From an uncultured Thermoplasmata archaeon (GTDB lineage Archaea; Thermoplasmatota; Thermoplasmata; RBG-16-68-12), in contig CAVYJM010000006.1 in NCBI GenBank assembly GCA_963768855.1, positions 704,001 to 768,000 of the forward strand: a DNA stretch of 64,000 nucleotides. Direction: 5' to 3'. The notes under the pieces were generated by a model. It had not been told where the DNA came from, made no database searches, and saw only the letters and a program-made list of their open reading frames with translations. Numbering within the stretch: position 1 is the stretch's first letter; the number at the start of each line of letters is the position of its first letter. The translations under genes and the position numbers were made by a program. Positions 1 through 64,000 of the stretch are shown in pieces.

Positions 1-828
1 CGTGATGACGACCCGGATCCCGACCACGGAGCCCGCGGTCAGGTTCTCCGCCACGATGGCCCGGAGGTTCACCCCGAGCTGCGCACCGGGAGGCACGGCC
101 GGGAACATCGTCGTGAGGTTCACGAGCCCCTGGCCCGGACGCAGGCCGGGGTCGAGCTCGATCGTCACCCGGACGTTGAACGCGGTCCCCGTGCCGTTGG
201 CGTCCACGGGCAGGTCAGGCGTCGCCTCGTTCGTTGCGTTGATCCAGAACTGGACGATGTCCCCCGCGCGGGCCGACTCGGACGGCTGGGAATCGACGTC
301 GACGATCCGGACGATCGACCCGGCGATCCATACGCTCGAGTTCGCACGGTCGTCCACGATGCCCGAGGGGGTTCCCGAGGCGGTCACCGCCTGGACGCGC
401 TGGAACCGCCCCACCGACGCGTTGCCTGGCGCGTACGCGGGGACGTCCCAGACGTAGCTACCCGCCCGGACGCCGGCACACTCCCAGCGGAGGTCCCATC
501 CCGAGGCGAACGTGATCGCGCAGCCGGCCGGCTGGGTCCAGCCCCCGGGACCCTGGACGAGTCCGTTGTCGTTCGGGTCCGCGGCCGTGTCGAAGCTGAC
601 GTTCAGCCAGGTCTGCTGGAACTGGCCGTTCCCGGTCACGTTCAGCCAGACCGTGAAGTTGAGATGGTCCCCGCGGCCGACGACCGACCGGTCCGCGGTG
701 ATGTTGACGGCCGCGCTCGGGGCGCTCGCCGCGACCGGGAACGATGCGGGCGCGGGATGGCCCGGCGTGGCCGCGAGGAACACGAGCGCCGTGAGCCCCA
801 GAAGGAGCAGCCTCCGCGACCGCAGCAT
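1..828 (-). CDS. Secreted/surface protein with Ig-like (DUF11-like) beta-sandwich repeats; partial, runs off the left edge
   Basis: Not in the ORF track. ATG at 828 with GGAGG upstream; translates MLRSRRLLLLGLTALVFLAATPG (signal peptide), then Asn/Thr/Val-rich segments (GDHLNFTVWLNVTG, GDIVQFWINATN, AFNVRVTIEL); no stop down to base 1. Confidence 0.7.
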   Translation of the reverse strand, partial: MLRSRRLLLLGLTALVFLAATPGHPAPASFPVAASAPSAAVNITADRSVVGRGDHLNFTVWLNVTGNGQFQQTWLNVSFDTAADPNDNGLVQGPGGWTQPAGCAITFASGWDLRWECAGVRAGSYVWDVPAYAPGNASVGRFQRVQAVTASGTPSGIVDDRANSSVWIAGSIVRIVDVDSQPSESARAGDIVQFWINATNEATPDLPVDANGTGTAFNVRVTIELDPGLRPGQGLVNLTTMFPAVPPGAQLGVNLRAIVAENLTAGSVVGIRVVIT

Positions 829-977
829 CGAAACCTCCCATCCATCCGAAGCGACGTTCATGGACTTTGCGACCTTGTTATCGGAAGCCTTCCCGTCCCC
901 GTCGATTCCGCTCGTGCGGCAAGCTTTATATCCGAAGCCCATTTTTGGCAGACCCCCGGCACCTCGGCGCGTGAGGG

Positions 978-1847
978 TTGTCCTTGCTGGATGAGCTCCA
1001 ACTGAAACGGGAGAAGGAAAACCAGGAAGCCGAGCGCCATCGCCGCCGCCGCGACGAACTCAACGACAAGACGAGAGAGTGGGTCGAGAAGCGGGACGAG
1101 CTGAACGCGCAGGTCCGCGGCCTGGTCGAGGAGGCCACCGGGCACCGCATCAAGCGGGACGAGCTGAACGCCCAGGTCCGCACCGCCAAGGAGGAGCGGG
1201 ACGTGTGGAACAAGAAGGTCAACGAGCTCCTCGAGGTCGTGAACGACGCGAAGCGGAGACGACTCCCCCGCGGTGCGATCCCGATCAGCAAGCTCCGGCG
1301 GGACCTCAAGTCACTCGAATTCCGGCAGATGACCTCCGTGCTGACCGTCGAGAAGGAGCGCGCCCTGATCGAGGAGATGGCGCGGATCCAGGCCGAGCTC
1401 AAGAAGCTCGAGAAGTCCCTCGACGAGAACGAGGAGGTCCGGAAGCTCAACGACGAGCTGAAGGCGGCGAGGGACAAGGCGGAGGCCGCGCACAAGCAGG
1501 TCTCCGAGCTCGCGGAGCAGGCGCAGGGCGAGCACGACCAGATGAGCGCGCTGTACGAGAAGAGCGACGAGACGAGGCGGCAGGCCGACCAGGCGCAGGA
1601 GGAGTTCATCAAGACGAAGATGCTCGCGGACGAGGAGCACCGCAAGCACATCGAGCACATCCGCCAGGTCCACGACTACGACAAGATCATCCACGGGATC
1701 TGGATGAAGAACCGCGCCGAGTCCGGCGAGATGGTCGAGGCGACCGACGTGAAGCGCGAGGCGGAGGCCATCTTCGAGCGGTTCAAGAAGGGTGAGAAGT
1801 TGTCTACGGAGGACCTGATGACCCTCCAGAAGTCCGGCTATCTGTGA
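978..1847 (+). CDS. Conserved archaeal coiled-coil protein (COG1340-like)
   Basis: TTG start with GTGAGG upstream; E/K/R-rich heptads with repeated KRDELNAQVR; C-terminal KKGEKLSTEDL typical of this family. Confidence 0.8.
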   Translation: MSLLDELQLKREKENQEAERHRRRRDELNDKTREWVEKRDELNAQVRGLVEEATGHRIKRDELNAQVRTAKEERDVWNKKVNELLEVVNDAKRRRLPRGAIPISKLRRDLKSLEFRQMTSVLTVEKERALIEEMARIQAELKKLEKSLDENEEVRKLNDELKAARDKAEAAHKQVSELAEQAQGEHDQMSALYEKSDETRRQADQAQEEFIKTKMLADEEHRKHIEHIRQVHDYDKIIHGIWMKNRAESGEMVEATDVKREAEAIFERFKKGEKLSTEDLMTLQKSGYL

Positions 1848-3090
1848 CAGCTGGCAAGTTAGCCTCGCCTTTACAGTTCTGTTGGGGTGCGGCCGAGGGG
1901 GCCGCCAACTCCACTCCGCTCGGCTCCTCCCGTGCACCTGCCAGCAACGCTGGCAGATTGCAGAGGGGACTCACCACATCATGGCGGAGGGCACCGGGCT
2001 GGAACCGTACAGCCCTTGCCAAGGCCTCGTTCGAGGCCAAGGCGGATTTCAGGATGTTCAAACCTGCGTTGTGCTGCCGGTCCATTTCCCAGTCGCACAT
2101 CTCGCAGACGAAGTCCGGGCCCACCCTATCTCGGCGCCGAGCGCCACACACTGGGCAGGTCTTGCTCGTCCAGGCAGGATTGACCTTGATGATCGGCACG
2201 CCCGCGAGGGCGGCCTTGTACTCGATCTGACGATGGAGTTCGCCGCGGGGCCAGGACGACAGGCGGCGGTTCATGCGGCGGGAACGGCCACCGGAGTTAT
2301 GCAGCGTCATGTTCTCGAGGATAATCACGGCTCTTGCAGCTGCCGCGGCTTGGACTAGGCCCTTGCTGACTCGATGGAGGCGTTGTCTCACGCGGCTGTG
2401 TTCGCGTCGTCCTTCGCGAACCGCCAGGGCTCGTTGTACCCGACGGTCACAAGCTTTCTTTTTCGAGAGATGCCGTCGGCGACGGAAGTGCGTCGCCTGG
2501 ACCTGACGGACGCCGAAAAACGGCACCGACAGGAGGCGGCTTGTTGTAGGTGTGGCTACCACGCCATCGAGGGAATCTTCATTCGTGTCCATCGCGATGG
2601 CTGTCGTAGGTTCGTAAGCTTTCGGGGCTTGTTTGCGCACTACGAGGAGGATTCTGCCGGGCACAAGGGTGAGGGACCCCAGCTTCCACGAGTTAACGTT
2701 CAGGAATGAGCGATGCCACCTGCATAGTGGAAGGTTGAATTGAACCCCCTCAGTTCCCCGGATGGGGATTCGTAAACGCCCTGTCTCCCGATCCAGGCGG
2801 TAGGACTGGTTCTCCATCTTCAGCATCGGCCGCCGAAGGAAAGGGGTGGAACTCTTGCCACCCTTCCGCACACGCCTCCTGTGGGCTTTTAGAAGGCTCA
2901 ACGCGACTTCAAAGGCCGAGGGGAGGTACTGGCTGTACACGTTGTGTTCCCGGCGGAGCTCCGAATATGCGGCCTTCGCTAAGCGTGTTCTCGACCGGAC
3001 GTCTGTTCGGATAGCGATGCGGATGGATTTGTTAGTAATCAGTCTAAACTCCTTCATTAGCCAGTCGAGGCGGGGATTGTCACAGCGCAT
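1804..3090 (-). CDS. tnpB: TnpB-family RNA-guided nuclease (IS200/IS605 superfamily), RuvC-III variant
   Basis: RuvC-I IAMDTNE, RuvC-II IILEN, WPRGELHRQIEYKA, VNPAWTSKTCPVCG...CEMC zinc finger, DRQHNAGLNI at the RuvC-III position. Confidence 0.92.
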   Translation of the reverse strand: MRCDNPRLDWLMKEFRLITNKSIRIAIRTDVRSRTRLAKAAYSELRREHNVYSQYLPSAFEVALSLLKAHRRRVRKGGKSSTPFLRRPMLKMENQSYRLDRETGRLRIPIRGTEGVQFNLPLCRWHRSFLNVNSWKLGSLTLVPGRILLVVRKQAPKAYEPTTAIAMDTNEDSLDGVVATPTTSRLLSVPFFGVRQVQATHFRRRRHLSKKKACDRRVQRALAVREGRREHSRVRQRLHRVSKGLVQAAAAARAVIILENMTLHNSGGRSRRMNRRLSSWPRGELHRQIEYKAALAGVPIIKVNPAWTSKTCPVCGARRRDRVGPDFVCEMCDWEMDRQHNAGLNILKSALASNEALARAVRFQPGALRHDVVSPLCNLPALLAGAREEPSGVELAAPSAAPQQNCKGEANLPAVTDSRTSGGSSGPP

Positions 3091-3300
3091 GGGGAACGTG
3101 AGGGTGCGATGCGCGAGCGTGCACCCAAGATGGAAGCTTCAGTCATGAACAGTCACAAGGGAGCCCAGTGAAAGTGGTAATCCCCGGCCGGCTCGCTTCT
3201 CACAAAGTAACGGTGGGGGCTTTACAAAATCTTATATACGCGTTTTTCAATGACATTTCGGGGGAATTTTGGGCTAGTTCGTTAGAGTGCATCCCATCCC
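1850..3300 (-). mobile_element. Solo-TnpB IS200/IS605-type element (no tnpA); boundaries approximate
   Basis: tnpB with no transposase; GC and codon usage visibly lower than the flanks; inserted between two convergent host genes. Ends not determined. Confidence 0.55.
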
Positions 3301-3409
3301 TTCTGACAAGGCTAGCCCTCCCTTCCTTTTTAGACGCGAACAAGGTCCAAGTTTTCGCAGCCCTCACTGAAAGCTCTGCGGGTGCGCCGTGCGTGACGGG
3401 TCGGCGGGG

Positions 3410-3727
3410 CTACTTCCGTTTCTTCGACGCGGCAGCCTCGTTCAGGGCGACCGCCTCCCGAATCAGGTCCTTCAGCGCCCCTTCCCGGACCGTGTCCCCT
3501 TCGTGGAAGTCGATGGCGCGAAATGCGTTGCCCTCGAGGCTCGCGTTGAATACGCCTTTCGGGTCCCTGAGAGAAGCTCCCTTGGCGAAGGTCATCCTCA
3601 CGTGGTTCTTGTAGGTCTCGCCGGTGCAAATGATCCCGTCGTGAGACCAGACCGGAACTCCGGCGGGATTGGATGGCTTCCTCCATTTCCGCTCCTCGAC
3701 GACTTCGGGGTCGGCCTCCTGGATCAC
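3410..3727 (-). CDS. DUF1801 (YdeI/YdhG-like) protein; true start uncertain
   Basis: KWRKPSNPAGVPVWSHDGIICTGETYKNHVRMTFAKGASLRDPKGVFNASLEG..RAID; family-like sequence (IAELGDWRGELLAQIR) continues in frame upstream of the GTG at 3727. Confidence 0.8.
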   Translation of the reverse strand: MIQEADPEVVEERKWRKPSNPAGVPVWSHDGIICTGETYKNHVRMTFAKGASLRDPKGVFNASLEGNAFRAIDFHEGDTVREGALKDLIREAVALNEAAASKKRK

Positions 3728-3989
3728 GCGGCGGATCTGGGCGAGCAGCTCACCCCGCCAGTCGCCGAGCTCCGCGATCCGCGCGCTGACGAGGTCCGAT
3801 GCGGACTCCGATGCACGTGGTTTCGACGGCGCCTGTCTTCCCCCTGCCGGGGCCGTCGAAGCCGCCGCAGCCTAAGTAGGTTACGTCTCTCCGGGAGGAA
3901 GTCGTTCCTTCTGAGCGGGCCGCCCCGACGTTTCGCCCACGGGCGGGGTGGGTCAAGCTTAAGTCCCTTGGCCACTTTGGTCCCAGGCT

Positions 3990-5342
3990 ATGGTCCTCGA
4001 GAAGCTGGGGGACTCCCTCCGCGCCGCCCTGCGCAAGATCGCGGGCGCGAGCTACATCGACGAGGCCCTCATCAAGGAGATCGTCCGCGACATCCAGCGC
4101 GCCCTGATCCAGGCGGACGTGAACGTCCAGCTGGCCCTTGCCATCACGAAGGAGCTCCAGCGCCGCGCGCTGAACGACACCCCGCCGCCCGGCATGAGCC
4201 CCCGGGAGCACGTCGTCCGGATCATCTATGAGGAGCTCGTGAAGATCCTCGGCCAGGCGCGGGAGGTGCCGCTCCAGAAGCAGCGCATCCTGCTCGTCGG
4301 CCTATACGGGCAGGGCAAGACGACCACGGCGGGCAAGCTCGGGAAGTACTTCCAGAAGAAGGGGCTCTCCGTCGGCCTCGTCGCGGCGGACGTGCACCGC
4401 CCCGCGGCCTACGACCAGCTCAAGCAGCTGAGCGAGCAGATCAACTCCGGGTTCTTCGGCGAGCCCGGCGAGAAGGACGCCGTGAAGATCGCGAAGCACG
4501 GCCTCAAGTCCCTCGAGGCGATGGACGTCCTGATCGTGGACACCTCGGGGAGGCACGCCCTCGAGCCGGACCTGATCAAGGAGATCGAGTCCGTGGCGAA
4601 GGCCGTGGAGGCGAACGAGCGGCTCCTCGTGCTCGACGCCACCGTGGGCCAGCAGGCCGGGCCCCAGGCGAAGGCCTTCCACGAGGCCGTGAACATCAGC
4701 GGCGTCATCGTCACGAAGCTCGACGGCACCGCGAAGGGAGGCGGCGCCCTGTCCGCAGTGGCCGAGGTCAAGGCGCCCATCGTCTTCATCGGCGTGGGCG
4801 AGAAGATCGACGACCTCGAGAAGTTCGAACCGCCCCGGTTCATCTCCCGCCTCCTCGGGATGGGCGACCTGGAGACGCTCCTCGAGAAGGCCCAGGAGGC
4901 CATCGACGCCCAGAAGGCCGAGGAGCTCACGAAGAAGATCATGGCGGGCAAGTTCACCCTCCACGAGATGTACGAGCAGATCGACATGCTGAAGGGAATG
5001 GGTCCGATGGGCAAGCTCGCCTCCCTGATCCCCGGCATCTCCGGGAAGATGAAGGACTCCGAGATGGAAGGGACCCAGAAGAAGCTCGCCCGGTTCAAGG
5101 TCATCATGGACTCCATGACGGACGCGGAGATGAGCGAGCCAAAGCTGGTCAAGTCGTCCCGCGTGCAGCGGATCGCGCGTGGGGCCGGCGTCGCGCCCCG
5201 GGACGTGAAGGAGCTCCTCCGGCACTACGAGATGTCGCGCAAGGCGATCAAGGGCTTCGCGGGCAACCGGAAGATGCGCCGCCAGCTCCTCAAGCAGCTC
5301 GAGGACAGCGGGGTGGACGTCGGCGCCCTCGACAAGGAATGA
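3990..5342 (+). CDS. srp54: Signal recognition particle 54 kDa protein
   Basis: N domain ALIQADVNV, GLYGQGKTTT, DTSGRH, TKLDGTAKGGG, Met-rich M domain with RIARGAG. Confidence 0.97.
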   Translation: MVLEKLGDSLRAALRKIAGASYIDEALIKEIVRDIQRALIQADVNVQLALAITKELQRRALNDTPPPGMSPREHVVRIIYEELVKILGQAREVPLQKQRILLVGLYGQGKTTTAGKLGKYFQKKGLSVGLVAADVHRPAAYDQLKQLSEQINSGFFGEPGEKDAVKIAKHGLKSLEAMDVLIVDTSGRHALEPDLIKEIESVAKAVEANERLLVLDATVGQQAGPQAKAFHEAVNISGVIVTKLDGTAKGGGALSAVAEVKAPIVFIGVGEKIDDLEKFEPPRFISRLLGMGDLETLLEKAQEAIDAQKAEELTKKIMAGKFTLHEMYEQIDMLKGMGPMGKLASLIPGISGKMKDSEMEGTQKKLARFKVIMDSMTDAEMSEPKLVKSSRVQRIARGAGVAPRDVKELLRHYEMSRKAIKGFAGNRKMRRQLLKQLEDSGVDVGALDKE

Positions 5343-5407
5343 CGCCGCCGCGCTCGAGACAAGCTATATAGGCTCCTGGTTTCTACCGGGCGTCGGGAGG
5401 AGGCATT

Positions 5408-6037
5408 GTGGACATCAAGGAATGGATGACCCCCCAGGAGAAGCAGTTCTTCGACGACCTCGAGTCCGAGGCGGAGAACATGCTGGTAGGGGCCCGCGCC
5501 TTCCGCGCGATCTTCGACGATTTCTCTCATCTGGCAGACCATCGCAAGCGGATCAAAGACATCGAGCACCGCGGCGACGAGATCGTTCATCACATCTACG
5601 GCTCCCTGAACCGCGCGTTCGTCACGCCCCTCGCGAAGGAGGACCTCAGCGGCCTCGCGACGAAGCTGGACGACGTGCTCGACTACATCAACGGGGCCGC
5701 GACGCGGCTCGCCGTCTATGAGATCGACCGGCCGACGAAATCCATGGTGGAGTTCGCGGACATCATCCTCAAGGCGGCGGAGCAGATCCGCGCGGGCATG
5801 AAGGCCGTGCGCGACCGCAAGGCCCAGGATGCCGTCATGTCGTACACGATCGAGGTGAACCGCCTCGAGAACGTCGCGGACGACCTCCTCATGACGTCCC
5901 TCACGGAGGTCTTCAAGTCGGGCGATCCGGTGCGGATCATCAAGTTCAAGGACATCTACGAGTACCTGGAGATCGTCACGGACCGCTGCGAGGACGTTGC
6001 GAACATCCTCGAGGACATCGTCGTGAAGGGCCGCTGA
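5408..6037 (+). CDS. DUF47 (PhoU-like) phosphate transport regulator
   Basis: IKDIEHRGDEIVH, FVTPLAKED, LDDVLDYI, VNRLENVADD, LEIVTDRCEDVANI. Confidence 0.88.
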   Translation: MDIKEWMTPQEKQFFDDLESEAENMLVGARAFRAIFDDFSHLADHRKRIKDIEHRGDEIVHHIYGSLNRAFVTPLAKEDLSGLATKLDDVLDYINGAATRLAVYEIDRPTKSMVEFADIILKAAEQIRAGMKAVRDRKAQDAVMSYTIEVNRLENVADDLLMTSLTEVFKSGDPVRIIKFKDIYEYLEIVTDRCEDVANILEDIVVKGR

Positions 6038-6053
6038 TCCCCGGGGGACCTGG

Positions 6054-7835
6054 ATGGGGACGGCCGAGGTTCCTTCCGAGTTGGCGGGGAACCCCACCGC
6101 GGCGCGCGCGCCCGAGCACGCGTGGCGCGCCAAGGCGCTCGCCCGGGTCTCCACCTCCTGGGCCGTCCGCCTCTGGCACGGCGGGATCGTCGCCTTCTTC
6201 CTGGTCTTCGTCCTCCTCCCGACGCTGTACGTCCTCGGCTACGTCGCGGTGGACTGGGGTGGCGTTCAGACGATCTTCGCGGACCCGGTCCTCGCGAGCC
6301 GCATCCTCCCCGCGGTCGCCTACTCGTTCGGCGTGGCGGGGATGGTGGCGCTCTTCGACCTCGTCGCGGGCCTGCCCCTCGCCTGGCTGCTCGTGCGCCA
6401 CGACTTCCGCGGGAAGAGCTGGTTCGACACCCTCATCGACTCGCCTCTTGCCGTGACGACCGCGGGCCTGGGCTTCAGCGTGGTCCTCTTCTGGGGCCTC
6501 TCCCCGACGATCGCACAGCATCCTCCCGGATCCCTGGGCCTGACCGGGAACGCGTTCCTGATCCTCGTCCTGCTTCACCTCACCACGACGTTCCCGTACA
6601 TGGTGCGGTCCCTCGCGGCCATCTTGCAGGAGATTGACATCGAATACGAGAACGCGGCGAGGGCCGCGGGGGCGAGCCGCCTCACCGCGGCTCGGACGAT
6701 CACGCTCCCGATGTTCCGGTCCGGCATGGCCACCGGTCTCCTGCTCGTCCTGGCGAAGGCCCTGAGCGACACGGGGGGCGCCCTCACCGCCCTCACCCTC
6801 ATCGGCGCGGTGAACGCGGACGCGAGCGTCCCCGCGAACCTGTATGCCCCCTTCACGGGGAACGGGACCGCGTTGATCGGGATCTGGAAGAGCTTCGCGA
6901 CGCACGCCGGCACCCCCGCATCCGTTGCGACGGAGCTGAACGGCGGGCTCGCGCTCGTCAGCGCGCTCATGATCGTGCTGGCCTTGGTCCTCCTCGTCGT
7001 CGTGAAGTACGTCGCGGTGCGGCTCAAGTTCCCCCTGCGGCGCGTCTGGCCCATCGCCGAGCGCCGCCTGAGTTCGCGCCCCTTCCCGCGGCTCCGGGAC
7101 GTCGGGGCGCTCGCGGCCCTCGTCTTCTTCATCCTGGTCCCGTCCTTCTTCTTCCTGACCTTCCTCGTCGTCGCGACGCCCACGATCGCCCTGGACTGGG
7201 GGCGGTTCTGGGGTGCGGTGGGCATCTCGTTCCTGATCGGCGGCATCGCCACCGGGATCGACCTGGGCATGGGCGTCCCCCTCGCCATCCTGATCACCCG
7301 CGGCAAGATGCGCTGGCTCGCGCGGATGCTCGACGCCCTCGTGAACATCCCGTACATCGTGCCGAGCGCGGCCCTCGGGATCTCCCTGAGCCTCTTCTGG
7401 AGCGCACAGAAGACGATCGTGCCCTCCCTCCTCATCCTGGTCACCCTGGCCCACGTCGCCTTCACCTTCCCCTTCGTCGTCCGCAACGTGGTCGGCGCGC
7501 TCGAACAGCTCGATCCTGCGACGGAGGAGACCGCGCGGACGCTCGGCGCCAAACCCGTCCAGGTGTTTCAGCGTGTCCTGCTTCCCGCGATCCGCCCCGC
7601 GATCCTCGCCGGCGCGATCATGGCCTTCACCCGTTCGCTCGGGGAGACGGGCGCGACGCAAGCCGTCGCGGGCACGAACCTCGAGACGATCCCGCTGCTC
7701 ATCGTGAACATCATCACCTCGAAGACGCCGCAGTACTACGAGGCGGCCCTCGCCCAGCTCGCCCTCCTCGGCGTCTCCTTCGCCGCGATCCTCGCGTTGC
7801 GACTCGTCATCGAACGGAGGCGCGGCCGTGGCTGA
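6054..7835 (+). CDS. ABC transporter permease with two fused domains (CysT/ModB/FbpB-like)
   Basis: Many hydrophobic segments; two EAA loops (EYENAARAAGAS, ATEETARTLGA); GAIMAFTRSLGETGAT. Confidence 0.88.
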   Translation: MGTAEVPSELAGNPTAARAPEHAWRAKALARVSTSWAVRLWHGGIVAFFLVFVLLPTLYVLGYVAVDWGGVQTIFADPVLASRILPAVAYSFGVAGMVALFDLVAGLPLAWLLVRHDFRGKSWFDTLIDSPLAVTTAGLGFSVVLFWGLSPTIAQHPPGSLGLTGNAFLILVLLHLTTTFPYMVRSLAAILQEIDIEYENAARAAGASRLTAARTITLPMFRSGMATGLLLVLAKALSDTGGALTALTLIGAVNADASVPANLYAPFTGNGTALIGIWKSFATHAGTPASVATELNGGLALVSALMIVLALVLLVVVKYVAVRLKFPLRRVWPIAERRLSSRPFPRLRDVGALAALVFFILVPSFFFLTFLVVATPTIALDWGRFWGAVGISFLIGGIATGIDLGMGVPLAILITRGKMRWLARMLDALVNIPYIVPSAALGISLSLFWSAQKTIVPSLLILVTLAHVAFTFPFVVRNVVGALEQLDPATEETARTLGAKPVQVFQRVLLPAIRPAILAGAIMAFTRSLGETGATQAVAGTNLETIPLLIVNIITSKTPQYYEAALAQLALLGVSFAAILALRLVIERRRGRG

Positions 7836-8925
7836 GGTCGTCCTGGAGGGGATCTCGAAGTCCTTCGGGAAGAAGCGCGCCCTGCGGGACGTCAACCTGA
7901 ACATCCGCGACGGCGAGTATCTCGTCGTCCTGGGCCCGAGCGGCGCGGGAAAGACCACCCTCCTGCGGACGATCGCCGGCCTGCTCGACCCGGACAGCGG
8001 CCGGATCCGCATGGACGGAAAGGACGTGACCCGCCTTCCCGCAGACGTGCGGCAGGCCGCATTCATGCCGCAGAGCTACTCCCTGTTCCAGCACTTGACG
8101 GTCTGGCAGAACACGACGTTCTCGCCGACCGTGAAGGGATGGCCCGAGTCGGACAGCGACCTCCTTGCGCGCGAGATGCTCTCCATGGTCCACCTGATCG
8201 AGCGCGCGGAGTCGTTTCCTCGGGAGCTGAGCGGAGGGATGCAGCAACGCTGCGCGCTCGCGCGCGCTCTCGCCGCCGACTCCGAGGTCCTGCTCCTCGA
8301 CGAACCCCTGCGGGCCCTCGACGCGCGTCTGCGGATCGAGCTCCGCGCCGAGCTGCGTTCTCTCATCCGGCACGTCGGCACGACGACGATCCATGTGACC
8401 CACGACCAGGAGGAAGCGCTCGTCGTGGCCGACCGCATCGCGGTCCTGCGGAACGGCGAGCTCGTCGAGGTCGGCCCCTCCGAGTACGTGTACTCGAAAC
8501 CTTCCTCCCCGTTCGTCGCGAACTTCCTCGGGGAGATGAACTTCTTCGAGGCCGATTCGTTCCCCGCCGAGGCGGGCACGGTTCGCCTCGTCGCGGGAGG
8601 GACGAACCTCATCGCGCCCGCCCGCGAGGGCCTCTCCGGCCGCGTCCTCGCGGGAATCCGCGCAGAAATCTGCAACGTGCTCCCGCAGGAATGGGGCGCG
8701 GGGCAAGGCGTCGAGGGGGTTGTGAAGCGCCGTCTCTTCATGGGCCGGCGGATCTCCCTGGAGATCGACGTGCCGGAGATGGGCGTCCTCAAGGCGAAGC
8801 CGCTGACCGCGAACGCGCGCTGGGCCAAGGAGGGCGACCCGGTGTTCATGGCGCTGCCCATGGAGCACATCCTCCTCTTCCCCGTGCCTCGCGGGGGCGT
8901 GTCCGCGGCGCTGGAGGTCGAGTGA
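7828..8925 (+). CDS. ABC transporter ATP-binding protein (PotA/MalK-like, TOBE tail)
   Basis: GPSGAGKTT, LSGGMQQR, LLLDEPL, HVTHDQEEA; overlaps the permease stop. Confidence 0.93.
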   Translation: MAEVVLEGISKSFGKKRALRDVNLNIRDGEYLVVLGPSGAGKTTLLRTIAGLLDPDSGRIRMDGKDVTRLPADVRQAAFMPQSYSLFQHLTVWQNTTFSPTVKGWPESDSDLLAREMLSMVHLIERAESFPRELSGGMQQRCALARALAADSEVLLLDEPLRALDARLRIELRAELRSLIRHVGTTTIHVTHDQEEALVVADRIAVLRNGELVEVGPSEYVYSKPSSPFVANFLGEMNFFEADSFPAEAGTVRLVAGGTNLIAPAREGLSGRVLAGIRAEICNVLPQEWGAGQGVEGVVKRRLFMGRRISLEIDVPEMGVLKAKPLTANARWAKEGDPVFMALPMEHILLFPVPRGGVSAALEVE

Positions 8926-8926
8926 C

Positions 8927-10018
8927 GTGCCCCGCATCGAAGCGGTCGACGTGGCCAAGCGGTTCGGCCGCATCACGGCCCTCGACACGACGAGCCTCAC
9001 GATCGAGGACGGCGAGTACGTAGCCATCCTGGGCCCGAGCGGATGCGGGAAGACGACCCTGATCAAGGTGCTGTCTGGGATCTGGCAGCCGACGGAGGGC
9101 CGGGTCCTCGTCGACGGCCGCGACGTGACCGCGCTCCCCGTCGAGGACCGCGACCTGGGCTACGTGTTCCAGAACATCGTCCTCTTCCCGCACATGGACG
9201 TGTGGCACAACGCCACATACGGCCCGTGGGTCCGCGACCACAAGAAGGACGAGGTCGACCACGTCGGTCGGGAGGTGCTCGAACTCGTCGACATGCTCGC
9301 GGACCGGGGCCTCTTCCCCGGCGAGCTGAGCACGGGCTCCCAGCAGAAGGTCGCCCTGGCCCGTGCCTTGGCGAACCACGCGAAGGTGCTGATGCTCGAC
9401 GAGCCGCTCTCTGGCCTCGACGCCCGCGTCCGGCTCGACCTGCGGTACGCGCTGCGTCGCGTCGTGAAGGATCTCGGTCTCACGGCGGTGCACGTGACCC
9501 ACGACCAGGAGGAAGCGATGTCCGTCGCGGACCGCGTGGTCGTCATGCGGAAGGGCGGGATCGTGGAATCCGGGCGGCCCGAGGATCTGTACGACCACCC
9601 GGGCAGCGTCTTCACCGCGAATTTCATCGGCGAGAGCAACTTCCTCGAGGGCGCCGTGCGGCGGGTCCGGGCGGACTGGGCGTTCGTGGAGTTCCGCAGC
9701 GGCTACATCCTCCGCGTCCCCGCGAAGGGGCTGATGGAAGGCGACCCCGTCGTCCTCGCCGCGCGGCCCGAGTGGCTCGAGATCTCGAAGGAAGGGTTCG
9801 GCAACGTGATCCCGGGCCGCGTCGAGGGCCGCCTCTTCCTGGGCGCGACCCAGCGCCTCCTGGTCCGTCTCTTCACCTACGATACGGTATCGGTCGACGC
9901 ACCAACCTCTCAAAGTCTTAATACAGCCCGGGATGTTATGGTCTCGTTCCGCGAGGCGAACATCCTGGTTTACCCCCGGCCGTACGAGGGTCTCCAGGAG
10001 GCGTTGAAACTTGAGTGA
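8927..10018 (+). CDS. Second ABC transporter ATP-binding protein (PotA/MalK-like)
   Basis: GPSGCGKTT, LSTGSQQK, LMLDEPL, HVTHDQEEA. Confidence 0.92.
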   Translation: MPRIEAVDVAKRFGRITALDTTSLTIEDGEYVAILGPSGCGKTTLIKVLSGIWQPTEGRVLVDGRDVTALPVEDRDLGYVFQNIVLFPHMDVWHNATYGPWVRDHKKDEVDHVGREVLELVDMLADRGLFPGELSTGSQQKVALARALANHAKVLMLDEPLSGLDARVRLDLRYALRRVVKDLGLTAVHVTHDQEEAMSVADRVVVMRKGGIVESGRPEDLYDHPGSVFTANFIGESNFLEGAVRRVRADWAFVEFRSGYILRVPAKGLMEGDPVVLAARPEWLEISKEGFGNVIPGRVEGRLFLGATQRLLVRLFTYDTVSVDAPTSQSLNTARDVMVSFREANILVYPRPYEGLQEALKLE

Positions 10019-10682
10019 GAAGTCCCAGCTTGAATGGTTCCGGAACCGGCGAGAGTCCCGCGCCTTGGCCATGGTGCGCGAGCACGTGACCAAGGTCGTC
10101 GATGCCGGGGCAGAGCTCGACAACGTGCTGGACGCCGCGGTCCGCGGACGCAAGGACGAGCTGGCCGCCGCGTTCAAGCGCCTCCTCATGGACGAGAAGG
10201 CCGCGGACAACGTCGAGATCAACCTCGTCGAGGAACTGAGCCGTGGCGAGCTGCCCGCGAAGGACCGGGAGGACCTGATGCGCCTCGTGTCGTCCGTCGA
10301 CTTGATCGCGGACTGGCTCAAGGTCAGCGGGAAGAACGTCGACCTGCTCCAGGAGACGGGCGTGACGATTCCGGCCGAGGTCTGGAGTTCGTTCAAGGAG
10401 ATGACGAAGAACACCCTGGACTGCGCTCGCTCCCTCAAGGCCATGATCGACGTCTACGGCCAGGACTACGACCGAATGATCAAGGCCCGCGATGAGGTCA
10501 AGCGCCTCGAGAACGTCGTGGACGACCTCTATTTCGAGAACCGCAAAATCCTCGTGAAGATCCACACGAATCCTGGGATCGTCGTGATCCTGAACGATCT
10601 CCTCGAGGGAATCGAAAACGCGACGGACTACTGCAAGCACTCGTCCGATACGTTGCTCAGCCTGGCTCTCCAGGGGCGCTAA
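10011..10682 (+). CDS. DUF47 (PhoU-like) protein, second paralog
   Basis: DEKAADNVE, ELPAKDREDLMRL, VDLIADW, VKRLENVVDD, IENATDYC. Confidence 0.85.
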   Translation: MSEKSQLEWFRNRRESRALAMVREHVTKVVDAGAELDNVLDAAVRGRKDELAAAFKRLLMDEKAADNVEINLVEELSRGELPAKDREDLMRLVSSVDLIADWLKVSGKNVDLLQETGVTIPAEVWSSFKEMTKNTLDCARSLKAMIDVYGQDYDRMIKARDEVKRLENVVDDLYFENRKILVKIHTNPGIVVILNDLLEGIENATDYCKHSSDTLLSLALQGR

Positions 10683-10685
10683 GGC

Positions 10686-11423
10686 TCACTCGGATTCGAT
10701 CCGAGGCGCCAAGAGGTACCTCACGTCACCCTTGCCGCCGGCGATCTTGAACTCCATCCGCACAGGGTAGTCCGTGCCCAGGTACAGCGCGACAGTCGGT
10801 GCCGTGCTGATCGCCTTCACCATGTTCGAGAAGTAGTCGAGCGGGAACAGGGAACGGACCGCGTCCTTCGCGGAGAGCTCCTCGAGGAGGTCCTTCGGCA
10901 CCATGTGCGACACCGTGTCCGTGTCGCCCTCGGACACAACCTCGAACCCTTCCGGGGAGGCCTTCAGGGCGATGTGGTCGCTCACGCTCTCGGACGCGCG
11001 GATCGCCTGGCGCAGCTCGTCCGTCCGGACCACGACCTTCGCGGGCAGGTTCAGGCTCGGCACCTTCGGGTCGCTCATCCCCGCTGTGTCCACGAGGGAC
11101 ATGCGCCGCGTCGTGTTGCCCACGGTCACCACGAGCCGGTTCTTGTCCTCGTCGTGGGCGATCGAGATGACCTCGCCCGCCTTCGCGAGCCGCAGGATCT
11201 CCTTCATCTTGTCCATGTCCAGGCCGAGCTCCGTCTCCTCCGCCTTGTACGACTCGAACGCCCCGCGGTCGAGGGAGAGGTCGACCATCGCGACGTGCGC
11301 AGGATCGACGGCCTTGATCGTGACGGAATCCTTGCCGACGTTCAACTTGGCCTCGTCGACCAAGGTCGAGATCACGTCGACCATTTCTCTAAGAACATCT
11401 GCTTTCAGCTTTGCCTCGAACAT
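10686..11423 (-). CDS. pcn: DNA polymerase sliding clamp PCNA
   Basis: AVDPAHVAMVDLSL, LGTDYPVRMEF, YLLAPRIE; 245 aa. Confidence 0.97.
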   Translation of the reverse strand: MFEAKLKADVLREMVDVISTLVDEAKLNVGKDSVTIKAVDPAHVAMVDLSLDRGAFESYKAEETELGLDMDKMKEILRLAKAGEVISIAHDEDKNRLVVTVGNTTRRMSLVDTAGMSDPKVPSLNLPAKVVVRTDELRQAIRASESVSDHIALKASPEGFEVVSEGDTDTVSHMVPKDLLEELSAKDAVRSLFPLDYFSNMVKAISTAPTVALYLGTDYPVRMEFKIAGGKGDVRYLLAPRIESE

Positions 11424-11504
11424 CCGTCTCCCCCGAAAGTTCGGCCGACAATCCGGTCAAGCATAATAAAGGTTCCCGGGAGGACGCTTTCGGCCTCCCC
11501 GCCC

Positions 11505-11819
11505 TCAGTATTCGCGCCAGGTGTGACCGCACTTCACGCAGCGGTAGATGCGCGTCGTCGGCTCGTCCGCGGCCCGTGTCTGCCGCATGACCCAGAACGC
11601 CTCGTAGTGCCCGCACTTCGGGCACTCGGCGCGCGTCTTCGGGAGCGTCTCCGTGATTTCGTCGAGCACGAGGGTCTCCGCGGGCTTCTCTTTCGTCTGC
11701 CGGACGACCTTGGTCACCGTGACGTCCTTGCCCGACGTGGAACGCTCCATGCCGCACGCGTTGCAGCGCAGCTTCCCGTCCACCGGGAACATGAGCGAGC
11801 CGCACTTGGGGCAGAACAT
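11505..11819 (-). CDS. tfs: Transcription factor S (TFS/RpoM family)
   Basis: ATG at 11819: MFCPKCGSLM...CNACG, CPKCGH, QTRAADEPTTRIYRCVKCGHTWREY. The longer ORF in the track over-extends the start. Confidence 0.95.
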   Translation of the reverse strand: MFCPKCGSLMFPVDGKLRCNACGMERSTSGKDVTVTKVVRQTKEKPAETLVLDEITETLPKTRAECPKCGHYEAFWVMRQTRAADEPTTRIYRCVKCGHTWREY

Positions 11820-11862
11820 CCGCGCGGTTCGGAGGGGCGCGTGCGATAAAAAGCTTGCGACA

Positions 11863-13011
11863 TCAGCGGGTCGGGTGCTCGTAGTGCTTGAGGGCGCGCT
11901 CGACGAACTTCTGGATGGCGACTTCCTCTTCGTGGCTGCGCTGCCTCGGCCGGTGCGCTTCCTGTGCCTCCCGGTGGGCCACCCGCTCCTCGTCTTCTTC
12001 GTCGTCCCCTTCGGATGCCGCGCGGGCCTTCCCGTGATGTTCCTGGGCGGCCGAGTGGGGCGCCCGGTGCGTGCGCGATGCGACAAGCTCTTCCTCCTCG
12101 GGCTCCTCGTCTTCCTCGTCGTCGCGCGCGCGGGAATGGGCCGCACGGCGGGCCGAACGGCTCTCGGATCCGTCTCCCCCGAGCTTTCGGTATTCCTCAA
12201 ACCGGACGGGGGAGCCGTGCCGGCGACGCTTCGGACCGGTGTGGATCTCCACCTGCCCGTGTCCGCGCGCGCGGGCCCGGACCGGGCGGCGCATCTCGCG
12301 GAGCTCCTCATCCTCCTCGTAGGACTCCTCGTCGTCGGCACCCCGGTGCCCGCCGAGGAGCGGCTGGATCAGGTTGAACCCGACCGACTGGCTCGACCCG
12401 CTCTTGTAGTAGAGCTCGCGGCGGGTCTGGTCGGCGATCAGGCCCCCGATGTAGGCGAAGATGACGACCATCAGGTATCCGTTCGTCCCCATGCCGAAGG
12501 TGCTCTGGAGGGCCCTCACGAACCCGGTCATGTAGCCGACGAGGAAGTCCTTGTACGGCATGAGGAACGGGAGGACGCTCGCCGCGCCGCCTGCGACGGC
12601 CTGGGGCAGGGAGGCCACGAGGTCGATTTGGGAGGAGCCGACGCCGCGGGTGTAGGCCGTGTTCGCGATCAGGACGATCGCGACCGGGAGGATCGCAGCC
12701 ATGACGCCCTTGATCGCCGATCCCGAGCGTCGTCCGCCGACATAGCCCGCAATCATCGGACCGGCCGGCTGGATCCACCACAGGAGAAACGAGAGGATCA
12801 GGATGACCCGCGCGGACGACCAGAAGGAGAACGGCGGGCCCTCCCCGCGCATGCGCTGGGATTCCCCGTCGACCTGGATGCGGTAGGCGTTCGGGTTCCC
12901 GCGCCCCTGGCGCGGCGACTTGCCCTTCCACGCACCCTTGGGCTCCTCCTCCTCATCGTCGTCTTCGGAACGGTGGGACCCGAGGAGCCAGCGGAGTACA
13001 CCCATGCCCAT
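11863..13011 (-). CDS. Hypothetical membrane protein with charged low-complexity N- and C-terminal tails
   Basis: ATG at 13011 with GAAGGG upstream; hydrophobic core with GPMIAGYVGGRRSGS; long E/D/R-rich tail. Confidence 0.75.
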   Translation of the reverse strand: MGMGVLRWLLGSHRSEDDDEEEEPKGAWKGKSPRQGRGNPNAYRIQVDGESQRMRGEGPPFSFWSSARVILILSFLLWWIQPAGPMIAGYVGGRRSGSAIKGVMAAILPVAIVLIANTAYTRGVGSSQIDLVASLPQAVAGGAASVLPFLMPYKDFLVGYMTGFVRALQSTFGMGTNGYLMVVIFAYIGGLIADQTRRELYYKSGSSQSVGFNLIQPLLGGHRGADDEESYEEDEELREMRRPVRARARGHGQVEIHTGPKRRRHGSPVRFEEYRKLGGDGSESRSARRAAHSRARDDEEDEEPEEEELVASRTHRAPHSAAQEHHGKARAASEGDDEEDEERVAHREAQEAHRPRQRSHEEEVAIQKFVERALKHYEHPTR

Positions 13012-13109
13012 CCCTTCAAGGTCGGTCGGACCTTTGTCTGACAGCCTCATGGGCCGACCGCGCTATTAATAGCTTCGGCGGGGCGCCGCGCGTTGACAAA
13101 ACGACGCGC

Positions 13110-14840
13110 TCAAGGACGGAGGACGACCTGGAAGGGGAAGTCCACGGGCGTGCCGGCCGGTCCCCGCACCTCGCCGCGGAGCTGCCACGTGCCCGCGGCA
13201 TTGAGGACCGGGGAGTCGATGAAGTAGTGGTTCCCGTGCGGCCCCTCGAGGGGCAGCGTGACCCACGTGCCGTTCCCGCCCTCGAGGAGGAACGAAAGCG
13301 TGGCGTTGCCCCCCTGGAGATACGCGGTCCCGTTGCCCTCGTAGTAGACGATGAGCTGGAAAATGTAGTCCCCCGGACTCCCGGGCCAGGGGTTCATCTG
13401 GAAGAGGGCGTACAAGCCGCCGCTCGTCGCGTCCAGGGTGAACGTTGGGTTCGACGGCGCGGGCGCCGCGGCCGGGTTCATCGTCGCCAGGAGTCCCGCC
13501 ATCACGAGGACGACGGCTCCCATGACGGCCTCCCAACGCACGACGCGCGAGACCCGCTGGACCTTCGGCGCGCCGAGCTTCTCCGAGGAGACCGCCGGTC
13601 CGAGGGCTCGGTGGTTCCAGGCGCCGAGGAGGACCATCGGGACCAGGAGCCCGGTCTTCGCCAGGATGACCCAGCCGTAGCCCGTGCCGGTCAGGGCGTC
13701 CAGGGTGCCGAGCAAGACGACGGCGAGGATGGCCCCTGCGGAGACCACCATGCCGGCGCCGAGGAGGGCGAGCCGCGAGAAGGCCCGGAGGATCCCGACC
13801 GAGAACTCGGGAGGCGCGGGTTCCTTGAGCCACCCGCGGGTGCGAAGGAGGGCGAGGAGTCCTCCGACCCACAGGCTTGCTCCGTACAGGTGGATGGCGT
13901 CCGCGATCGGCGCAAGGGGCCACCATGCCGTCGCCGTCGCGCTGTGACTCGCCGCAACCTCGGCGAGGATGATCAGGAACCCGGAGAACAAGATCGGGAG
14001 GAACTCCCACGGCCGCTCGTCGAGGATCCGGCCTGGGTCGGATCGGGACAGGACGTGCGTGATCAGGATCACAAGGACGAGCCCGAGCGCGAGCTGAGAC
14101 GCGAGGGAGAGGAGGAAGACGGACCCGACGGCCGCGGCGGCACTGGCGGGCGGCGAGAGGATCAGGTTCTCCGCCCACAGGCCCGCGACGGCCACTGCGA
14201 ACACGGCGGCCCCCAGCCGGGCGAACCGAAGGAGGGCTCGCAGGCCGTCGGCCACCTGGGTGCGATCGGCGGTCTCCAGGGAGGAACCGATCGGGATCCA
14301 AAGGAGCCCCGCGAGGAGGCTCCCCCCGAACGCGACCGAGAAGCCCACGAAGTCCGCGGCTTGGAGGCCCACGTCGAGGGGCGAGACGGGCTGGCTCACC
14401 CCCAGGGTCCCGGTCTGCGGAAAGGTGCCCGGCAGCGTCCCGTTCCGATAGGACACCATGAAATAGAATGTGCCCGCGGTGAAGTGCCCGTCGTCCGCGG
14501 AGACGAGGCTCCAGGTCACCGTGTAGACGCTCGGGCCGATGCCACTGAGGAGATGGACCGTGAACGTCGTCGGGTCCGCGGACGAGAGCTGGACGGGGCC
14601 CGAGTCGACCCTCGCGTCCGAGCTGTTCGTCACCGTGATGGTCGGGGAGCCCGGCTGCACCGCCTCGGAGACGGTCACGCTGACGTACGTCGGGGAGACG
14701 TTCCAGATGTCGTAGGGCGCGGGAGTCGATGCGATGAATTCCGCGTGGCCTGCGACGAGCGGCGCGGCAGCGAGGAGTCCAACGGCAACGAGGGTGGCGA
14801 AGGCCGCGAACGCGCACGCTACGGACCGACGGGAGCGCAT
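13110..14840 (-). CDS. Copper resistance/uptake CopC-CopD fusion with a C-terminal YtkA-like domain
   Basis: Signal peptide then HAEFIASTP (His at mature N-terminus), WSLVSADDGH, CopD segments ASHSA, IHLYGASLWVGG, YGWVILAK; C-terminal HGNHY...GTWQL. Confidence 0.85.
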   Translation of the reverse strand: MRSRRSVACAFAAFATLVAVGLLAAAPLVAGHAEFIASTPAPYDIWNVSPTYVSVTVSEAVQPGSPTITVTNSSDARVDSGPVQLSSADPTTFTVHLLSGIGPSVYTVTWSLVSADDGHFTAGTFYFMVSYRNGTLPGTFPQTGTLGVSQPVSPLDVGLQAADFVGFSVAFGGSLLAGLLWIPIGSSLETADRTQVADGLRALLRFARLGAAVFAVAVAGLWAENLILSPPASAAAAVGSVFLLSLASQLALGLVLVILITHVLSRSDPGRILDERPWEFLPILFSGFLIILAEVAASHSATATAWWPLAPIADAIHLYGASLWVGGLLALLRTRGWLKEPAPPEFSVGILRAFSRLALLGAGMVVSAGAILAVVLLGTLDALTGTGYGWVILAKTGLLVPMVLLGAWNHRALGPAVSSEKLGAPKVQRVSRVVRWEAVMGAVVLVMAGLLATMNPAAAPAPSNPTFTLDATSGGLYALFQMNPWPGSPGDYIFQLIVYYEGNGTAYLQGGNATLSFLLEGGNGTWVTLPLEGPHGNHYFIDSPVLNAAGTWQLRGEVRGPAGTPVDFPFQVVLRP

Positions 14841-15000
14841 GTCTGCGGTCACCCTATCCTCCGGTTGTAGATGTACTGTTCCCCCCTTTCCGCCAGATCG
14901 GACGCACGTCCGGGGATCGACGGGTCCCCCTCGACGGACCGAGACATTACGCCCCCTTGCGTCAGAAGGCATAAGTGCCACGAGGGCGATGCATCTGCTA

Positions 15001-15432
15001 ATGGTCCTCTACGCCAAGGACATCGTCGAAAAGGACATCCTGGCCGTACCGGCCGGAACCTCCGTGCTCGAGGCCGCGAGGGCGATGCGGGACGGACGCC
15101 ACGGCTTCGTGATCGTGGCGACCGCGGACGGAAAGCCGGAAGGCATCGCCACGGAGTGGGACTTCCTCGCGCGTGTGGTTGCGGAGGACCGCGACCCCGA
15201 GGCCGTCCGGCTCGAGGAGATCATGACCCGCAACCTCGTGTCCGTGGACCCGGCGGTGGGCATCGACAAGGTCGCACAGATCATGGTCAGCCAGGGCACG
15301 CGGCGGGTCCTCGTGGTCAAGGATGGCAAGATCCTGGGCGTCATCGAGGCCAAGACGATCCTCGCGCGGATGAAGGAGTACGTCGATCGCCTGAGCGCCC
15401 AGATCGCGCGGACCCAGACGCCGATGTTTTGA
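15001..15432 (+). CDS. CBS-domain pair protein
   Basis: SVLEAARAM, GIATEWDF, LEEIMTRNLVSV, KILGVI. Confidence 0.88.
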   Translation: MVLYAKDIVEKDILAVPAGTSVLEAARAMRDGRHGFVIVATADGKPEGIATEWDFLARVVAEDRDPEAVRLEEIMTRNLVSVDPAVGIDKVAQIMVSQGTRRVLVVKDGKILGVIEAKTILARMKEYVDRLSAQIARTQTPMF

Positions 15433-15435
15433 GGC

Positions 15436-15768
15436 TCAGCCCTTGGCCCGGTAGCGGTCCGGGTCGTCGAAGAAGTCGATGACCCGAGCCCCTTTCTTGA
15501 GGATGGCCGAATGGGGGGTGCCGGCCGGGATGTAATACTCGTCGCCTCGCCGGCACCTGCGGACCTTCGAGCCGATCGTGAGGCGCAGCTCGCCCTCGAG
15601 CACGACCCCCCACTGTCCGCCATGGCGGTGCTCGGGGACCGCGGTGTCCCGCGTCGCCTCCCAGAAGATGGCGGAGGCGGTCGGTCCGCGCAGGAGACGA
15701 ACGGCCACACCGGGGATCGGAACGTCGGCCTCGGGGAGGGTTCGGAAGAGTTCGGGGAAGGGAGCCAT
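15436..15768 (-). CDS. Cupin-domain protein
   Basis: VPEHRHGGQWGVVLEGE...GDEYYIPAGTPHS. Confidence 0.88.
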   Translation of the reverse strand: MAPFPELFRTLPEADVPIPGVAVRLLRGPTASAIFWEATRDTAVPEHRHGGQWGVVLEGELRLTIGSKVRRCRRGDEYYIPAGTPHSAILKKGARVIDFFDDPDRYRAKG

Positions 15769-15838
15769 GTCCCTCCATGTCCGGGTGCCACAAGAACCTG
15801 CACCTGCGCGGTTGGGCACAAGACAGGAGGCCCGCCGC

Positions 15839-16063
15839 CTAGGATTTTCGCCTCGCGTCCTCGAGGTGTTCCACCTTAATCGCAACGTTTGGTTTGATGC
15901 CGGCTAGCGCAGGCAGGATGTGATTCAGGACTTGCTCTGCAGTCGCCCGGAACGTTCGGCCACGGGTACTCACCTTTACCCAGCCGGCTTTGTCGCGGTA
16001 ATAGCGCTCAGTAGAGGTCTTGATGCTAATCAAGATGACATAGCTGTCATTGGCTAGGTTCAT
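15839..16063 (-). CDS. Small hypothetical protein (74 aa)
   Basis: ATG preceded by GAGGGTG; protein-like sequence; lower GC than neighbours. Confidence 0.65.
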   Translation of the reverse strand: MNLANDSYVILISIKTSTERYYRDKAGWVKVSTRGRTFRATAEQVLNHILPALAGIKPNVAIKVEHLEDARRKS

Positions 16064-16259
16064 TCACACCCTCTCCGGGTTCTCTCTATCTCCGCCCCTA
16101 TGGTGCGAGCAGGTGGGACGGCATTCAGGAGCAAGGGATGGCCGGGTCAGGCCAGGAATCTTTCGGTTGAGTTCCCAGATCGGGTCCCAGCTTGTCTACA
16201 ACCCCGGTCGTTTGTTGTGCACCAGCTTGCGGATTTCTCAAGTGGCTAAAGGAAAAGGT

Positions 16260-16289
16260 CCGTCCTCATGGGCGGGCATGAGGGGACGG
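16260..16289 (-). terminator. Stem-loop downstream of tRNA-Tyr
   Basis: Inverted repeat CCGTCCTCATG-GGCGGG-CATGAG-GG-GACGG, followed by CTTTTCCTTT on the minus strand. Confidence 0.35.
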
Positions 16290-16363
16290 AGACCTCCGAG
16301 AAACGCCTACCGCGACGCGAAATCGCCGACCCCCTACTTGAGGTCGCAAAATAGGGAGAGGAG

Positions 16364-16477
16364 TCCCGCCTCCCGGATTTGAACCGGGGGCCTGATGATG
16401 CCAGCGGGCACCGCGGACGCCCTGTCCGCGGGAGCACTCTACAGTCACCCGCTCTGACCAGGCTGAGCTAAGGCGGG
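16364..16477 (-). tRNA. tRNA-Tyr(GTA) with a 39-nt canonical 37/38 intron (16400-16438)
   Basis: Acceptor CCCGCCT/AGGCGGG-A (C1-G72, A73 typical of archaeal Tyr), D arm GCTCAGCCTGGTCAGAGC, anticodon loop CT-GTA-G|intron|A, T loop GGTTCAAATCC. Confidence 0.95.
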
Positions 16478-16537
16478 ACGAGCGACGAACGGTTCTCCCG
16501 ATAAAAAGGTTGTCTAGGACTCGCGCCCCGAATGGAG

Positions 16538-16611
16538 TGCCGCGGGCCGGGCTCGAACCGGCGACTTCGAGATCTTCAGTCTCGCACTCTCCCAAACTGA
16601 GTTACCGCGGC
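16538..16611 (-). tRNA. tRNA-Phe(GAA)
   Basis: GCCGCGG acceptor, anticodon arm CGAGA-CTGAAGA-TCTCG, T loop GGTTCGAGCCC. Confidence 0.96.
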
Positions 16612-16725
16612 GCGACGCGACCGAACGGTTGGCGGGAGAAATAGTTTGCCCTGCCCGTCTTCAGACCTCCCGTCCTGAGGGGGCTGACCTGCAACCTTAT
16701 CGTCTCCCCGTCCATCCCCGCGGCG

Positions 16726-18146
16726 ATGAAGGAAATCGCGCCTCCCGAAGTGTACCGCGCCCTCGAGCAGCGTTTCCCCGAGGGACTCGAGAAGACCCGC
16801 CAGCTCCTGCGCCAGCCGAGCGTCAGTGCGACGGGGGAGGGGATTCCCGAGTGCGCCGAGATGGTCCGCTCGCATCTCGCCGAGCTGGGATGCAAGACGA
16901 AGACCTTCGCCAAGGGTGGGCACCCGCTCGTCATCGGCTATCTGGACGTCGGGGCGGACACGACCCTCGTCGAATACGAGATGTACGATGTGCAGCCCGT
17001 GGGGGACCTGAAGACATGGCGCTCGCCGCCGTTCGCGGCGGAGATCCACGACGTCGAAGCGGTCGGCCCGTCGGTCGTCTCCCGCGGCTCGACGAACTCC
17101 AAGGGGGCGCTCATGGGCCATCTCCACACGTGGAGGGTGATCCGCGACGTGGACGAGCTGCCCGTGAATCTGAAGATCCTGGCGGAGGGCGAAGAAGAGA
17201 TCAGCAGCGCGAACTTCATCGAGTTCATCCGCACGCACCGCCCTGAGCTCAAGGCGGACGCCGCGATCGCGAACGACTACACGGAGGACCTGCGAGGCGT
17301 CCCGACCGTTTACCTCGGAGTCAAGGGATGTCTCTACCTGACGGTCTGGTCACGGGGCAACCCGAAGAAGGGCGGGCCCATGGAGAGCCGAGATTCACAG
17401 CTCGAACGCGGTGTGGATCAACTCCCCGGTCTGGCGGCTCGTGCAGGCCCTCGACACGCTCGTCGACCGCAAGACCCAGCGGCCGATCGTCGAAGGCTTC
17501 TGGGACGATGTGCGCCCGCCGACCAGGCGGGACCTCGAGATGGTCCGCACGCTCTCCAAGAGGTTCGACCCGAAGGCCTGGCTCCGCGAGGAGCGCACGG
17601 CCAAGTTCAAGTACGATCTCCCCAAGGCGAAGCTCCTGCGGAAGTATCTCTTCGATCCGACGATCAACCTCTGCGGCATCTATGCCGGCTACATCGACCA
17701 CGGCGGCACGAAGACCGTCCTGCCGCATGAGGCATACGCGAAGATCGACATCCGGCTCGTGAAGGACATGACGGTCGAGGGCACGTTGCGCAAGCTCCGC
17801 GCCCACCTCAAGAAGCACGGGTTCGAGGACCTCGAGATCCAGGTGCACGGACCGTACGGAGCGGCGAAGACGGACCCCGACTCTTGGATCGCGAAGGCGG
17901 CCGTCGACGCGGTGCGCGCCCATGACCGGGAACCGGAGGTGTGGCCCACGAGCGCGGGGCACGATGCCCGCGTTCGCCTTCGACGAGTACCTGAAGCTTC
18001 CCTGGGTCGCGTCGGGACTCGGTCACGGATCCGGCGCCCATGCGCCGAATGAGTACGCCTCGATCGACGGGATGAAGAGGTTCATGCTCGGCGAGGCGAC
18101 CCTCGTCTACGCCGCGGCGAAGATGCATTCCGCTCGCCGGTCCTGA
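16726..18146 (+). pseudogene. M20/M25/M40 (ArgE/DapE-like) peptidase split by two +1 frameshifts (pseudogene or assembly error)
   Basis: Domain pieces lie in three frames (YDVQP, EGEEEISS, IHS, DIRLV, AHAPNE). Removing one C at 17388-17389 and one G at 17956-17959 restores a continuous frame. Confidence 0.85.
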
Positions 18147-18289
18147 GCGGATGCATTTCGGGGCTGGCAATTGTACGAAAACGGTCGATTCGCGCCCTGA
18201 AAATGACCACGAATTTTCCGCCCCGTCGAACCGCGCGTCCTATGGAGAAAATCGACTCATTCTCACTCGTGGAATTTCAGCACGACACC

Positions 18290-18297
18290 TATAAATA
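18290..18297 (+). promoter_or_regulatory. TATA box upstream of the pilin/T4P operon
   Basis: TATAAATA about 60 nt before the likely ATG at 18358. Confidence 0.5.
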
Positions 18298-18357
18298 GCG
18301 TTACCCGGGTTGGCGCGACGTAATGCCCACCGGAGAGGGTTCTATACAGGTGACTCG

Positions 18358-19365
18358 ATGGTCCTTGTGATCCGTCGCAATTTGCGTAGGGACGAGCGCG
18401 GTGTTGCGTCGACCGTCGGGACGATCATGGCGCTCCTCGTCTTCCTGACGTTCCTCAGCCTGATTGTGAACCAGTACGTCCCGGTATGGATGAAGGACTC
18501 GGAAGCTACCCACATGGACACGGCGGTCGCCCAGTTCGCCGACGTCAAGGGGGCCATCGACTTCTCCGTCCTCGGCGCCCTGATGGCCCAGAACGCGGGC
18601 CCCGGCGCGATTTTCGTGCCGCCTACAGCGTCCACTTCGGTCACGTTAGGCGTCGATGGGGTGCCGATCTTCTCGAGTCCGACCACGGGCGTGCTGAACG
18701 CGAACCCGGACGGAGGGCCCTGGAACCTGAGCTTCGAGTACTGCATCAGGGTCAACGACGTCTGCACGAACACCCATGTCGACCAGAACGCGAGCGGACA
18801 ACTGGACCTCGTGATCCAGAACCGCTACTACCTGACCGGGGACATCGTCTACGAGAATGGGGCGGTCATCCGCTCCCAGTCGGACGGTCAGGTCGTGCGC
18901 GCCTCTCCGATCTTCCAGATCACGCCGAGCGCCACGAACCTTTCCGTCGCGTTCGAGCTCGTCAACCTCTATGGAGCCGGGAGCGCCGCCGGGACCACCA
19001 CCCAGATCGTCGACACGAAGGTCATTGGCGTGAACCAGCAGGTTTACGCAGGCCTGACGAAGAACCTCACGATCCGCCACACCTCGGCGTACGGCCTCGC
19101 CTGGTTCAACTTCTTCAACTCGACGCTCTCCTCCGGACTAAGGGTCACCCAGTACGTCTACTCCTCCCGCTTCGGGACCACCCAGGTGATCGGGACATTG
19201 CCGGGGACCACCAGCGCCATCTACACGATCGCGATGAATTTCGTGCCGGCGACGGGTTTGTACTCGCTGACGTTGAACATCTCACCCACGCCGCTCAGCC
19301 TCGCTTTCACTCTCCAGCAAGCGTTCGTGAACGTCGGAGTGGGACAGACTTCCAACGGGGTGTGA
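18358..19365 (+). CDS. Archaeal type IV pilin-like protein (class III signal peptide)
   Basis: RRNLRRDERG|VASTVGTIMALLVFLTFLSLIV; YVPVWMKDSEATHM; GDIVYENGAVIRSQSDG. Confidence 0.85.
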   Translation: MVLVIRRNLRRDERGVASTVGTIMALLVFLTFLSLIVNQYVPVWMKDSEATHMDTAVAQFADVKGAIDFSVLGALMAQNAGPGAIFVPPTASTSVTLGVDGVPIFSSPTTGVLNANPDGGPWNLSFEYCIRVNDVCTNTHVDQNASGQLDLVIQNRYYLTGDIVYENGAVIRSQSDGQVVRASPIFQITPSATNLSVAFELVNLYGAGSAAGTTTQIVDTKVIGVNQQVYAGLTKNLTIRHTSAYGLAWFNFFNSTLSSGLRVTQYVYSSRFGTTQVIGTLPGTTSAIYTIAMNFVPATGLYSLTLNISPTPLSLAFTLQQAFVNVGVGQTSNGV

Positions 19366-19371
19366 GGTGCG

Positions 19372-21024
19372 ATGCCGAAGCAGAAGAAAATCATGATGCC
19401 CAAGGGGTCGATGGCGCAGAAGGCCGAGTGGTCCGGGTCCCGCGGCTCCTACCTGACGCACATCCCTGATCTCGACCGGGACACGCTCGAGGAGATCGAG
19501 GTCATCCCGATCCGGGAGCCGTTCACGTACTCCCGCGTCGTCTACGACCACGACCGGTCCGAATACATCTACGAGGTCTGGGAGCCGCAGCTCGACGATC
19601 GGGAGAAGGAGCTCCTCGACATGCTCAAGGACTCCCTCCAGCGCACCCTCGAATATGAGTGGGACAAGATGGCCGAGAAGGACAAAAAGGAGTACCTCGA
19701 GGAGGCCGTCGAGTCGTTCATCCACTCCCGCGGCCTGCGTCTCGAGCCCGCGTCCCGCGACAAGATCGTCTACTACATCATCCGGGACTTCGTGGGCTAT
19801 GGGCCCGTGGACGTGCTCATGTCCGACGGCCGGATCGAAGACGTCTCCTGCGATGGGACGAACATCCCGCTGTTCATTTTCCACCAGAAGTACGAATCGA
19901 TCAAGACGAGCGTGATCTTCGAAGACGAGGACGTGCTCAACTCCTTCGCGGTCATGCTCGGACAGCGCTGCGGCAAGCAGATTTCCGTGGCGATGCCCAT
20001 CCTCGACGGAACGAGCGTCGAGGGCCACCGCGTCCAGGCGACGTACAGCAAGGAGGTCACGACCCGCGGCTCGTCCTTCACGATCCGGCGCTACAAGGAG
20101 AAGCCCTTCACGCCGGTCGAGCTTGTGAAGTTCGGGACCGCCAGCACCGAGATGGTGGCGTACCTGTGGATCGCCGTCGAGAACGGCAAGTCCATGATGG
20201 TCTGCGGCGGGACCGCGTCCGGGAAGACGGCCACCCTGAACAGCGCCGCGCTGTTCATCCGTCCCGGGGCGAAGATTGTCTCGATCGAGGACACCCGCGA
20301 GATCAACCTGCCCCACCAGAACTGGATCCCGGGAACGACCCGCACAGGGGTCGGGGAGCGCGGCGCGGACGGCAAGGCCGGAGGCGAGATCGACATGTAC
20401 GATCTCGTGCGCGCAGCGCTGCGCCAGCGTCCGAACTACATCCTGGTCGGTGAGGTCCGTGGCAAGGAGACGTACACGATGTTCCAAGCCATGGCCACCG
20501 GGCACCCGACGATGTCCACGATGCACGCGGACTCCGTCAAGTCGATGGTCAACCGGCTGGAGAACCCGCCGATCAACACGCCGAGGATCCTGCTCACCGC
20601 CCTGAACTTCGTGATCATCCAGACCCACGCCCGCATCGGCGACTCGATCGTGCGCCGCATCAAGCAGATTGTGGAGCTGGTCGGGTTCGAGCCTGAGACG
20701 AACGAGTTGATCACGAACACGGTCTACGAGTGGGACCCCGCCACGGACACCTTCGTGTACAAGGGGCACTCCTTCCTCTTCGACGAGATCATGGAAATGA
20801 AGAACATGACCCATGAGGAGATGGAGGCGGAGTTCCAGCGCCGCATCGACATCATCAACTACATGGTCGAGAAGTCGATAACGGACTTCCGCGACATCGC
20901 GAAGCTCGTCGTGTCCTACTACCAGTATCCGGAGGAGACCGCGAAGCGGATCCGGGACGAGATGGGCTGGACCGAGCAACGTGCTGAGAAGCCCCTCGAG
21001 GCGGGAGGTGAGGCCGTTGGGTAA
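19372..21024 (+). CDS. Type II/IV secretion ATPase (FlaI/TadA-like)
   Basis: IEDVSCDG, GGTASGKTATLN, SIEDTREI, LRQRPNYILVGEVRG, TGHPTMSTMHA. Confidence 0.95.
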   Translation: MPKQKKIMMPKGSMAQKAEWSGSRGSYLTHIPDLDRDTLEEIEVIPIREPFTYSRVVYDHDRSEYIYEVWEPQLDDREKELLDMLKDSLQRTLEYEWDKMAEKDKKEYLEEAVESFIHSRGLRLEPASRDKIVYYIIRDFVGYGPVDVLMSDGRIEDVSCDGTNIPLFIFHQKYESIKTSVIFEDEDVLNSFAVMLGQRCGKQISVAMPILDGTSVEGHRVQATYSKEVTTRGSSFTIRRYKEKPFTPVELVKFGTASTEMVAYLWIAVENGKSMMVCGGTASGKTATLNSAALFIRPGAKIVSIEDTREINLPHQNWIPGTTRTGVGERGADGKAGGEIDMYDLVRAALRQRPNYILVGEVRGKETYTMFQAMATGHPTMSTMHADSVKSMVNRLENPPINTPRILLTALNFVIIQTHARIGDSIVRRIKQIVELVGFEPETNELITNTVYEWDPATDTFVYKGHSFLFDEIMEMKNMTHEEMEAEFQRRIDIINYMVEKSITDFRDIAKLVVSYYQYPEETAKRIRDEMGWTEQRAEKPLEAGGEAVG

Positions 21025-22057
21025 CTCGGCCTTCGCGAAGCTCGAGACCCGCGGCACCCTGACCAAGACGAAGCGCACCCGCCCCGGCCAGGAAGAGCCC
21101 GTGGAGGGCGCGCACCTGGTGAAGCTCCCGAAGGGGGCCAAGCCGGTCAACGTCAGCCTGTCCCCGCGGGAGCAGCTCGCCTGGCGCACATTCGGCAAGT
21201 TCGTTCAGGCCCGAGAGCGCGAGAACCAGGAACTGGAGGACAACCTGCTGAAGGCCCACATCCGGCTGCGCCCCGAGGAATACCTCGCGGTGGCCTGGAT
21301 GAACACGACCATCGCGGCGGTCGCCGCGGTTGTGACGGCCTTCGCGGCGATCGTCCTGCTCTCGTTCCTCCACGTGGACATCGTGACGCTCCTCATCATC
21401 TTCGCCCTCGTCGCGGCCGTTCCGATCTTCCTCTCGTACATGTATTCCTTCGGCCTGCCCATCGGCTACAAGGGCAAGCCCGCGGCCCTCTCGAAGAAGC
21501 GCGGCCGCAAGATCGACAAGAAGATCTCCGGCGCGATGTCCTTCGTCTCGGCGATGGCGTCCGCGGACGTCCCGGTCGACGTCATCTTCAAGGAGCTCTC
21601 CAAGCAGCAGGTCTACGGCGAGGTCGCCCGCGAGGCGGAGTGGATCACCCGGGACACGGAGTTGCTCGGCCTGGACATCCTGACGGCCATCCGCCACGCG
21701 GCGCAGCGCTCCCCCTCCCCGAAGTTCCAGGACTTCCTCCAGGGCGTCGTCACGACGTCCACGAGCGGTGGCCAGCTGAAGCCCTACTTCCTCATGAAGG
21801 CGGAGCAGTTCGAGAAGGAAGACCGCCTCGAGATGCGGAAGAAGATGGAGACGCTCGGGATGCTCGCCGAGTCGTTCGTCACGGTCGTCGTGGCGTTCCC
21901 CCTGTTCCTGGTCGTCATCATGGCCATCATGGCGCTGATCAGCAAGGGCGGGACCGGGTTCATCCTGGAGCTGCTTTACGTGGTCGTCGCCCTGATGATC
22001 CCCATCAGCCAGTTCGGATTCATCTTCGTGATTTGGAACATGGAGCAGGAGGGATAA
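21017..22057 (+). CDS. Type II secretion system F / TadB-FlaJ-like platform membrane protein
   Basis: TTG start after GGAGGTG; MASADVPVDVIF, LLGLDILTAI, FQDFLQGVVTTSTSGG; several TM segments. Confidence 0.88.
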   Translation: MGNSAFAKLETRGTLTKTKRTRPGQEEPVEGAHLVKLPKGAKPVNVSLSPREQLAWRTFGKFVQARERENQELEDNLLKAHIRLRPEEYLAVAWMNTTIAAVAAVVTAFAAIVLLSFLHVDIVTLLIIFALVAAVPIFLSYMYSFGLPIGYKGKPAALSKKRGRKIDKKISGAMSFVSAMASADVPVDVIFKELSKQQVYGEVAREAEWITRDTELLGLDILTAIRHAAQRSPSPKFQDFLQGVVTTSTSGGQLKPYFLMKAEQFEKEDRLEMRKKMETLGMLAESFVTVVVAFPLFLVVIMAIMALISKGGTGFILELLYVVVALMIPISQFGFIFVIWNMEQEG

Positions 22058-22058
22058 G

Positions 22059-22988
22059 ATGGCCCGACCCGACCTCGAGCAGGCACGCATCCGGCTCTAC
22101 GAGAAGGCAGACCGCTCGAAGTTCGTCCTGGGCATCAGCATCGCCCTCTTGGTGATCTTCGGCTTCATTGCCGCCCTCAACCTGATTGGATCCGTGGAGA
22201 TCGGCTTCCGCGCGAACGCGCAGCCCACGGACAACTTCCTGAACTGGCTCGTCATCGCCATCATGGGCTTCGTCGGCCCCTACGGCTTCTACATGGCCCG
22301 CAAGCAGCGGGAGGTCAAGCAAATCGAGCGCCGGCTCCCCGACTTCCTCCGCGACGTCGCGGAGGCGGGCCGGTTCGGCATGACCCTCGCCGAGGCCATC
22401 GTCGTGTCGAGCGGAGGGCGCTACGGCCGGCTGACCCCCGAGATCAAGAAGATGGCGGCCCAGATCAGCTGGGGCGTCCCGGCCACGGAAGCCCTGCGCC
22501 TCTTCGCGGAGCGCGTCAAGACACCCGCCGTGCAGCGGGTCGTCGCGATCATCGTGAAGTCCTCCGACGCCGGAGGCGACGTCGCGGACGTGCTGACGAT
22601 GGTCTCCCATGACACGAAGGAGAACCAGCTCACGGAGGACGAGCGGAGGATCACGATGTCGACGTACATCGCGGTCATCTACATCTCGTTCCTGGTGTTC
22701 CTGGTGACGATCTTCATCCTGGACGCGACCTTCCTGCCGAAGATGGTGGAAGCGAGCGGAGCCCTCGGTGCGGGCGCGGGCGGCGCCCTCGCGGGCAACA
22801 GCCCCCTCGCCGCGAACCTGCCGGAGGTCGTCCAGCAGATCAAGATCGCGTTCTTCATCGCGCTGATCGTGCACGGCCTGGGCGACGGGATCCTGGCGGG
22901 CGTCCTCGACAACGGGAAGATCCCCACGGGCCTGCGCCACAGCTTCATCATGCTCCTGATTGCCCTGCTCGGAGTCCAGATCATCTGA
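22059..22988 (+). CDS. TadC-like platform membrane protein
   Basis: IERRLPDFLRDVAE..RFGMTLAEAI, YGRLTPEI, ISWGVP, DAGGDVADVL. Confidence 0.9.
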   Translation: MARPDLEQARIRLYEKADRSKFVLGISIALLVIFGFIAALNLIGSVEIGFRANAQPTDNFLNWLVIAIMGFVGPYGFYMARKQREVKQIERRLPDFLRDVAEAGRFGMTLAEAIVVSSGGRYGRLTPEIKKMAAQISWGVPATEALRLFAERVKTPAVQRVVAIIVKSSDAGGDVADVLTMVSHDTKENQLTEDERRITMSTYIAVIYISFLVFLVTIFILDATFLPKMVEASGALGAGAGGALAGNSPLAANLPEVVQQIKIAFFIALIVHGLGDGILAGVLDNGKIPTGLRHSFIMLLIALLGVQII

Positions 22989-22997
22989 GGTGAAAGC

Positions 22998-24813
22998 ATG
23001 TCCCAGTCCACGGAATCGGATTACTCGGAGACCCTCGAGGACCTCGACCAGAAGAAGGCCAAGGTGGCCGCGCGCGTTCAGCGGCTGGAGGCCGAGAAGG
23101 TCGAGGCCCAGAAGATGCTCGCCCAGATCGAGGAGAAGCGCAAGAGGACCCTGTTCGCGGCCCTCGACTCGATCAAGAAGCGGTACTTCGGACGCCTCCT
23201 CGGCGACAAGGGCATCAAGGTCAAGGCGCCCCGCGTCAGCGGCGTCGAGGAGGCGACCCTCGGCAAGATCACGACGATCCCGAAGATCGTCGAGCGCAAC
23301 ATGAACGAGATCGAGATCCAGCCGATCCTGAAGAACTACTCGTACGTGCGGATTCTGTACGATACCCTCGCCAACGAGTATTTCTACGAGGTGATCGAGC
23401 CGAAGCTCATCGAGGAAGAGTCGGAGCTCCTGGATGTCCTGAAGGAGATCATCGTCGCCAATCTCGAGCTCATGGAGGACGCGGACAAGGCCCAGAAGGA
23501 GACCTACCTCCGCCGCGTCGTCGACGGCCTGCTCCGCGAACTCGGCGTCGAGCTTCACCCGGTCTCCAAGGAGCGGATTATCTACTACATCATCCGGGAC
23601 TTCATGCGATACGGCGCGATTGATGTCGTGATGACGGATGCCCAGGTCGAAGATGTCTCCTGCGACGGTGTCTTGGTGCCCTTCTACATCTACCACCGCA
23701 AGTACGGCTCCATCCCGGCGAACCTGAAGTTCGACAACGCGGAGGAACTCGACTCCTTCGTCATCTGGCTCGCCCAGCGCTGCGGCAAGCACATCTCCGT
23801 GGCGCAGCCCATGCTCGACGCGACGATCCCGGACGGCTCGCGTCTCCAGGCGACCCTCGGCATGCACGTCACCAAGCGTGGGTCCTCCTTCACGATCCGG
23901 CGGTTCCGCGAGAACCCCTTCACGCCGCTCGACATGATCCGGTTCAAGACCTTGTCGCCCGAGATGGCCTCGTACCTCTGGCTGGCAATCGAGAACGGAC
24001 AGTCGCATGCTGATCTGCGGCGGCACGGCGTCGGGCAAGACGACCACCCTCAACGCGATCCTGCTGTTCATCCCACCCCAGATGAAGATCGTGTCCATCG
24101 AGGACACGCGCGAGCTGAACCTGCCCCACGAGAACTGGGTCCCCCTGCTCACCCGCGGAGGTTTCGGCGGGAAGAGTGTTTCCACCGGCAAGGCGGCTGG
24201 CGAGATCGACATGTTCGATCTGCTGACCGCGGCTCTCCGCCAGCGCCCGCAGTACATGATGGTCGGTGAGGTCCGAGGTTCCGAGGCGTTCGTCGTGTTC
24301 CAGGCCATGGCCACCGGCAAGTCGGCGTACACGACGTTCCACGCGGATGACGTCCAGGCGATGGTCCACCGCCTCGAGAACGACCCGATCAACCTGCCGC
24401 GCGCCCTGGTCGCCGCACTGGACATCGTGCTCCTCCAGGCTCAGGTCAAGGTCGGCACGGACATGACGCGACGCGTCAAGTCGATCGTCGAAATCGTGGG
24501 GACGGATCCCGAATCGAACGAGCTGATCACGAACTCCGCATACACGTGGAACCCGGCGGATGACACGTTCAACTACTCCGGCCACAGCTACGTCTACGAG
24601 AAGATCTCGCTGGCCCGCAACTGGAACCAGCGACGCATGGAGCAGGAAGTGAAGCGCCGCCTGGACCTGTTCGAGTACATGAAGCGGACGGGCGTGCAGA
24701 ATTACCGCGAGGTCGCGAAGATCGTGTCCTCGTACTACAAGGACCCCGAGGGCATGATCAAGATCGTCCGCGACACCCTGGCGACCCAGGGCGTCCAGAC
24801 CGTCGCGGCCTGA
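22998..24813 (+). pseudogene. Second type II/IV secretion ATPase with N-terminal coiled coil; +1 frameshift at ~24006 (pseudogene or assembly error)
   Basis: VEDVSCDG and FTIRRF in the first frame; GGTASGKTT, IEDTRE, LRQRP..GEVRG in the second frame. One extra C in CAG TCG C ATG explains the break. Confidence 0.88.
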
Positions 24814-25039
24814 CCGCCCTACCGAGCCCCCTGACGACAGTCGCCCGACGCGGAGCGCGGTCCTCCCGCGATCTCCATGCGGTTGAGCGCCAACGCATAC
24901 GTAGCCCGGACGGCAGGGTCTTGCGGTCCTGGAAGAGCCCGGGAAGGACTTCGCCGTGCGGATGGACGTTCCGCTGGACCCCGGGACCGCATTCGAAACG
25001 TTCCTCGAGGATCTCCTTCCGGTCTCGCCTGTCTGGGGC

Positions 25040-25380
25040 TGAGCCTCGATCCGGTCCCGGACGGGCGCATCCCGCAGGCCGGACGGGAGGTGGGACGGGT
25101 CCTCACGTGGGAACCCGGGAAGCCGCCCGCCTCGAGCCGGACGCGCGAGCTCGCCGGCACGCCGGCCGCGCCCGAGCCCATGGCGTCCCGCATCCGCTTC
25201 TATGAGGACGACGAGCTCCGGCGACTCGCGCTGCAAGCGGATTTCGTGGAGGCTCATGCCGAGCGTCCGGAGCACGAAGGATTCGCCCGCGAGGCGGGAC
25301 TCTCGGAGGCCGAGGTGGCGTTTTTCCAAGCCACGGGCGGGGCGCAGCTGCTCACGGCCCGCAAGCCGCGACCGAGTCCT
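25040..25380 (+). pseudogene. Probable relic of a class I SAM methyltransferase C-terminus
   Basis: VGRVL..PG..RELAGTPAAPEPMASRIRFYEDDEL..LA..ADF..GGAQLLTARK resembles, from recall, the C-terminal strands of a methyltransferase family; no SAM-binding GxG N-terminus or good start. Confidence 0.4.
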
Positions 25381-25630
25381 CGCCTCCGGGTCGGATCGGC
25401 GGGGTCACAGGTGCATGACGAGCGGGGCGACGGAGGGCATCAGGAAGACGAGCGTCACGACGAACCGGGCGAGGAGGCGGCCCCTGGGCAGGACGGCGGG
25501 CAACGTCGCCGCATAGAAGGGTGAAGCCAAGGTCGTTCCGGAATCGTTCGGGGGAAGACGAACGGAGCGCCGGCGCTTCCGCTCGCCCACGAAAAATGAA
25601 GAAGGGAAAGGAAAGGGGAGGAAGGCGAGC

Positions 25631-28600
25631 TCAGAGCTCGTCTCCCTGGTTGTTCTGTCCGCCGGACTGCTGGTCCGTCTCTTCCTGCGTGCCGGCCTGC
25701 TCGCCCTCGGTCGCGGGGCGCTTGATGACCCGCTTCTGGACCACGGGGGCGGGGGTCACCGGCCTCCGGATCACCGGGCGCGCGGCTGGCGGGCTCCCGC
25801 AGCCTGCGGGCCTCCCAGCGGCTGCTGGTCGCTCGGGGGTGGGGCTTGGGCGGCGACGGCTCGCTGCCTCACGGCGGGGGCCATCCCGCCCGATCCGGTT
25901 CCGCCGGACGGCGGGCGTCGGTCCTCCTTCATGAGGGAGCCGCACTTGTGGCAGACGGTGGCCGTCACGGAGTTGAGGGTGCCGCAGACCGGGCACGGTT
26001 TCGAGCCCATCTTGCGCATCTCCTCCTCTTCGCGCAGCCAGTCCTCGAAGGTCAGGAAGGTCGGCTGCTTGCGCCACCACTCCTGGAACTCCTTGTCGGA
26101 GAGGGCCCGGCCGAGCTGCCGCGACGCGTCCTCCTTGAACTTCTGTACGACCTCGTCGTACTGGAGGCGCATCTTCTCCTGGTAGTCCGCCATCTCGACC
26201 TCGCCCGTCGCGAACTCGACGCCGCACTCCGGGCACTGTTTCACGTCGACGGGGATCCAGGCTTGGCAGTTCGAGCACTTCGCCATGTCCTTCTCGAACT
26301 CGACGCCGCACTTCGGGCAGACCGTCGCGTCCTCGGGGATGAAGGCGCCGCACTCACCGCACTCGACCATCTTGCCGAGGCCGTAGACCTTGAAGTAGAC
26401 CGTCACACCGATGACGATCGCGGCCACGGCGGCAATGATGATCAGGAAGAGCCACCAGGGGATGCCCAGGAGCGGGACGAGCTGGTTTAGGAAGGGCACG
26501 TTCCGCTTCACGACGATCGACGGCGATGCGGAGGCAATCGTTCCCTGCGAGGAGGACACGCGGAGGGTGTACGTCCCGTCCGGGAGGTCCGCCAGGGTCA
26601 CGAGGGCCGTGAACAGGCCGTTCGAGTCGGTCGTCTGGTTGATCGTCTGCAGGACCGTGCCGTCGCTCCGAACAACTGCGATCGTCACGTTCAGGCTCGC
26701 GATCCCGTTCTGAGCCGGAGTCGTGTCACGGACCACGCCCGCAACGGCGATCGCGTCTGTCGGTCCGAAGGTTGTTCCCGCAATCGGGGTGTAGAGGACG
26801 ATCGTACCTTGGGGCGGTGCCACGTTCATGGCCACGTTCACGATGTTGTTCGTATAGCCGGTCCCACCCTCGACGAGCGTGTGGTCCGGGTTCACGATGA
26901 TCGTGAGCGTCTGGCCTCCCGGCACCGGGATCCCGGACACCTGCACGGTCACGTTCGTCAGGGTCGTGACTGCGATGCCGTCTGTGCGCCCGTAGGTCAC
27001 CGAGGTGTTCCCGTTCAGGAAGACGGCCACGGAGGTGTTCTGGACAGCGGTCTGGCCGAGGTTGTGGACCTTCACCACGATCTTGAATCCCTTATTCTGG
27101 CTCACGTTCAGCGGGGTGAAGTCCGCGGACAGCAAGGCCAGATCGGGCTGGGACAGGACCTTCTGCTGGACGCGGAGCGCGTTGTTCGTGACGTTGTAGT
27201 CACGATTGCGGATCGAGGTGTTCGCCGTCATCACGTAGATCGTGATGTTGTGGAATCCGACGAGGGTCGGCAGCCACTGGACCTCGACGTTCGCGAGCTG
27301 ACCCGCACTCACGCTGAAGGTCGTGGAGGTCGCGACCGAGTTCCCGTCCTCCAGGATCGTGAGCGTCGCGCTTGTTGCGGCTCCCGTGCCGAGGTTGTGG
27401 ACCGTCACGTCCACGGGGACGCTGTTGTTCACGACCGGGTCCACGGGGAAGCGCACATCCGCGGCGTCCACGAGCGCAAGATCCGGCCAAGTGATCAGGG
27501 CGAATGCGTGAGTCGCGATGTTGTTACTCAGGTCCGTCTCCGGGATCGCGCTGGCGCCGAGGGGGTCGCCCAGGGGCGGGTTGACGACCACGGAGATCGT
27601 CACGCCCGTCTCGAAGCTGCCCGAGACGGTGAAGTCCGCCGTCGCGGTCGCGTCCCCGTTTGCGGGGACCGAGGCGATCGTCACGTTGTCGATCAACGCG
27701 TTCGCGTTTTCGTATGCGCTGACCGGGGCGTCCATGATGTTGTCATGGTTCGCGTCCACGTTGACCGAGAAGAAGTTCACGACCACCGAGGTCACGGGGT
27801 TCTGTCCCGCGTCGTGGATCGTCGCGGTGATGGTCACCGGCTGGTTCAACGGCTCGAAGTCCGGGAGCGAGCTCCCGCCCGTGATCGTGACGCTGGCGAC
27901 AGTCAGGTCCGGCGTAAGGCCGGGGACGGGGAGCGCCACAACCACAGGGTTGTTGTTGTCCTGGGCCGTGATGCTCGGATAAGGAGCGAAGGTCGCCGAG
28001 GCGTTCCCGACATAGGACCCGCTGTAGGTGCCCGTCGCTTGGTAGTTCCCGAAGGAGTACGCGTTTGGCAGGCTGGCGGAGGTGACCGTGTCGGTCCACA
28101 GCGGAATCACGGCCCGCCCCTTCGAGTCGGAGGTGTTCCAGTTGGAGGCCGTCCGGCCGATGTACCAGAGGGTGCGGGATCCCGGGACCAGGGCGTTCCC
28201 GTTGTCCGGGTACTGGGCGGTCTGCGAGCCGACGTGAGACCAGATCGTCGCGCTGACGAGTGGAGTCCCGTAGGGGTCCGTCACCTTCGCGTTCATCCAG
28301 CGCAGAATGTTGACCGCGCCGTTGCCCGAGGGGACGAACGCCGCGAGCTGGAGGTACTGGGGCGTCGCATCGCTCTGGGCCTGGTCGACCGTGACGTTGT
28401 AGAAGTACGTGCGCGAGGTCGTGTCGACGTTCATGACATTGTGGACCTGCCAGTTGTTGGAGAAGTCAACGCCGATGTACGTGTCGTACGCATAGATGAA
28501 GGAGCCCCCGTTGACGGTCACGTTCTTCGCAACGAGCCCGCCGCCCTGGGTGTTCTCGTAAATCTGCTCGATCCGGGAGTGGTACAGGTAGGCGGTCGCA

Positions 28601-29178
28601 GACGCCATCGTGATGAGCGCCGAGTCGTCGTCGTCATCGATCCACGAGGACGTTCCGAGGCCGTTCAGGTCGGAGTCCGAGAATCCAGTGATCTTCGAGG
28701 CGGTCATGTTGAGGACGGAGCCGGAGTTCAGGTTGAGCGCCCCGGGGAACCTCAGGACGGATCCGGTCTGCATCGCAAGGGTCCCGTTCACCGTCGCGGT
28801 CAACTTGACGTACGGGTTGAGCGTGTTCGTCGAGGTGGTCAGGGTCGAGTTCACCAGGACGAGGGATCCGCCCGCGTCGATGAACATTGCGTGGACGTGC
28901 GATAGGTCCTGGACGAAGCTGATGCCACCGTCCACGAGGGTGAGGCTGCCCGCGCCGCGGATGTAGAGGCTTCCATCCAGGTAGAAGAACATCCCCGAGC
29001 AGGTCTGAGGCGAAGTGACGATCCAATTGCCCGACAGCAGGGTGCTGGACTGGCCGCAGTTGTCGGCGCTCACCACAGGCGTCGTCACGAACAAGACGCC
29101 TGTGAGGCCGCCGATGGCCATCAGCGAGACGATCATAAGGCTCAGCGCCCTGGCATTCCGGTTGGCTTGGTCAAACAT
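25631..29178 (-). CDS. Large single-pass surface protein: signal peptide, beta-helix-like region, CARDB repeats, TM helix, cytoplasmic zinc ribbons; probable 1-nt frameshift near 25792
   Basis: ATG 29178 with GGAGG; PDLTV/PDLAL CARDB starts with V.V.N.G and ETDLSNN; TM WWLFLIIIAAVAAIVIGVTVYF; CxxC pairs (CGECG, CPKCG, CSNCQ, CPECG, CPVCG, CHKCG). The natural-looking tail PVIRRPVTPAPVVQKRVIKRP lies in another frame ending at 25631. Confidence 0.85.
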
Positions 29179-29262
29179 CGCAGGACCTCCCGGGGAGGAG
29201 TCGCAGGGCGGTTTCCCTAGCACCTCTTCCGGTGGGCATGTGGGCGGCCCATCCTGGCCCTC

Positions 29263-29279
29263 TTTATAAATAGGTTACC
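29263..29279 (-). promoter_or_regulatory. BRE-TATA promoter for the CARDB protein gene
   Basis: Minus strand reads GGTAACC-TATTTATAAA, about 85 nt upstream of ATG 29178. Confidence 0.55.
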
Positions 29280-29439
29280 GCGCGATTATCTATCTCGATA
29301 GCGAGGTATTCTCGGAATCAATAACAACGTCTCTCACATGGAGAGAATACTTTTATCTAAATCGAGTTATCAAAATAGGGTTCTGGACGTCCGGAAAGGC
29401 CCTTTTTTCGGGTCCGTGCCGGGCGTCCCCGTGCGGGTC

Positions 29440-30576
29440 TCAGATGACCTTCTTCTTGAGGACCTTCTTGACCGTCGAGATCTGAGCCTTCTTCCCGCCC
29501 TTGTCGTCCTCCGCGGACATCCGGTGGCCGCACGCGTAGCACATGATCGCATCGCTGGAGATCATCGTGCCGCACGAGGGACAGGGCAGTTCGCTCTCCC
29601 CGGCGGCTTCCTCGACGACTTCCTCTTCCTGGAGGCGGTGGCCGCACGCGTAGCACATGATCGCATCGCTGGAGATCATCGTGCCGCAGGCAGGGCAGGG
29701 CACCTCCGCGGCGGCCTCTTCCTTGACCTCGGGTTGGGCCTGGACGACCGGCTTCCCGACCGGCTTGGCCATCTGGGGTACCGGCTGGGCTGCGGTGGCG
29801 GGCTGGGGTCGGGCCGCCGGCGGGGCGGTCGCGGGGCCCGGTCCGGAGCTCCGGACGGCCGGAGCGGGCGCGGCCGCGGGAGCCTGCGCCGAGACGGGGA
29901 TCTGCGCGGCCTGCGCCTGCTGTGCGCGGAGGCTCTGCTCCAAGGCGAGGAGCTGCTTCTCCTTGTCGGCAAGCCGGCGCGTCTCGTCCGCGATGCGGGT
30001 CCGGCTTTGGGCGAGGTTCTGCTCCTCGTCGGCAAAGCCCTTCTCGCGTTCGAGTTGCTGTCGACCCTTGGCGATCTGGTCCTCGAGCGCGGCCTTGTGG
30101 TCCTCCATGACCTTCACGAGTTCCTCCTGACGCTTCACGATCTCACTCTTGCGAGAGGCGATCTCGTTCGCATGGGCAGCCGTTTCCTCGTGCCGCTTGG
30201 CGATCTCGTCCTCGCGCTTCACGAGGGATTCAAGGCGCTTCGCGAGTTCCTCCTCACGCTGGACGAGGCCTTGCTCCTTGGAAAGCACCTTCTGCTTGGT
30301 GGATTCGAATTCCTGTTCTCTCTGCTCCAACGACCTCTCCTGCTGCTCGAGCTCCTTCTCGCGGGCGCGGAGTCCCTTCTCACGACCCGAGAGGGCGTCC
30401 TTCTCGTCGGCGAGGCCCGCCTTCTCCTGGTCCAGCGTCTGCCGCTCCTCGGCGAGTTTGGTCTCCCGCTCCTGGAGAGCTCCCTCGCGGTCCTTGAATT
30501 CCGCGTCGCGAGTCTTGATGCTCTCCTCGAGCTTCTTCAGTGCATCCAGTGCGTCCAAGATCGATCCATCGGCCAT
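29440..30576 (-). CDS. Coiled-coil protein with Pro/Ala linker and two C-terminal zinc ribbons
   Basis: Long E/K/R heptad region; two PCP.CGTMISSDAIMCYACGHR units; tail VKKVLKKKVI. Confidence 0.85.
   Translation of the reverse strand: MADGSILDALDALKKLEESIKTRDAEFKDREGALQERETKLAEERQTLDQEKAGLADEKDALSGREKGLRAREKELEQQERSLEQREQEFESTKQKVLSKEQGLVQREEELAKRLESLVKREDEIAKRHEETAAHANEIASRKSEIVKRQEELVKVMEDHKAALEDQIAKGRQQLEREKGFADEEQNLAQSRTRIADETRRLADKEKQLLALEQSLRAQQAQAAQIPVSAQAPAAAPAPAVRSSGPGPATAPPAARPQPATAAQPVPQMAKPVGKPVVQAQPEVKEEAAAEVPCPACGTMISSDAIMCYACGHRLQEEEVVEEAAGESELPCPSCGTMISSDAIMCYACGHRMSAEDDKGGKKAQISTVKKVLKKKVI
29522..29688. repeat. 53-bp identical direct repeat (29522-29574 and 29636-29688)
   Basis: Both copies read CGGTGGCCGCACGCGTAGCACATGATCGCATCGCTGGAGATCATCGTGCCGCA; they encode the two zinc ribbons. 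Confidence 0.92.
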
Positions 30577-30644
30577 CTACGGTGCCCTCCCGCTCTGTTG
30601 TCTCGTTCCACGACGCCTCCCAGGCGTGCGTGGCTCGAAAGGAA

Positions 30645-31367
30645 TCATGAGGTGTTGCCTCCCGTGTCGAAGATGGGGCCCAGCACGGTGAGCCCGCCTT
30701 TTCGCGGCTCGATCGCATGTTTCTCCATGGAGTGCTCGACGGCGCGCATCTTCTCCACCTGGAGGTAGCGCACGAGCTTGCCGTGGGCGCGGTCGAGACC
30801 GAGCATCACGATGCCATCGACGAGGAAGCCCTCGTTGCCAAGCATGTGGCTCTCCCCGCCGAGGCTCCGTTCCATGACGATGAGCGAGATCAGATTGTTG
30901 TCCCGCAGCATCTTGAAGAAGTAGAACATGCGCTTCCGCATGTTGCCGTTGTTCTCCATCAAGGAGTACAGAGCCCCGAGGGAATCGAGCGCGAACACGC
31001 GGAACTTCGGACCGTGGAGTTTCTTGAAGTGGGTGATCATCTTCTCGATGAACGCGATGTAGTCGGTCTGGTCCTCCGGACCGACCACCGCGTCGATCTC
31101 GCGCAAGTCCGTGAAGTCGCTGATTTGCATGTTGAGGGAGATGTCGATCCCGAGGGACTCCATGTTCCGGAGATGGGACTGGACCGTCTCCTCGAGGGTC
31201 GTGTACAGCCCGAACTCTCCCGTCTCCTTGAGGTACTTCGACATGAGGGCGTAGCAGAACGACGTCTTCATCGCGCCCGGCGGGCCCGTGACGAGGATCA
31301 CCTTGGGCGGCGTGATCTCGGTGCGGATGACCTTGTCGAGACCGTCGATGGACGCGCGGAAACCCAT
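30645..31367 (-). CDS. KaiC/RAD55-family (RecA-fold) ATPase, single domain
   Basis: SIDGLDKVI, VTGPPGAMKTSF, YTTLEE, ALDSLGAL, EGFLVDGIVML, LQVEKMRAVEH. Confidence 0.88.
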   Translation of the reverse strand: MGFRASIDGLDKVIRTEITPPKVILVTGPPGAMKTSFCYALMSKYLKETGEFGLYTTLEETVQSHLRNMESLGIDISLNMQISDFTDLREIDAVVGPEDQTDYIAFIEKMITHFKKLHGPKFRVFALDSLGALYSLMENNGNMRKRMFYFFKMLRDNNLISLIVMERSLGGESHMLGNEGFLVDGIVMLGLDRAHGKLVRYLQVEKMRAVEHSMEKHAIEPRKGGLTVLGPIFDTGGNTS

Positions 31368-31561
31368 GGCAGCTCCTCGCCGACGCCAATCGCACGGGGA
31401 ACTCGCTCACTTAACGGTATCGCGCTCGTTATCCGAATTGAGCACTTATCATTCTCTGTACCGAGACCAGAAAGTCTTTATCGCTCGCGACGGGTCGGAA
31501 TCCCCACGTCCAATCGCTGAGGTCGAGCCGTACGCCTCCTAAAGAGACCAAGGTCTGTCCC

Positions 31562-33001
31562 GTGTGCGATGCGACGATCGACGCGGATGCGGAGAGCTGC
31601 CCATCTTGCCTCACGGACCTGACCCTTTTCGACATCGGTGGTGACTCGTCTGAGGAGAGCTCGGATGTGCGCATGCCCGAGGGAAAGAGCATCGACGACA
31701 TCCTCGCATCGATCATGGAAGGGAAGGCCGAGCAACCCGAGATCTTCGAGACCCTGAAGAACGTCGCGAAGGATCATCGGAGCACGAAGGACCTTCTGGT
31801 CGAGGAGAGGTCCGTGGAGCTTTCGCCCCCCTCGCCGACTCAGGAGGAGTCGCCGTTCCTGTGTCCGGTCTGTGACACCCCCGTCCGATCGGACGACACG
31901 GTCTGCCCCGGTTGCGGGGCTGAGTTCTCCGAGGGCCAGGCCACCGAGTATGAGTGCCCCGTGTGCAAGGCCGCGGTGCCCGCCGATGCGGACCACTGCC
32001 CGGGGTGCGGCGTCCGCTTTGCCTCCGAGGAGGAGGCTGGACTGGCTGCCGCGGAGCCTTCCCCCCCGCAGGAACGTCCTCCTCCTGCATCCGTGTCTCC
32101 AGCCGCGCCCGCCGCGTCGGCCTCCCCAGCGGCTCCCAGGCCGCCTGACACCGTGAGGCTGGGGCTGGGCCCCAAGGTGGAAGGCCTCCGTGACGAGGTC
32201 CGCAGCGAGCGTCGGGACATCCCGTACGGAGATCGCAAGCTCATCGCGCGAGAGTTGCCGCGGCTCGTCAACGAGGTCAAGCCTCTTCTGGTCAGCGCGA
32301 AGCGGATCGGAGTCGGCATCGATGGCGGGAAGCGGCTCATCAACAGCGCCGTCGAGGCCGGGAAGCGCAAGGAGATGGAGAAGGCGGTCCGCCTGATCTC
32401 GGATGCCCGCCACTCCCTCGATGTCGCGTTCGTCGACTTCGTCGGCAGCCGCCTGGTCGCGCTCGCCTCGGAGGTGGAGGCGGCCGGCCCCGGCGACGCC
32501 GCGAATCTCGCTCGCCCCCAGCTCGAAGACGCTTTCGCCCGACTGAAGGATCGCGAGTACGACGCCGCATGGGACGCCCTCCAGGCCGCGAAGACTACGT
32601 TCCAGTCCCAGGCCCGTGAGTACACGGAGGGACGCAAGATCCTGGAAGCGACCGAGCGGCTGCTCGGCGAGGTGCGGAGCCTCGGGATGGATTCGAAGGA
32701 GGTCGAACGCCTGGTGCGGCAAAGCCGCGAGGCCGGCGAACGCCGCGATCTGCCCGGGTCCCTGCGACTCGCACGCCAGGCCCAGGAGCGCCTGCTCCAG
32801 GCGGTGCCCGAGTTCGTGCAGGTCGAGATGCGCAATGCACGGGACCGCCTCTTGGACGTGAAGGTGCGGGGCGGAGATCTGTCCAAACCCGTCGGGATCC
32901 TCAAGGAGGCCAGCGCGCACGTGAAGAACGAGGAGTGGAGCGAGGCCATCCGGTTCCTGAAGGAGTTCGAGAAGGAGATCTCCCGTCTGCCGAAAGCCTG
33001 A
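31562..33001 (+). CDS. Multi-zinc-ribbon protein with helical C-terminal region; start probably a few codons upstream
   Basis: CPVC/CPSC, CPVCD/CPGCG, CPVCK/CPGCG pairs, Pro/Ala linker, helical repeats; in-frame KETKVC precedes the GTG. Confidence 0.82.
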   Translation: MCDATIDADAESCPSCLTDLTLFDIGGDSSEESSDVRMPEGKSIDDILASIMEGKAEQPEIFETLKNVAKDHRSTKDLLVEERSVELSPPSPTQEESPFLCPVCDTPVRSDDTVCPGCGAEFSEGQATEYECPVCKAAVPADADHCPGCGVRFASEEEAGLAAAEPSPPQERPPPASVSPAAPAASASPAAPRPPDTVRLGLGPKVEGLRDEVRSERRDIPYGDRKLIARELPRLVNEVKPLLVSAKRIGVGIDGGKRLINSAVEAGKRKEMEKAVRLISDARHSLDVAFVDFVGSRLVALASEVEAAGPGDAANLARPQLEDAFARLKDREYDAAWDALQAAKTTFQSQAREYTEGRKILEATERLLGEVRSLGMDSKEVERLVRQSREAGERRDLPGSLRLARQAQERLLQAVPEFVQVEMRNARDRLLDVKVRGGDLSKPVGILKEASAHVKNEEWSEAIRFLKEFEKEISRLPKA

Positions 33002-33013
33002 CCGACCTGGCGG

Positions 33014-35125
33014 TCAACCGGCGCGGACGACTTCCATCTCCCGCTCGAGCATCCGGAGTTCCTGCTCCTTCACCGTCGCGGGTCCCAAGGAGATCAGGAA
33101 GATGTGGTGGCCCTCGGAGACCGTGTCGACGAGTCTCCGGACGAACTTGAGGACCGCGTCGAAGGAGTTGTTCGAAACGAGGTACTCGACGCCGTCCAGC
33201 ATGATCGAGCCCTGCGGCCGCTTCGACATGAAGCCTTCGATCTCGTAGACGATTCGCTCGAGCGCGGGGGCGATTGTCTCCTCCTTGCTCCCCTCGCGGT
33301 CCGTGAGCCAGAGGACGCGGACGGCATCGAGCGAGAAGGATTCCCGGACCCGTTTGGGGTTCGTTCGGGTGATGAGCAAGCCGCCCTTGGCTCCGTCGAC
33401 CGCCTTCGCGAAGAGCCGGTACGCCTGCTCCGGACGGTCCTCCTCGACTAGGTAGCTCCGTCCCGCCCGCAGGTCCTTCGGAACGCCGGACGGGGGAGCG
33501 GTCCTCGTCTCCTTCGTCGGCTCCACGACTTCCTGCCGCAGAACTTCCTTCGCGAGGTCCGCGGTGATCGGGCGCTCCATGAGCGACGAGAAGGCCACAA
33601 CGCGGTTCAGCGCGCCACCGAGCTCGCGAACGTTGTCCTCGACGAGGTTTGCGATGTACCGGAGGACGTCGGTGTCGACCGTCAGATGCGCGTCCTCCGC
33701 GCGCTGTCGCAGGATCTGAATTCGGGTGTCGAGTTCGGGTGCCTGGATGTTGGCGAGGAGGCCGGATTCGAACCGGGAGACGAGGCGGTCGTCGAGCTGC
33801 GTGATGGCCTTGGGAGGCCGGTCACAGGCGAAGACCAATTGTTTCCCGCCGTTCGAGAGCTCATCGAATATCCGCAGGACTTCCTCTTGGAGGTCGCCCT
33901 TCCCGCTGAGGAACTGCAGGTCGTCGAGAAGGAGGCAGTCAAGCGATCGGACGCGTTCGTGGAAGCCCCCCGATCCGCGGACGCCCCGCGACGCCTCGAG
34001 ATGGCCGGCGAGCGCCTCGCACGTGAGATACAGGACCTGCGACCCGGGACGGTGGGCGCGCAGGTAGTTGCCGACGGCGTTGAGGAGATGGGTCTTCCCG
34101 AGCCCGGGGCCCGACGTCACGACGAGGGGGTTGTATGCGCCGCCCGGTTGCTTCCCCGCGGCGATCGCGGCGCCGTAGGCGAAGCGGTTGCTCTCCCCCA
34201 CGATGAAGGCGTCGAAGGTGTACTGCTCGATGAGCTCGGTGGCCTGGTCGCGCGTCGGCGTGGGACCCTCGAGGACCTTGGCGACCTCTTCCCTCGACGG
34301 GGTGGGGATGTCGGACCGCATCGCTCCGCGTTGACGGAGCACGAGTTCGAGCACTTTCTTCGTCCGCTCCTGCGAGTCACGCTCCCTGGTGACCTCGATG
34401 CGGCGCCGCTCCTCGATTCGCTTGTAGCTCTCCACCGCATCCCGGAGGCTCTCGACCTCCGAGTCGATGTCCGGGTTGCGGAGTGGATCCCTCAGCTTCT
34501 GATGGAGGGCGGCCGCCCGCGCCTCGAATCCCCTGGTGTCGAGCCCTTTCAGCGTATCCTCGACGGCCTCCGCGCGGCGGATCGCCTCGAGCAGGGACAG
34601 ATAGGCTCCGGTGACCACGCCAGGATTCCCGTTGATCTGGTCCTGAACGGAGTTCACGACGAAGCCCCGCGTCCTCCACTCCGCGAGCTTGGCCTCAATC
34701 TCGGCCCGGTCGATTACCTGGGGCACTTTCGGCTTCTTGATCACCTTCGCCGGCCGCTCGAGGATCGCGTCCGCGTACTCCGCAATCAGGCCGTCCATGT
34801 CGATGCGAGCGTGGAGCTCGATGGTCGCCTCATCGACGTAGGAGTCTTGCCACACCCGCTTGAGTGCAGCTCGGCCTCGCTCCTGATCCTCCCCGCGCTG
34901 GTGGAGGCTCGCCTCGGGGCTTCCGGCGCGGAGCAGGACGATCCCCTCCGAGCGCACTCCGTCGCGCGTCAGGACGATTCGCACGTAGCCCGAGAAGGAG
35001 TACTTCTTGAGGTCGAGCAGGAGCTGTTTGAGGGCGCTGGCTCCGCCTCGCGTGGTGCGGATGAGTTTTCCTTCTGGGAGAAGAAGGTCCTGCGGCGTAG
35101 GACTTCCTCGAGACTCCCGAGCCAT
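33014..35125 (-). CDS. Fusion protein: DUF2226/PATAN-like N-terminus + helical linker + DnaA-type AAA+ domain + DUF835
   Basis: YTFDAFIVGESNRFAY, YNPL..GPGLGKTHLL, LLLDDLQFL, DRPP, DRLVSRFESGL, NVRELGGALNR are DnaA domain III motifs; C-terminal SYLVEE..LITRTNP..VLWLT..MLDGVEYLVSNNSF is DUF835. Confidence 0.88.
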   Translation of the reverse strand: MARESRGSPTPQDLLLPEGKLIRTTRGGASALKQLLLDLKKYSFSGYVRIVLTRDGVRSEGIVLLRAGSPEASLHQRGEDQERGRAALKRVWQDSYVDEATIELHARIDMDGLIAEYADAILERPAKVIKKPKVPQVIDRAEIEAKLAEWRTRGFVVNSVQDQINGNPGVVTGAYLSLLEAIRRAEAVEDTLKGLDTRGFEARAAALHQKLRDPLRNPDIDSEVESLRDAVESYKRIEERRRIEVTRERDSQERTKKVLELVLRQRGAMRSDIPTPSREEVAKVLEGPTPTRDQATELIEQYTFDAFIVGESNRFAYGAAIAAGKQPGGAYNPLVVTSGPGLGKTHLLNAVGNYLRAHRPGSQVLYLTCEALAGHLEASRGVRGSGGFHERVRSLDCLLLDDLQFLSGKGDLQEEVLRIFDELSNGGKQLVFACDRPPKAITQLDDRLVSRFESGLLANIQAPELDTRIQILRQRAEDAHLTVDTDVLRYIANLVEDNVRELGGALNRVVAFSSLMERPITADLAKEVLRQEVVEPTKETRTAPPSGVPKDLRAGRSYLVEEDRPEQAYRLFAKAVDGAKGGLLITRTNPKRVRESFSLDAVRVLWLTDREGSKEETIAPALERIVYEIEGFMSKRPQGSIMLDGVEYLVSNNSFDAVLKFVRRLVDTVSEGHHIFLISLGPATVKEQELRMLEREMEVVRAG

Positions 35126-35134
35126 CCCGAAGCC

Positions 35135-35149
35135 CCTCTAAATAGGTTG
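35135..35149 (-). promoter_or_regulatory. BRE-TATA-like promoter, likely near-leaderless, for the DnaA-DUF835 gene
   Basis: Minus strand TTGCAACC-TATTTAG resembles the element at 29263; it is closer to the ATG than expected, so the assignment is tentative. Confidence 0.3.
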
Positions 35150-35329
35150 CAACGTAGTTACGAATGCTGAGAACACCCTCGGTTTCCGCTCCAGTGCGCC
35201 CGCATGTTCACGACCCGCAAAGGAGGCAGAGGCGGGCGTTGCCGGCGAAGTGTTTTCCCTCTTGACCGGAGCGCTCAGTAACGTCCTAAGCAAAACTCTA
35301 TTATCTTCTTGGATTTTGCCGCGATTGCC

Positions 35330-36577
35330 ATGGCCCGGGCTTTCTTCACGATGGATGATTTTGACCTCTCGGGTCGCACGGTGCTCCTCCGGGTCGACAT
35401 CAACTCGCCGATCGATCCGGCGACCAAGACGCTGCTCAACGACGCGCGCCTCCGCGAGCACCTCTCCACCATCCGCGACCTCCGGGGCTCAAAGGTCGTC
35501 GTACTTGCGCACCAGTCCCGTCCGGGAAAGGATGACTTCACGTCCCTCGCGCCGCACGCGGAGCGCCTCTCCAGCCTGCTCGGCCGCCCTGTTAAGTTCG
35601 TGGATGGCCTGTACAACCGGGAGGCCCTCGACGCCATCCGCGGCCTCGAGACGGGGGACGTCCTCGTCCTGGAGAACGTTCGGTTCTTCGCCGAGGAGGA
35701 CGCCCTCGCCGACTCAAAGATCGAGAAGATGGCCAAGACGCACATCGTCCGGAAGCTCGCACCGCTCGCGCAGTACTTCGTCCTCGACGCGTTCGCCGCC
35801 GCCCACCGGGCCCAGCCGAGCCTCGTCGGCTTCGTGGACGTGCTGCCGACCCTCGCGGGCCGCGTCATGGAGAAGGAGCTCACGATGCTCGATCGCGCGA
35901 TTCACAGCCAGGACCGCCCCAAGATCGCGATCTTCGGGGGCGTGAAGGCGGACGACAGCATCGCCGTTTCGAAACACATGCTCGAGAAGGGCGTCGTCGA
36001 CAAGGTGCTGACGACCGGCGGCGTCGCGAACATGTTCCTCCAGGCGGACGGAAAGGACCCCGGCCCCCTCACGACGGAGTTCATGAAGAAGGAGATCGAG
36101 GAGTACGACACATACGTCGGCCAGTGCAAGGAGCTCCTCGCGAAGTACCGGGACCGGATCCTCATGCCGACGGACGTCGTCCTGAACGACGGGGGCCAGC
36201 GGAGGCCCGCCCTCGTGAAGGAGCTGCCTTCCGCCCTGCAGGTCTACGATATCGGCCTCGACACGCTCGCGCGGTACATCGAGGAGATCCGCGCGGCGAA
36301 GACGGTCTTCTTCAACGGCCCCGCCGGCGTGTTCGAGAAGGACGAGTTCGCCGTCGGAACGCGGGAGCTCCTCCAGGCCATCGCGGAATCGGATGCCTTT
36401 TCGGTCGTCGGCGGAGGACACACGGTCGCCGCGGTGGAGCAGTACGGTCTCGAGGACGCGATGGGCCACGTGAGCACGGGCGGAGGCGCGCTGATCAACT
36501 ACCTGGCGGGCAAGGAGCTCCCCCTCGTCACGGCCCTGGAGCGATCCTACAAGAAGTTCTCCCAGAAGAAAGCGTAG
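35330..36577 (+). CDS. pgk: Phosphoglycerate kinase
   Basis: LLRVDINSP, LAHQSRPG, LENVRF, DAFAAAHR, FGGVKADD, NGPAGVFE, VGGGHT, STGGGA. Confidence 0.97.
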   Translation: MARAFFTMDDFDLSGRTVLLRVDINSPIDPATKTLLNDARLREHLSTIRDLRGSKVVVLAHQSRPGKDDFTSLAPHAERLSSLLGRPVKFVDGLYNREALDAIRGLETGDVLVLENVRFFAEEDALADSKIEKMAKTHIVRKLAPLAQYFVLDAFAAAHRAQPSLVGFVDVLPTLAGRVMEKELTMLDRAIHSQDRPKIAIFGGVKADDSIAVSKHMLEKGVVDKVLTTGGVANMFLQADGKDPGPLTTEFMKKEIEEYDTYVGQCKELLAKYRDRILMPTDVVLNDGGQRRPALVKELPSALQVYDIGLDTLARYIEEIRAAKTVFFNGPAGVFEKDEFAVGTRELLQAIAESDAFSVVGGGHTVAAVEQYGLEDAMGHVSTGGGALINYLAGKELPLVTALERSYKKFSQKKA

Positions 36578-36622
36578 GCCGCGGCACAGGGTTCAAGTAT
36601 CCGGCGGAGGGTGGCTCCGCCG

Positions 36623-37984
36623 ATGCGGTTCGGGGGTCTGAGGAAGCCTCAGGACTGGGGCGTCGAGCCGGTGCCTCCGGAGAAGCGCAACCTCCGCACG
36701 ATCGATCTCGGGGTCCTCTGGTTCAACCTGGGCGTCGGGCTCCTCGTCCTCTATGCGGGGACGTTCATCACGGGCTACGGGTTCGGGCTCATTCCCCTGC
36801 TCGGGATCGTCTTTGCGGGGTCCGTGCTCGGAAGCGTCTTCCTCGCGGGCGCCGGGACGATTGGCACACGCCACGGCGTGCCGACGATGGTCAGCCTCCG
36901 GCCAATCTTCGGGCGGCGCGGATCGTTCGCGCCCACCGCGCTCAACGCGGCCCAGCTCTTCGGCTGGACCGCGCTGGAAATCTGGGTCATGTCCGTGGCG
37001 GCGAACGCCTTGTCGGGCCCGTTCCTCGGAACCTTCACGGGCGTCTTCTGGGTCGTCCTGTTCGGCGCGTTCTGCGGGTTCCTCGCCTGGGGCGGACCCA
37101 TGGTGGTCGTCAAGGACTGGCTCGAGCGGATTGGCCTGTGGCTCGTCCTGGCGGGGGCCGGATGGATCACGTTCCGGCTCGTGACGGCCCCGGGCGTGGC
37201 CGCGTCGCTCCCCCTCTGGGGCGGCGACTGGACCAAGGCGGGTCTCGGGCTGGACCTGGTCATCGCGATGCCGATCTCGTGGTGGCCTCTCGTCGCGGAC
37301 TACAACCGGTTCGCGGAGTCGAACCGCAAGGCGTTCCTCGGCACGACGATCGGGTATGTCACGGCGAACACCTGGTTCTACCTCCTCGGAGCCGTCATGT
37401 TCCTGGTGCTTGGCCTTTCGAACGCGAGCGATGTCTTCGCAGCCGCCATCGTCGGCGTGTACGGGGCGCTTGCCCTGGTGGCCATCCTCGCAGACGAGAC
37501 GGACAACGGCTTCGCGAACATCTACTCGACGAGCGTCTCGCTCCAGAACATCCGGCCGAAGGCCACGCTCCGCCGCCTCGTGCCAATCGTGACCACCGCC
37601 GGACTCGCGGTCGCGGCGCTCCTGACGGCCCTGCCCCAGGCGAGCGTCCTCGTGTACCAGCCGTTCCTCTACTTCATCGGCGGCGTGTTCGTCCCGATGC
37701 TCGGCGTCGTCCTTGCGGACGTCTACGTGGTGCGTCGGTCCGGCTACGCGCCCGAGGAGTTCCGCGACGGCGGGAAACGTTCCTCCGTACCCGCCTTCAT
37801 GGCGTGGATCCTCGGCATGGCCACGTACTTCCCGATCTACCTCGTGAACTCGCAGTACGTCTCGCTCGACCTGGGAGGGCTCAATCTCCTGGGTGCCAGC
37901 GTGCCCTCGTTCGCGCTCTCGGCGGGGGTATACATCGCCGCGACGAGGCTCCTCGCCCCGGCCGATGAGCGCGCTCCCGCGTGA
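36623..37984 (+). CDS. Purine-cytosine permease (NCS1; CodB/CytX-like)
   Basis: GVEPVP..R, LWFNLGVG, QLFGWTALE, MPISWWPLVADYNRF, DNGFANIYS; about 12 TM segments. Confidence 0.88.
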   Translation: MRFGGLRKPQDWGVEPVPPEKRNLRTIDLGVLWFNLGVGLLVLYAGTFITGYGFGLIPLLGIVFAGSVLGSVFLAGAGTIGTRHGVPTMVSLRPIFGRRGSFAPTALNAAQLFGWTALEIWVMSVAANALSGPFLGTFTGVFWVVLFGAFCGFLAWGGPMVVVKDWLERIGLWLVLAGAGWITFRLVTAPGVAASLPLWGGDWTKAGLGLDLVIAMPISWWPLVADYNRFAESNRKAFLGTTIGYVTANTWFYLLGAVMFLVLGLSNASDVFAAAIVGVYGALALVAILADETDNGFANIYSTSVSLQNIRPKATLRRLVPIVTTAGLAVAALLTALPQASVLVYQPFLYFIGGVFVPMLGVVLADVYVVRRSGYAPEEFRDGGKRSSVPAFMAWILGMATYFPIYLVNSQYVSLDLGGLNLLGASVPSFALSAGVYIAATRLLAPADERAPA

Positions 37985-38082
37985 CCGGGTCGCTCGATAT
38001 CCAGCCGTAGGCCGTAGCTCCGATCAGGTTGCCGCATAAATGGAAGGTGGGAGCGGTGCGATCCGCCCCCTTGGATTTCCGT

Positions 38083-39450
38083 TCAGCTCTGGTAGCCCAC
38101 GATGACCTGGGGCAGCGGGAACGTCCCGCCGTTCTGCTGGAACGTGGCGAGCGTATCATCCGTGTAGACGACCGCGGCCTTCCCGTTCGCGTTGATGGAG
38201 ATCTCGAACAGGTCCAGCAAGGTCCTCGTGAGGAGCGGGTTCACGCAGCCCGTCCCGCTCGTGCAGATCACGCCGACGTGGTTCGCGTGGTCGGAGACGA
38301 CCGACTGGGAGAAGTGCACGCCGTCCGTGGACTGGCTCATGTAGGTGTTCCAGACCGCGCTCGGGTCGTCCTTGCTCGAAGCTGTCGTCCCGTAGTACGC
38401 GACGTCAATCAGGCCGTTGCGCGCCGCGATGGCGGGGAAGACGGCCGTGGCCGCGTTGCCCGTGTTCACGACGACCGCGGTCGACCAGGTGGTTCCGTGG
38501 TCCGCGCTCATGGAGACGGAGACGCCATGTGCATCCGACCAGGTCGCGAACAGGTTGCCGTTGCTCGGGTCCACCGCGAGCATGGGGAAGACGTTGTTCA
38601 GCGCCGTGAAGAGCGGCGCGTGGTACACGAGGCTCGCCTTCCACGTCCTCCCGAAGTCCGTGCTGCGGGAGACGAAGATGTTGTTGAAGTTCGCGCTCGT
38701 CCCCTTCTGGATCCCGGGCTGGCCCGCCGCGTAGACGGCGAAGACGTCGTGGGTCGTCGGGTCGGCCACGAGCTGTCCCTGGTCGTTGTTGAACGTCGCA
38801 TCGGCGGTCGTCCCATCCTGACCCACGACGGGGTTGCCGACCTTCACCCAGGTGAATCCATCGTCCATCGATCGTTGCACGTGGATGAGCGTGCTCGAGC
38901 CGCTGTCGTGGTAGGAGATGTAGACGACCGGTCCGTCCGACGTGATCCACTGGCGATCCGCCTGCGTCGTGTCGATGAGCTTCGCGGTGCACCCCGTGAA
39001 GTCGGACGCGGACGCGAAGTGTGGACATGCGATGGCGGACACGCCTAGCTGGGCCGCGTTCATCGTCGGGTTGAAGATGAACATGAGCGTGGACGCGTGG
39101 AGCGTGCCCGTGGACCCGAAGTCCAGGTCCTCGTCACCGCCGCCGATTCCGGTCCCGATGTGCGCGTCAATGGGTCCGATGGCGGCCGGCGCCGTCCCGA
39201 AGGAACCCTTCCAGACGTCCGTCTGGAACTGGAACCAGTCGAGTCCGCCGAGGACCACGGTGCCATCCGGGCCGATCGTGACCGCGGGCTCGCTGCCGCC
39301 CATGCCGGGCGAATCGGGTTGCAGCAGGAAATTCGAGAAAGTCACGGTCGTCGAGGGGGGCTTCGCGTAGGCTCCGGTTCCGAAACCGACCGCGGCGACC
39401 ACCGAGCCGACCAACGCCAAGCTCACGAACAGGGCGAGTGCGATACGCAT
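38083..39450 (-). CDS. Secreted BNR/Asp-box beta-propeller (sialidase-like) protein
   Basis: Signal peptide MRIALALFVSLALVGSVVAAVG; Asp boxes RSMDDGFTW, RSTDFGRTW, MSADHGTTW, QSTDGVHF. Confidence 0.85.
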   Translation of the reverse strand: MRIALALFVSLALVGSVVAAVGFGTGAYAKPPSTTVTFSNFLLQPDSPGMGGSEPAVTIGPDGTVVLGGLDWFQFQTDVWKGSFGTAPAAIGPIDAHIGTGIGGGDEDLDFGSTGTLHASTLMFIFNPTMNAAQLGVSAIACPHFASASDFTGCTAKLIDTTQADRQWITSDGPVVYISYHDSGSSTLIHVQRSMDDGFTWVKVGNPVVGQDGTTADATFNNDQGQLVADPTTHDVFAVYAAGQPGIQKGTSANFNNIFVSRSTDFGRTWKASLVYHAPLFTALNNVFPMLAVDPSNGNLFATWSDAHGVSVSMSADHGTTWSTAVVVNTGNAATAVFPAIAARNGLIDVAYYGTTASSKDDPSAVWNTYMSQSTDGVHFSQSVVSDHANHVGVICTSGTGCVNPLLTRTLLDLFEISINANGKAAVVYTDDTLATFQQNGGTFPLPQVIVGYQS

Positions 39451-39804
39451 GCTTCGCTCCTCCTCCAAGAGGTGCGCGGGCGAAGACGGGAGCGTGTCAA
39501 ATACCTTTCCCCAAGGAGAAACGTTGTTCTCAACGGTGAGAGGAAAGCATGGGCCACCGGGGAGCTGGGAAGAAGCCACCGCAGGGAAGCAGCCCAAGAA
39601 TGGGTATGCAACCAAGTAGTCCCCGGATAACGTGCCCGCTCGGGGGCGGCGGAGGCGGGCACCTTTCCTTTATGACCACCTGTGACTCTCTCGGGGGCGG
39701 GTGATGCTTTGCCAGCGACCGGTGAAAGCCTGAAACGGAGGCGACCAGGTCCGTCCATCTCCTCCTCGAGAAGCCCCATCGACCTATGCCGTGACGGGTG
39801 AGCC

Positions 39805-39942
39805 ATGGGCGCATGCGCTGAATGCGGAGCGGAGACAGAGTTCGAATGGGCCCGGCCGGATGTATCGAAGCAGAAGATTGAACAGGTCGGACCCAAGGAC
39901 CTCATCTGCCTGCGATGTTACATGCGCCTCCATTGGTCGTAG
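39805..39942 (+). CDS. 45-aa CxxC...CxxC zinc-finger microprotein
   Basis: GGGTGAG upstream; MGACAECGAETEFEWARPDVSKQKIEQVGPKDLICLRCYMRLHWS-stop; below the ORF-track cutoff. Confidence 0.6.
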   Translation: MGACAECGAETEFEWARPDVSKQKIEQVGPKDLICLRCYMRLHWS

Positions 39943-40087
39943 GGCTTTGACAAGCTGGAAGGACATCACATCGTGTCGTGAGTGGTGTCGCCTCCGCGAG
40001 CGCAACTGATTCGCGGCGGTGGACGGCCTCAAAACCGAAGCGCGGGCACCTTCCCTGTTCGCGGCCATCGAGGTAAGCGTTCTCTGG

Positions 40088-40435
40088 TTATTCGATATGC
40101 GCATGGACAAACGAGTTTGTGCTTTCGGCCTTCTGAAGGAATGTTAGGAGTCGTTTGAGTCCCTGCTTCAGTGGCGAAGTCAAGAGTGCTCCAACCTCGG
40201 AACCTTCGGTGACCAAGTACTCGATGTCTCGCACCAACGCAGGGATTTCATCCGGCGAGAAGGTCTCGTCCGAGCAGGCTGGTGCAGGTCCCAATCGGCG
40301 GAGTTGTCGCAACTCCCGCGTGAGTCTTCCGATGAGCTTCCATAGTTCGTCTTCGACGTGGTCGTCCAGAGAAATGGCCTTCGGCGCTCGGTAGGCGTCC
40401 GCTACTGTCCGCCCCGAACTTATCGAAATCGGCAT
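40088..40435 (-). CDS. Hypothetical protein (115 aa) in the islet
   Basis: ATG at 40435; protein-like helical sequence; atypical codon usage. Confidence 0.55.
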   Translation of the reverse strand: MPISISSGRTVADAYRAPKAISLDDHVEDELWKLIGRLTRELRQLRRLGPAPACSDETFSPDEIPALVRDIEYLVTEGSEVGALLTSPLKQGLKRLLTFLQKAESTNSFVHAHIE

Positions 40436-40519
40436 TGGTCTTTCCAGATGTGTCAGCGTCCTCCTCGAATCCTTTCTCCCGGCATAGCCCTTCCGGCCGC
40501 TCGGGGGAGACGGGAGGCA

Positions 40520-40593
40520 AGCCACCGCAGGGATTCGAACCCCGGACCTGCAGTTTACGAAACTGCCGCTCTAACCGGCTGAGCTACGGTGGC
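40520..40593 (-). tRNA. tRNA-Thr(CGT)
   Basis: GCCACCG acceptor, anticodon arm GCAGT-TTCGTAA-ACTGC, T loop GGTTCGAATCC, U73. Confidence 0.96.
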
Positions 40594-40689
40594 GCGAGTC
40601 GCGCTGAAAGGTTCCTGCCCCATAAAGATTCCGTGCTCGGTCCGTGCCTCTCCGCCAACGTTTAAACCTGTCCGGACCATCGGCCCGTC

Positions 40690-41817
40690 GTGCCCCGCGT
40701 CTCCGGTTGGTACTACGACGGCCGCGGATTCAAGGCGGGGACGGTCGGATGGGAGGACGGCGTCATCGTGGAGGCCCGCTCCGGCCGCGTGCGGGACGCA
40801 CTCGCCGAAGGCCTCGTGATCCCTGGCCTTTGGAACGCACACACCCACCTCGGAGACGCGGTCGTGACCCAGGAGCTACGGGGAACGATCGAGGACCTCG
40901 TGGCCCCTCCGGACGGCCTGAAGCACCGGGTACTCGCCAAGGCGACGGACGAGGCGGTCATCGCGGCGATGCGCCGCGCGATGGCCACCATGCTCCGCAC
41001 CGGAACGACAGGGTTCTCGGACTTCCGCGAGGGGGGTCTCCGTGGGCTGAAGCAGCTCTACGCGGCCCTCGTCGTCCTCCCGCTGGAAGGCGTCACCCTC
41101 GGACGTCCGGTCGGCCTGAGATACGATCCACGCGAGGTCTCCGCGCTGATCCGTGCCAGTGACGGCATCGCGGTGAGCTCCTACATCGACTGGCCCGCCG
41201 CTGATCTCGCGAAGATCGCGGCCGACGTGAGGCGGGCGAAGAAGGTCTTCGCCATCCATTGCTCCGAACGGGTCCGGGAGGACATCGATGCCGTGCTGGA
41301 CCTCAAGCCGTCGTTCCTGGTCCACATGATCCAGGCGACCGATCCGGACCTGGAACGGGTCGCAGACTCGGGCGTGCCGATCGTGGTCTGCCCGCGATCC
41401 AACGCCTTCTTCGGTCTCACGCCGGACATCCCCCGGATGCTCGCCGCGGGGGTCGAGCTCCGCCTCGGGACCGATAACGCGATGATCAACGTGCCGTCCG
41501 TCTTGCGCGAGATGGACTTCGCCTATCGCGTCGCCCGAATGAAGGGCGGGATTCCCGCCCGCGAGGTCTTCGAGATGGCCCTGCGCGGCCGTCGCCTGAA
41601 AGATCCGAAGGCCGCGTGTGCGATCCGTGTGGGCGAACCTGCCGACCTCCTTGTGCTCGACCTTCCCGGGGGCGCGGACGGGTTCGCCTCGGTCCTGCGC
41701 GCGTCCGCGAGCGACGTCCGGCTCGTCGTGTCCCGCGGACGCATCTGGGACGTTTCGCCATCCGCCCGCTCGACCCACGCCACGCGCCCTCCGCGGAATC
41801 GGAAATCCGCAACGTGA
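40690..41817 (+). CDS. Amidohydrolase superfamily protein (SsnA/deaminase-like)
   Basis: PGLWNAHTHLGD, FAIHCSE, LVHM, CPRSN, LGTDN. Confidence 0.88.
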   Translation: MPRVSGWYYDGRGFKAGTVGWEDGVIVEARSGRVRDALAEGLVIPGLWNAHTHLGDAVVTQELRGTIEDLVAPPDGLKHRVLAKATDEAVIAAMRRAMATMLRTGTTGFSDFREGGLRGLKQLYAALVVLPLEGVTLGRPVGLRYDPREVSALIRASDGIAVSSYIDWPAADLAKIAADVRRAKKVFAIHCSERVREDIDAVLDLKPSFLVHMIQATDPDLERVADSGVPIVVCPRSNAFFGLTPDIPRMLAAGVELRLGTDNAMINVPSVLREMDFAYRVARMKGGIPAREVFEMALRGRRLKDPKAACAIRVGEPADLLVLDLPGGADGFASVLRASASDVRLVVSRGRIWDVSPSARSTHATRPPRNRKSAT

Positions 41818-41878
41818 TCGTTCGCCCGGCACCGCGCGACCCCATCCTTTATGACAATCCCTCCCTTTCCCGGCCGGG

Positions 41879-43369
41879 ATGGCCTCTTACGAGGACCTCA
41901 TGTCCCTCTCCGTCCGCCGCGGGTTCCTGTGGCCCGCGGTCGATCTGTACGGAGGATTCGCCGGATTCTACGATTACGGCCACAACGGCGCCCTGCTGCG
42001 GAGGCACTGGGAGGACGCGTGGCTCGAGCACTTCCTCGGCCTGAACGACAACTACTACCTCATCGACACGACGACGATCCTGCCACACGCCGCCCTCAAG
42101 GCATCGGGACACGTGGACCACTTCACGGACCTCCTCGTCACCTGCACCCGCTGCGGGGAATCCTACCGCGCGGACCATTTGCTCGAGGCGGCGACCCACG
42201 AGGAGCACGAGGGCATCACCGCGGCCGAGACGGATGCGAAGATCAAGGCCGTCGGCGTGCGCTGCCCGAACTGTAAGGGGGAGCTGGGACCCTCCCGCCC
42301 GTTCAACATGATGTTCCCCCTCGGCGTGGGCCCGACCGGCCAGGACTCCGCCTTCCTGCGACCCGAGACGGCCCAGGGCGCCTTCCTCAACTTCAAGCGG
42401 GAGTTCGAGGCCCTCCGGCGCAAGCTGCCCATGGGGCTCGCGATCGTCGGCCGCGCGTACCGGAACGAGATCAGCCCGCGGCAGGGGACGTATCGGATGC
42501 GGGAGTTCCTCCAGGCCGAGCTGCAGATCTTCTTCGATCCCGCGACGTTCGCGGACCAGGTGCCGTACTCCGAAGTGGCCGACGTCGCCGTGCGGCTCTG
42601 CTGGGCCGCGGAGAAGAACCAGCCGATCGCGCACGAGCTCGCCGCGAAGGACCTCGTGGCCCGCGGCCTCCCCTCGTGGTACGTGTACCACATGGCGAAG
42701 GTCCAACAGTTCTACATGGACGTGCTCCAGATCCCGCGGGAGCGTTTCCGGTTCGCGGAGCTCGATGAGAAGGAACGCGCGTTCTACAACAAGATCCACT
42801 TCGATGTCCAGGTGAACCAGGACAGCCTCGGCGGGTTCAAGGAGGTCGGGGGCGTCCACTACCGCACGGACCACGACCTGACGGGCCACGAGGCCGGCTC
42901 CCACCAGAAACAGGCCGTGACCGTCGGGACGAACCGGGTCGTCCCCCATGTCCTCGAGCTCTCCTTCGGCGTCGACCGCAACGTCTGGGCGCTCCTCGAT
43001 CTCGGGTATCGACCCGGGGAGCGCGCGGTCCTCCGGGTCCCGCCTCGGCTCGCGCCGATCACCATGGCCGTCTTCCCTCTCGTGAACAAAGACGGTCTGC
43101 CCGAGCGCGCCGAGGCCATTTATCGACGGACCCGGAAGCAGATCACCGCGTTCTACGACGACGCGGGATCGATTGGGAAGCGCTATGCCCGGATGGACGA
43201 GATCGGGACGGCGTTCTGCGTGACCGTGGACCACGAGACCTTGGAGGGGAAAGGGGTGACGCTCCGGGACCGGGACTCGCAGAAGCAGGTCCGGGTCGCG
43301 GACGCGGATCTCGTCTCGCACCTCGAACGCCTGCTGTCCGGTGAGGCGCACTTCGGCGACCCGGCGTGA
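41879..43369 (+). CDS. glyS: Glycyl-tRNA synthetase (alpha2 type)
   Basis: ASGHVDHFTD, FNMMF, LRPETAQG, YRNEISPRQ..RMREF, LELSFGVDR, IGKRYARMDEIG. Confidence 0.97.
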   Translation: MASYEDLMSLSVRRGFLWPAVDLYGGFAGFYDYGHNGALLRRHWEDAWLEHFLGLNDNYYLIDTTTILPHAALKASGHVDHFTDLLVTCTRCGESYRADHLLEAATHEEHEGITAAETDAKIKAVGVRCPNCKGELGPSRPFNMMFPLGVGPTGQDSAFLRPETAQGAFLNFKREFEALRRKLPMGLAIVGRAYRNEISPRQGTYRMREFLQAELQIFFDPATFADQVPYSEVADVAVRLCWAAEKNQPIAHELAAKDLVARGLPSWYVYHMAKVQQFYMDVLQIPRERFRFAELDEKERAFYNKIHFDVQVNQDSLGGFKEVGGVHYRTDHDLTGHEAGSHQKQAVTVGTNRVVPHVLELSFGVDRNVWALLDLGYRPGERAVLRVPPRLAPITMAVFPLVNKDGLPERAEAIYRRTRKQITAFYDDAGSIGKRYARMDEIGTAFCVTVDHETLEGKGVTLRDRDSQKQVRVADADLVSHLERLLSGEAHFGDPA

Positions 43370-43373
43370 CCGC

Positions 43374-44036
43374 ATGCGCGCCGACGGCCTCACGTCCCGT
43401 GCGCTCGTCCGGCTGGATGCGGAGATTGCGCGGACGGTCGCGAGCCGGGATCGGATCGTCCTCGCCTTCTCGGGCGGCCTGGGCAGCCTGCTCGTTGCTG
43501 CGCTCGCCCGAAAACGGTGCGACCTGCATTGCGTCGTGGTCGGGAGCCGTACCTCGGCCGATGTGGGGGCCGCGCTCGTGGCCCAGAAGTTCCTCGACTA
43601 CCCGGTGACCGTCCTGAGCCCGAGCGCCGAACGAGCGCGGACCGTCGGGAGACGGATCCGCTCGGCCGACCCGCTCCTCCCTCTCGAGGAAGTCCTCGCC
43701 CTCGTCCCCCTGGAGTTCGTGGAGGAGCGTCATCCTCTCGAGCCGGTCGTCTCCGGGTTTGGGCTGACGGCACGGACCCCATCCCTTCGCAGGGCGCTCG
43801 AGTCCAAGGCCGGTCGCTGCCCCGGGCTCCGACTGCAGGTCTCGCACTCGACGCGGGTCCCGCTGACCCGGATGGCGGAGGCCACAGGCCTTCCGGTCTC
43901 GTTCATCCGGGCGGCCCCCCGGAGCCCTCTGGAGGGATCCGGCCTAGGTCCTGCCCTGCGTGAGCTGGCGCGCTCTCGGAGGGTCTCGCTCGACCGCCTC
44001 CTCTCCGTCGATAGTCCGTTGCGTGAGAATCAATAA
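43374..44036 (+). CDS. Asparagine-synthase C-terminal-like (PP-loop) protein, divergent
   Basis: LAFSGGLGS (canonical SGGLDS with D to G), VVGSRTSAD; no glutaminase domain. Confidence 0.6.
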   Translation: MRADGLTSRALVRLDAEIARTVASRDRIVLAFSGGLGSLLVAALARKRCDLHCVVVGSRTSADVGAALVAQKFLDYPVTVLSPSAERARTVGRRIRSADPLLPLEEVLALVPLEFVEERHPLEPVVSGFGLTARTPSLRRALESKAGRCPGLRLQVSHSTRVPLTRMAEATGLPVSFIRAAPRSPLEGSGLGPALRELARSRRVSLDRLLSVDSPLRENQ

Positions 44037-44070
44037 CGCCCGGGCCGGCACGTCATTCCCGAATCATCGG

Positions 44071-44093
44071 CTGTTGACTAACAGTTATAAATA
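44071..44093 (+). promoter_or_regulatory. Palindrome CTGTT-GACT-AACAG abutting a TTATAAATA TATA box
   Basis: Inverted repeat at 44071-44084 lies directly before the TATA at 44085-44093, upstream of the longin-like/GTPase genes. Confidence 0.45.
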
Positions 44094-44235
44094 GCTCGCG
44101 CGCGAATCATTACGTTCGCCGTCGTCCGCTCCTTCTGGAGCACAAGTTGGGGGGCATCCACTGACCGAACGTGCACGGGCGCGCACCGCGAGGAGTCTCC
44201 TCGCGCTTCTCGCCATCAGCTTCACGGCGGTCCTC

Positions 44236-45174
44236 GTGCTCAGCCTTTCGCTGCCCGCTTCTGCGTCCCAGCCACGCTCGAACTACGCGCTCACGGTCCT
44301 GATCAACGACTCGCGATCCCCGAAGCTCGGCATCATCCTCGAGATGGATCAGATCACCGGGGACTCCTCGTTCACCTACTGGGCGGAGAACATGACGGCG
44401 AACGTGACCCTCGGCCCTGAGCTCTCCTGGACCGAGGACGGGGCCGCTCTCGGATCCACGATGCAGTTCCAGAACAACGTGAGCGGGATGACGTACTTCA
44501 ACTTCACCGCGTACATCGCGCCCGGCACGCGCGCGAACATGACCGCCGAGCCGAATGAGACCGTGTTCGCCTCGTTCACCACGACGATGGTCTACACCGA
44601 CAACCTCGGAGCGAACCCGCGCACCATCCAGCGTTCCGTTTCCTTCGCGTTGAACTACATCCCGCCGGCTCCTCCGCCCGTCGTCGCCCTCTTACCGGCC
44701 GCCCTCCTAGGCGTGGGCGGCGCCAGCGGGATCGGCGCGATCCTCTACGTTCGCCGACGCGCGCGGCTCGATGAGCTGTACTTGATGCATGACAGCGGGA
44801 TGCTCATCCGCCACTGGTCCCGCGCGCAGGGCAACCCGCACGACAGCGACATCATGAGCGGGATGCTCATCGTCCTCCAGGAGTTCGTCCGGGACACGTG
44901 GAAGACCCACGGAGACGAGGACGCGCCGCTCCAGCAGCTCCGGTTCGGACCCGAGCGGGTCCTGCTCGCGCGAGGTTCGCACACGGTCCTAGCGGCCGTC
45001 GTGCACGGGCGGTACCTGAACGGGCTCCCCACGAGGCTCGCGAGCGCGGTTCAGGAGTTCGAGCGCTCCAACGCGGAACGGCTCGTCGACTGGAATGGAA
45101 ACGTTGACGTGTTTCCGAAAGTGGACCTAATCGCCCAGCAATTCCTCGGGACCCATTCCCGCCCCGCCGCATGA
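44236..45174 (+). CDS. Membrane-anchored protein: extracellular Ig-like domain, TM helix, cytoplasmic longin-like domain; true start probably upstream
   Basis: The hydrophobic signal (SLLALLAISFTAVLV) extends in frame upstream of 44236; TM ends in YVRRR; then LDELYLMHDSGMLI..DSDIMSGML..LQEFVRD..LRFG..VLLARG..LAAVV. Confidence 0.75.
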   Translation: MLSLSLPASASQPRSNYALTVLINDSRSPKLGIILEMDQITGDSSFTYWAENMTANVTLGPELSWTEDGAALGSTMQFQNNVSGMTYFNFTAYIAPGTRANMTAEPNETVFASFTTTMVYTDNLGANPRTIQRSVSFALNYIPPAPPPVVALLPAALLGVGGASGIGAILYVRRRARLDELYLMHDSGMLIRHWSRAQGNPHDSDIMSGMLIVLQEFVRDTWKTHGDEDAPLQQLRFGPERVLLARGSHTVLAAVVHGRYLNGLPTRLASAVQEFERSNAERLVDWNGNVDVFPKVDLIAQQFLGTHSRPAA

Positions 45175-45250
45175 GGGCAGGGTATTCGCACATCTGACAT
45201 CCAGCGGAAAAGCGTTATAAGAGGGTGCCTCGCATCGGAAGCGCTGCGCT

Positions 45251-46072
45251 ATGACTGACGATCGCATCAAGCGCAAGGTTCTCCTCCTCGGAGACGGCGC
45301 TGTGGGCAAGACCTCGCTCATCCGCCGCTTCGTGGTCGACAAGTTCTCCGACGACTACATCACCACGATCGGCACGAAGGTCACGAAGAAGGACCTCCGC
45401 ATCGAGTCGCCGGGCAAGGTCACCGATGTGACCTTCATGATCTGGGACGTCCTCGGCCAGAAGGGCTACCGGAACATCCAGGAGAGCTCCTTCCAGGGAG
45501 CGAAGGGCGCACTCCTCGTCTACGACGTCTCCCGGAAGGACACGCTCCGGTCCGTCCAGGAGTATTGGATTCCTCACCTCATCGAGATCACGAAGCCCAT
45601 CCCGATCGTGCTCGTCGGGAACAAGGTCGACCTCGTGAAGGACCGGGCGGTCGCGCGCGACCAGCTCGAGGACGCGATTGAGGAGCTCCACATCACCGGC
45701 TTCCTGAGCTCCGCGAAGACGGGGGAGAGCGTCGAGGCGAGCTTTGCCTGCCTTGCGAAGGAGGTCATCCGCGAAGCGGAATCGAAGCTCCGGCGCGGCG
45801 AGCGCGTCGAGGAGGACGTCCCGAACGAGCTGATCGCGGTATGCGACCAGATCCTCATGGATTCGTGCGACTCCCTGGGGGGACAGGAGGCTGCGATGCC
45901 CATCGTCCGTCAGCAGATCCTGAAGGCGGGGGTCGACGTCCGGTCGCCGACCGTGGAAGGCCTCAAGCTCGCGGTCGAGTACCTTGCGGAGGCCGAGAGC
46001 GGCTTCCGGAACGCGGAGGACGTCGAGGCGAGCAAGCTCAAGCGGCTGGGCTGGATCAAAGCGATCGCGTGA
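45251..46072 (+). CDS. Rab/Ras-like small GTPase with C-terminal helical extension
   Basis: G1 GDGAVGKTS, G2 YITTIG, G3 WDVLGQ, G4 GNKVD, G5 SSAKTG; about 95 extra C-terminal residues. Confidence 0.92.
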   Translation: MTDDRIKRKVLLLGDGAVGKTSLIRRFVVDKFSDDYITTIGTKVTKKDLRIESPGKVTDVTFMIWDVLGQKGYRNIQESSFQGAKGALLVYDVSRKDTLRSVQEYWIPHLIEITKPIPIVLVGNKVDLVKDRAVARDQLEDAIEELHITGFLSSAKTGESVEASFACLAKEVIREAESKLRRGERVEEDVPNELIAVCDQILMDSCDSLGGQEAAMPIVRQQILKAGVDVRSPTVEGLKLAVEYLAEAESGFRNAEDVEASKLKRLGWIKAIA

Positions 46073-47620
46073 TCAGAGCCCGCGGATCATGTAGGGCTTC
46101 TCGAGGCGGTATCCGAGCGAGCGGTAGTACCCGCGGACCCCGACCCCGGCCGTCACGCGCAGATTTCGCGCGCGGAACTCGTCTCGCGCGACGCGTTCGC
46201 ATTCCTCCATCAGCCGGCGGCCGAGGCCGCGGTGCTGCCACCGGGATCCGGACGGTTCGTGGATCGGCACGAGCCGACCGAAGACCTTGAGCTCCCGTAC
46301 AATCGCATGGTCCCGGTCCGCGCGGAGCCGCGCGTAGGCGACGAGGACCTCCCGCTCCGAATCCTCCAGGCTCAGGAACACCTCCTGCCCTCCCGAGGAC
46401 TCGTAATCCTCTCGCATGAGGCGGATGGCTTCTTCCCGCGGCTCGATCCCCCGGAACCCCACCTCGCGGCACCGCACGCAGTGACACGCTAGCCCGCGGG
46501 CTCGGAGGCGCTCCCTCGCCAGAACACGAAGGTCCCCTTTCGTGGGCCCTCCGTCGATGTACGGAGCACCGATCTCCCGCTGGACCCGCTGGATTCGGCA
46601 CCACCGGGGGACGAACGCCTTCACCCGCGCCACGATCTCGATGGCGTCCTCCATCGAGAGCGGCCGGTAGAGACCGTGCTCCCACATCTCGTGGAGGGCC
46701 GTGTCCTCGAGGACGAGGGTGGGATAGATCTTCAGGAAGTCCGGTCGGTACGCCGGATCGTCGAAGAGGAGGCGGAAAGACTCCAGGTCCCTGTCGAGGT
46801 CGGATCCGGGGAGGCCCGGCATCATGTGGACCCCCACCTTGAGCCCCGCCTCCTTGGCCCGCCGGAGCGCCTCCCGGCTCTGGGCGTCCGTGTGGCCGCG
46901 ATGGACACGCTCGAGGACGTCGTCGTGGGTGGACTGGAGGCCGAGCTCCACGCGGGTGGTCCCTAGGGCGAGGGAGTGCGCGACCTCTCGTCCGAGGAAG
47001 CAGTCCGGCTTCGTCTCCACGGTGAGCCCGATGCATCGGACCGGAGCAGCCTCGTTCGCTTCCTGGGCCGCCTCCAGGTCTGCCGCGATCTCTCCGTTCA
47101 TCGCGTCCAGGCAGCCCTTCACGAACCACTCCTTGTAGCCGTCTTCCATCGAGGTGAACGTCCCCCCGAGGATGATGAGGTCCACCTTGTCCGTTCGATG
47201 GCCGATCTCCTGGAGGGCCCGCACCCGGGAGAGGGTCTGCGCGTGCGGGTCATACCGGTGGTCCGCCGCCCGCCGCGCCGCGGGCTCGGTCCCCGTGTAG
47301 GACTGGGGCGTGTGGAACCGCGGGCCTCCAGGGCAATAGACGCAGACCCCATGCGGGCAGGCGTGGGGCGCGGTCATGACCGTGACCACCGCCACGCCGC
47401 TCGCGGTGCGGGCAGACTTCGTCCTCAGGAGGTCCTCGAACACGTCCCGATCCGCGTCGGAGAGCTGCCCGAGGATCGTCGCATCGCTCGGGACGCCGCC
47501 GAGGCGGTGGACGCGCGCGAGCCGGAGCTTGGTCTCGTGGAGCTGAACCTTGTTCTGGGGAGGGTCCGCCCTCAGCGTTTCGACCAGCTCGTCATAGAAG
47601 GCCGCCTCGGATGCGAGCAT
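46073..47620 (-). CDS. elp3: tRNA uridine(34) acetyltransferase Elp3 (radical SAM + KAT)
   Basis: RTASGVAVVTVM..CPHGVCVYCPGG, SYTGTEPAA, VETKPD, RVELGLQS, LKIYPTLV, WQHRGLGRRL, VTAGVGVRGYY. Confidence 0.96.
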   Translation of the reverse strand: MLASEAAFYDELVETLRADPPQNKVQLHETKLRLARVHRLGGVPSDATILGQLSDADRDVFEDLLRTKSARTASGVAVVTVMTAPHACPHGVCVYCPGGPRFHTPQSYTGTEPAARRAADHRYDPHAQTLSRVRALQEIGHRTDKVDLIILGGTFTSMEDGYKEWFVKGCLDAMNGEIAADLEAAQEANEAAPVRCIGLTVETKPDCFLGREVAHSLALGTTRVELGLQSTHDDVLERVHRGHTDAQSREALRRAKEAGLKVGVHMMPGLPGSDLDRDLESFRLLFDDPAYRPDFLKIYPTLVLEDTALHEMWEHGLYRPLSMEDAIEIVARVKAFVPRWCRIQRVQREIGAPYIDGGPTKGDLRVLARERLRARGLACHCVRCREVGFRGIEPREEAIRLMREDYESSGGQEVFLSLEDSEREVLVAYARLRADRDHAIVRELKVFGRLVPIHEPSGSRWQHRGLGRRLMEECERVARDEFRARNLRVTAGVGVRGYYRSLGYRLEKPYMIRGL

Positions 47621-47660
47621 GTCCCCGTTGGGAGTCGCCAGAGCTGGACGCCGCCATAAA

Positions 47661-47873
47661 GGCTCCGTCCGGCATCCGCTGCACTCGAGCGTCGACGGGC
47701 TCACCATGGGCATTGCGTTCCTGGCAAACCGCCCATGGGCCTTCCCAGGAGCGCTCGCCCTGGGGTCGTGGTTCGCGGTGGTGCTTGCGCCGTCCGAGGA
47801 ACGCGAGCTCCGCGCCCTGTTCGGCCCGGCCGAGGAGTCCTACATGGAGACGACGCGGCGGTTCCTGCCCTTT
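47661..47873 (+). pseudogene. C-terminal relic of an ICMT/PEMT-family membrane methyltransferase
   Basis: VRHPLH..EERELRALFG..YMETTRRFLP matches the family's RHP.Y and EE..L...FG..Y..Y..RF.P motifs; the N-terminal half is absent. Confidence 0.55.
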
Positions 47874-47898
47874 CGCCGGCGTCGACTGCGGCGCCGCG

Positions 47899-48177
47899 CT
47901 ACCCGTACATCGTCCCGTGCTTCTCGGGAGGCGGGGCCTCTCCGGCTACCTGCTCGAGCACGTCGACGGTGAGGATGACGTGGAGGGGGATGATGCGGAG
48001 CTTTCCTTTCAGCTCCTGGTGGCTCTCGTCCAGCTCGATGACGAGCGCGTCGTCCGGGCCGATGGCCGCGTAGCCCCGGAAGATTCCCTTCGTGACCTTC
48101 GTGTGGTCGCGCGTCTCCATCGACTCGACCCGGTAGCGGGAGCCCTTCGTCAGCGCCACGATGCCCGGTTCCGGCAC
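47899..48177 (-). CDS. Small conserved-looking hypothetical protein, beta-rich (possibly Sm/SH3-like fold)
   Basis: 4 nt after the upstream wHTH gene; host-like codon usage; TKGIFRGYAAIG..LRIIPLHVILTVDVL. Confidence 0.7.
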   Translation of the reverse strand: MPEPGIVALTKGSRYRVESMETRDHTKVTKGIFRGYAAIGPDDALVIELDESHQELKGKLRIIPLHVILTVDVLEQVAGEAPPPEKHGTMYG

Positions 48178-48181
48178 AGGG

Positions 48182-48637
48182 TCACCTCCGCTGCTCTCCG
48201 AGCTTCTGGATGTGGTCCACGGTCTTGCGGTAGTTCTCCATCGCGATCTCCACGTTCGATTCGACGAAGTTCCAGGCCTTGGAGAGGTTCCCGTAGCGGA
48301 TGCGGTATCCCTTGCGGACCGAGCCGCGCTCGTTCACGTTGACCTCGTCGAGGAGGTCCATGTCCTTGAGCTTGTTGATGTGTCGGTAGATGGTGGCCTT
48401 CGTGGTCTTGAGCTTCGCCGCGAGCTGTTCGACCGTCCACCCCTTGTCCATGCGGCCCAGGAGGCACTCGACGAAGAGTCGGTACGGGACGGAGTCCCGG
48501 ACGGAGCTCGCGTCCGTCTTCGGGTCGTACCCCTTCGGGATGTAGCCGATCTGCGTGAGGAACAGGAGGGCGACGTCGTCCAGGTCCTTGAGCGGAGTGA
48601 GGGGCGTGTTGCTGACGACGGTGATCTCGAATGGCAA
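48182..48637 (-). CDS. Winged-HTH transcriptional regulator
   Basis: WTVEQLAAKLKTTKATIYRHINKLKDMDLL followed by a beta wing. Confidence 0.85.
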   Translation of the reverse strand: MPFEITVVSNTPLTPLKDLDDVALLFLTQIGYIPKGYDPKTDASSVRDSVPYRLFVECLLGRMDKGWTVEQLAAKLKTTKATIYRHINKLKDMDLLDEVNVNERGSVRKGYRIRYGNLSKAWNFVESNVEIAMENYRKTVDHIQKLGEQRR

Positions 48638-49048
48638 ACCAGGACCCCCGGTCGACGGGTATCGATTCTACCTAGTTAAGCGTTGTGATTGAAAAGTGGC
48701 GGTGTGGCCATGGAAAAGACGCGCTTTGACGTGGATAAATTCACGTTGCAGTATCGGCCCGATTTCCGCAAGGGCCTGGTCTTGCGGCGAGGCGGGCCCC
48801 GTCTACGGCCATGCATGCCCACGAATTGGGGCCGCTGGGGGCCGTCGGCATTGGCGTGGGTGTAGAAAACGGTGTCGATTCGGCCCGCTCGTTCGTCAAT
48901 CGCTCCGGAGCCTCCCTCCGTGGCGGAATTCTCGCGTCCGGTGCACTTTCACCGACCCGCCGGCGAAGGGTTTTTCCGTGGAATGCGTCTGCGGGACCGG
49001 GGAGCGATGGATTCCCGCATCCGTTCCGAGGAGCTGGCGCATTCCGGC

Positions 49049-49324
49049 GTGATGGTGCACATCCCGCCGGCCCTGCGGTCCTTCACAGAGGGCCAAGATG
49101 AGGTGCTCTTGGAGGCCGGCGATGCCGCCTCCCTCCTCCGGGCTCTGGATGCCGCCTTCCCCGGCATCCGGGAACGGATTCTCGACGAGATGGGTCGACC
49201 GCGGCCGTACGTGAACGTGTTCGTGAACGACGAGCTCGTGCGCGGCCCGCTCGAGCAGGTCGCCCTCTCTCGAGGAGACGCGGTACACATCCTTCCGAGT
49301 GTCGCAGGTGGTTCTCTTGCCTAG
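49049..49324 (+). CDS. MoaD/ThiS/SAMP ubiquitin-like protein ending GG-SLA
   Basis: VHIPPALRSFT, PYVNVFVNDE, GDAVHILPSVAGG then SLA-stop. Confidence 0.85.
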   Translation: MMVHIPPALRSFTEGQDEVLLEAGDAASLLRALDAAFPGIRERILDEMGRPRPYVNVFVNDELVRGPLEQVALSRGDAVHILPSVAGGSLA

Positions 49325-50417
49325 AGTGAAGAAGGACGGTACGGTCGTGCTCGTGGGTACGAAGAAGGGCGGTTTCGTCTTCCACTCTCCGGATCGACGG
49401 CGCTGGTCCGTCCTCGGGCCGTACCTCCCGGGGATGCCTGTGTACCACATGATCCTGGATCCGCGGGACGGGCGCACCGTCTATGCCGCGTCCCTGAATC
49501 CCGGGGAGGTATGGGGGCCCGGCCTCTATCGAGGGCTGCTTGGAAGCGTGCCCGCCCTTACGAAGTCCGCGCCGAAGTTCCGGGAGGGGAGCGGCCTCGC
49601 GGTCAAGGCTCTGTGGCACATCGAGCCCGGCCCCGAGGATGCTCCCGGCTCCCTCCTAGCCGGCGTGGAGCCCGCAGCCCTCTTCCGGTCCGATGATCGC
49701 GGAGACAGCTGGTCGGGGTACGACGCCCTGAACCGCTACCCCGGGCGCGAGAACTGGTCGCCGGGGTTCGGCGGGCTCTGCGCCCACTCCGTCCTCCTGG
49801 ACCCGCGGGATTCGCGACATCTGGTCGTCGGGATCAGCGCGGTCGGAACGTTCGAGTCCAAGGATGGTGGCGCCTCGTGGAAACCGGAGAACGGCAACGT
49901 GCGCGCCGGATTCCTCCCCAACCCGTATCCGGAGACCGGGCAGTGCGTCCACCACCTCGTCTGGGACTCCGCGCGAGATGGCTCGATCTTCCACCAGAAC
50001 CACTGCGGCACCTATCACCGCGGGCCCGAAGGCGGCCCGTGGACCGAGGTCACGAAAGGTCTCCCCTCTGACTTTGGTTTCGCGATCGCGGCCCACCCCC
50101 ACGAGAAGCACACCGCGTACGTGGCGCCGCTGATCGGCGGCGAGAACCGGGTCCCGCCGAAGTCTCAACTCGCCGTCTGGAAGACCTCGAACCGGGGCCG
50201 CAGCTGGAAGCGGCTGAACAAGGGCCTCCCCGGCCCCGGGGCCTACATGGGCGTCTTGCGGGAAGCGATGTCGGCAGACGGCGGGGATCCGGCGGGCCTC
50301 TACCTGGGCACGAACACGGGGCAGTTGTACGCGAGCCGGGACGAAGGGGCCTCCTGGAAGCCGATCGCCACGACGTTACCCCCGATCCTCTCCGTCTCCG
50401 CCGGGCTGGCCCGCTAG
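49317..50417 (+). CDS. Cytoplasmic BNR/WD40-YVTN beta-propeller ('exo-alpha-sialidase'-like) protein
   Basis: TTG start with AGGTG upstream; VGTKKG, RSDDRGDSW, ESKDGGASW, KTSNRGRSW, ASRDEGASW; FHQNHCG, LPSDFGF. Confidence 0.88.
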   Translation: MPRVKKDGTVVLVGTKKGGFVFHSPDRRRWSVLGPYLPGMPVYHMILDPRDGRTVYAASLNPGEVWGPGLYRGLLGSVPALTKSAPKFREGSGLAVKALWHIEPGPEDAPGSLLAGVEPAALFRSDDRGDSWSGYDALNRYPGRENWSPGFGGLCAHSVLLDPRDSRHLVVGISAVGTFESKDGGASWKPENGNVRAGFLPNPYPETGQCVHHLVWDSARDGSIFHQNHCGTYHRGPEGGPWTEVTKGLPSDFGFAIAAHPHEKHTAYVAPLIGGENRVPPKSQLAVWKTSNRGRSWKRLNKGLPGPGAYMGVLREAMSADGGDPAGLYLGTNTGQLYASRDEGASWKPIATTLPPILSVSAGLAR

Positions 50418-50443
50418 GTAGTGGTTGCCAGAAAGGGGAAGGG

Positions 50444-50464
50444 GCGGCGCCGCTCGGGCGCCGC
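50444..50464. terminator. GC hairpin between convergent genes
   Basis: GCGGCGCC-GCTCG-GGCGCCGC. Confidence 0.4.
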
Positions 50465-50489
50465 GGGTTGTGCCTTGTCTTCGCCTCGC

Positions 50490-50789
50490 TCAGAGCAGGA
50501 TGATGACGACCACGACTGCGCCGATCAGCGCGGCGATCCTCAGGCCGGTCCCGTTCGACTCGCCCATGCCGGCGAACGCGCCCAGGAACAGGGCTACCGC
50601 CACGAAGAACGCGCCGAATCCGCCGAGCGCGGCGGCCACGAACGAGACGGCCGCCGTCGCCGTGAAGTAGGCGGCGAAGGAGCGCAGGATGACGCCGGCC
50701 AGCAGGGAAAAGAGGCCGAAGACCAGGAAGGTCAGGTTCTGCGGCGGCGACTTGCCGATTTCCCAGAGCTTCTCACCCATCGTTGGCAT
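50490..50789 (-). CDS. Small membrane protein (about 3 TM)
   Basis: GAGGTGG upstream; hydrophobic throughout. Confidence 0.75.
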   Translation of the reverse strand: MPTMGEKLWEIGKSPPQNLTFLVFGLFSLLAGVILRSFAAYFTATAAVSFVAAALGGFGAFFVAVALFLGAFAGMGESNGTGLRIAALIGAVVVVIILL

Positions 50790-50798
50790 GGAGCCACC

Positions 50799-51185
50799 TC
50801 ACAGGAAGAAGGTGGCCGGGCTCGCCAGGATCAGGAGAACAGCGACGAAGGCCAGGATCATCAGGAACAGGCGCACGAACACATCGAGATCTTCCAGTAC
50901 GGCGACTGCAAACAGGAGGCCGCTGACCAGGAAGAACAGGCCGATGTCCATCAGCGTGGGTCCCCAAACGGCGACGAGGTTCGCGTTGTTTGCCGCTTGC
51001 TCCGGGGTCGGGGCCACGATTAGCGTGTGGCCGGCGTTGATTACGGCGCCCCCGATCATGAGGAGCAACAGGCCCAGAAACACGAGGCCGACGACGATCA
51101 ACCGATTCCGAGACACCATGGGCTGTATCATCATTGGGGGTGGAGGTCCCTGCATCATCATCCCATCCTTGGGCGCCTTAATCAT
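50799..51185 (-). CDS. Small membrane protein (about 3 TM) with Met/Pro-rich N-terminus
   Basis: MMMQGPPPPMMIQPM then hydrophobic helices; start at 51185 or 51161; co-oriented with the 50490 gene. Confidence 0.72.
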   Translation of the reverse strand: MIKAPKDGMMMQGPPPPMMIQPMVSRNRLIVVGLVFLGLLLLMIGGAVINAGHTLIVAPTPEQAANNANLVAVWGPTLMDIGLFFLVSGLLFAVAVLEDLDVFVRLFLMILAFVAVLLILASPATFFL

Positions 51186-51193
51186 GTCTGCAT

Positions 51194-51237
51194 TAATATA
51201 AATTACGATGGATGGCGGATTCTCGCTAATATAAATT
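51194..51237 (-). promoter_or_regulatory. Tandem duplicated TATA elements
   Basis: TAATATAAATT at 51194-51204 and 51227-51237 (minus strand CG[T/C]AATTTATATTA). Confidence 0.55.
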
Positions 51238-51594
51238 GCGGGAGCCAGCGGGAAGCAGACCCATGGTTCCCCCGGGAGTCGAGGCCTCCCCGCCCGGCGC
51301 TCGCTCGCCGCGGGCGCTGGACGTCGTCGGGCGGAGACTCCGCCCGCGGCGCACCCGGAACCCGGGTTGGACGAGCTATGCGCGGGCGAGCACCTACCGG
51401 GTGCACGCCTTGCGATTCGGAGTCGCGTATTCGTTGTGCTCCAGGCGCATCGGGATTCAGTCCTCCGGGAGCTCGAGCAGCTCGTCCTCGTCGCATTCAA
51501 TCTTGTGGAGCTTCGCTTTCATGGGGATCCGGTCGTCTGCGTTTCCGAGTGACCGCACAACGCTTTCGTCCCGATGCTCGCGACTGATTCCTCT

Positions 51595-52569
51595 CTAGAC
51601 GACGACCGGGCCATTTCCGAGGATGCGCAGGCTGCCCGGGCCGCGGAGGACCGTGAGGAAGGCGGTCTCTCCCGGTACGACGGGCATCGGGCGATCCGCG
51701 ACGGCCTTCAGGGCTCCGTCGATCTCGCGGAGGACGACCGGCCGGGGATACAGTCCGACCTGGAGATGGAAGCCTCTCGCGCCCGCCTCGAGAGGGTCCT
51801 TCGCGAACTCGACCCGATGGAAGGGCTTGACGGTCGCCTCGGCCTGGGAGACGACGGCGCCGTCCGCGGTCAGGAGGAAACCCCGCTCGATCTCGTCTGC
51901 CTCGACGCCCTTCAGCGCGACGCCGACCCGGCTCCCCGTCGGCGCCTCCGTCTGGTCCTCGTCGAACCGCTGGATCGAACGGACCAAGACGCTCTTGTCC
52001 AGAGGAACGAGCCGTAGCTCGTCGTGCACGCGCAGCGTGCCTCGTCGCACGAAGCCGAGCGCCACGGTCCCGACCCCGCGGACCGCGAACGCGTGGTCCA
52101 GGACGACCGTGCACAGCGAGGACGGCTCGCGCGGAACGGTCATCCCGGGGATGAACTCTCGGAAGCGCCTCAGGGAATCCTCTCCGGACCACTCCATCGC
52201 GACCCAGCCGCGGAGGCGGTCCTTCACCATCGCCCGAGCACGGTCCGCGGTCTCCGGGTTGCGCAGGATCAGGAGTCCTCGCTTCCCTGCGGCGGCGAGA
52301 CCGATTGCGGTTTCCCCGAACGCCGCGTCCAAGGAGTCGACCGGGAGGACCGCCGCGTCACAGAGCGACGCCACCTGGAGCATCGGTACCACGCGCTCAG
52401 GATAGGTCGCGGGCGCGATCGCGGTGATCGCGAGATCGCCCTCCTTCTTGTTCCAGAACAGCAGGTCGCTCTCCGTGCCCTTCTTCCCGATCGTGGAGCC
52501 CAGCTGCTTCAGGAAGTCGAGGTCCGTGCCGAAGAGTCCCAGGGTGAGCGAGTTCGCGGGGGGCGCCAC
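51595..52569 (-). CDS. Archaeal SelB-like protein (aSelBL-type) with degenerate GTPase domain
   Basis: GKKGTESDLLFWN..PATYPE, VVLDHAFAVRGVGTVALGFV, VRSIQRFD, GSRVGVALKG, IERGFLL; no GxxxxGK. Confidence 0.78.
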   Translation of the reverse strand: MAPPANSLTLGLFGTDLDFLKQLGSTIGKKGTESDLLFWNKKEGDLAITAIAPATYPERVVPMLQVASLCDAAVLPVDSLDAAFGETAIGLAAAGKRGLLILRNPETADRARAMVKDRLRGWVAMEWSGEDSLRRFREFIPGMTVPREPSSLCTVVLDHAFAVRGVGTVALGFVRRGTLRVHDELRLVPLDKSVLVRSIQRFDEDQTEAPTGSRVGVALKGVEADEIERGFLLTADGAVVSQAEATVKPFHRVEFAKDPLEAGARGFHLQVGLYPRPVVLREIDGALKAVADRPMPVVPGETAFLTVLRGPGSLRILGNGPVVV

Positions 52570-52746
52570 GATGCACGCATCCAATGACAGGATTTGGGAC
52601 TTTCGCTTTGGCGCGGCGCCCCCTCCATGGGCCTAAGGAGGGCTTCAAAATGACCATAACATAGCTATCTCGACGTCGTCGTCGGACGCTTCTAAGGGAG
52701 GGAAACGCTTTTGACACCCTAGTGCATGGAGGGGATGAGGTCAAAC

Positions 52747-52935
52747 ATGCCGTACACGTACCAGGGATGGACGCTGTACTCGCGAGAGGTGAAGCTGAAG
52801 AAGGGACCGAAAGTCACGATCTACTTCTTCAGCAAGAGGAAGCCGAAATCGGGCAAGCCCATGGACGAGATGCCCAAGAACCGGAAGGTCGGCGTGAACA
52901 AGCGCACGGGCCTGCCGTTCCTCCGGAAGGCCTGA
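52747..52935 (+). CDS. Small highly basic protein (62 aa)
   Basis: GGGATGAGG upstream; MPYTYQGWTLYSREVKLKKGPKVTIYFFSKRKPKSG...VGVNKRTGLPFLRKA. Confidence 0.8.
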   Translation: MPYTYQGWTLYSREVKLKKGPKVTIYFFSKRKPKSGKPMDEMPKNRKVGVNKRTGLPFLRKA

Positions 52936-52958
52936 CCACCAATCTCTCGACGAGATCA

Positions 52959-52999
52959 GCCGAGGCGCACGGGGAGGCCCTCGGCACCTTTACTTTCTT
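52959..52999 (+). terminator. Hairpin plus T-rich tract
   Basis: GCCGAGG...CCTCGGC followed by ACCTTTACTTTCTT, directly after the small basic gene. Confidence 0.55.
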
Positions 53000-53172
53000 C
53001 CGGGACTCGGCGGGTCATCGTGCAGCCTGCTTGTCCGCATTTGCCGTGTGCGGCCTCCCGGTGCCCACTCGTCAATCGCCCTCCAGGCCACGCCGTTCGG
53101 ATTTGATAACGGGAGGCACGACCTTTTTAATGCTCAACCCGCGTCCGCGGTCTCGTGGCCATTCCCCCACCC

Positions 53173-53616
53173 ATGGGAGGCCCCACGTCACCGGCTCGAG
53201 CGAAGCTGGTGGCCGAGGAGCTCCTGCTGTACGACCGGGACGGGCAATCCCTCCTGGATGACCACGCCCTCCGCATCCTGATCGCGCTGCACCAGGAGAC
53301 GCTCACCGCCCAGGAAATCTCCCAGCGCTACAAGATCCCGATCGCGCCGTGCTACCGGCGCATCCGGCGGCTCGTCTCCCTCGGGCTCATCTCCGAAGCG
53401 GGATACGTCACGGAGGGCCGCCGCCGGCCCGCCCACCTCTACAAGTCCGAAGTCGACCGGTTCACGATCGCGTACGGCAGCGGGGAGATGACCCTCCACC
53501 TGATTCTGCGGAGCGGGACGGCCGCAACGGCCGTCGTCCATCTTCGGGACGACACGGTGTCTATGCGAACAGAGGCTCCAGTCCCGGGCGGTATCGGGGA
53601 AGGTCCGACCGCATGA
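53173..53616 (+). CDS. ArsR/Lrp-like winged-HTH regulator
   Basis: ILIALHQETLTAQEISQRYKIPIAPCYRRIRRLVSLGLI. Confidence 0.82.
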   Translation: MGGPTSPARAKLVAEELLLYDRDGQSLLDDHALRILIALHQETLTAQEISQRYKIPIAPCYRRIRRLVSLGLISEAGYVTEGRRRPAHLYKSEVDRFTIAYGSGEMTLHLILRSGTAATAVVHLRDDTVSMRTEAPVPGGIGEGPTA

Positions 53617-54619
53617 CATCGGGGTTCGCCCTCCTCGCGACGGCCACATAGTACGCGACGAACTGCAGCGGGACCACGGACACGATCGGCCGGAGCGGCT
53701 GGGGCATCGTCGGGGTGCGGACGTCCGCGTCGGCGGCTTCCCCCACCGTCGCGATCGTGGCCCCCGTGCGTGCGAAACCTCGGAGGAGCACGGCCTCGCG
53801 CTCATCGTCGTCGTTCGACCGGAGGGCCACAACGGCCTCGCGGCGATCGAGGGAAAGGAACGGGCCATGCAGGAATTGCTCGACGTGGTAGCCGTTCGCG
53901 GGCATGCTGCAGGTCTCGCGGATCTTCAGGGCGGCCTCCAGTGCGGTGATCTCGTCCAGCCCGCTCCCGAGGAAGGTCACCCGGCCGAGGGTTGCAAGAC
54001 TCTTCGAAAGGCGGCGGATGGCGGCCTCGCATTCGAGCGTCTCTTGCAGGACTTGAGGGATGCGGTCCACCCCGCCCGGGAAGAGGTCCTCGGGCTCCGG
54101 GGCCGCAGCCTCGGCGAGCTTCGCGAACGCCGCCAGCTGGGTCGTGTAGCTCATCGTGTTCGCCCACGAGTGGTCGTGCACGGAACCCGTGATCAGCATC
54201 GTCTCCGCCACTTCCGCCATGCGGCTGGCCGGGAGGCCGCACAGGCCCCGCGTCGCCACGCCGGAGCGGCGTGCGAGGCCGAGGGCCTCGTTCGTCGTCG
54301 AGGTCGTCCCGCTGTGGCTCACGCCCAGGACGACGCAGTCCGACGGCAGGACGAAGCCGTGGAGGAGGTCGTATGCATGCACCGCGCGGACGATCGTCGC
54401 GTCCCCGAGCGCTTCCTGGAGCAAGCGGGATCCGATTATCGCGGCGTGGAATGAGGTCCCGCAGCCCGTGACGATCAGGTTCCGCGAGGTCCCAAGGAAC
54501 GCACGGGCGTCGACCTCGCGGAGCCGCTCGAGCGTCTCGCGCACGAACGCGGGCTGGCCCCGGATCATGTCGTGCATGTGGAACGGGTGGCGCGAGCGCG
54601 GGTTCTCGAAATGGACCAT
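53561..54619 (-). CDS. Double-SIS sugar isomerase/deglycase (GlmS isomerase-domain/FrlB-like), no glutaminase domain
   Basis: MHDMIRGQP, TGCGTSFHA, GVSHSGTT, ALEAALKIRET, EQFLHGP, NPD. Confidence 0.85.
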   Translation of the reverse strand: MVHFENPRSRHPFHMHDMIRGQPAFVRETLERLREVDARAFLGTSRNLIVTGCGTSFHAAIIGSRLLQEALGDATIVRAVHAYDLLHGFVLPSDCVVLGVSHSGTTSTTNEALGLARRSGVATRGLCGLPASRMAEVAETMLITGSVHDHSWANTMSYTTQLAAFAKLAEAAAPEPEDLFPGGVDRIPQVLQETLECEAAIRRLSKSLATLGRVTFLGSGLDEITALEAALKIRETCSMPANGYHVEQFLHGPFLSLDRREAVVALRSNDDDEREAVLLRGFARTGATIATVGEAADADVRTPTMPQPLRPIVSVVPLQFVAYYVAVARRANPDVMRSDLPRYRPGLEPLFA

Positions 54620-54663
54620 GCGCGCCCGATGCCGCGACGGGGCTTAAACGTCGCCGCGCCCGC

Positions 54664-55701
54664 TCAGACGTAGAGGAAGTGGTTCGGCACCCCGAACGTC
54701 TGGAGGAGGACGACCGCCAGGAGGGAAATCATGAAAAGCCCGCCGTAGTCGCGGTTCAAGATGAACGCGAACCCCACGAACCAGAGGGGCCACGAGTCCT
54801 TGGGGTAACCTTCCGGCGGCCCCGCCGGCTTCGACGCACGGAACACCTTGACCGCGAGGCGCGCGCGGGGAAGGCTCAGGAACACGAGGAGGACGAGCCA
54901 GGGGAGCCAGCCGACGAGGACGAACGGAACCACCAGGACGTACATGAGCGCGAAGATCGCGATCGAGGCGGTCCGCGCCCTCCGCTCCCCGAGGAGGACG
55001 GGCAGCGTGTGGATCCCCTTCTTCGTGTCGTCCTCGATCTTGTCGATGTGCTTCCCGAAGAGGACGCCCGTGGTCCCCAGCGCGTAGGGGATGGAGGCCA
55101 GGATGACCCAGAGCGGGAGCGTGCCCGTGATGCAGAAGTACGAGCCCCCGACCATCAGCGGACCCCAGGTCAGGAACACGGCCGGCTCGCCGAGTCCGAG
55201 ATACTTCAGCGGAAACGGCTTCCCCGCGTAGCTCATCATGACGAAGCCGCCCAGGAGAGCGAAGACGATGACGAGGGGTCCCTGGACCCAGGCGAGGTAC
55301 AGGCCGATCGCGACGGGGACGACCGTCGTGCCGATCGCCCAGGTCAGGAGCTGCCTCTCCGTGAAGAGGCCGGCCACGAGCGGATGAGGCCCGTACTGCG
55401 CGCGGAAGTAGTTGTCCGTGTCCACTCCCTGCTTGAAGTCCCAGTAGTCGTTGAAGAGGTTGCTCGCGCCGTGCGCGACGACGAGCCCGACGGCCACGAG
55501 GATGTAGAGCCCCGCGTTGAACCGGCCTTCCAGGGCCGCGAACAGCCCGCCGAGCGAGGCGGAGAGGAACGTCATCACGAGGACCGCGCCACGCGTCGCG
55601 ATGAGCCAGCGCGCGAAGGGATCGAGCCGGTTGAACTCGTCCTTCTCGATGCGCGGGATCACCCGAAGCGCCGCGACCCACATCCTCGGATTCACCGTCA
55701 T
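54664..55701 (-). CDS. UbiA-family prenyltransferase, MenA-like (paralog 1)
   Basis: NLFNDYWDFKQGVD, YLGLGE..VFLTWGPLMVGG, HIDKIEDDTKKGIHTLPV. Confidence 0.88.
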   Translation of the reverse strand: MTVNPRMWVAALRVIPRIEKDEFNRLDPFARWLIATRGAVLVMTFLSASLGGLFAALEGRFNAGLYILVAVGLVVAHGASNLFNDYWDFKQGVDTDNYFRAQYGPHPLVAGLFTERQLLTWAIGTTVVPVAIGLYLAWVQGPLVIVFALLGGFVMMSYAGKPFPLKYLGLGEPAVFLTWGPLMVGGSYFCITGTLPLWVILASIPYALGTTGVLFGKHIDKIEDDTKKGIHTLPVLLGERRARTASIAIFALMYVLVVPFVLVGWLPWLVLLVFLSLPRARLAVKVFRASKPAGPPEGYPKDSWPLWFVGFAFILNRDYGGLFMISLLAVVLLQTFGVPNHFLYV

Positions 55702-55838
55702 GTCGGTCCCCCGTGTTCGCCATGGCGCCGTTCCACATGAGACTGTAAGGCCACCCTCGGGTATAGCCATCCGCGGTCCCATGTGCCGCGTTTCCGAGAG
55801 GGGAAGGCTTTTCCGCCCTGCTCCCTTCGTATCCTCCG

Positions 55839-56729
55839 ATGCGTCTCCTCGCGTGGGTGCGTGCGTCCCAGGCCGTCCTCTTCGAGGCGGCGATCGTGCC
55901 CGCCTGCGTCGGGACGGTCGCCGCCGTGGCTGCGGGCGCTCCCTTCAACGCGCTGTACTTCGCCCTCATCCTCGTCTCCCTCGTGGCCATCCAGGCGGGC
56001 GCGAACCTGCTCAAGGGCTACTACGAGGCTCAGGATCGCACCGTGTCCCCGTCCTCCCCGGGCTCCTGGATTGCGTTCGACAGCGGTGCGGCGGTCGGGC
56101 TCACGCGGGATCCCCGGACCGTCCTCCGGGTCGCGTGGACGTGCATGGCGCTCGGCGTCCTCGCGGGGCTCGCGCTCGTTGCGCTGACCGGAAGCGTGTG
56201 GCTCCTCCTGTTCGGATTGGCGGGGTTCCTCCTGGCCTGGAGCTACAGCTCGCCGCCCCTCAAGCTCAGCTACCGCGGAATCGGGGAGATCTCGACGTTC
56301 CTGGCCTTCGGTCCCATCATGACCGTGGGGGCGACGTTGGCGTTTGGCAGCCGCGGACTCGTCGGGAGCCTGCTCGCCTCCGTAATCCTTGGGTTCCTCG
56401 CCGCGGCGATCTCCTTCAGTCGCTACTTCCCGAACGAGGTCGAGGACCGCGCGAAGGGGAAGCGGACGCCCGTGACGCTCCTGGGGAGGCAGCAGTCCGT
56501 TTCGGTCCTCGTCGCGCTGTGGTGGTCCCCCGTCTGCCTCGCCCTCCTGTGGTACTCCCAGGATCCGCAGCTGCTCCCTGCGCTCCTCCCGCTTCCCTGG
56601 CTCCTGGCAGCCTCGGCCGTCCTGCCGGGAGCGCAGGCTCGCACGCGCGCCCGCTCCCTCGCGATCGGACTCACCGTGCTGGCCCATCTGTTCGCCGGCA
56701 TCGGGCTCCTCGTGGCGTTCCTCACGTAG
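55839..56729 (+). CDS. UbiA-family prenyltransferase, MenA-like, degenerate Asp motif (paralog 2)
   Basis: YSSPPLKLSYRGIGEI..FLAFGP, EDRAKGKRT; the first motif reads NLLKGYYEAQD. Confidence 0.8.
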   Translation: MRLLAWVRASQAVLFEAAIVPACVGTVAAVAAGAPFNALYFALILVSLVAIQAGANLLKGYYEAQDRTVSPSSPGSWIAFDSGAAVGLTRDPRTVLRVAWTCMALGVLAGLALVALTGSVWLLLFGLAGFLLAWSYSSPPLKLSYRGIGEISTFLAFGPIMTVGATLAFGSRGLVGSLLASVILGFLAAAISFSRYFPNEVEDRAKGKRTPVTLLGRQQSVSVLVALWWSPVCLALLWYSQDPQLLPALLPLPWLLAASAVLPGAQARTRARSLAIGLTVLAHLFAGIGLLVAFLT

Positions 56730-56801
56730 TCGGACCCGCGGCCTCGAGCATCCTCCGGGGAGAGGGGCGCCCGCCCAGTCTCCTTGGACGACGGGGAGGC
56801 G

Positions 56802-57722
56802 TCACAGGAACGTCAGGAGGAGGTACGCCAGGGTGAGGCCGACCCCGAGGAGGAGCACCGCTTGGATGGTGCCCGCGTTCGCGGGCATGTGCCTCGGATA
56901 CTCGCGATAGTACGTCCGGAGGATCCGGATCGACTTCAGCAGGGGAGGCACCGCAACGAGGCCGAGGAGCGCGAGCCACGGGATCCCGCCCACGGCGACG
57001 AACCCCAGGAGGAGGACGACAGCGGCCGCGACCAACGCGAGGTAGATCCGATAGGAACGCTCGAGGCCGAGCCTTGCCGGGATTGTGCGCTTCCCGCCTC
57101 GCGGATCCGTCTCATGCTCCGGCATCTCGTTCACGAACAGGAACGCCGCGACGAGAATTCCGAGGGGGATCGACGCGAGGAACGCTTCGGTGGATAGACG
57201 GCCCGTCTGGACCGCGTAGGCCCCGAGGGTCACGATGGGCCCGAAAACCACGCCGACGGCCACGTCGCCCAGGCCGTGGTACTGGAGGGAGAACGGCGGG
57301 AGGGTGTAGAAGACACCGAGGGCGCCACCCACGATCCCGAGTGCCAGGAGGAGCCCTCCGTTCGGTCTCGTCGCGGCCAGCGCCACGCCGAGGAGACCGC
57401 CGACGGCGTAGAGGGCGATCCACGCGCGGCGGTGCGCCGAGACGGTCAGCTCGCCTTCCGGCAAGACCCGCGCGCCGCCCGTGAAGGGGCTCACCAGATG
57501 CGGCGGAAGGTCGTCCACGCCATGGAGGAAGTCCACCGTGTCGTTGCTCATGTTCGTGGCCGCCTGGAGGGCGACGACGCCGAGGAGGGTCGCGACGAAT
57601 GCGGGTCCGTCGAAGGCTCCCGCCCGGGCGTAGGCGATCGCGGTCCCCAGGAAGACGCCGACCGCCGAGGCGACGAAGGAGTGGGGCTGGGTCGCCTTGA
57701 ACCAGGTCCGCAGCGAGGCCAT
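56802..57722 (-). CDS. UbiA-family prenyltransferase, MenA-like (paralog 3)
   Basis: NMSNDTVDFLHGVD, SPFTGGARV, YTLPPFSLQYHGLGD, NEMPEHETDPRGGKRTI. Confidence 0.88.
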   Translation of the reverse strand: MASLRTWFKATQPHSFVASAVGVFLGTAIAYARAGAFDGPAFVATLLGVVALQAATNMSNDTVDFLHGVDDLPPHLVSPFTGGARVLPEGELTVSAHRRAWIALYAVGGLLGVALAATRPNGGLLLALGIVGGALGVFYTLPPFSLQYHGLGDVAVGVVFGPIVTLGAYAVQTGRLSTEAFLASIPLGILVAAFLFVNEMPEHETDPRGGKRTIPARLGLERSYRIYLALVAAAVVLLLGFVAVGGIPWLALLGLVAVPPLLKSIRILRTYYREYPRHMPANAGTIQAVLLLGVGLTLAYLLLTFL

Positions 57723-57726
57723 CCGA

Positions 57727-58092
57727 CTAATCCCACTCCGTCTGGTCCTTCCGGAGCACGCGGACCTCGAGGAGCGTAAGCGGGTCCGGTCCGGGGTTGA
57801 CGACCGTGTGGGTCTCTCCGTGGATCATCCGGACCACGTCGCCCGGCCCCACCTCGACGGGCGCCGCGTCGTCGAGGACGATCTGCCCCCGTCCCTCGAG
57901 GAAGTAGAAGATCTGGGCGTACCGGTGGCGGTGTGGCGGCGAGTGCACCCCCGGCTCCATCCTCGCGATGCCCATGAGCATGAAGTTGCTGTCGTTCGAC
58001 CCCATGATCTTCTTGTCCACGATCCCTGGGCCGATCCCCTTCTCCCACGCCTCCGCCGGGAGACGGCGGACCGCCGAACGCTTGTCGATCAT
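57727..58092 (-). CDS. Cupin-domain protein
   Basis: HSPPHRHRYAQIFYFLEGRG...GDVVRMIHGETHTVVN; ATG at 58092. Confidence 0.85.
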   Translation of the reverse strand: MIDKRSAVRRLPAEAWEKGIGPGIVDKKIMGSNDSNFMLMGIARMEPGVHSPPHRHRYAQIFYFLEGRGQIVLDDAAPVEVGPGDVVRMIHGETHTVVNPGPDPLTLLEVRVLRKDQTEWD

Positions 58093-58164
58093 CGCTTCCA
58101 AAGTCCGACCTCCGTACGTCCGAGGCCGAGGGTCTATTAGTAGGCGGATGATTACGTGTAATCT

Positions 58165-58845
58165 ATGGCCTTCTGGCGGATTAGCGTCGGGCTCCCGTCC
58201 GCGCCCCTCGTGCAGGCCGGCCTCTTGCCCCCCGCCTTCTTCCGGCACAACGAGTCGATCGAGATCCTGCGGGTGTATGCCTTCCAGCCGCGCGAGCAGA
58301 TGCTCCTCGCCCGGATCACGCGGTCGGGACGCCCGTGGTCCGCGGAAGAGATCGGGCGTCGTCAAGAGGCGTTGCGCCGGCGTTATAGGCTCCGCGACTT
58401 CGAGATCGTGGAGGTGGGCCCGGAAGGCCGCACGTACGTGGCCCTCCTGCGGCAGGAGACGCCCGGGATCCTCGAGGGGCTCCTCGAGGAGCTGGGAGCC
58501 GGGGTCACCCCGACACCGCCGACCTGGATCGGGCGGGACCGCGCCGTCCTGACCTTCTTGGCGGACGAGGCCGCCGAGAGGAGGATTCTCGGGCTGCTCC
58601 GCTCCCTGGACGTCGCGTACGAGTTGAAGAGCCGTCGGCGGGCTTCCGGAGACCGAGGGAACGCCGGCGACCTCACCGCGCGCCAGAGGGAGGTGCTCAG
58701 TCTCGCATGGAATCTGGGGTACTTCGATGTCCCCGCGCGGGTGGGGTTGGGGAAGATCGCCTCCCTCACCGGGATGAGCCGGAACACTGTGAGCCAGCAT
58801 CTTCGCCGCGGAGTGCGGCGCATCCTCCGGGAGCGGATGGCCTGA
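58165..58845 (+). CDS. Bacterio-opsin-activator-type (HTH_10) regulator
   Basis: LTARQREVLSLAWNLGYFDVPARVGLGKIASLTGMSRNTVSQHLRR. Confidence 0.88.
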   Translation: MAFWRISVGLPSAPLVQAGLLPPAFFRHNESIEILRVYAFQPREQMLLARITRSGRPWSAEEIGRRQEALRRRYRLRDFEIVEVGPEGRTYVALLRQETPGILEGLLEELGAGVTPTPPTWIGRDRAVLTFLADEAAERRILGLLRSLDVAYELKSRRRASGDRGNAGDLTARQREVLSLAWNLGYFDVPARVGLGKIASLTGMSRNTVSQHLRRGVRRILRERMA

Positions 58846-58942
58846 CCGGTTTGGGGTCCCCGAAGCGCGGTATGTATCCCGCGGTAGGTTACCGCACGAA
58901 GGGTTCTTGGCCCCGCGCTGCATCGTATGCCCGGTGCTTCGC

Positions 58943-59320
58943 ATGATCCAGTTCTACACGCTCGAGTTCTTCCAAGAGATCGCACGTCGGCTCAATGCGG
59001 ACTCCGAGTGGGCGAAGGCGATGAAGGGATACGACATGCGGATGGTTTGCAGCGCCAGCGACAAGAAGCGCTGGTTCCTGATTTCCGTGAAGGACGGTGT
59101 GGTCATGACCACGGAGGCCGGCCCGGACACGCGGGCCGACTATCGCTTCGAGGGACGCTACGCCGCGTGGGTCCAGCTCTGCAAAGGGGAGGCCGAGATG
59201 GATCGACTCATCCAGCAGGGCAAGATCCGGCTCGCCGGATCAATGACGGACGCGATGGGGATGATGGGGCCGCTGAATCGGATCGTGATGGCGGCGCGGA
59301 GCTTCCCCAAGGAATTCTGA
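58943..59320 (+). CDS. SCP2 sterol/lipid-binding domain protein
   Basis: EFFQEIARRLNAD.EW, ADYRFEGRYAAWVQL, GKIRLAG; 125 aa. Confidence 0.85.
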   Translation: MIQFYTLEFFQEIARRLNADSEWAKAMKGYDMRMVCSASDKKRWFLISVKDGVVMTTEAGPDTRADYRFEGRYAAWVQLCKGEAEMDRLIQQGKIRLAGSMTDAMGMMGPLNRIVMAARSFPKEF

Positions 59321-59534
59321 CACACGCCCCCGCGGGGACCGCGACCCCGAGACCGCACTCGCTCGCGAGGCTCGCCGAGTTGACTTCGAAGCCCACCCGT
59401 CGGTGCTCGCGGCCGTGACATGCTGGGTTCGGTCCGGCGCGGGTCCATGAGTTTGGTCTCCCTAAATTCCCACCGCGTTCGGGAAAGAGTTATACACCCT
59501 AGCGGGTTACCGAGCGCCGCGAGAAGGGAGTTGA

Positions 59535-60404
59535 GTGCAGCCGCGCGCGTTCGCATACGTTCGGGCTTCGACCGTGTCCCAGGCGGTCGATCTCCTCAAG
59601 AGAAATGGGGACCGCGCGAAGGTCCTCGCGGGGGGCCAGAGCCTCATCCCACTGATGAAGTTGCGTCTCGCCGACCCGCAACTCCTCATCGACATCAGCC
59701 GCATTCGCTCGCTGTCGGCACTCCGCGAGACGGGGAACGGACTCTTGATCGGCGCGATGACGCGGGACCGCGAGTTCGAGCAGTCCAAGATCGTGCAGAG
59801 CAGCTATCCGATCTTGGCAGATGTCGTGAAGGTCCTCGGGGATCCGGAGGTCCGCAATCTCGGGACGATCGGCGGCTCCTTGGCGCACGCGGATCCCGCC
59901 GGAGACTGGGGCACGGCGCTGCTCGCGCTGGACGCGGAGCTCGTCCTGACGGGTCCGAACGGCGAGCGCACCGTGTCGATCGACGGTTTCTTCAAGGACA
60001 CGTTCGCGACCGAGCTCCACTCGGACGAGCTGTTGACCGAGATCCGAATCCCGAAGCCGGGCCCGGGGACGGGGAGCGCGTACAAGAAGCTTAAACGAAA
60101 GACCGGCGACTTCGCCACCGTCGCGGTCTCCGCGGGCATCGAACTCGACTCGAAGGGGACCATCGCGAAGGTCCGTCTGGGTTTGGGCGCGGTCGGCCCG
60201 ACACCCTTCCGGGCGAAGCGCGCGGAGACGTCCCTCGTCGGCAAGTCCCCGGGCGAGGCCGCGTTCAACGAGGCGGGTCGCCTCGCCGCGCAGGAGTCGA
60301 GCCCCGCCTCAGATCTGCACGGGAGCGAGGCCTACAAGCGCGCCATGGTCCAAGTCTTCACGAGGCGGGCGCTCGAGGCCGCGGTCGAGCGGGCGCGGAG
60401 GTGA
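59535..60404 (+). CDS. Molybdenum hydroxylase FAD-binding medium subunit (CoxM/CutM-like)
   Basis: [49 protein letters not shown]. Confidence 0.93.
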
Positions 60405-60408
60405 GCGC

Positions 60409-60975
<567 letters not shown>

Positions 60976-61168
60976 GACCATGGCGCCGCGGACCTGGCCT
61001 TAGCGATCTCCGTCTTCTCGGAGGCGAGCTCTCTCCACGAGCATGCGCTTCCGCATCGGGGTGGCCAGATGGACCTGGAAGCCCATGTCTCGGTCGGCCA
61101 CGTTGCGTTCTTTCCCGAGTGTCTCAAGCGCCGACTCCCCGGAGGCAAACGGCCCGAGCGTGTCCGCC

Positions 61169-61999
61169 CTACTCGTCCGTCCGGACGAGCGTCCGTCCCT
61201 GCCGCACGGAAACGATCTCCGCGAGGATTGCGAGGGCGATCTCCGCGGGAGTGCGCCCACCAAGGTCGAGACCGATCGGCGTGTGGACGGAGCCGAGGAA
61301 CGACTCCGGGATGCCTTCGGTCCGGAGGGCCTCGAAATTCTGCTTCGTGCGGGTCCGGCTCGAGAGCATGCCCACGTAGCCGGCGTGGACCTTCGAGAGG
61401 GCACGTAGCACGATCAGGTCGCGGTCTCCCTTGGTCAGGACCACGACCGCGTCGCGCGGGCCGAACGGGTACTTCGACAGGTCGAAATCAAGATCCCGGA
61501 TCGTCTCGTCCGGCTGCTCCGAGAGCATCGGCAGGTGATCGACCACGACGACCTCGTAGCCGAGGCGCTTCCCCAGGTGGACCAGGTGATCCTCGAGTTC
61601 GTCCCGCCCGCCTTGGCCGATGATGACGAGGCGATTCGGTGGAAGGTAGGGCTCCACGTAGATCTCCATGACGCCGCCGCAGTTCGTCTCGACGAAGATC
61701 TCGTCCGGGGTGTCTGCCGCGACGGTCCCCGCGACCGCCTTCGACACGTCGACAAGATGGACGCGGACGACTCGGGGCACCCCCGTCTCCATGGTCTCCA
61801 GACCGACCTGGACGATCGGACCGTCCGGGCAGCCCCCGCCCAGGGTCCCGTGGACGATATCTCCCTCTTTCGAGATGACGATCTTGAATCCCGGCTTACC
61901 GAGGGTCGATCCCTCCGTCTTCACGACCGCCGCGACGGCAAAGGGTTCCCGTCGGGCGGCGAGAGTCGAGATGGTGCGAACGTACGATGCCGGATCCAC
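61169..61999 (-). CDS. xdhC: XdhC/CoxF-family Moco chaperone
   Basis: GTLGGGC, NCGGVMEIYVEP, YVGMLSSR, VHTPIGLDLGGRTPAEIALAILAEI. Confidence 0.88.
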   Translation of the reverse strand: MDPASYVRTISTLAARREPFAVAAVVKTEGSTLGKPGFKIVISKEGDIVHGTLGGGCPDGPIVQVGLETMETGVPRVVRVHLVDVSKAVAGTVAADTPDEIFVETNCGGVMEIYVEPYLPPNRLVIIGQGGRDELEDHLVHLGKRLGYEVVVVDHLPMLSEQPDETIRDLDFDLSKYPFGPRDAVVVLTKGDRDLIVLRALSKVHAGYVGMLSSRTRTKQNFEALRTEGIPESFLGSVHTPIGLDLGGRTPAEIALAILAEIVSVRQGRTLVRTDE

Positions 62000-62488
62000 C
62001 CTTTCCCTCGGAAAGCCACCACCCCGGCATCGCTTATAGATTTTGATGGGTCTGGAACGGATGGCGTCCGCGCGTTCGCCCTTGGAGGCAGGATCCAGGT
62101 TCCCGAGCCATCGCGGACGTCGAGCCCGTGGGTTCTGCGGATTGGCTCACCTCGCGCGAGGGGCGGCCGGTCCGTTTCTAGAACCCGTCTCGGTTCCCCG
62201 ATCTGCCGGTCTTGAGAGCCGGCCTCTGGGCCGCTCGACGCGGGAACGGAGCACGAGTCCCCTGGGAGTGTTGATGTCCACGGGGGTCCGATTTCGGACA
62301 TCGGGCAGGTCGTTCGGCCCTCGCGACCGCGACGGTTGGTGGATCGTCAGGTCGATTACGGGTCCGGATGTCCCGCGCGAGGGGATCGAAGCCGCTTCCC
62401 GTGCGGGGGATGAACCGGACGAATAGGCTCTATATTTGCAGACCGCGATTTCGAGCCCATTTTCTCCTTACATGACGTAACAAAAGCC

Positions 62489-62497
62489 TTTATAAAA
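62489..62497 (+). promoter_or_regulatory. TATA box for the oligopeptide ABC ATPase genes
   Basis: TTTATAAAA preceded by A-rich CAAAAGCC, about 100 nt upstream of the GTG at 62599. Confidence 0.55.
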
Positions 62498-62598
62498 TGC
62501 CCTCCATCCCCGCATATGGCGCTCTCGGTGACGGGCCCGGCTCGCCTTACGGGGAGGCGCCCGCGGGATGATTTGTCGGAGGTACACGGAGGCGCTGG

Positions 62599-63567
62599 GT
62601 GCCACTTTTAGAGGTCAAGGATCTCAAAGTGTACTTCAGCACGCCCGAGGGCGACGTGCGGGCCGTTGACGGCGTTACCTTCTCCCTCGACGAGGGAGAG
62701 TCCCTCGGCCTCGCGGGCGAGAGCGGTTGCGGGAAGACGACCGCGGCCCTTTCCATCATGCGTCTCCTCCCCAAGAACGGCCGGATCGTCGGCGGCTCCA
62801 TCAACTACCAGGGGTACGACTTGGCCACGCTGACCCAGCCCCAGCTGCGTAGCGTCCGGTGGCACCACATCTCCATCATCTTCCAGGGCGCGATGAACGC
62901 CCTGAACCCGGTGCAGCGGATTGGGCGGCAGATTGCCGAACCCATCAAGCTCCACGAGCATGTCGATGATGACGAGGCGAACAAGCGCGTGGGCGAGCTC
63001 CTCGAGCTCGTCGGGATTCATAAGGACCGGGCGACCGAGTACCCCCACGAATTCTCCGGCGGGATGCGGCAGCGCGTGATGATCGCGATGGCGCTCGCCT
63101 GCAACCCGAAGCTCGTCATCGCGGACGAGCCGGTCACCGCGCTGGACGTCATGATCCAGGCGCAGATCCTCGAACTGCTCGAGCGCCTGAAGCGGGAGCT
63201 TGGTCTCTCCATGATTCTGATATCGCACGATCTGTCCGTGATGGCGGAGACGTGCGACAAGATGGCGATCATGTATGCCGGGAAGATGGTGGAGACCGGC
63301 AGCGTCCGGGACGTGTTCAAGAACTCGAAGCATCCCTACACGAAGGACCTCATCGCCGCCTTCCCCGACATCAAGGGCGCCCGCGTCCTGCCCGCGTACA
63401 TCCCTGGGGACATCCCGAGCCTGATCCACCCGCCGACAGGATGTCACTTCCACCCGCGGTGCAAGTTCGCGTGGAACCTGTGCAAGGAGCAGGAGCCCGG
63501 ACTCCTTCCGGTCTCGGATGGGCACTGTGCGGCCTGCCACCTGAACACGAAGGAGTCCTCCCCATGA
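62599..63567 (+). CDS. oppD: Oligopeptide/dipeptide ABC transporter ATP-binding protein
   Basis: [53 protein letters not shown]. Confidence 0.94.
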
Positions 63568-64000
63568 CCGATCGCGAACCGTACCTGGCCCTGCGGGATT
63601 TCAAGGTCTGGTTCTCCAAGCGTCGCGGGTTCGTTGAAGCCCTCCGCCGATCGGATCCGGGCTACGTCCGCGCGGTGGACGGACTCAACCTCACGATCGG
63701 CAAGGGGGAGATCTACTGCCTCGTCGGAGAGAGCGGGTGCGGCAAGACCACGACGGGAAAGGGCATCCTGAGGCTGGTCGAACCCACCCACGGCGACGTC
63801 TTCCTGAATCCGACCGCGGAGGAACTGGCCCAGTACGAGGCGGCGAAGGCGGGGGGGAAGGCGGCCGAACTCGAGGAGTTCCGGAAGCACAAGTCCCTCA
63901 CATACAGCGAGAAGGTCCACCGGAGTATCAAGGACTGGGCCTTGGGATTCCTGCTCGGAACCGCCAGCCTGATCGTGGCCACCCTCGTTGGATTCGCGCT
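63564..64000 (+). CDS. oppF: OppF-like ABC ATPase (partial) with an inserted hydrophobic segment
   Basis: Not in the ORF track. ATG overlaps the oppD stop; [34 protein letters not shown], then an insert ending [21 protein letters not shown] at the window edge. Confidence 0.85.

Follow-up and report, generated by a model that had tools for sequence, protein, structure and literature searches.

DnaA is the hallmark initiator of bacterial replication, and archaea are taught as being without it. In DnaA, a hydrophobic residue of the H-motif is essential to the binding of single-stranded DNA (ssDNA), and the AID-1 arginine is required for unwinding. A DnaA-derived AAA+ module without DNA-binding domains, working via protein contacts, is represented by Hda/HdaA, a DnaA-related regulatory inactivator. 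For archaea, Makarova, Galperin and Koonin reportedly described in 2017 hubs formed by KaiC-like ATPases, the partner domains of which are inactive KaiC (DUF835, MEDS). Among the output domains of archaeal response regulators, Galperin et al. (2018, PMC5847659) list DUF835 as an inactive KaiC. The described fusions are of the REC-DUF835 and sensor-DUF835 types, whereas the protein reported here, P0001, joins a DnaA-type AAA+ module to DUF835; it resembles these systems in ending in the domain that there serves for output or docking, and in having a conserved single-domain KaiC-like ATPase nearby.

The gene for P0001 lies in a window of 64,000 nucleotides (the whole stretch of DNA that was analysed) from an uncultured wetland Thermoplasmata archaeon. 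The minus-strand frame at 33014-35125, as proposed in a first-pass annotation made from the sequence alone, is open over 703 aa and represents an intact single gene with the following parts:

33014..35125, minus strand: whole gene P0001, 703 aa, comprising DUF2226/PATAN-like domain, helical linker, DnaA domain III and DUF835 (ORF, Pfam, NCBIfam)
34742..35092, minus strand: N-terminal domain, residues 12-128, DUF2226/PATAN (DUF4388)-like (AF2, shape search, Pfam on relatives, feature search leads)
34241..34720, minus strand: helical linker, residues 136-295 (AF2 helices at 140-290; family alignment)
33521..34240, minus strand: DnaA domain III AAA+ module with lid, residues 296-535 (Pfam, NCBIfam, BLASTP, PDB, fold match)
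33026..33469, minus strand: DUF835 (inactive KaiC/RecA-like), residues 553-700 (Pfam)

The resemblance of the AAA+ part to DnaA is far beyond chance. Pfam Bac_DnaA matched residues 300-457 (E 1.4e-48, 165.6 bits) and Hda_lid matched residues 467-529 weakly. The NCBIfam model TIGR00362 (DnaA) scored 278.7 bits, below its equivalog cut-off of 343.9 bits; the match covers profile positions 66-343 of 437 and thus stops at the start of domain IV. The alignment with E. coli DnaA was gap-free over 230 aa (BLASTP; 43% identity, DnaA residues 135-364, E 1e-57), B. subtilis DnaA was matched in the PDB search with 48% identity (E 1.4e-66), and the P0001 model superimposed on 8bv3_A (TMt 0.96, rmsd 1.3 A); the initiator-specific two-helix insert and the DnaA-type fold are present in both the E. 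coli alignment and the superposition. All six DnaA motifs quoted in the first-pass annotation were found in the translation (YTFDAFIVGESN at residues 302-313, GPGLGKTH at 339-346, LLLDDLQF at 398-405, DRPP at 435-438, RLVSRF at 447-452, and NVREL at 498-502), and the extent it gave for the DnaA part, 33540-34230, agrees with residues 300-530 (33538-34228). The domain III sites comprise Walker A K344/T345, Walker B D401/D402, sensor I D435, box VII R447/R451, and sensor II R500. Membership in another AAA+ clade is excluded in favour of DnaA proper (TIGR00362 279 bits vs. 91 for Hda and 33 for IstB). An IstB-like or mobile-element ATPase, or a function in anti-phage defence, was rejected: IstB models gave 21-33 bits, under their cut-offs, PADLOC found nothing, and the gene, present in one copy, keeps its synteny across the class.

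Bacterial DnaA domain III (TIGR00362; PDB 8BTG/8BV3 of B. subtilis, 2Z4R of T. maritima, 2HCB/3R8F of A. aeolicus) and P0001 have the same core, helical insert and lid, and the two families have in common Walker A/B, sensors I/II, the box VII arginines and the AID-2 leucine. Unlike bacterial DnaA, P0001 is without domains I, II and IV, and its AAA+ module sits between the DUF2226/PATAN-like domain and DUF835; furthermore, it has lost the ssDNA H-motif, has a relaxed basic site, and is found outside any dnaN or oriC context, in an archaeal host with three Orc1/Cdc6 genes. No match to Bac_DnaA_C (PF08299, domain IV) was found in P0001 by Pfam or in the genome (93.6% complete) by six-frame search, and DUF835 was matched in its place, as had been proposed. 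For DnaA_N (domain I), residues 1-300 gave no Pfam match at a threshold relaxed to E 10.

Site conservation was counted over 43 archaeal family sequences and compared with 74 bacterial DnaA sequences. In the archaeal sequences, the Walker A K and T are invariant (43/43), and the Walker B aspartates (43/43 and 40/43), sensor I D (42/43), sensor II R (42/43), arginine finger R (40/43), R281 equivalent (38/43), AID-2 leucine (42/43) and AID-1 arginine (34/43) are largely kept. The residues by which DnaA contacts ssDNA, in contrast, are relaxed in the archaeal family as judged from the alignment: the H-motif site is I or V in 73/74 bacteria and E (12), A (8), I (7), D (3) or others among the 43 archaeal sequences, and the site of B. 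subtilis K222 (basic B-motif region) is K in 67/74 bacteria, with K (17), M (7), R (6), S (6) and Q (4) in archaea. This relaxation had been missed in the first-pass annotation. All four parts of P0001 are under purifying selection, with dN/dS of 0.05-0.15 per domain against same-genus orthologs (N-domain, 0.05-0.08; DUF835, 0.07-0.10). Selection on the catalytic motifs, whose sites are 93-100% conserved in the 43 sequences, is thereby borne out.

The N-terminal domain is predicted to fold in the order strand-helix-four strands-helix-strand-helix (AF2; pLDDT 84, pTM 0.75). Shape matches in the ESM Atlas were to DUF2226 (TM 0.76), PatA_N (0.72-0.76) and Roadblock/LC7-containing proteins (0.69), with 103-114 aligned residues and rmsd of 1.8-2.7 A for the DUF2226 and PatA_N matches, so that the likeness to DUF2226/PATAN in the first-pass annotation stands. 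P0001 itself has no Pfam match to PF14332 or PF09987; among 28 family members searched, four matched DUF2226 (PF09987; best E 4.7e-5) and two matched DUF4388 (PF14332; 6.8e-4). Solved structures (Foldseek PDB) gave nothing below E 0.03. The linker carries a conserved W-x2-GY-x-V-x2-LE module (alignment columns about 408-432), and proteins of 850-1580 aa contain five to nine tandem copies of the module at about residues 139-250. A CxxC...CxxC zinc ribbon is located directly N-terminal of the AAA+ domain in most other families and is lost in the P0001 clade.

The C-terminal DUF835 (PF05763) was matched over profile positions 3-136 of 136 (residues 563-697, E 2.5e-28, 99 bits vs. gathering threshold 33.1), and its AF2 model has strands alternating with helices. 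No P-loop (GxxxxGK[ST]) was found in residues 553-703, the two candidate places reading SYLVEEDRP and ITRTNPKR. Invariant in the family alignment are Y558, E562, R587, P590, W606-T608, E623, S651, F655, R663, D667 and E671. The full-length AF2 model (pTM 0.45) has low confidence on relative domain placement, and domain packing taken from it was rejected as not trustworthy.

The DnaA-DUF835 protein was found in 200 of the 301 genomes of the class and in about 25 families, i.e. in nearly every one, and in most families it is present in every genome sampled; a one-off occurrence is thus ruled out. Database relatives number 1,285, and PF00308 and PF05763 occur together in 120/120 of the matches listed. 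Chimeric assembly is ruled out as well: independent wetland contigs span residues about 13-549 (contig X3) and 220 to the stop codon (X4), bridging both junctions. In a phylogenetic tree, archaeal and bacterial sequences are on opposite sides of one branch, with an unreliable root. E. coli Hda and DnaC were unusable as an outgroup (branches of about 10 substitutions per site, placed inside the archaeal rows), and therefore no donor can be named. Horizontal acquisition of the DnaA core, which the first-pass annotation had put forward, is plausible; a donor or direction is not supported, given the single dividing branch and its unreliable root.

Downstream of P0001, the window encodes four further proteins of interest (neighbourhood counts refer to 20 loci from different families):

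31562..33001, plus strand: convergent partner P0121, 479 aa, with N-terminal double zinc ribbons, low-complexity linker and C-terminal helical repeats (Pfam DZR/Zn_ribbon)
30645..31367, minus strand: single-domain KaiC-like ATPase P0123, 240 aa (Pfam KaiC, E 8.8e-33)
29440..30576, minus strand: coiled-coil protein P0122, 378 aa, with two C-terminal zinc ribbons (relatives in 8/20 loci)
25771..29223, minus strand: large CARDB/MG2 protein, 1150 aa, with double zinc ribbons (relatives in 7/20 loci)

The stop codons of P0121 and the DnaA-DUF835 gene are 12 nt apart, and an ortholog of P0121 is adjacent and tail-to-tail in 16/20 loci, with overlapping 3' ends (4-14 nt) in six; its C-terminal domain matches Thermoplasmatota hypothetical proteins only, plus a weak EzrA lead (0.78). 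Orthologs of P0123 (67-79% identity) are found within 10 kb of the fusion gene in 11/20 loci, and the deviant P-loop, GPPG[SA]MK[TS], is present in all 12 sequences compared (P0123 and 11 orthologs). The family-level distribution of the KaiC-like gene is that of the DnaA-DUF835 gene: no ortholog was found in six families that are also without strong DnaA-DUF835 matches (f12, f13, f16, f17, f24, f25), and within family f20 it is present in genome G075 and absent in G013, tracking the fusion; since related genomes are non-independent, this phyletic match weighs less than the numbers suggest. Of the two partners proposed in the first-pass annotation, the KaiC-like protein gains support from synteny and the matching phyletic pattern, and nothing was found in support of PCNA.

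The three Orc1/Cdc6 genes of the genome are all on other contigs than the window. Linkage to an origin was rejected: no orc1/cdc6 gene was found on the window's 1.13-Mb contig, and the 47 kb that separate the fusion gene from the main orc1/cdc6 in the complete genome G040 are an isolated observation. Bacterial replisome partners were also rejected; P0001 is without domain IV, no beta clamp was found in the genome (93.6% complete), and DnaB_C matches are marginal and on KaiC-like ORFs.

The genome contains 13 DUF835 domains, which occur on IleRS, TPR and 7TM proteins and beside Cdc6. In 30/30 loci of the order and in one genome of family f10, a gene encoding DUF835 alone comes after an Orc1/Cdc6 paralog on the same strand, and the two frequently overlap by 4 nt; next to this cluster, the window's genome has a gene for a RecJ/Cdc45-like DHH-CID protein. 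A universal cdc6-DUF835 operon was rejected, as a search within 1.4 kb found no such pair in four further fusion-bearing families. A special tie of the fused DUF835 to the Cdc6-adjacent copies (29-35%) was ruled out, the IleRS-fused copy being closest (40%). DUF835 is thus a promiscuous C-terminal module in this genome, with one copy operon-linked to an Orc1/Cdc6 paralog; both observations had been missed before, and the cdc6-DUF835 association is new here.

A literature search revealed no mention of a DnaA-type AAA+ module fused to DUF835 or of an Orc1/Cdc6-DUF835 operon, and among the literature on DnaA with DUF835, KaiC-like ATPases or Thermoplasmata there was no paper describing such a fusion; two 'DnaA-like' leads concerned viral or SSV ATPases and cyanobacteria instead. 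No description of the architecture was known to the first-pass annotation either.

With a DnaA core placed between two archaeal signalling-type domains and no DNA-reading domain, P0001 is probably an ATP-controlled assembly switch and not a replication initiator. We lean, with moderate confidence, towards an ATP-dependent oligomerising switch or scaffold that is docked via DUF835 to a KaiC-like ATPase, the DnaA core not acting at an origin. The module, a DnaA domain III with insert and lid that has lost domains I, II and IV, would no longer read or melt an origin; ATP binding would drive head-to-tail self-assembly through the arginine finger, like in DnaA, and the module would serve as a switch or scaffold under ATP control. 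Through its DUF835 tail, P0001 would dock to a KaiC-like ATPase, for which the conserved neighbour P0123 is the candidate, and input or output contacts may be given by the N-terminal domain (of protein-interaction type) and by the tail-to-tail zinc-ribbon/helical partner P0121. From its distribution over proteins, DUF835 seems to serve as a general plug by which varied proteins are tied to the hub; it may do so for the DnaA core, IleRS, TPR and 7TM proteins by fusion, and in trans for the Orc1/Cdc6 paralog. A filament or switch in signalling or the cell cycle had been suggested in the first-pass annotation; such a role is one that we infer.

Several of the same points would also fit a role on DNA, i.e. 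the zinc ribbon ahead of the AAA+ domain in most other families, the zinc-ribbon partners, and the DUF835 gene operon-linked to an Orc1/Cdc6 paralog. P0001 could then be an accessory replication, repair or segregation factor, which in its ATP-bound form would make a filament on single-stranded or stretched DNA, with zinc ribbons in place of domain IV and with DUF835 as a link to Orc1/Cdc6. The consistent cdc6-DUF835 pairing within the order and the f10 genome, the adjoining RecJ/Cdc45-like gene, the mostly kept AID-1 and AID-2 residues, and the proximity to orc1/cdc6 in G040 argue for such a role. We nevertheless consider it rather doubtful: most members have an acidic or small residue at the H-motif site, the basic site is half kept, no domain IV was found in the genome, orc1/cdc6 is missing from the window's contig, the fused DUF835 is nearer to the IleRS-fused than to the Cdc6-adjacent copies, and four further families with the fusion yielded no cdc6-DUF835 pair within 1.4 kb.

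A trans-acting regulator of the Hda type, which would form no filaments of its own and would dock on an AAA+ or RecA-type ATPase (the Orc1/Cdc6 paralog or a KaiC-like protein) so that its arginine finger triggers the partner's ATP hydrolysis, is distinctly unlikely. In its favour, Hda shows that a DnaA-derived module can exist without DNA-binding domains, the P0001 family has kept the arginine finger and sensor II, and DUF835 is associated with Cdc6 as well as with KaiC-like genes. However, P0001 is much nearer to DnaA than to Hda in sequence (279 vs. 91 bits) and fold (TMt 0.96 vs. 0.70): TIGR03420 gives 91.4 bits against a cut-off of 194.8, and Hda chains in the PDB were matched with E 1e-5 to 1e-7, 21% identity and TMt of about 0.7. 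Furthermore, Hda is a protein of about 230 aa with a clamp-binding motif, whereas P0001 has 703 aa and no beta clamp was found in its genome, and P0001's own Walker A/B motifs are near-invariant, which is not strictly needed for Hda-type action. It is scarcely credible that P0001 is a scaffold without catalytic activity, what is left of a transferred dnaA in decay, or an artefact of assembly, in view of the 93-100% conservation of Walker A, Walker B, sensors and arginine finger, the dN/dS of 0.05-0.15, and the intact gene in independent assemblies and in about 25 families.

In most Thermoplasmata lineages, the ATPase core of DnaA thus persists as a single-copy gene that is conserved and under selection, minus the DNA-reading parts and joined to archaeal signalling-type domains. 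Being conserved without these parts, it represents a natural experiment on the DnaA ATP switch apart from origin melting, and the fusion provides an entry into the almost unstudied archaeal KaiC-like/DUF835 network. That a DUF835 gene lies behind an Orc1/Cdc6 paralog points to a contact between this network and replication control. A further step, which we regard as unlikely, is that DUF835 modules physically couple initiator-clade AAA+ proteins (the Orc1/Cdc6 paralog via the operon, the DnaA core via the fusion) to the KaiC-like hub, with translation tied in via IleRS-DUF835 and with a control made up in part of a bacterial initiator module. If true, this coupling would be a previously unrecognised control of replication or cell-cycle licensing in Thermoplasmata.

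The minus-strand open reading frame at 33014-35125 comprises 703 open codons, and each DnaA motif quoted in the first-pass annotation was found in it where that annotation had placed it. Residues 300-530 of its product, the DnaA-DUF835 fusion protein P0001, correspond to window positions 33538-34228. The features of the window concerned are:

33014-35125, minus strand: DnaA-DUF835 fusion gene (P0001, 703 aa)
31562-33001, plus strand: convergent gene for a zinc-ribbon/helical protein (P0121)
30645-31367, minus strand: KaiC-like ATPase gene (P0123)
18310-25524, plus strand: type IV pilus-like locus

In Pfam searches, P0001 matched Bac_DnaA at residues 300-457 (E 1.4e-48), weakly an Hda-type lid at residues 467-529, and DUF835 at residues 563-697 (E 2.5e-28); Bac_DnaA_C gave no Pfam match. 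The NCBIfam DnaA equivalog model (TIGR00362) scored 278.7 bits, only over profile positions 66-343 of 437, so that the match ends at the start of domain IV. The NCBIfam Hda model scored 91 bits and IstB 33 bits. E. coli K-12 DnaA aligned with 43% identity over 230 residues and zero gaps (BLASTP). The closest solved structures were B. subtilis DnaA (8BTG/8BV3; E 1e-66), followed by T. maritima and A. aeolicus DnaA; Hda chains reached E 1e-5 to 1e-7 only. In the AlphaFold2 model (mean pLDDT 81), the AAA+ part and 8bv3_A superimposed at TMt 0.96, with an rmsd of 1.3 A and 48% identity, compared with a TMt of about 0.7 for Hda. From these profile scores, the BLASTP alignment and the structure matches, the module is DnaA domain III proper, with the initiator-specific helical insert, and belongs to no other AAA+ clade.

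The N-domain (residues 12-128) is built of strand, helix, four strands, helix, strand and helix (separate model: pLDDT 84, pTM 0.75). It had no match among solved structures; shape searches of the ESM-Atlas returned DUF2226 (TM 0.76), PatA_N/DUF4388 (0.72-0.76) and Roadblock/LC7-containing proteins (0.69), and Pfam matched DUF2226 in 4 and DUF4388 in 2 of 28 family members, so the suggested resemblance of the N-terminus to DUF2226/PATAN holds. By shape, the domain also starts two other Thermoplasmatota protein types (TM 0.84-0.85), a 368-aa 'N-domain plus DUF835' protein and a long coiled-coil protein. The linker (residues 136-295) is helical, and a module within it (residues about 139-250, window 34376-34711) recurs in 5-9 tandem copies in metagenomic proteins 850-1580 aa long, some of which begin with a P0001-type N-domain; one tandem-repeat paralogue (764 aa) is encoded in the same genome (G000) on contig C8 at 7437-9731. 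A CxxC-x(10-12)-CxxC zinc ribbon directly precedes the DnaA domain in most other families (columns about 408-432 of A1, the alignment of family proteins; loci L022-L031 and L033); it is missing from the aligned sequences of the window's own order and from a few further sequences, and the window's clade has lost it. The DUF835 of P0001 is without a P-loop, yet has many invariant residues.

The fusion is real and widespread, and not a one-off. A large protein search gave 1,285 significant matches; the 120 matches listed, labelled 'DnaA/Hda family protein [Thermoplasmata archaeon]', are all 612-787 aa in length, all carry PF00308 and PF05763, and share 56-87% identity with P0001. In a six-frame search the protein was found in 200 of 301 genomes of the class, often at full length (32-48% identity), and in most families in every sampled genome (e.g. 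16/16 in f1, 39/39 in f10, 41/41 in f21); it is nearly or wholly absent from f12 (1/35), f17 (4/37) and f24 (0/33), which are well sampled with mostly complete genomes. Public metagenomes of several wetland and freshwater-sediment studies contain near-identical DNA, with one independent contig covering 33478-35087 (N-domain through AAA+ module) and a second covering 32972-34466 (linker, AAA+, DUF835 and stop). Against the two closest same-genus orthologs, the N-domain gave a dN/dS (Nei-Gojobori) of 0.05-0.08, the linker 0.09-0.11, the AAA+ module 0.11-0.15 and DUF835 0.07-0.10.

Sites of the DnaA core were compared between 43 archaeal family members and 74 bacterial DnaAs, mapped via E. coli (Eco) and B. 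subtilis (Bsu) numbering. In the archaeal family, constraint acts on the ATP switch and on the subunit interface but not on the ssDNA-contact surface, where P0001 has E377 at the H-motif.

Residues at functional sites of the DnaA core (archaeal; bacterial)
Walker A K and T: 43/43 each; 74/74 each
Walker B aspartates: 43/43 and 40/43; 74/74 each
Sensor I D: 42/43; 74/74
Arginine finger (Eco R285), R: 40/43; 74/74
Eco R281 equivalent, R: 38/43; 74/74
Sensor II R: 42/43; 74/74
AID-2 leucine: 42/43; 71/74
H-motif, ssDNA contact (Eco V211 / Bsu I190): E12, A8, I7, D3, others; I or V 73/74
Basic site (Bsu K222 / Eco K243): K17, R6, M7, S6, Q4; K 67/74

Domain III of P0001 shares 40-50% identity with bacterial DnaAs of many phyla and 37-48% with members from other archaeal families, which are thus only as close as the bacterial proteins. 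In a quick IQ-TREE analysis of 119 sequences, a single branch (SH-aLRT 97) set off the 74 bacterial DnaAs, a sample biased towards sequences resembling P0001, and the archaeal sequences nested within none of the bacterial phyla sampled; the outgroups, Hda and DnaC, have branches about 10 substitutions per site long, so their placement is unreliable. The simplest reading is a single old acquisition of the DnaA core, for which the tree names neither a donor nor a direction.

The genome (completeness 93.6%) contains three Orc1/Cdc6 genes, none on the window's contig; neither DnaA domain IV nor a beta clamp was found in it, DnaB_C gave marginal matches only, on KaiC-like ORFs, and PF00308 had no real match besides P0001. 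PF00308 also exceeds its 23-bit cut-off in the control genomes of M. jannaschii, H. volcanii and M. acetivorans; Orc1/Cdc6-type AAA+ genes probably account for these matches as cross-hits, given that the G000 Cdc6 on contig C15 scores 21.4 bits.

Among 20 loci from different families, P0121-type genes lie directly tail-to-tail with the fusion gene in 16, with 3' ends overlapping by 4-14 nt in six of these. The pair (window 32990-33025 and 16 related loci, L015-L029 and L034) is always convergent across many families, with stops 1-72 nt apart or overlapping by 4-14 nt; this unusually stable arrangement may reflect shared termination or antisense coupling. P0123 relatives occur within 10 kb of the fusion in 11/20 loci at 67-79% identity, and the KaiC-like ATPase is thus far more conserved than the fusion; relatives of a coiled-coil double zinc-ribbon protein and of a large CARDB/zinc-ribbon protein occur in 8/20 and 7/20 loci. 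P0123 is a single-domain protein with a deviant P-loop, GPPG[SA]MK[TS], which has Met in place of the usual Walker A glycine and is invariant in P0123 and 11 orthologs (12/12). Its ortholog is single-copy at E <= 1e-60 and present in 88 of 151 class genomes (50-82% identity across the class); none was found there in f12, f13, f16, f17, f24 and f25, families also without strong DnaA-DUF835 matches, and in f20 it accompanies the fusion, both being present in G075 and both missing from G013. Related genomes not being independent, this co-distribution is supportive and not proof. The pilus-like locus, directly upstream of the zinc-ribbon/KaiC cluster, encodes a DUF7289 pilin-like protein, two PilB-type T2SSE ATPases with PilB3_C and two T2SSF/PilC-like membrane proteins. 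No defence family was found with PADLOC.

DUF835 is present 13 times in G000, C-terminally on several unrelated proteins and in part as stand-alone proteins. Besides a 7TM sensor (two copies), a TPR/ARPP-1 protein and several unannotated proteins, the loci with DUF835 include:

C7:82785-86936 (locus L168): IleRS-DUF835, 1383 aa, with IleRS, HhH, double zinc ribbon and DUF835
C9:37712-40248 (L135:4713-7249): cluster with an Orc1/Cdc6 paralog, 408 aa, with Cdc6 lid and winged helix

On contig C9, a DUF835 gene (195 aa) follows the Orc1/Cdc6 paralog after 17 nt on the same strand, succeeded by a second (179 aa), and a RecJ/Cdc45-like DHH/DHH-CID/DHHA1 gene adjoins the cluster. Within the order, 30/30 orthologous loci, drawn from five families, show cdc6 followed by DUF835, the two genes often overlapping by 4 nt, and so does the sole f10 genome examined; in four other families the pair was not found within 1.4 kb. 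The closest G000 paralogue of the DnaA-fused DUF835 is the IleRS-fused copy (40%), nearer than the Cdc6-adjacent copies, and a special tie to the latter was rejected. From the unrelated carriers, the Cdc6 pairing and the IleRS-fused closest copy, DUF835 looks like a general docking module, not initiator-specific, whose clients include an initiator-clade ATPase.

With a modest preference, we read the DnaA-DUF835 protein as a switch or scaffold that oligomerises in an ATP-dependent manner. ATP binding would lead to DnaA-type head-to-tail assembly via the arginine finger, DUF835 would tether it to a KaiC-like ATPase, for which the co-distributed neighbour P0123 is the likeliest candidate, and the PATAN-like N-domain and the convergent partner P0121 would supply further contacts; beyond ATP binding and an intact arginine finger, we infer all of these steps. 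Origin recognition or melting is disfavoured by the missing domain IV and the relaxed ssDNA contacts, which also render unlikely a retained DNA- or replication-linked role, in which zinc ribbons would replace domain IV and DUF835 would provide a link to Cdc6. An Hda-like regulator acting in trans on another ATPase seems improbable; by profile score and superposition, the module is much closer to DnaA than to Hda. A dead scaffold or an artefact is hardly credible; the catalytic residues are kept, and independent contigs carry the fusion.

We found no published description of the DnaA-DUF835 architecture in the literature, and databases give automatic labels only. New are the site counts that set the conserved catalytic and interface residues against the relaxed ssDNA-contact residues, the matching distribution of the fusion and a KaiC-like ATPase at family level, the conserved partner gene lying tail-to-tail with the fusion, and the Orc1/Cdc6-DUF835 operon. 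In P0001, a DnaA-family AAA+ module stands in an architecture and a host domain that are new for it, and probably in a new role.
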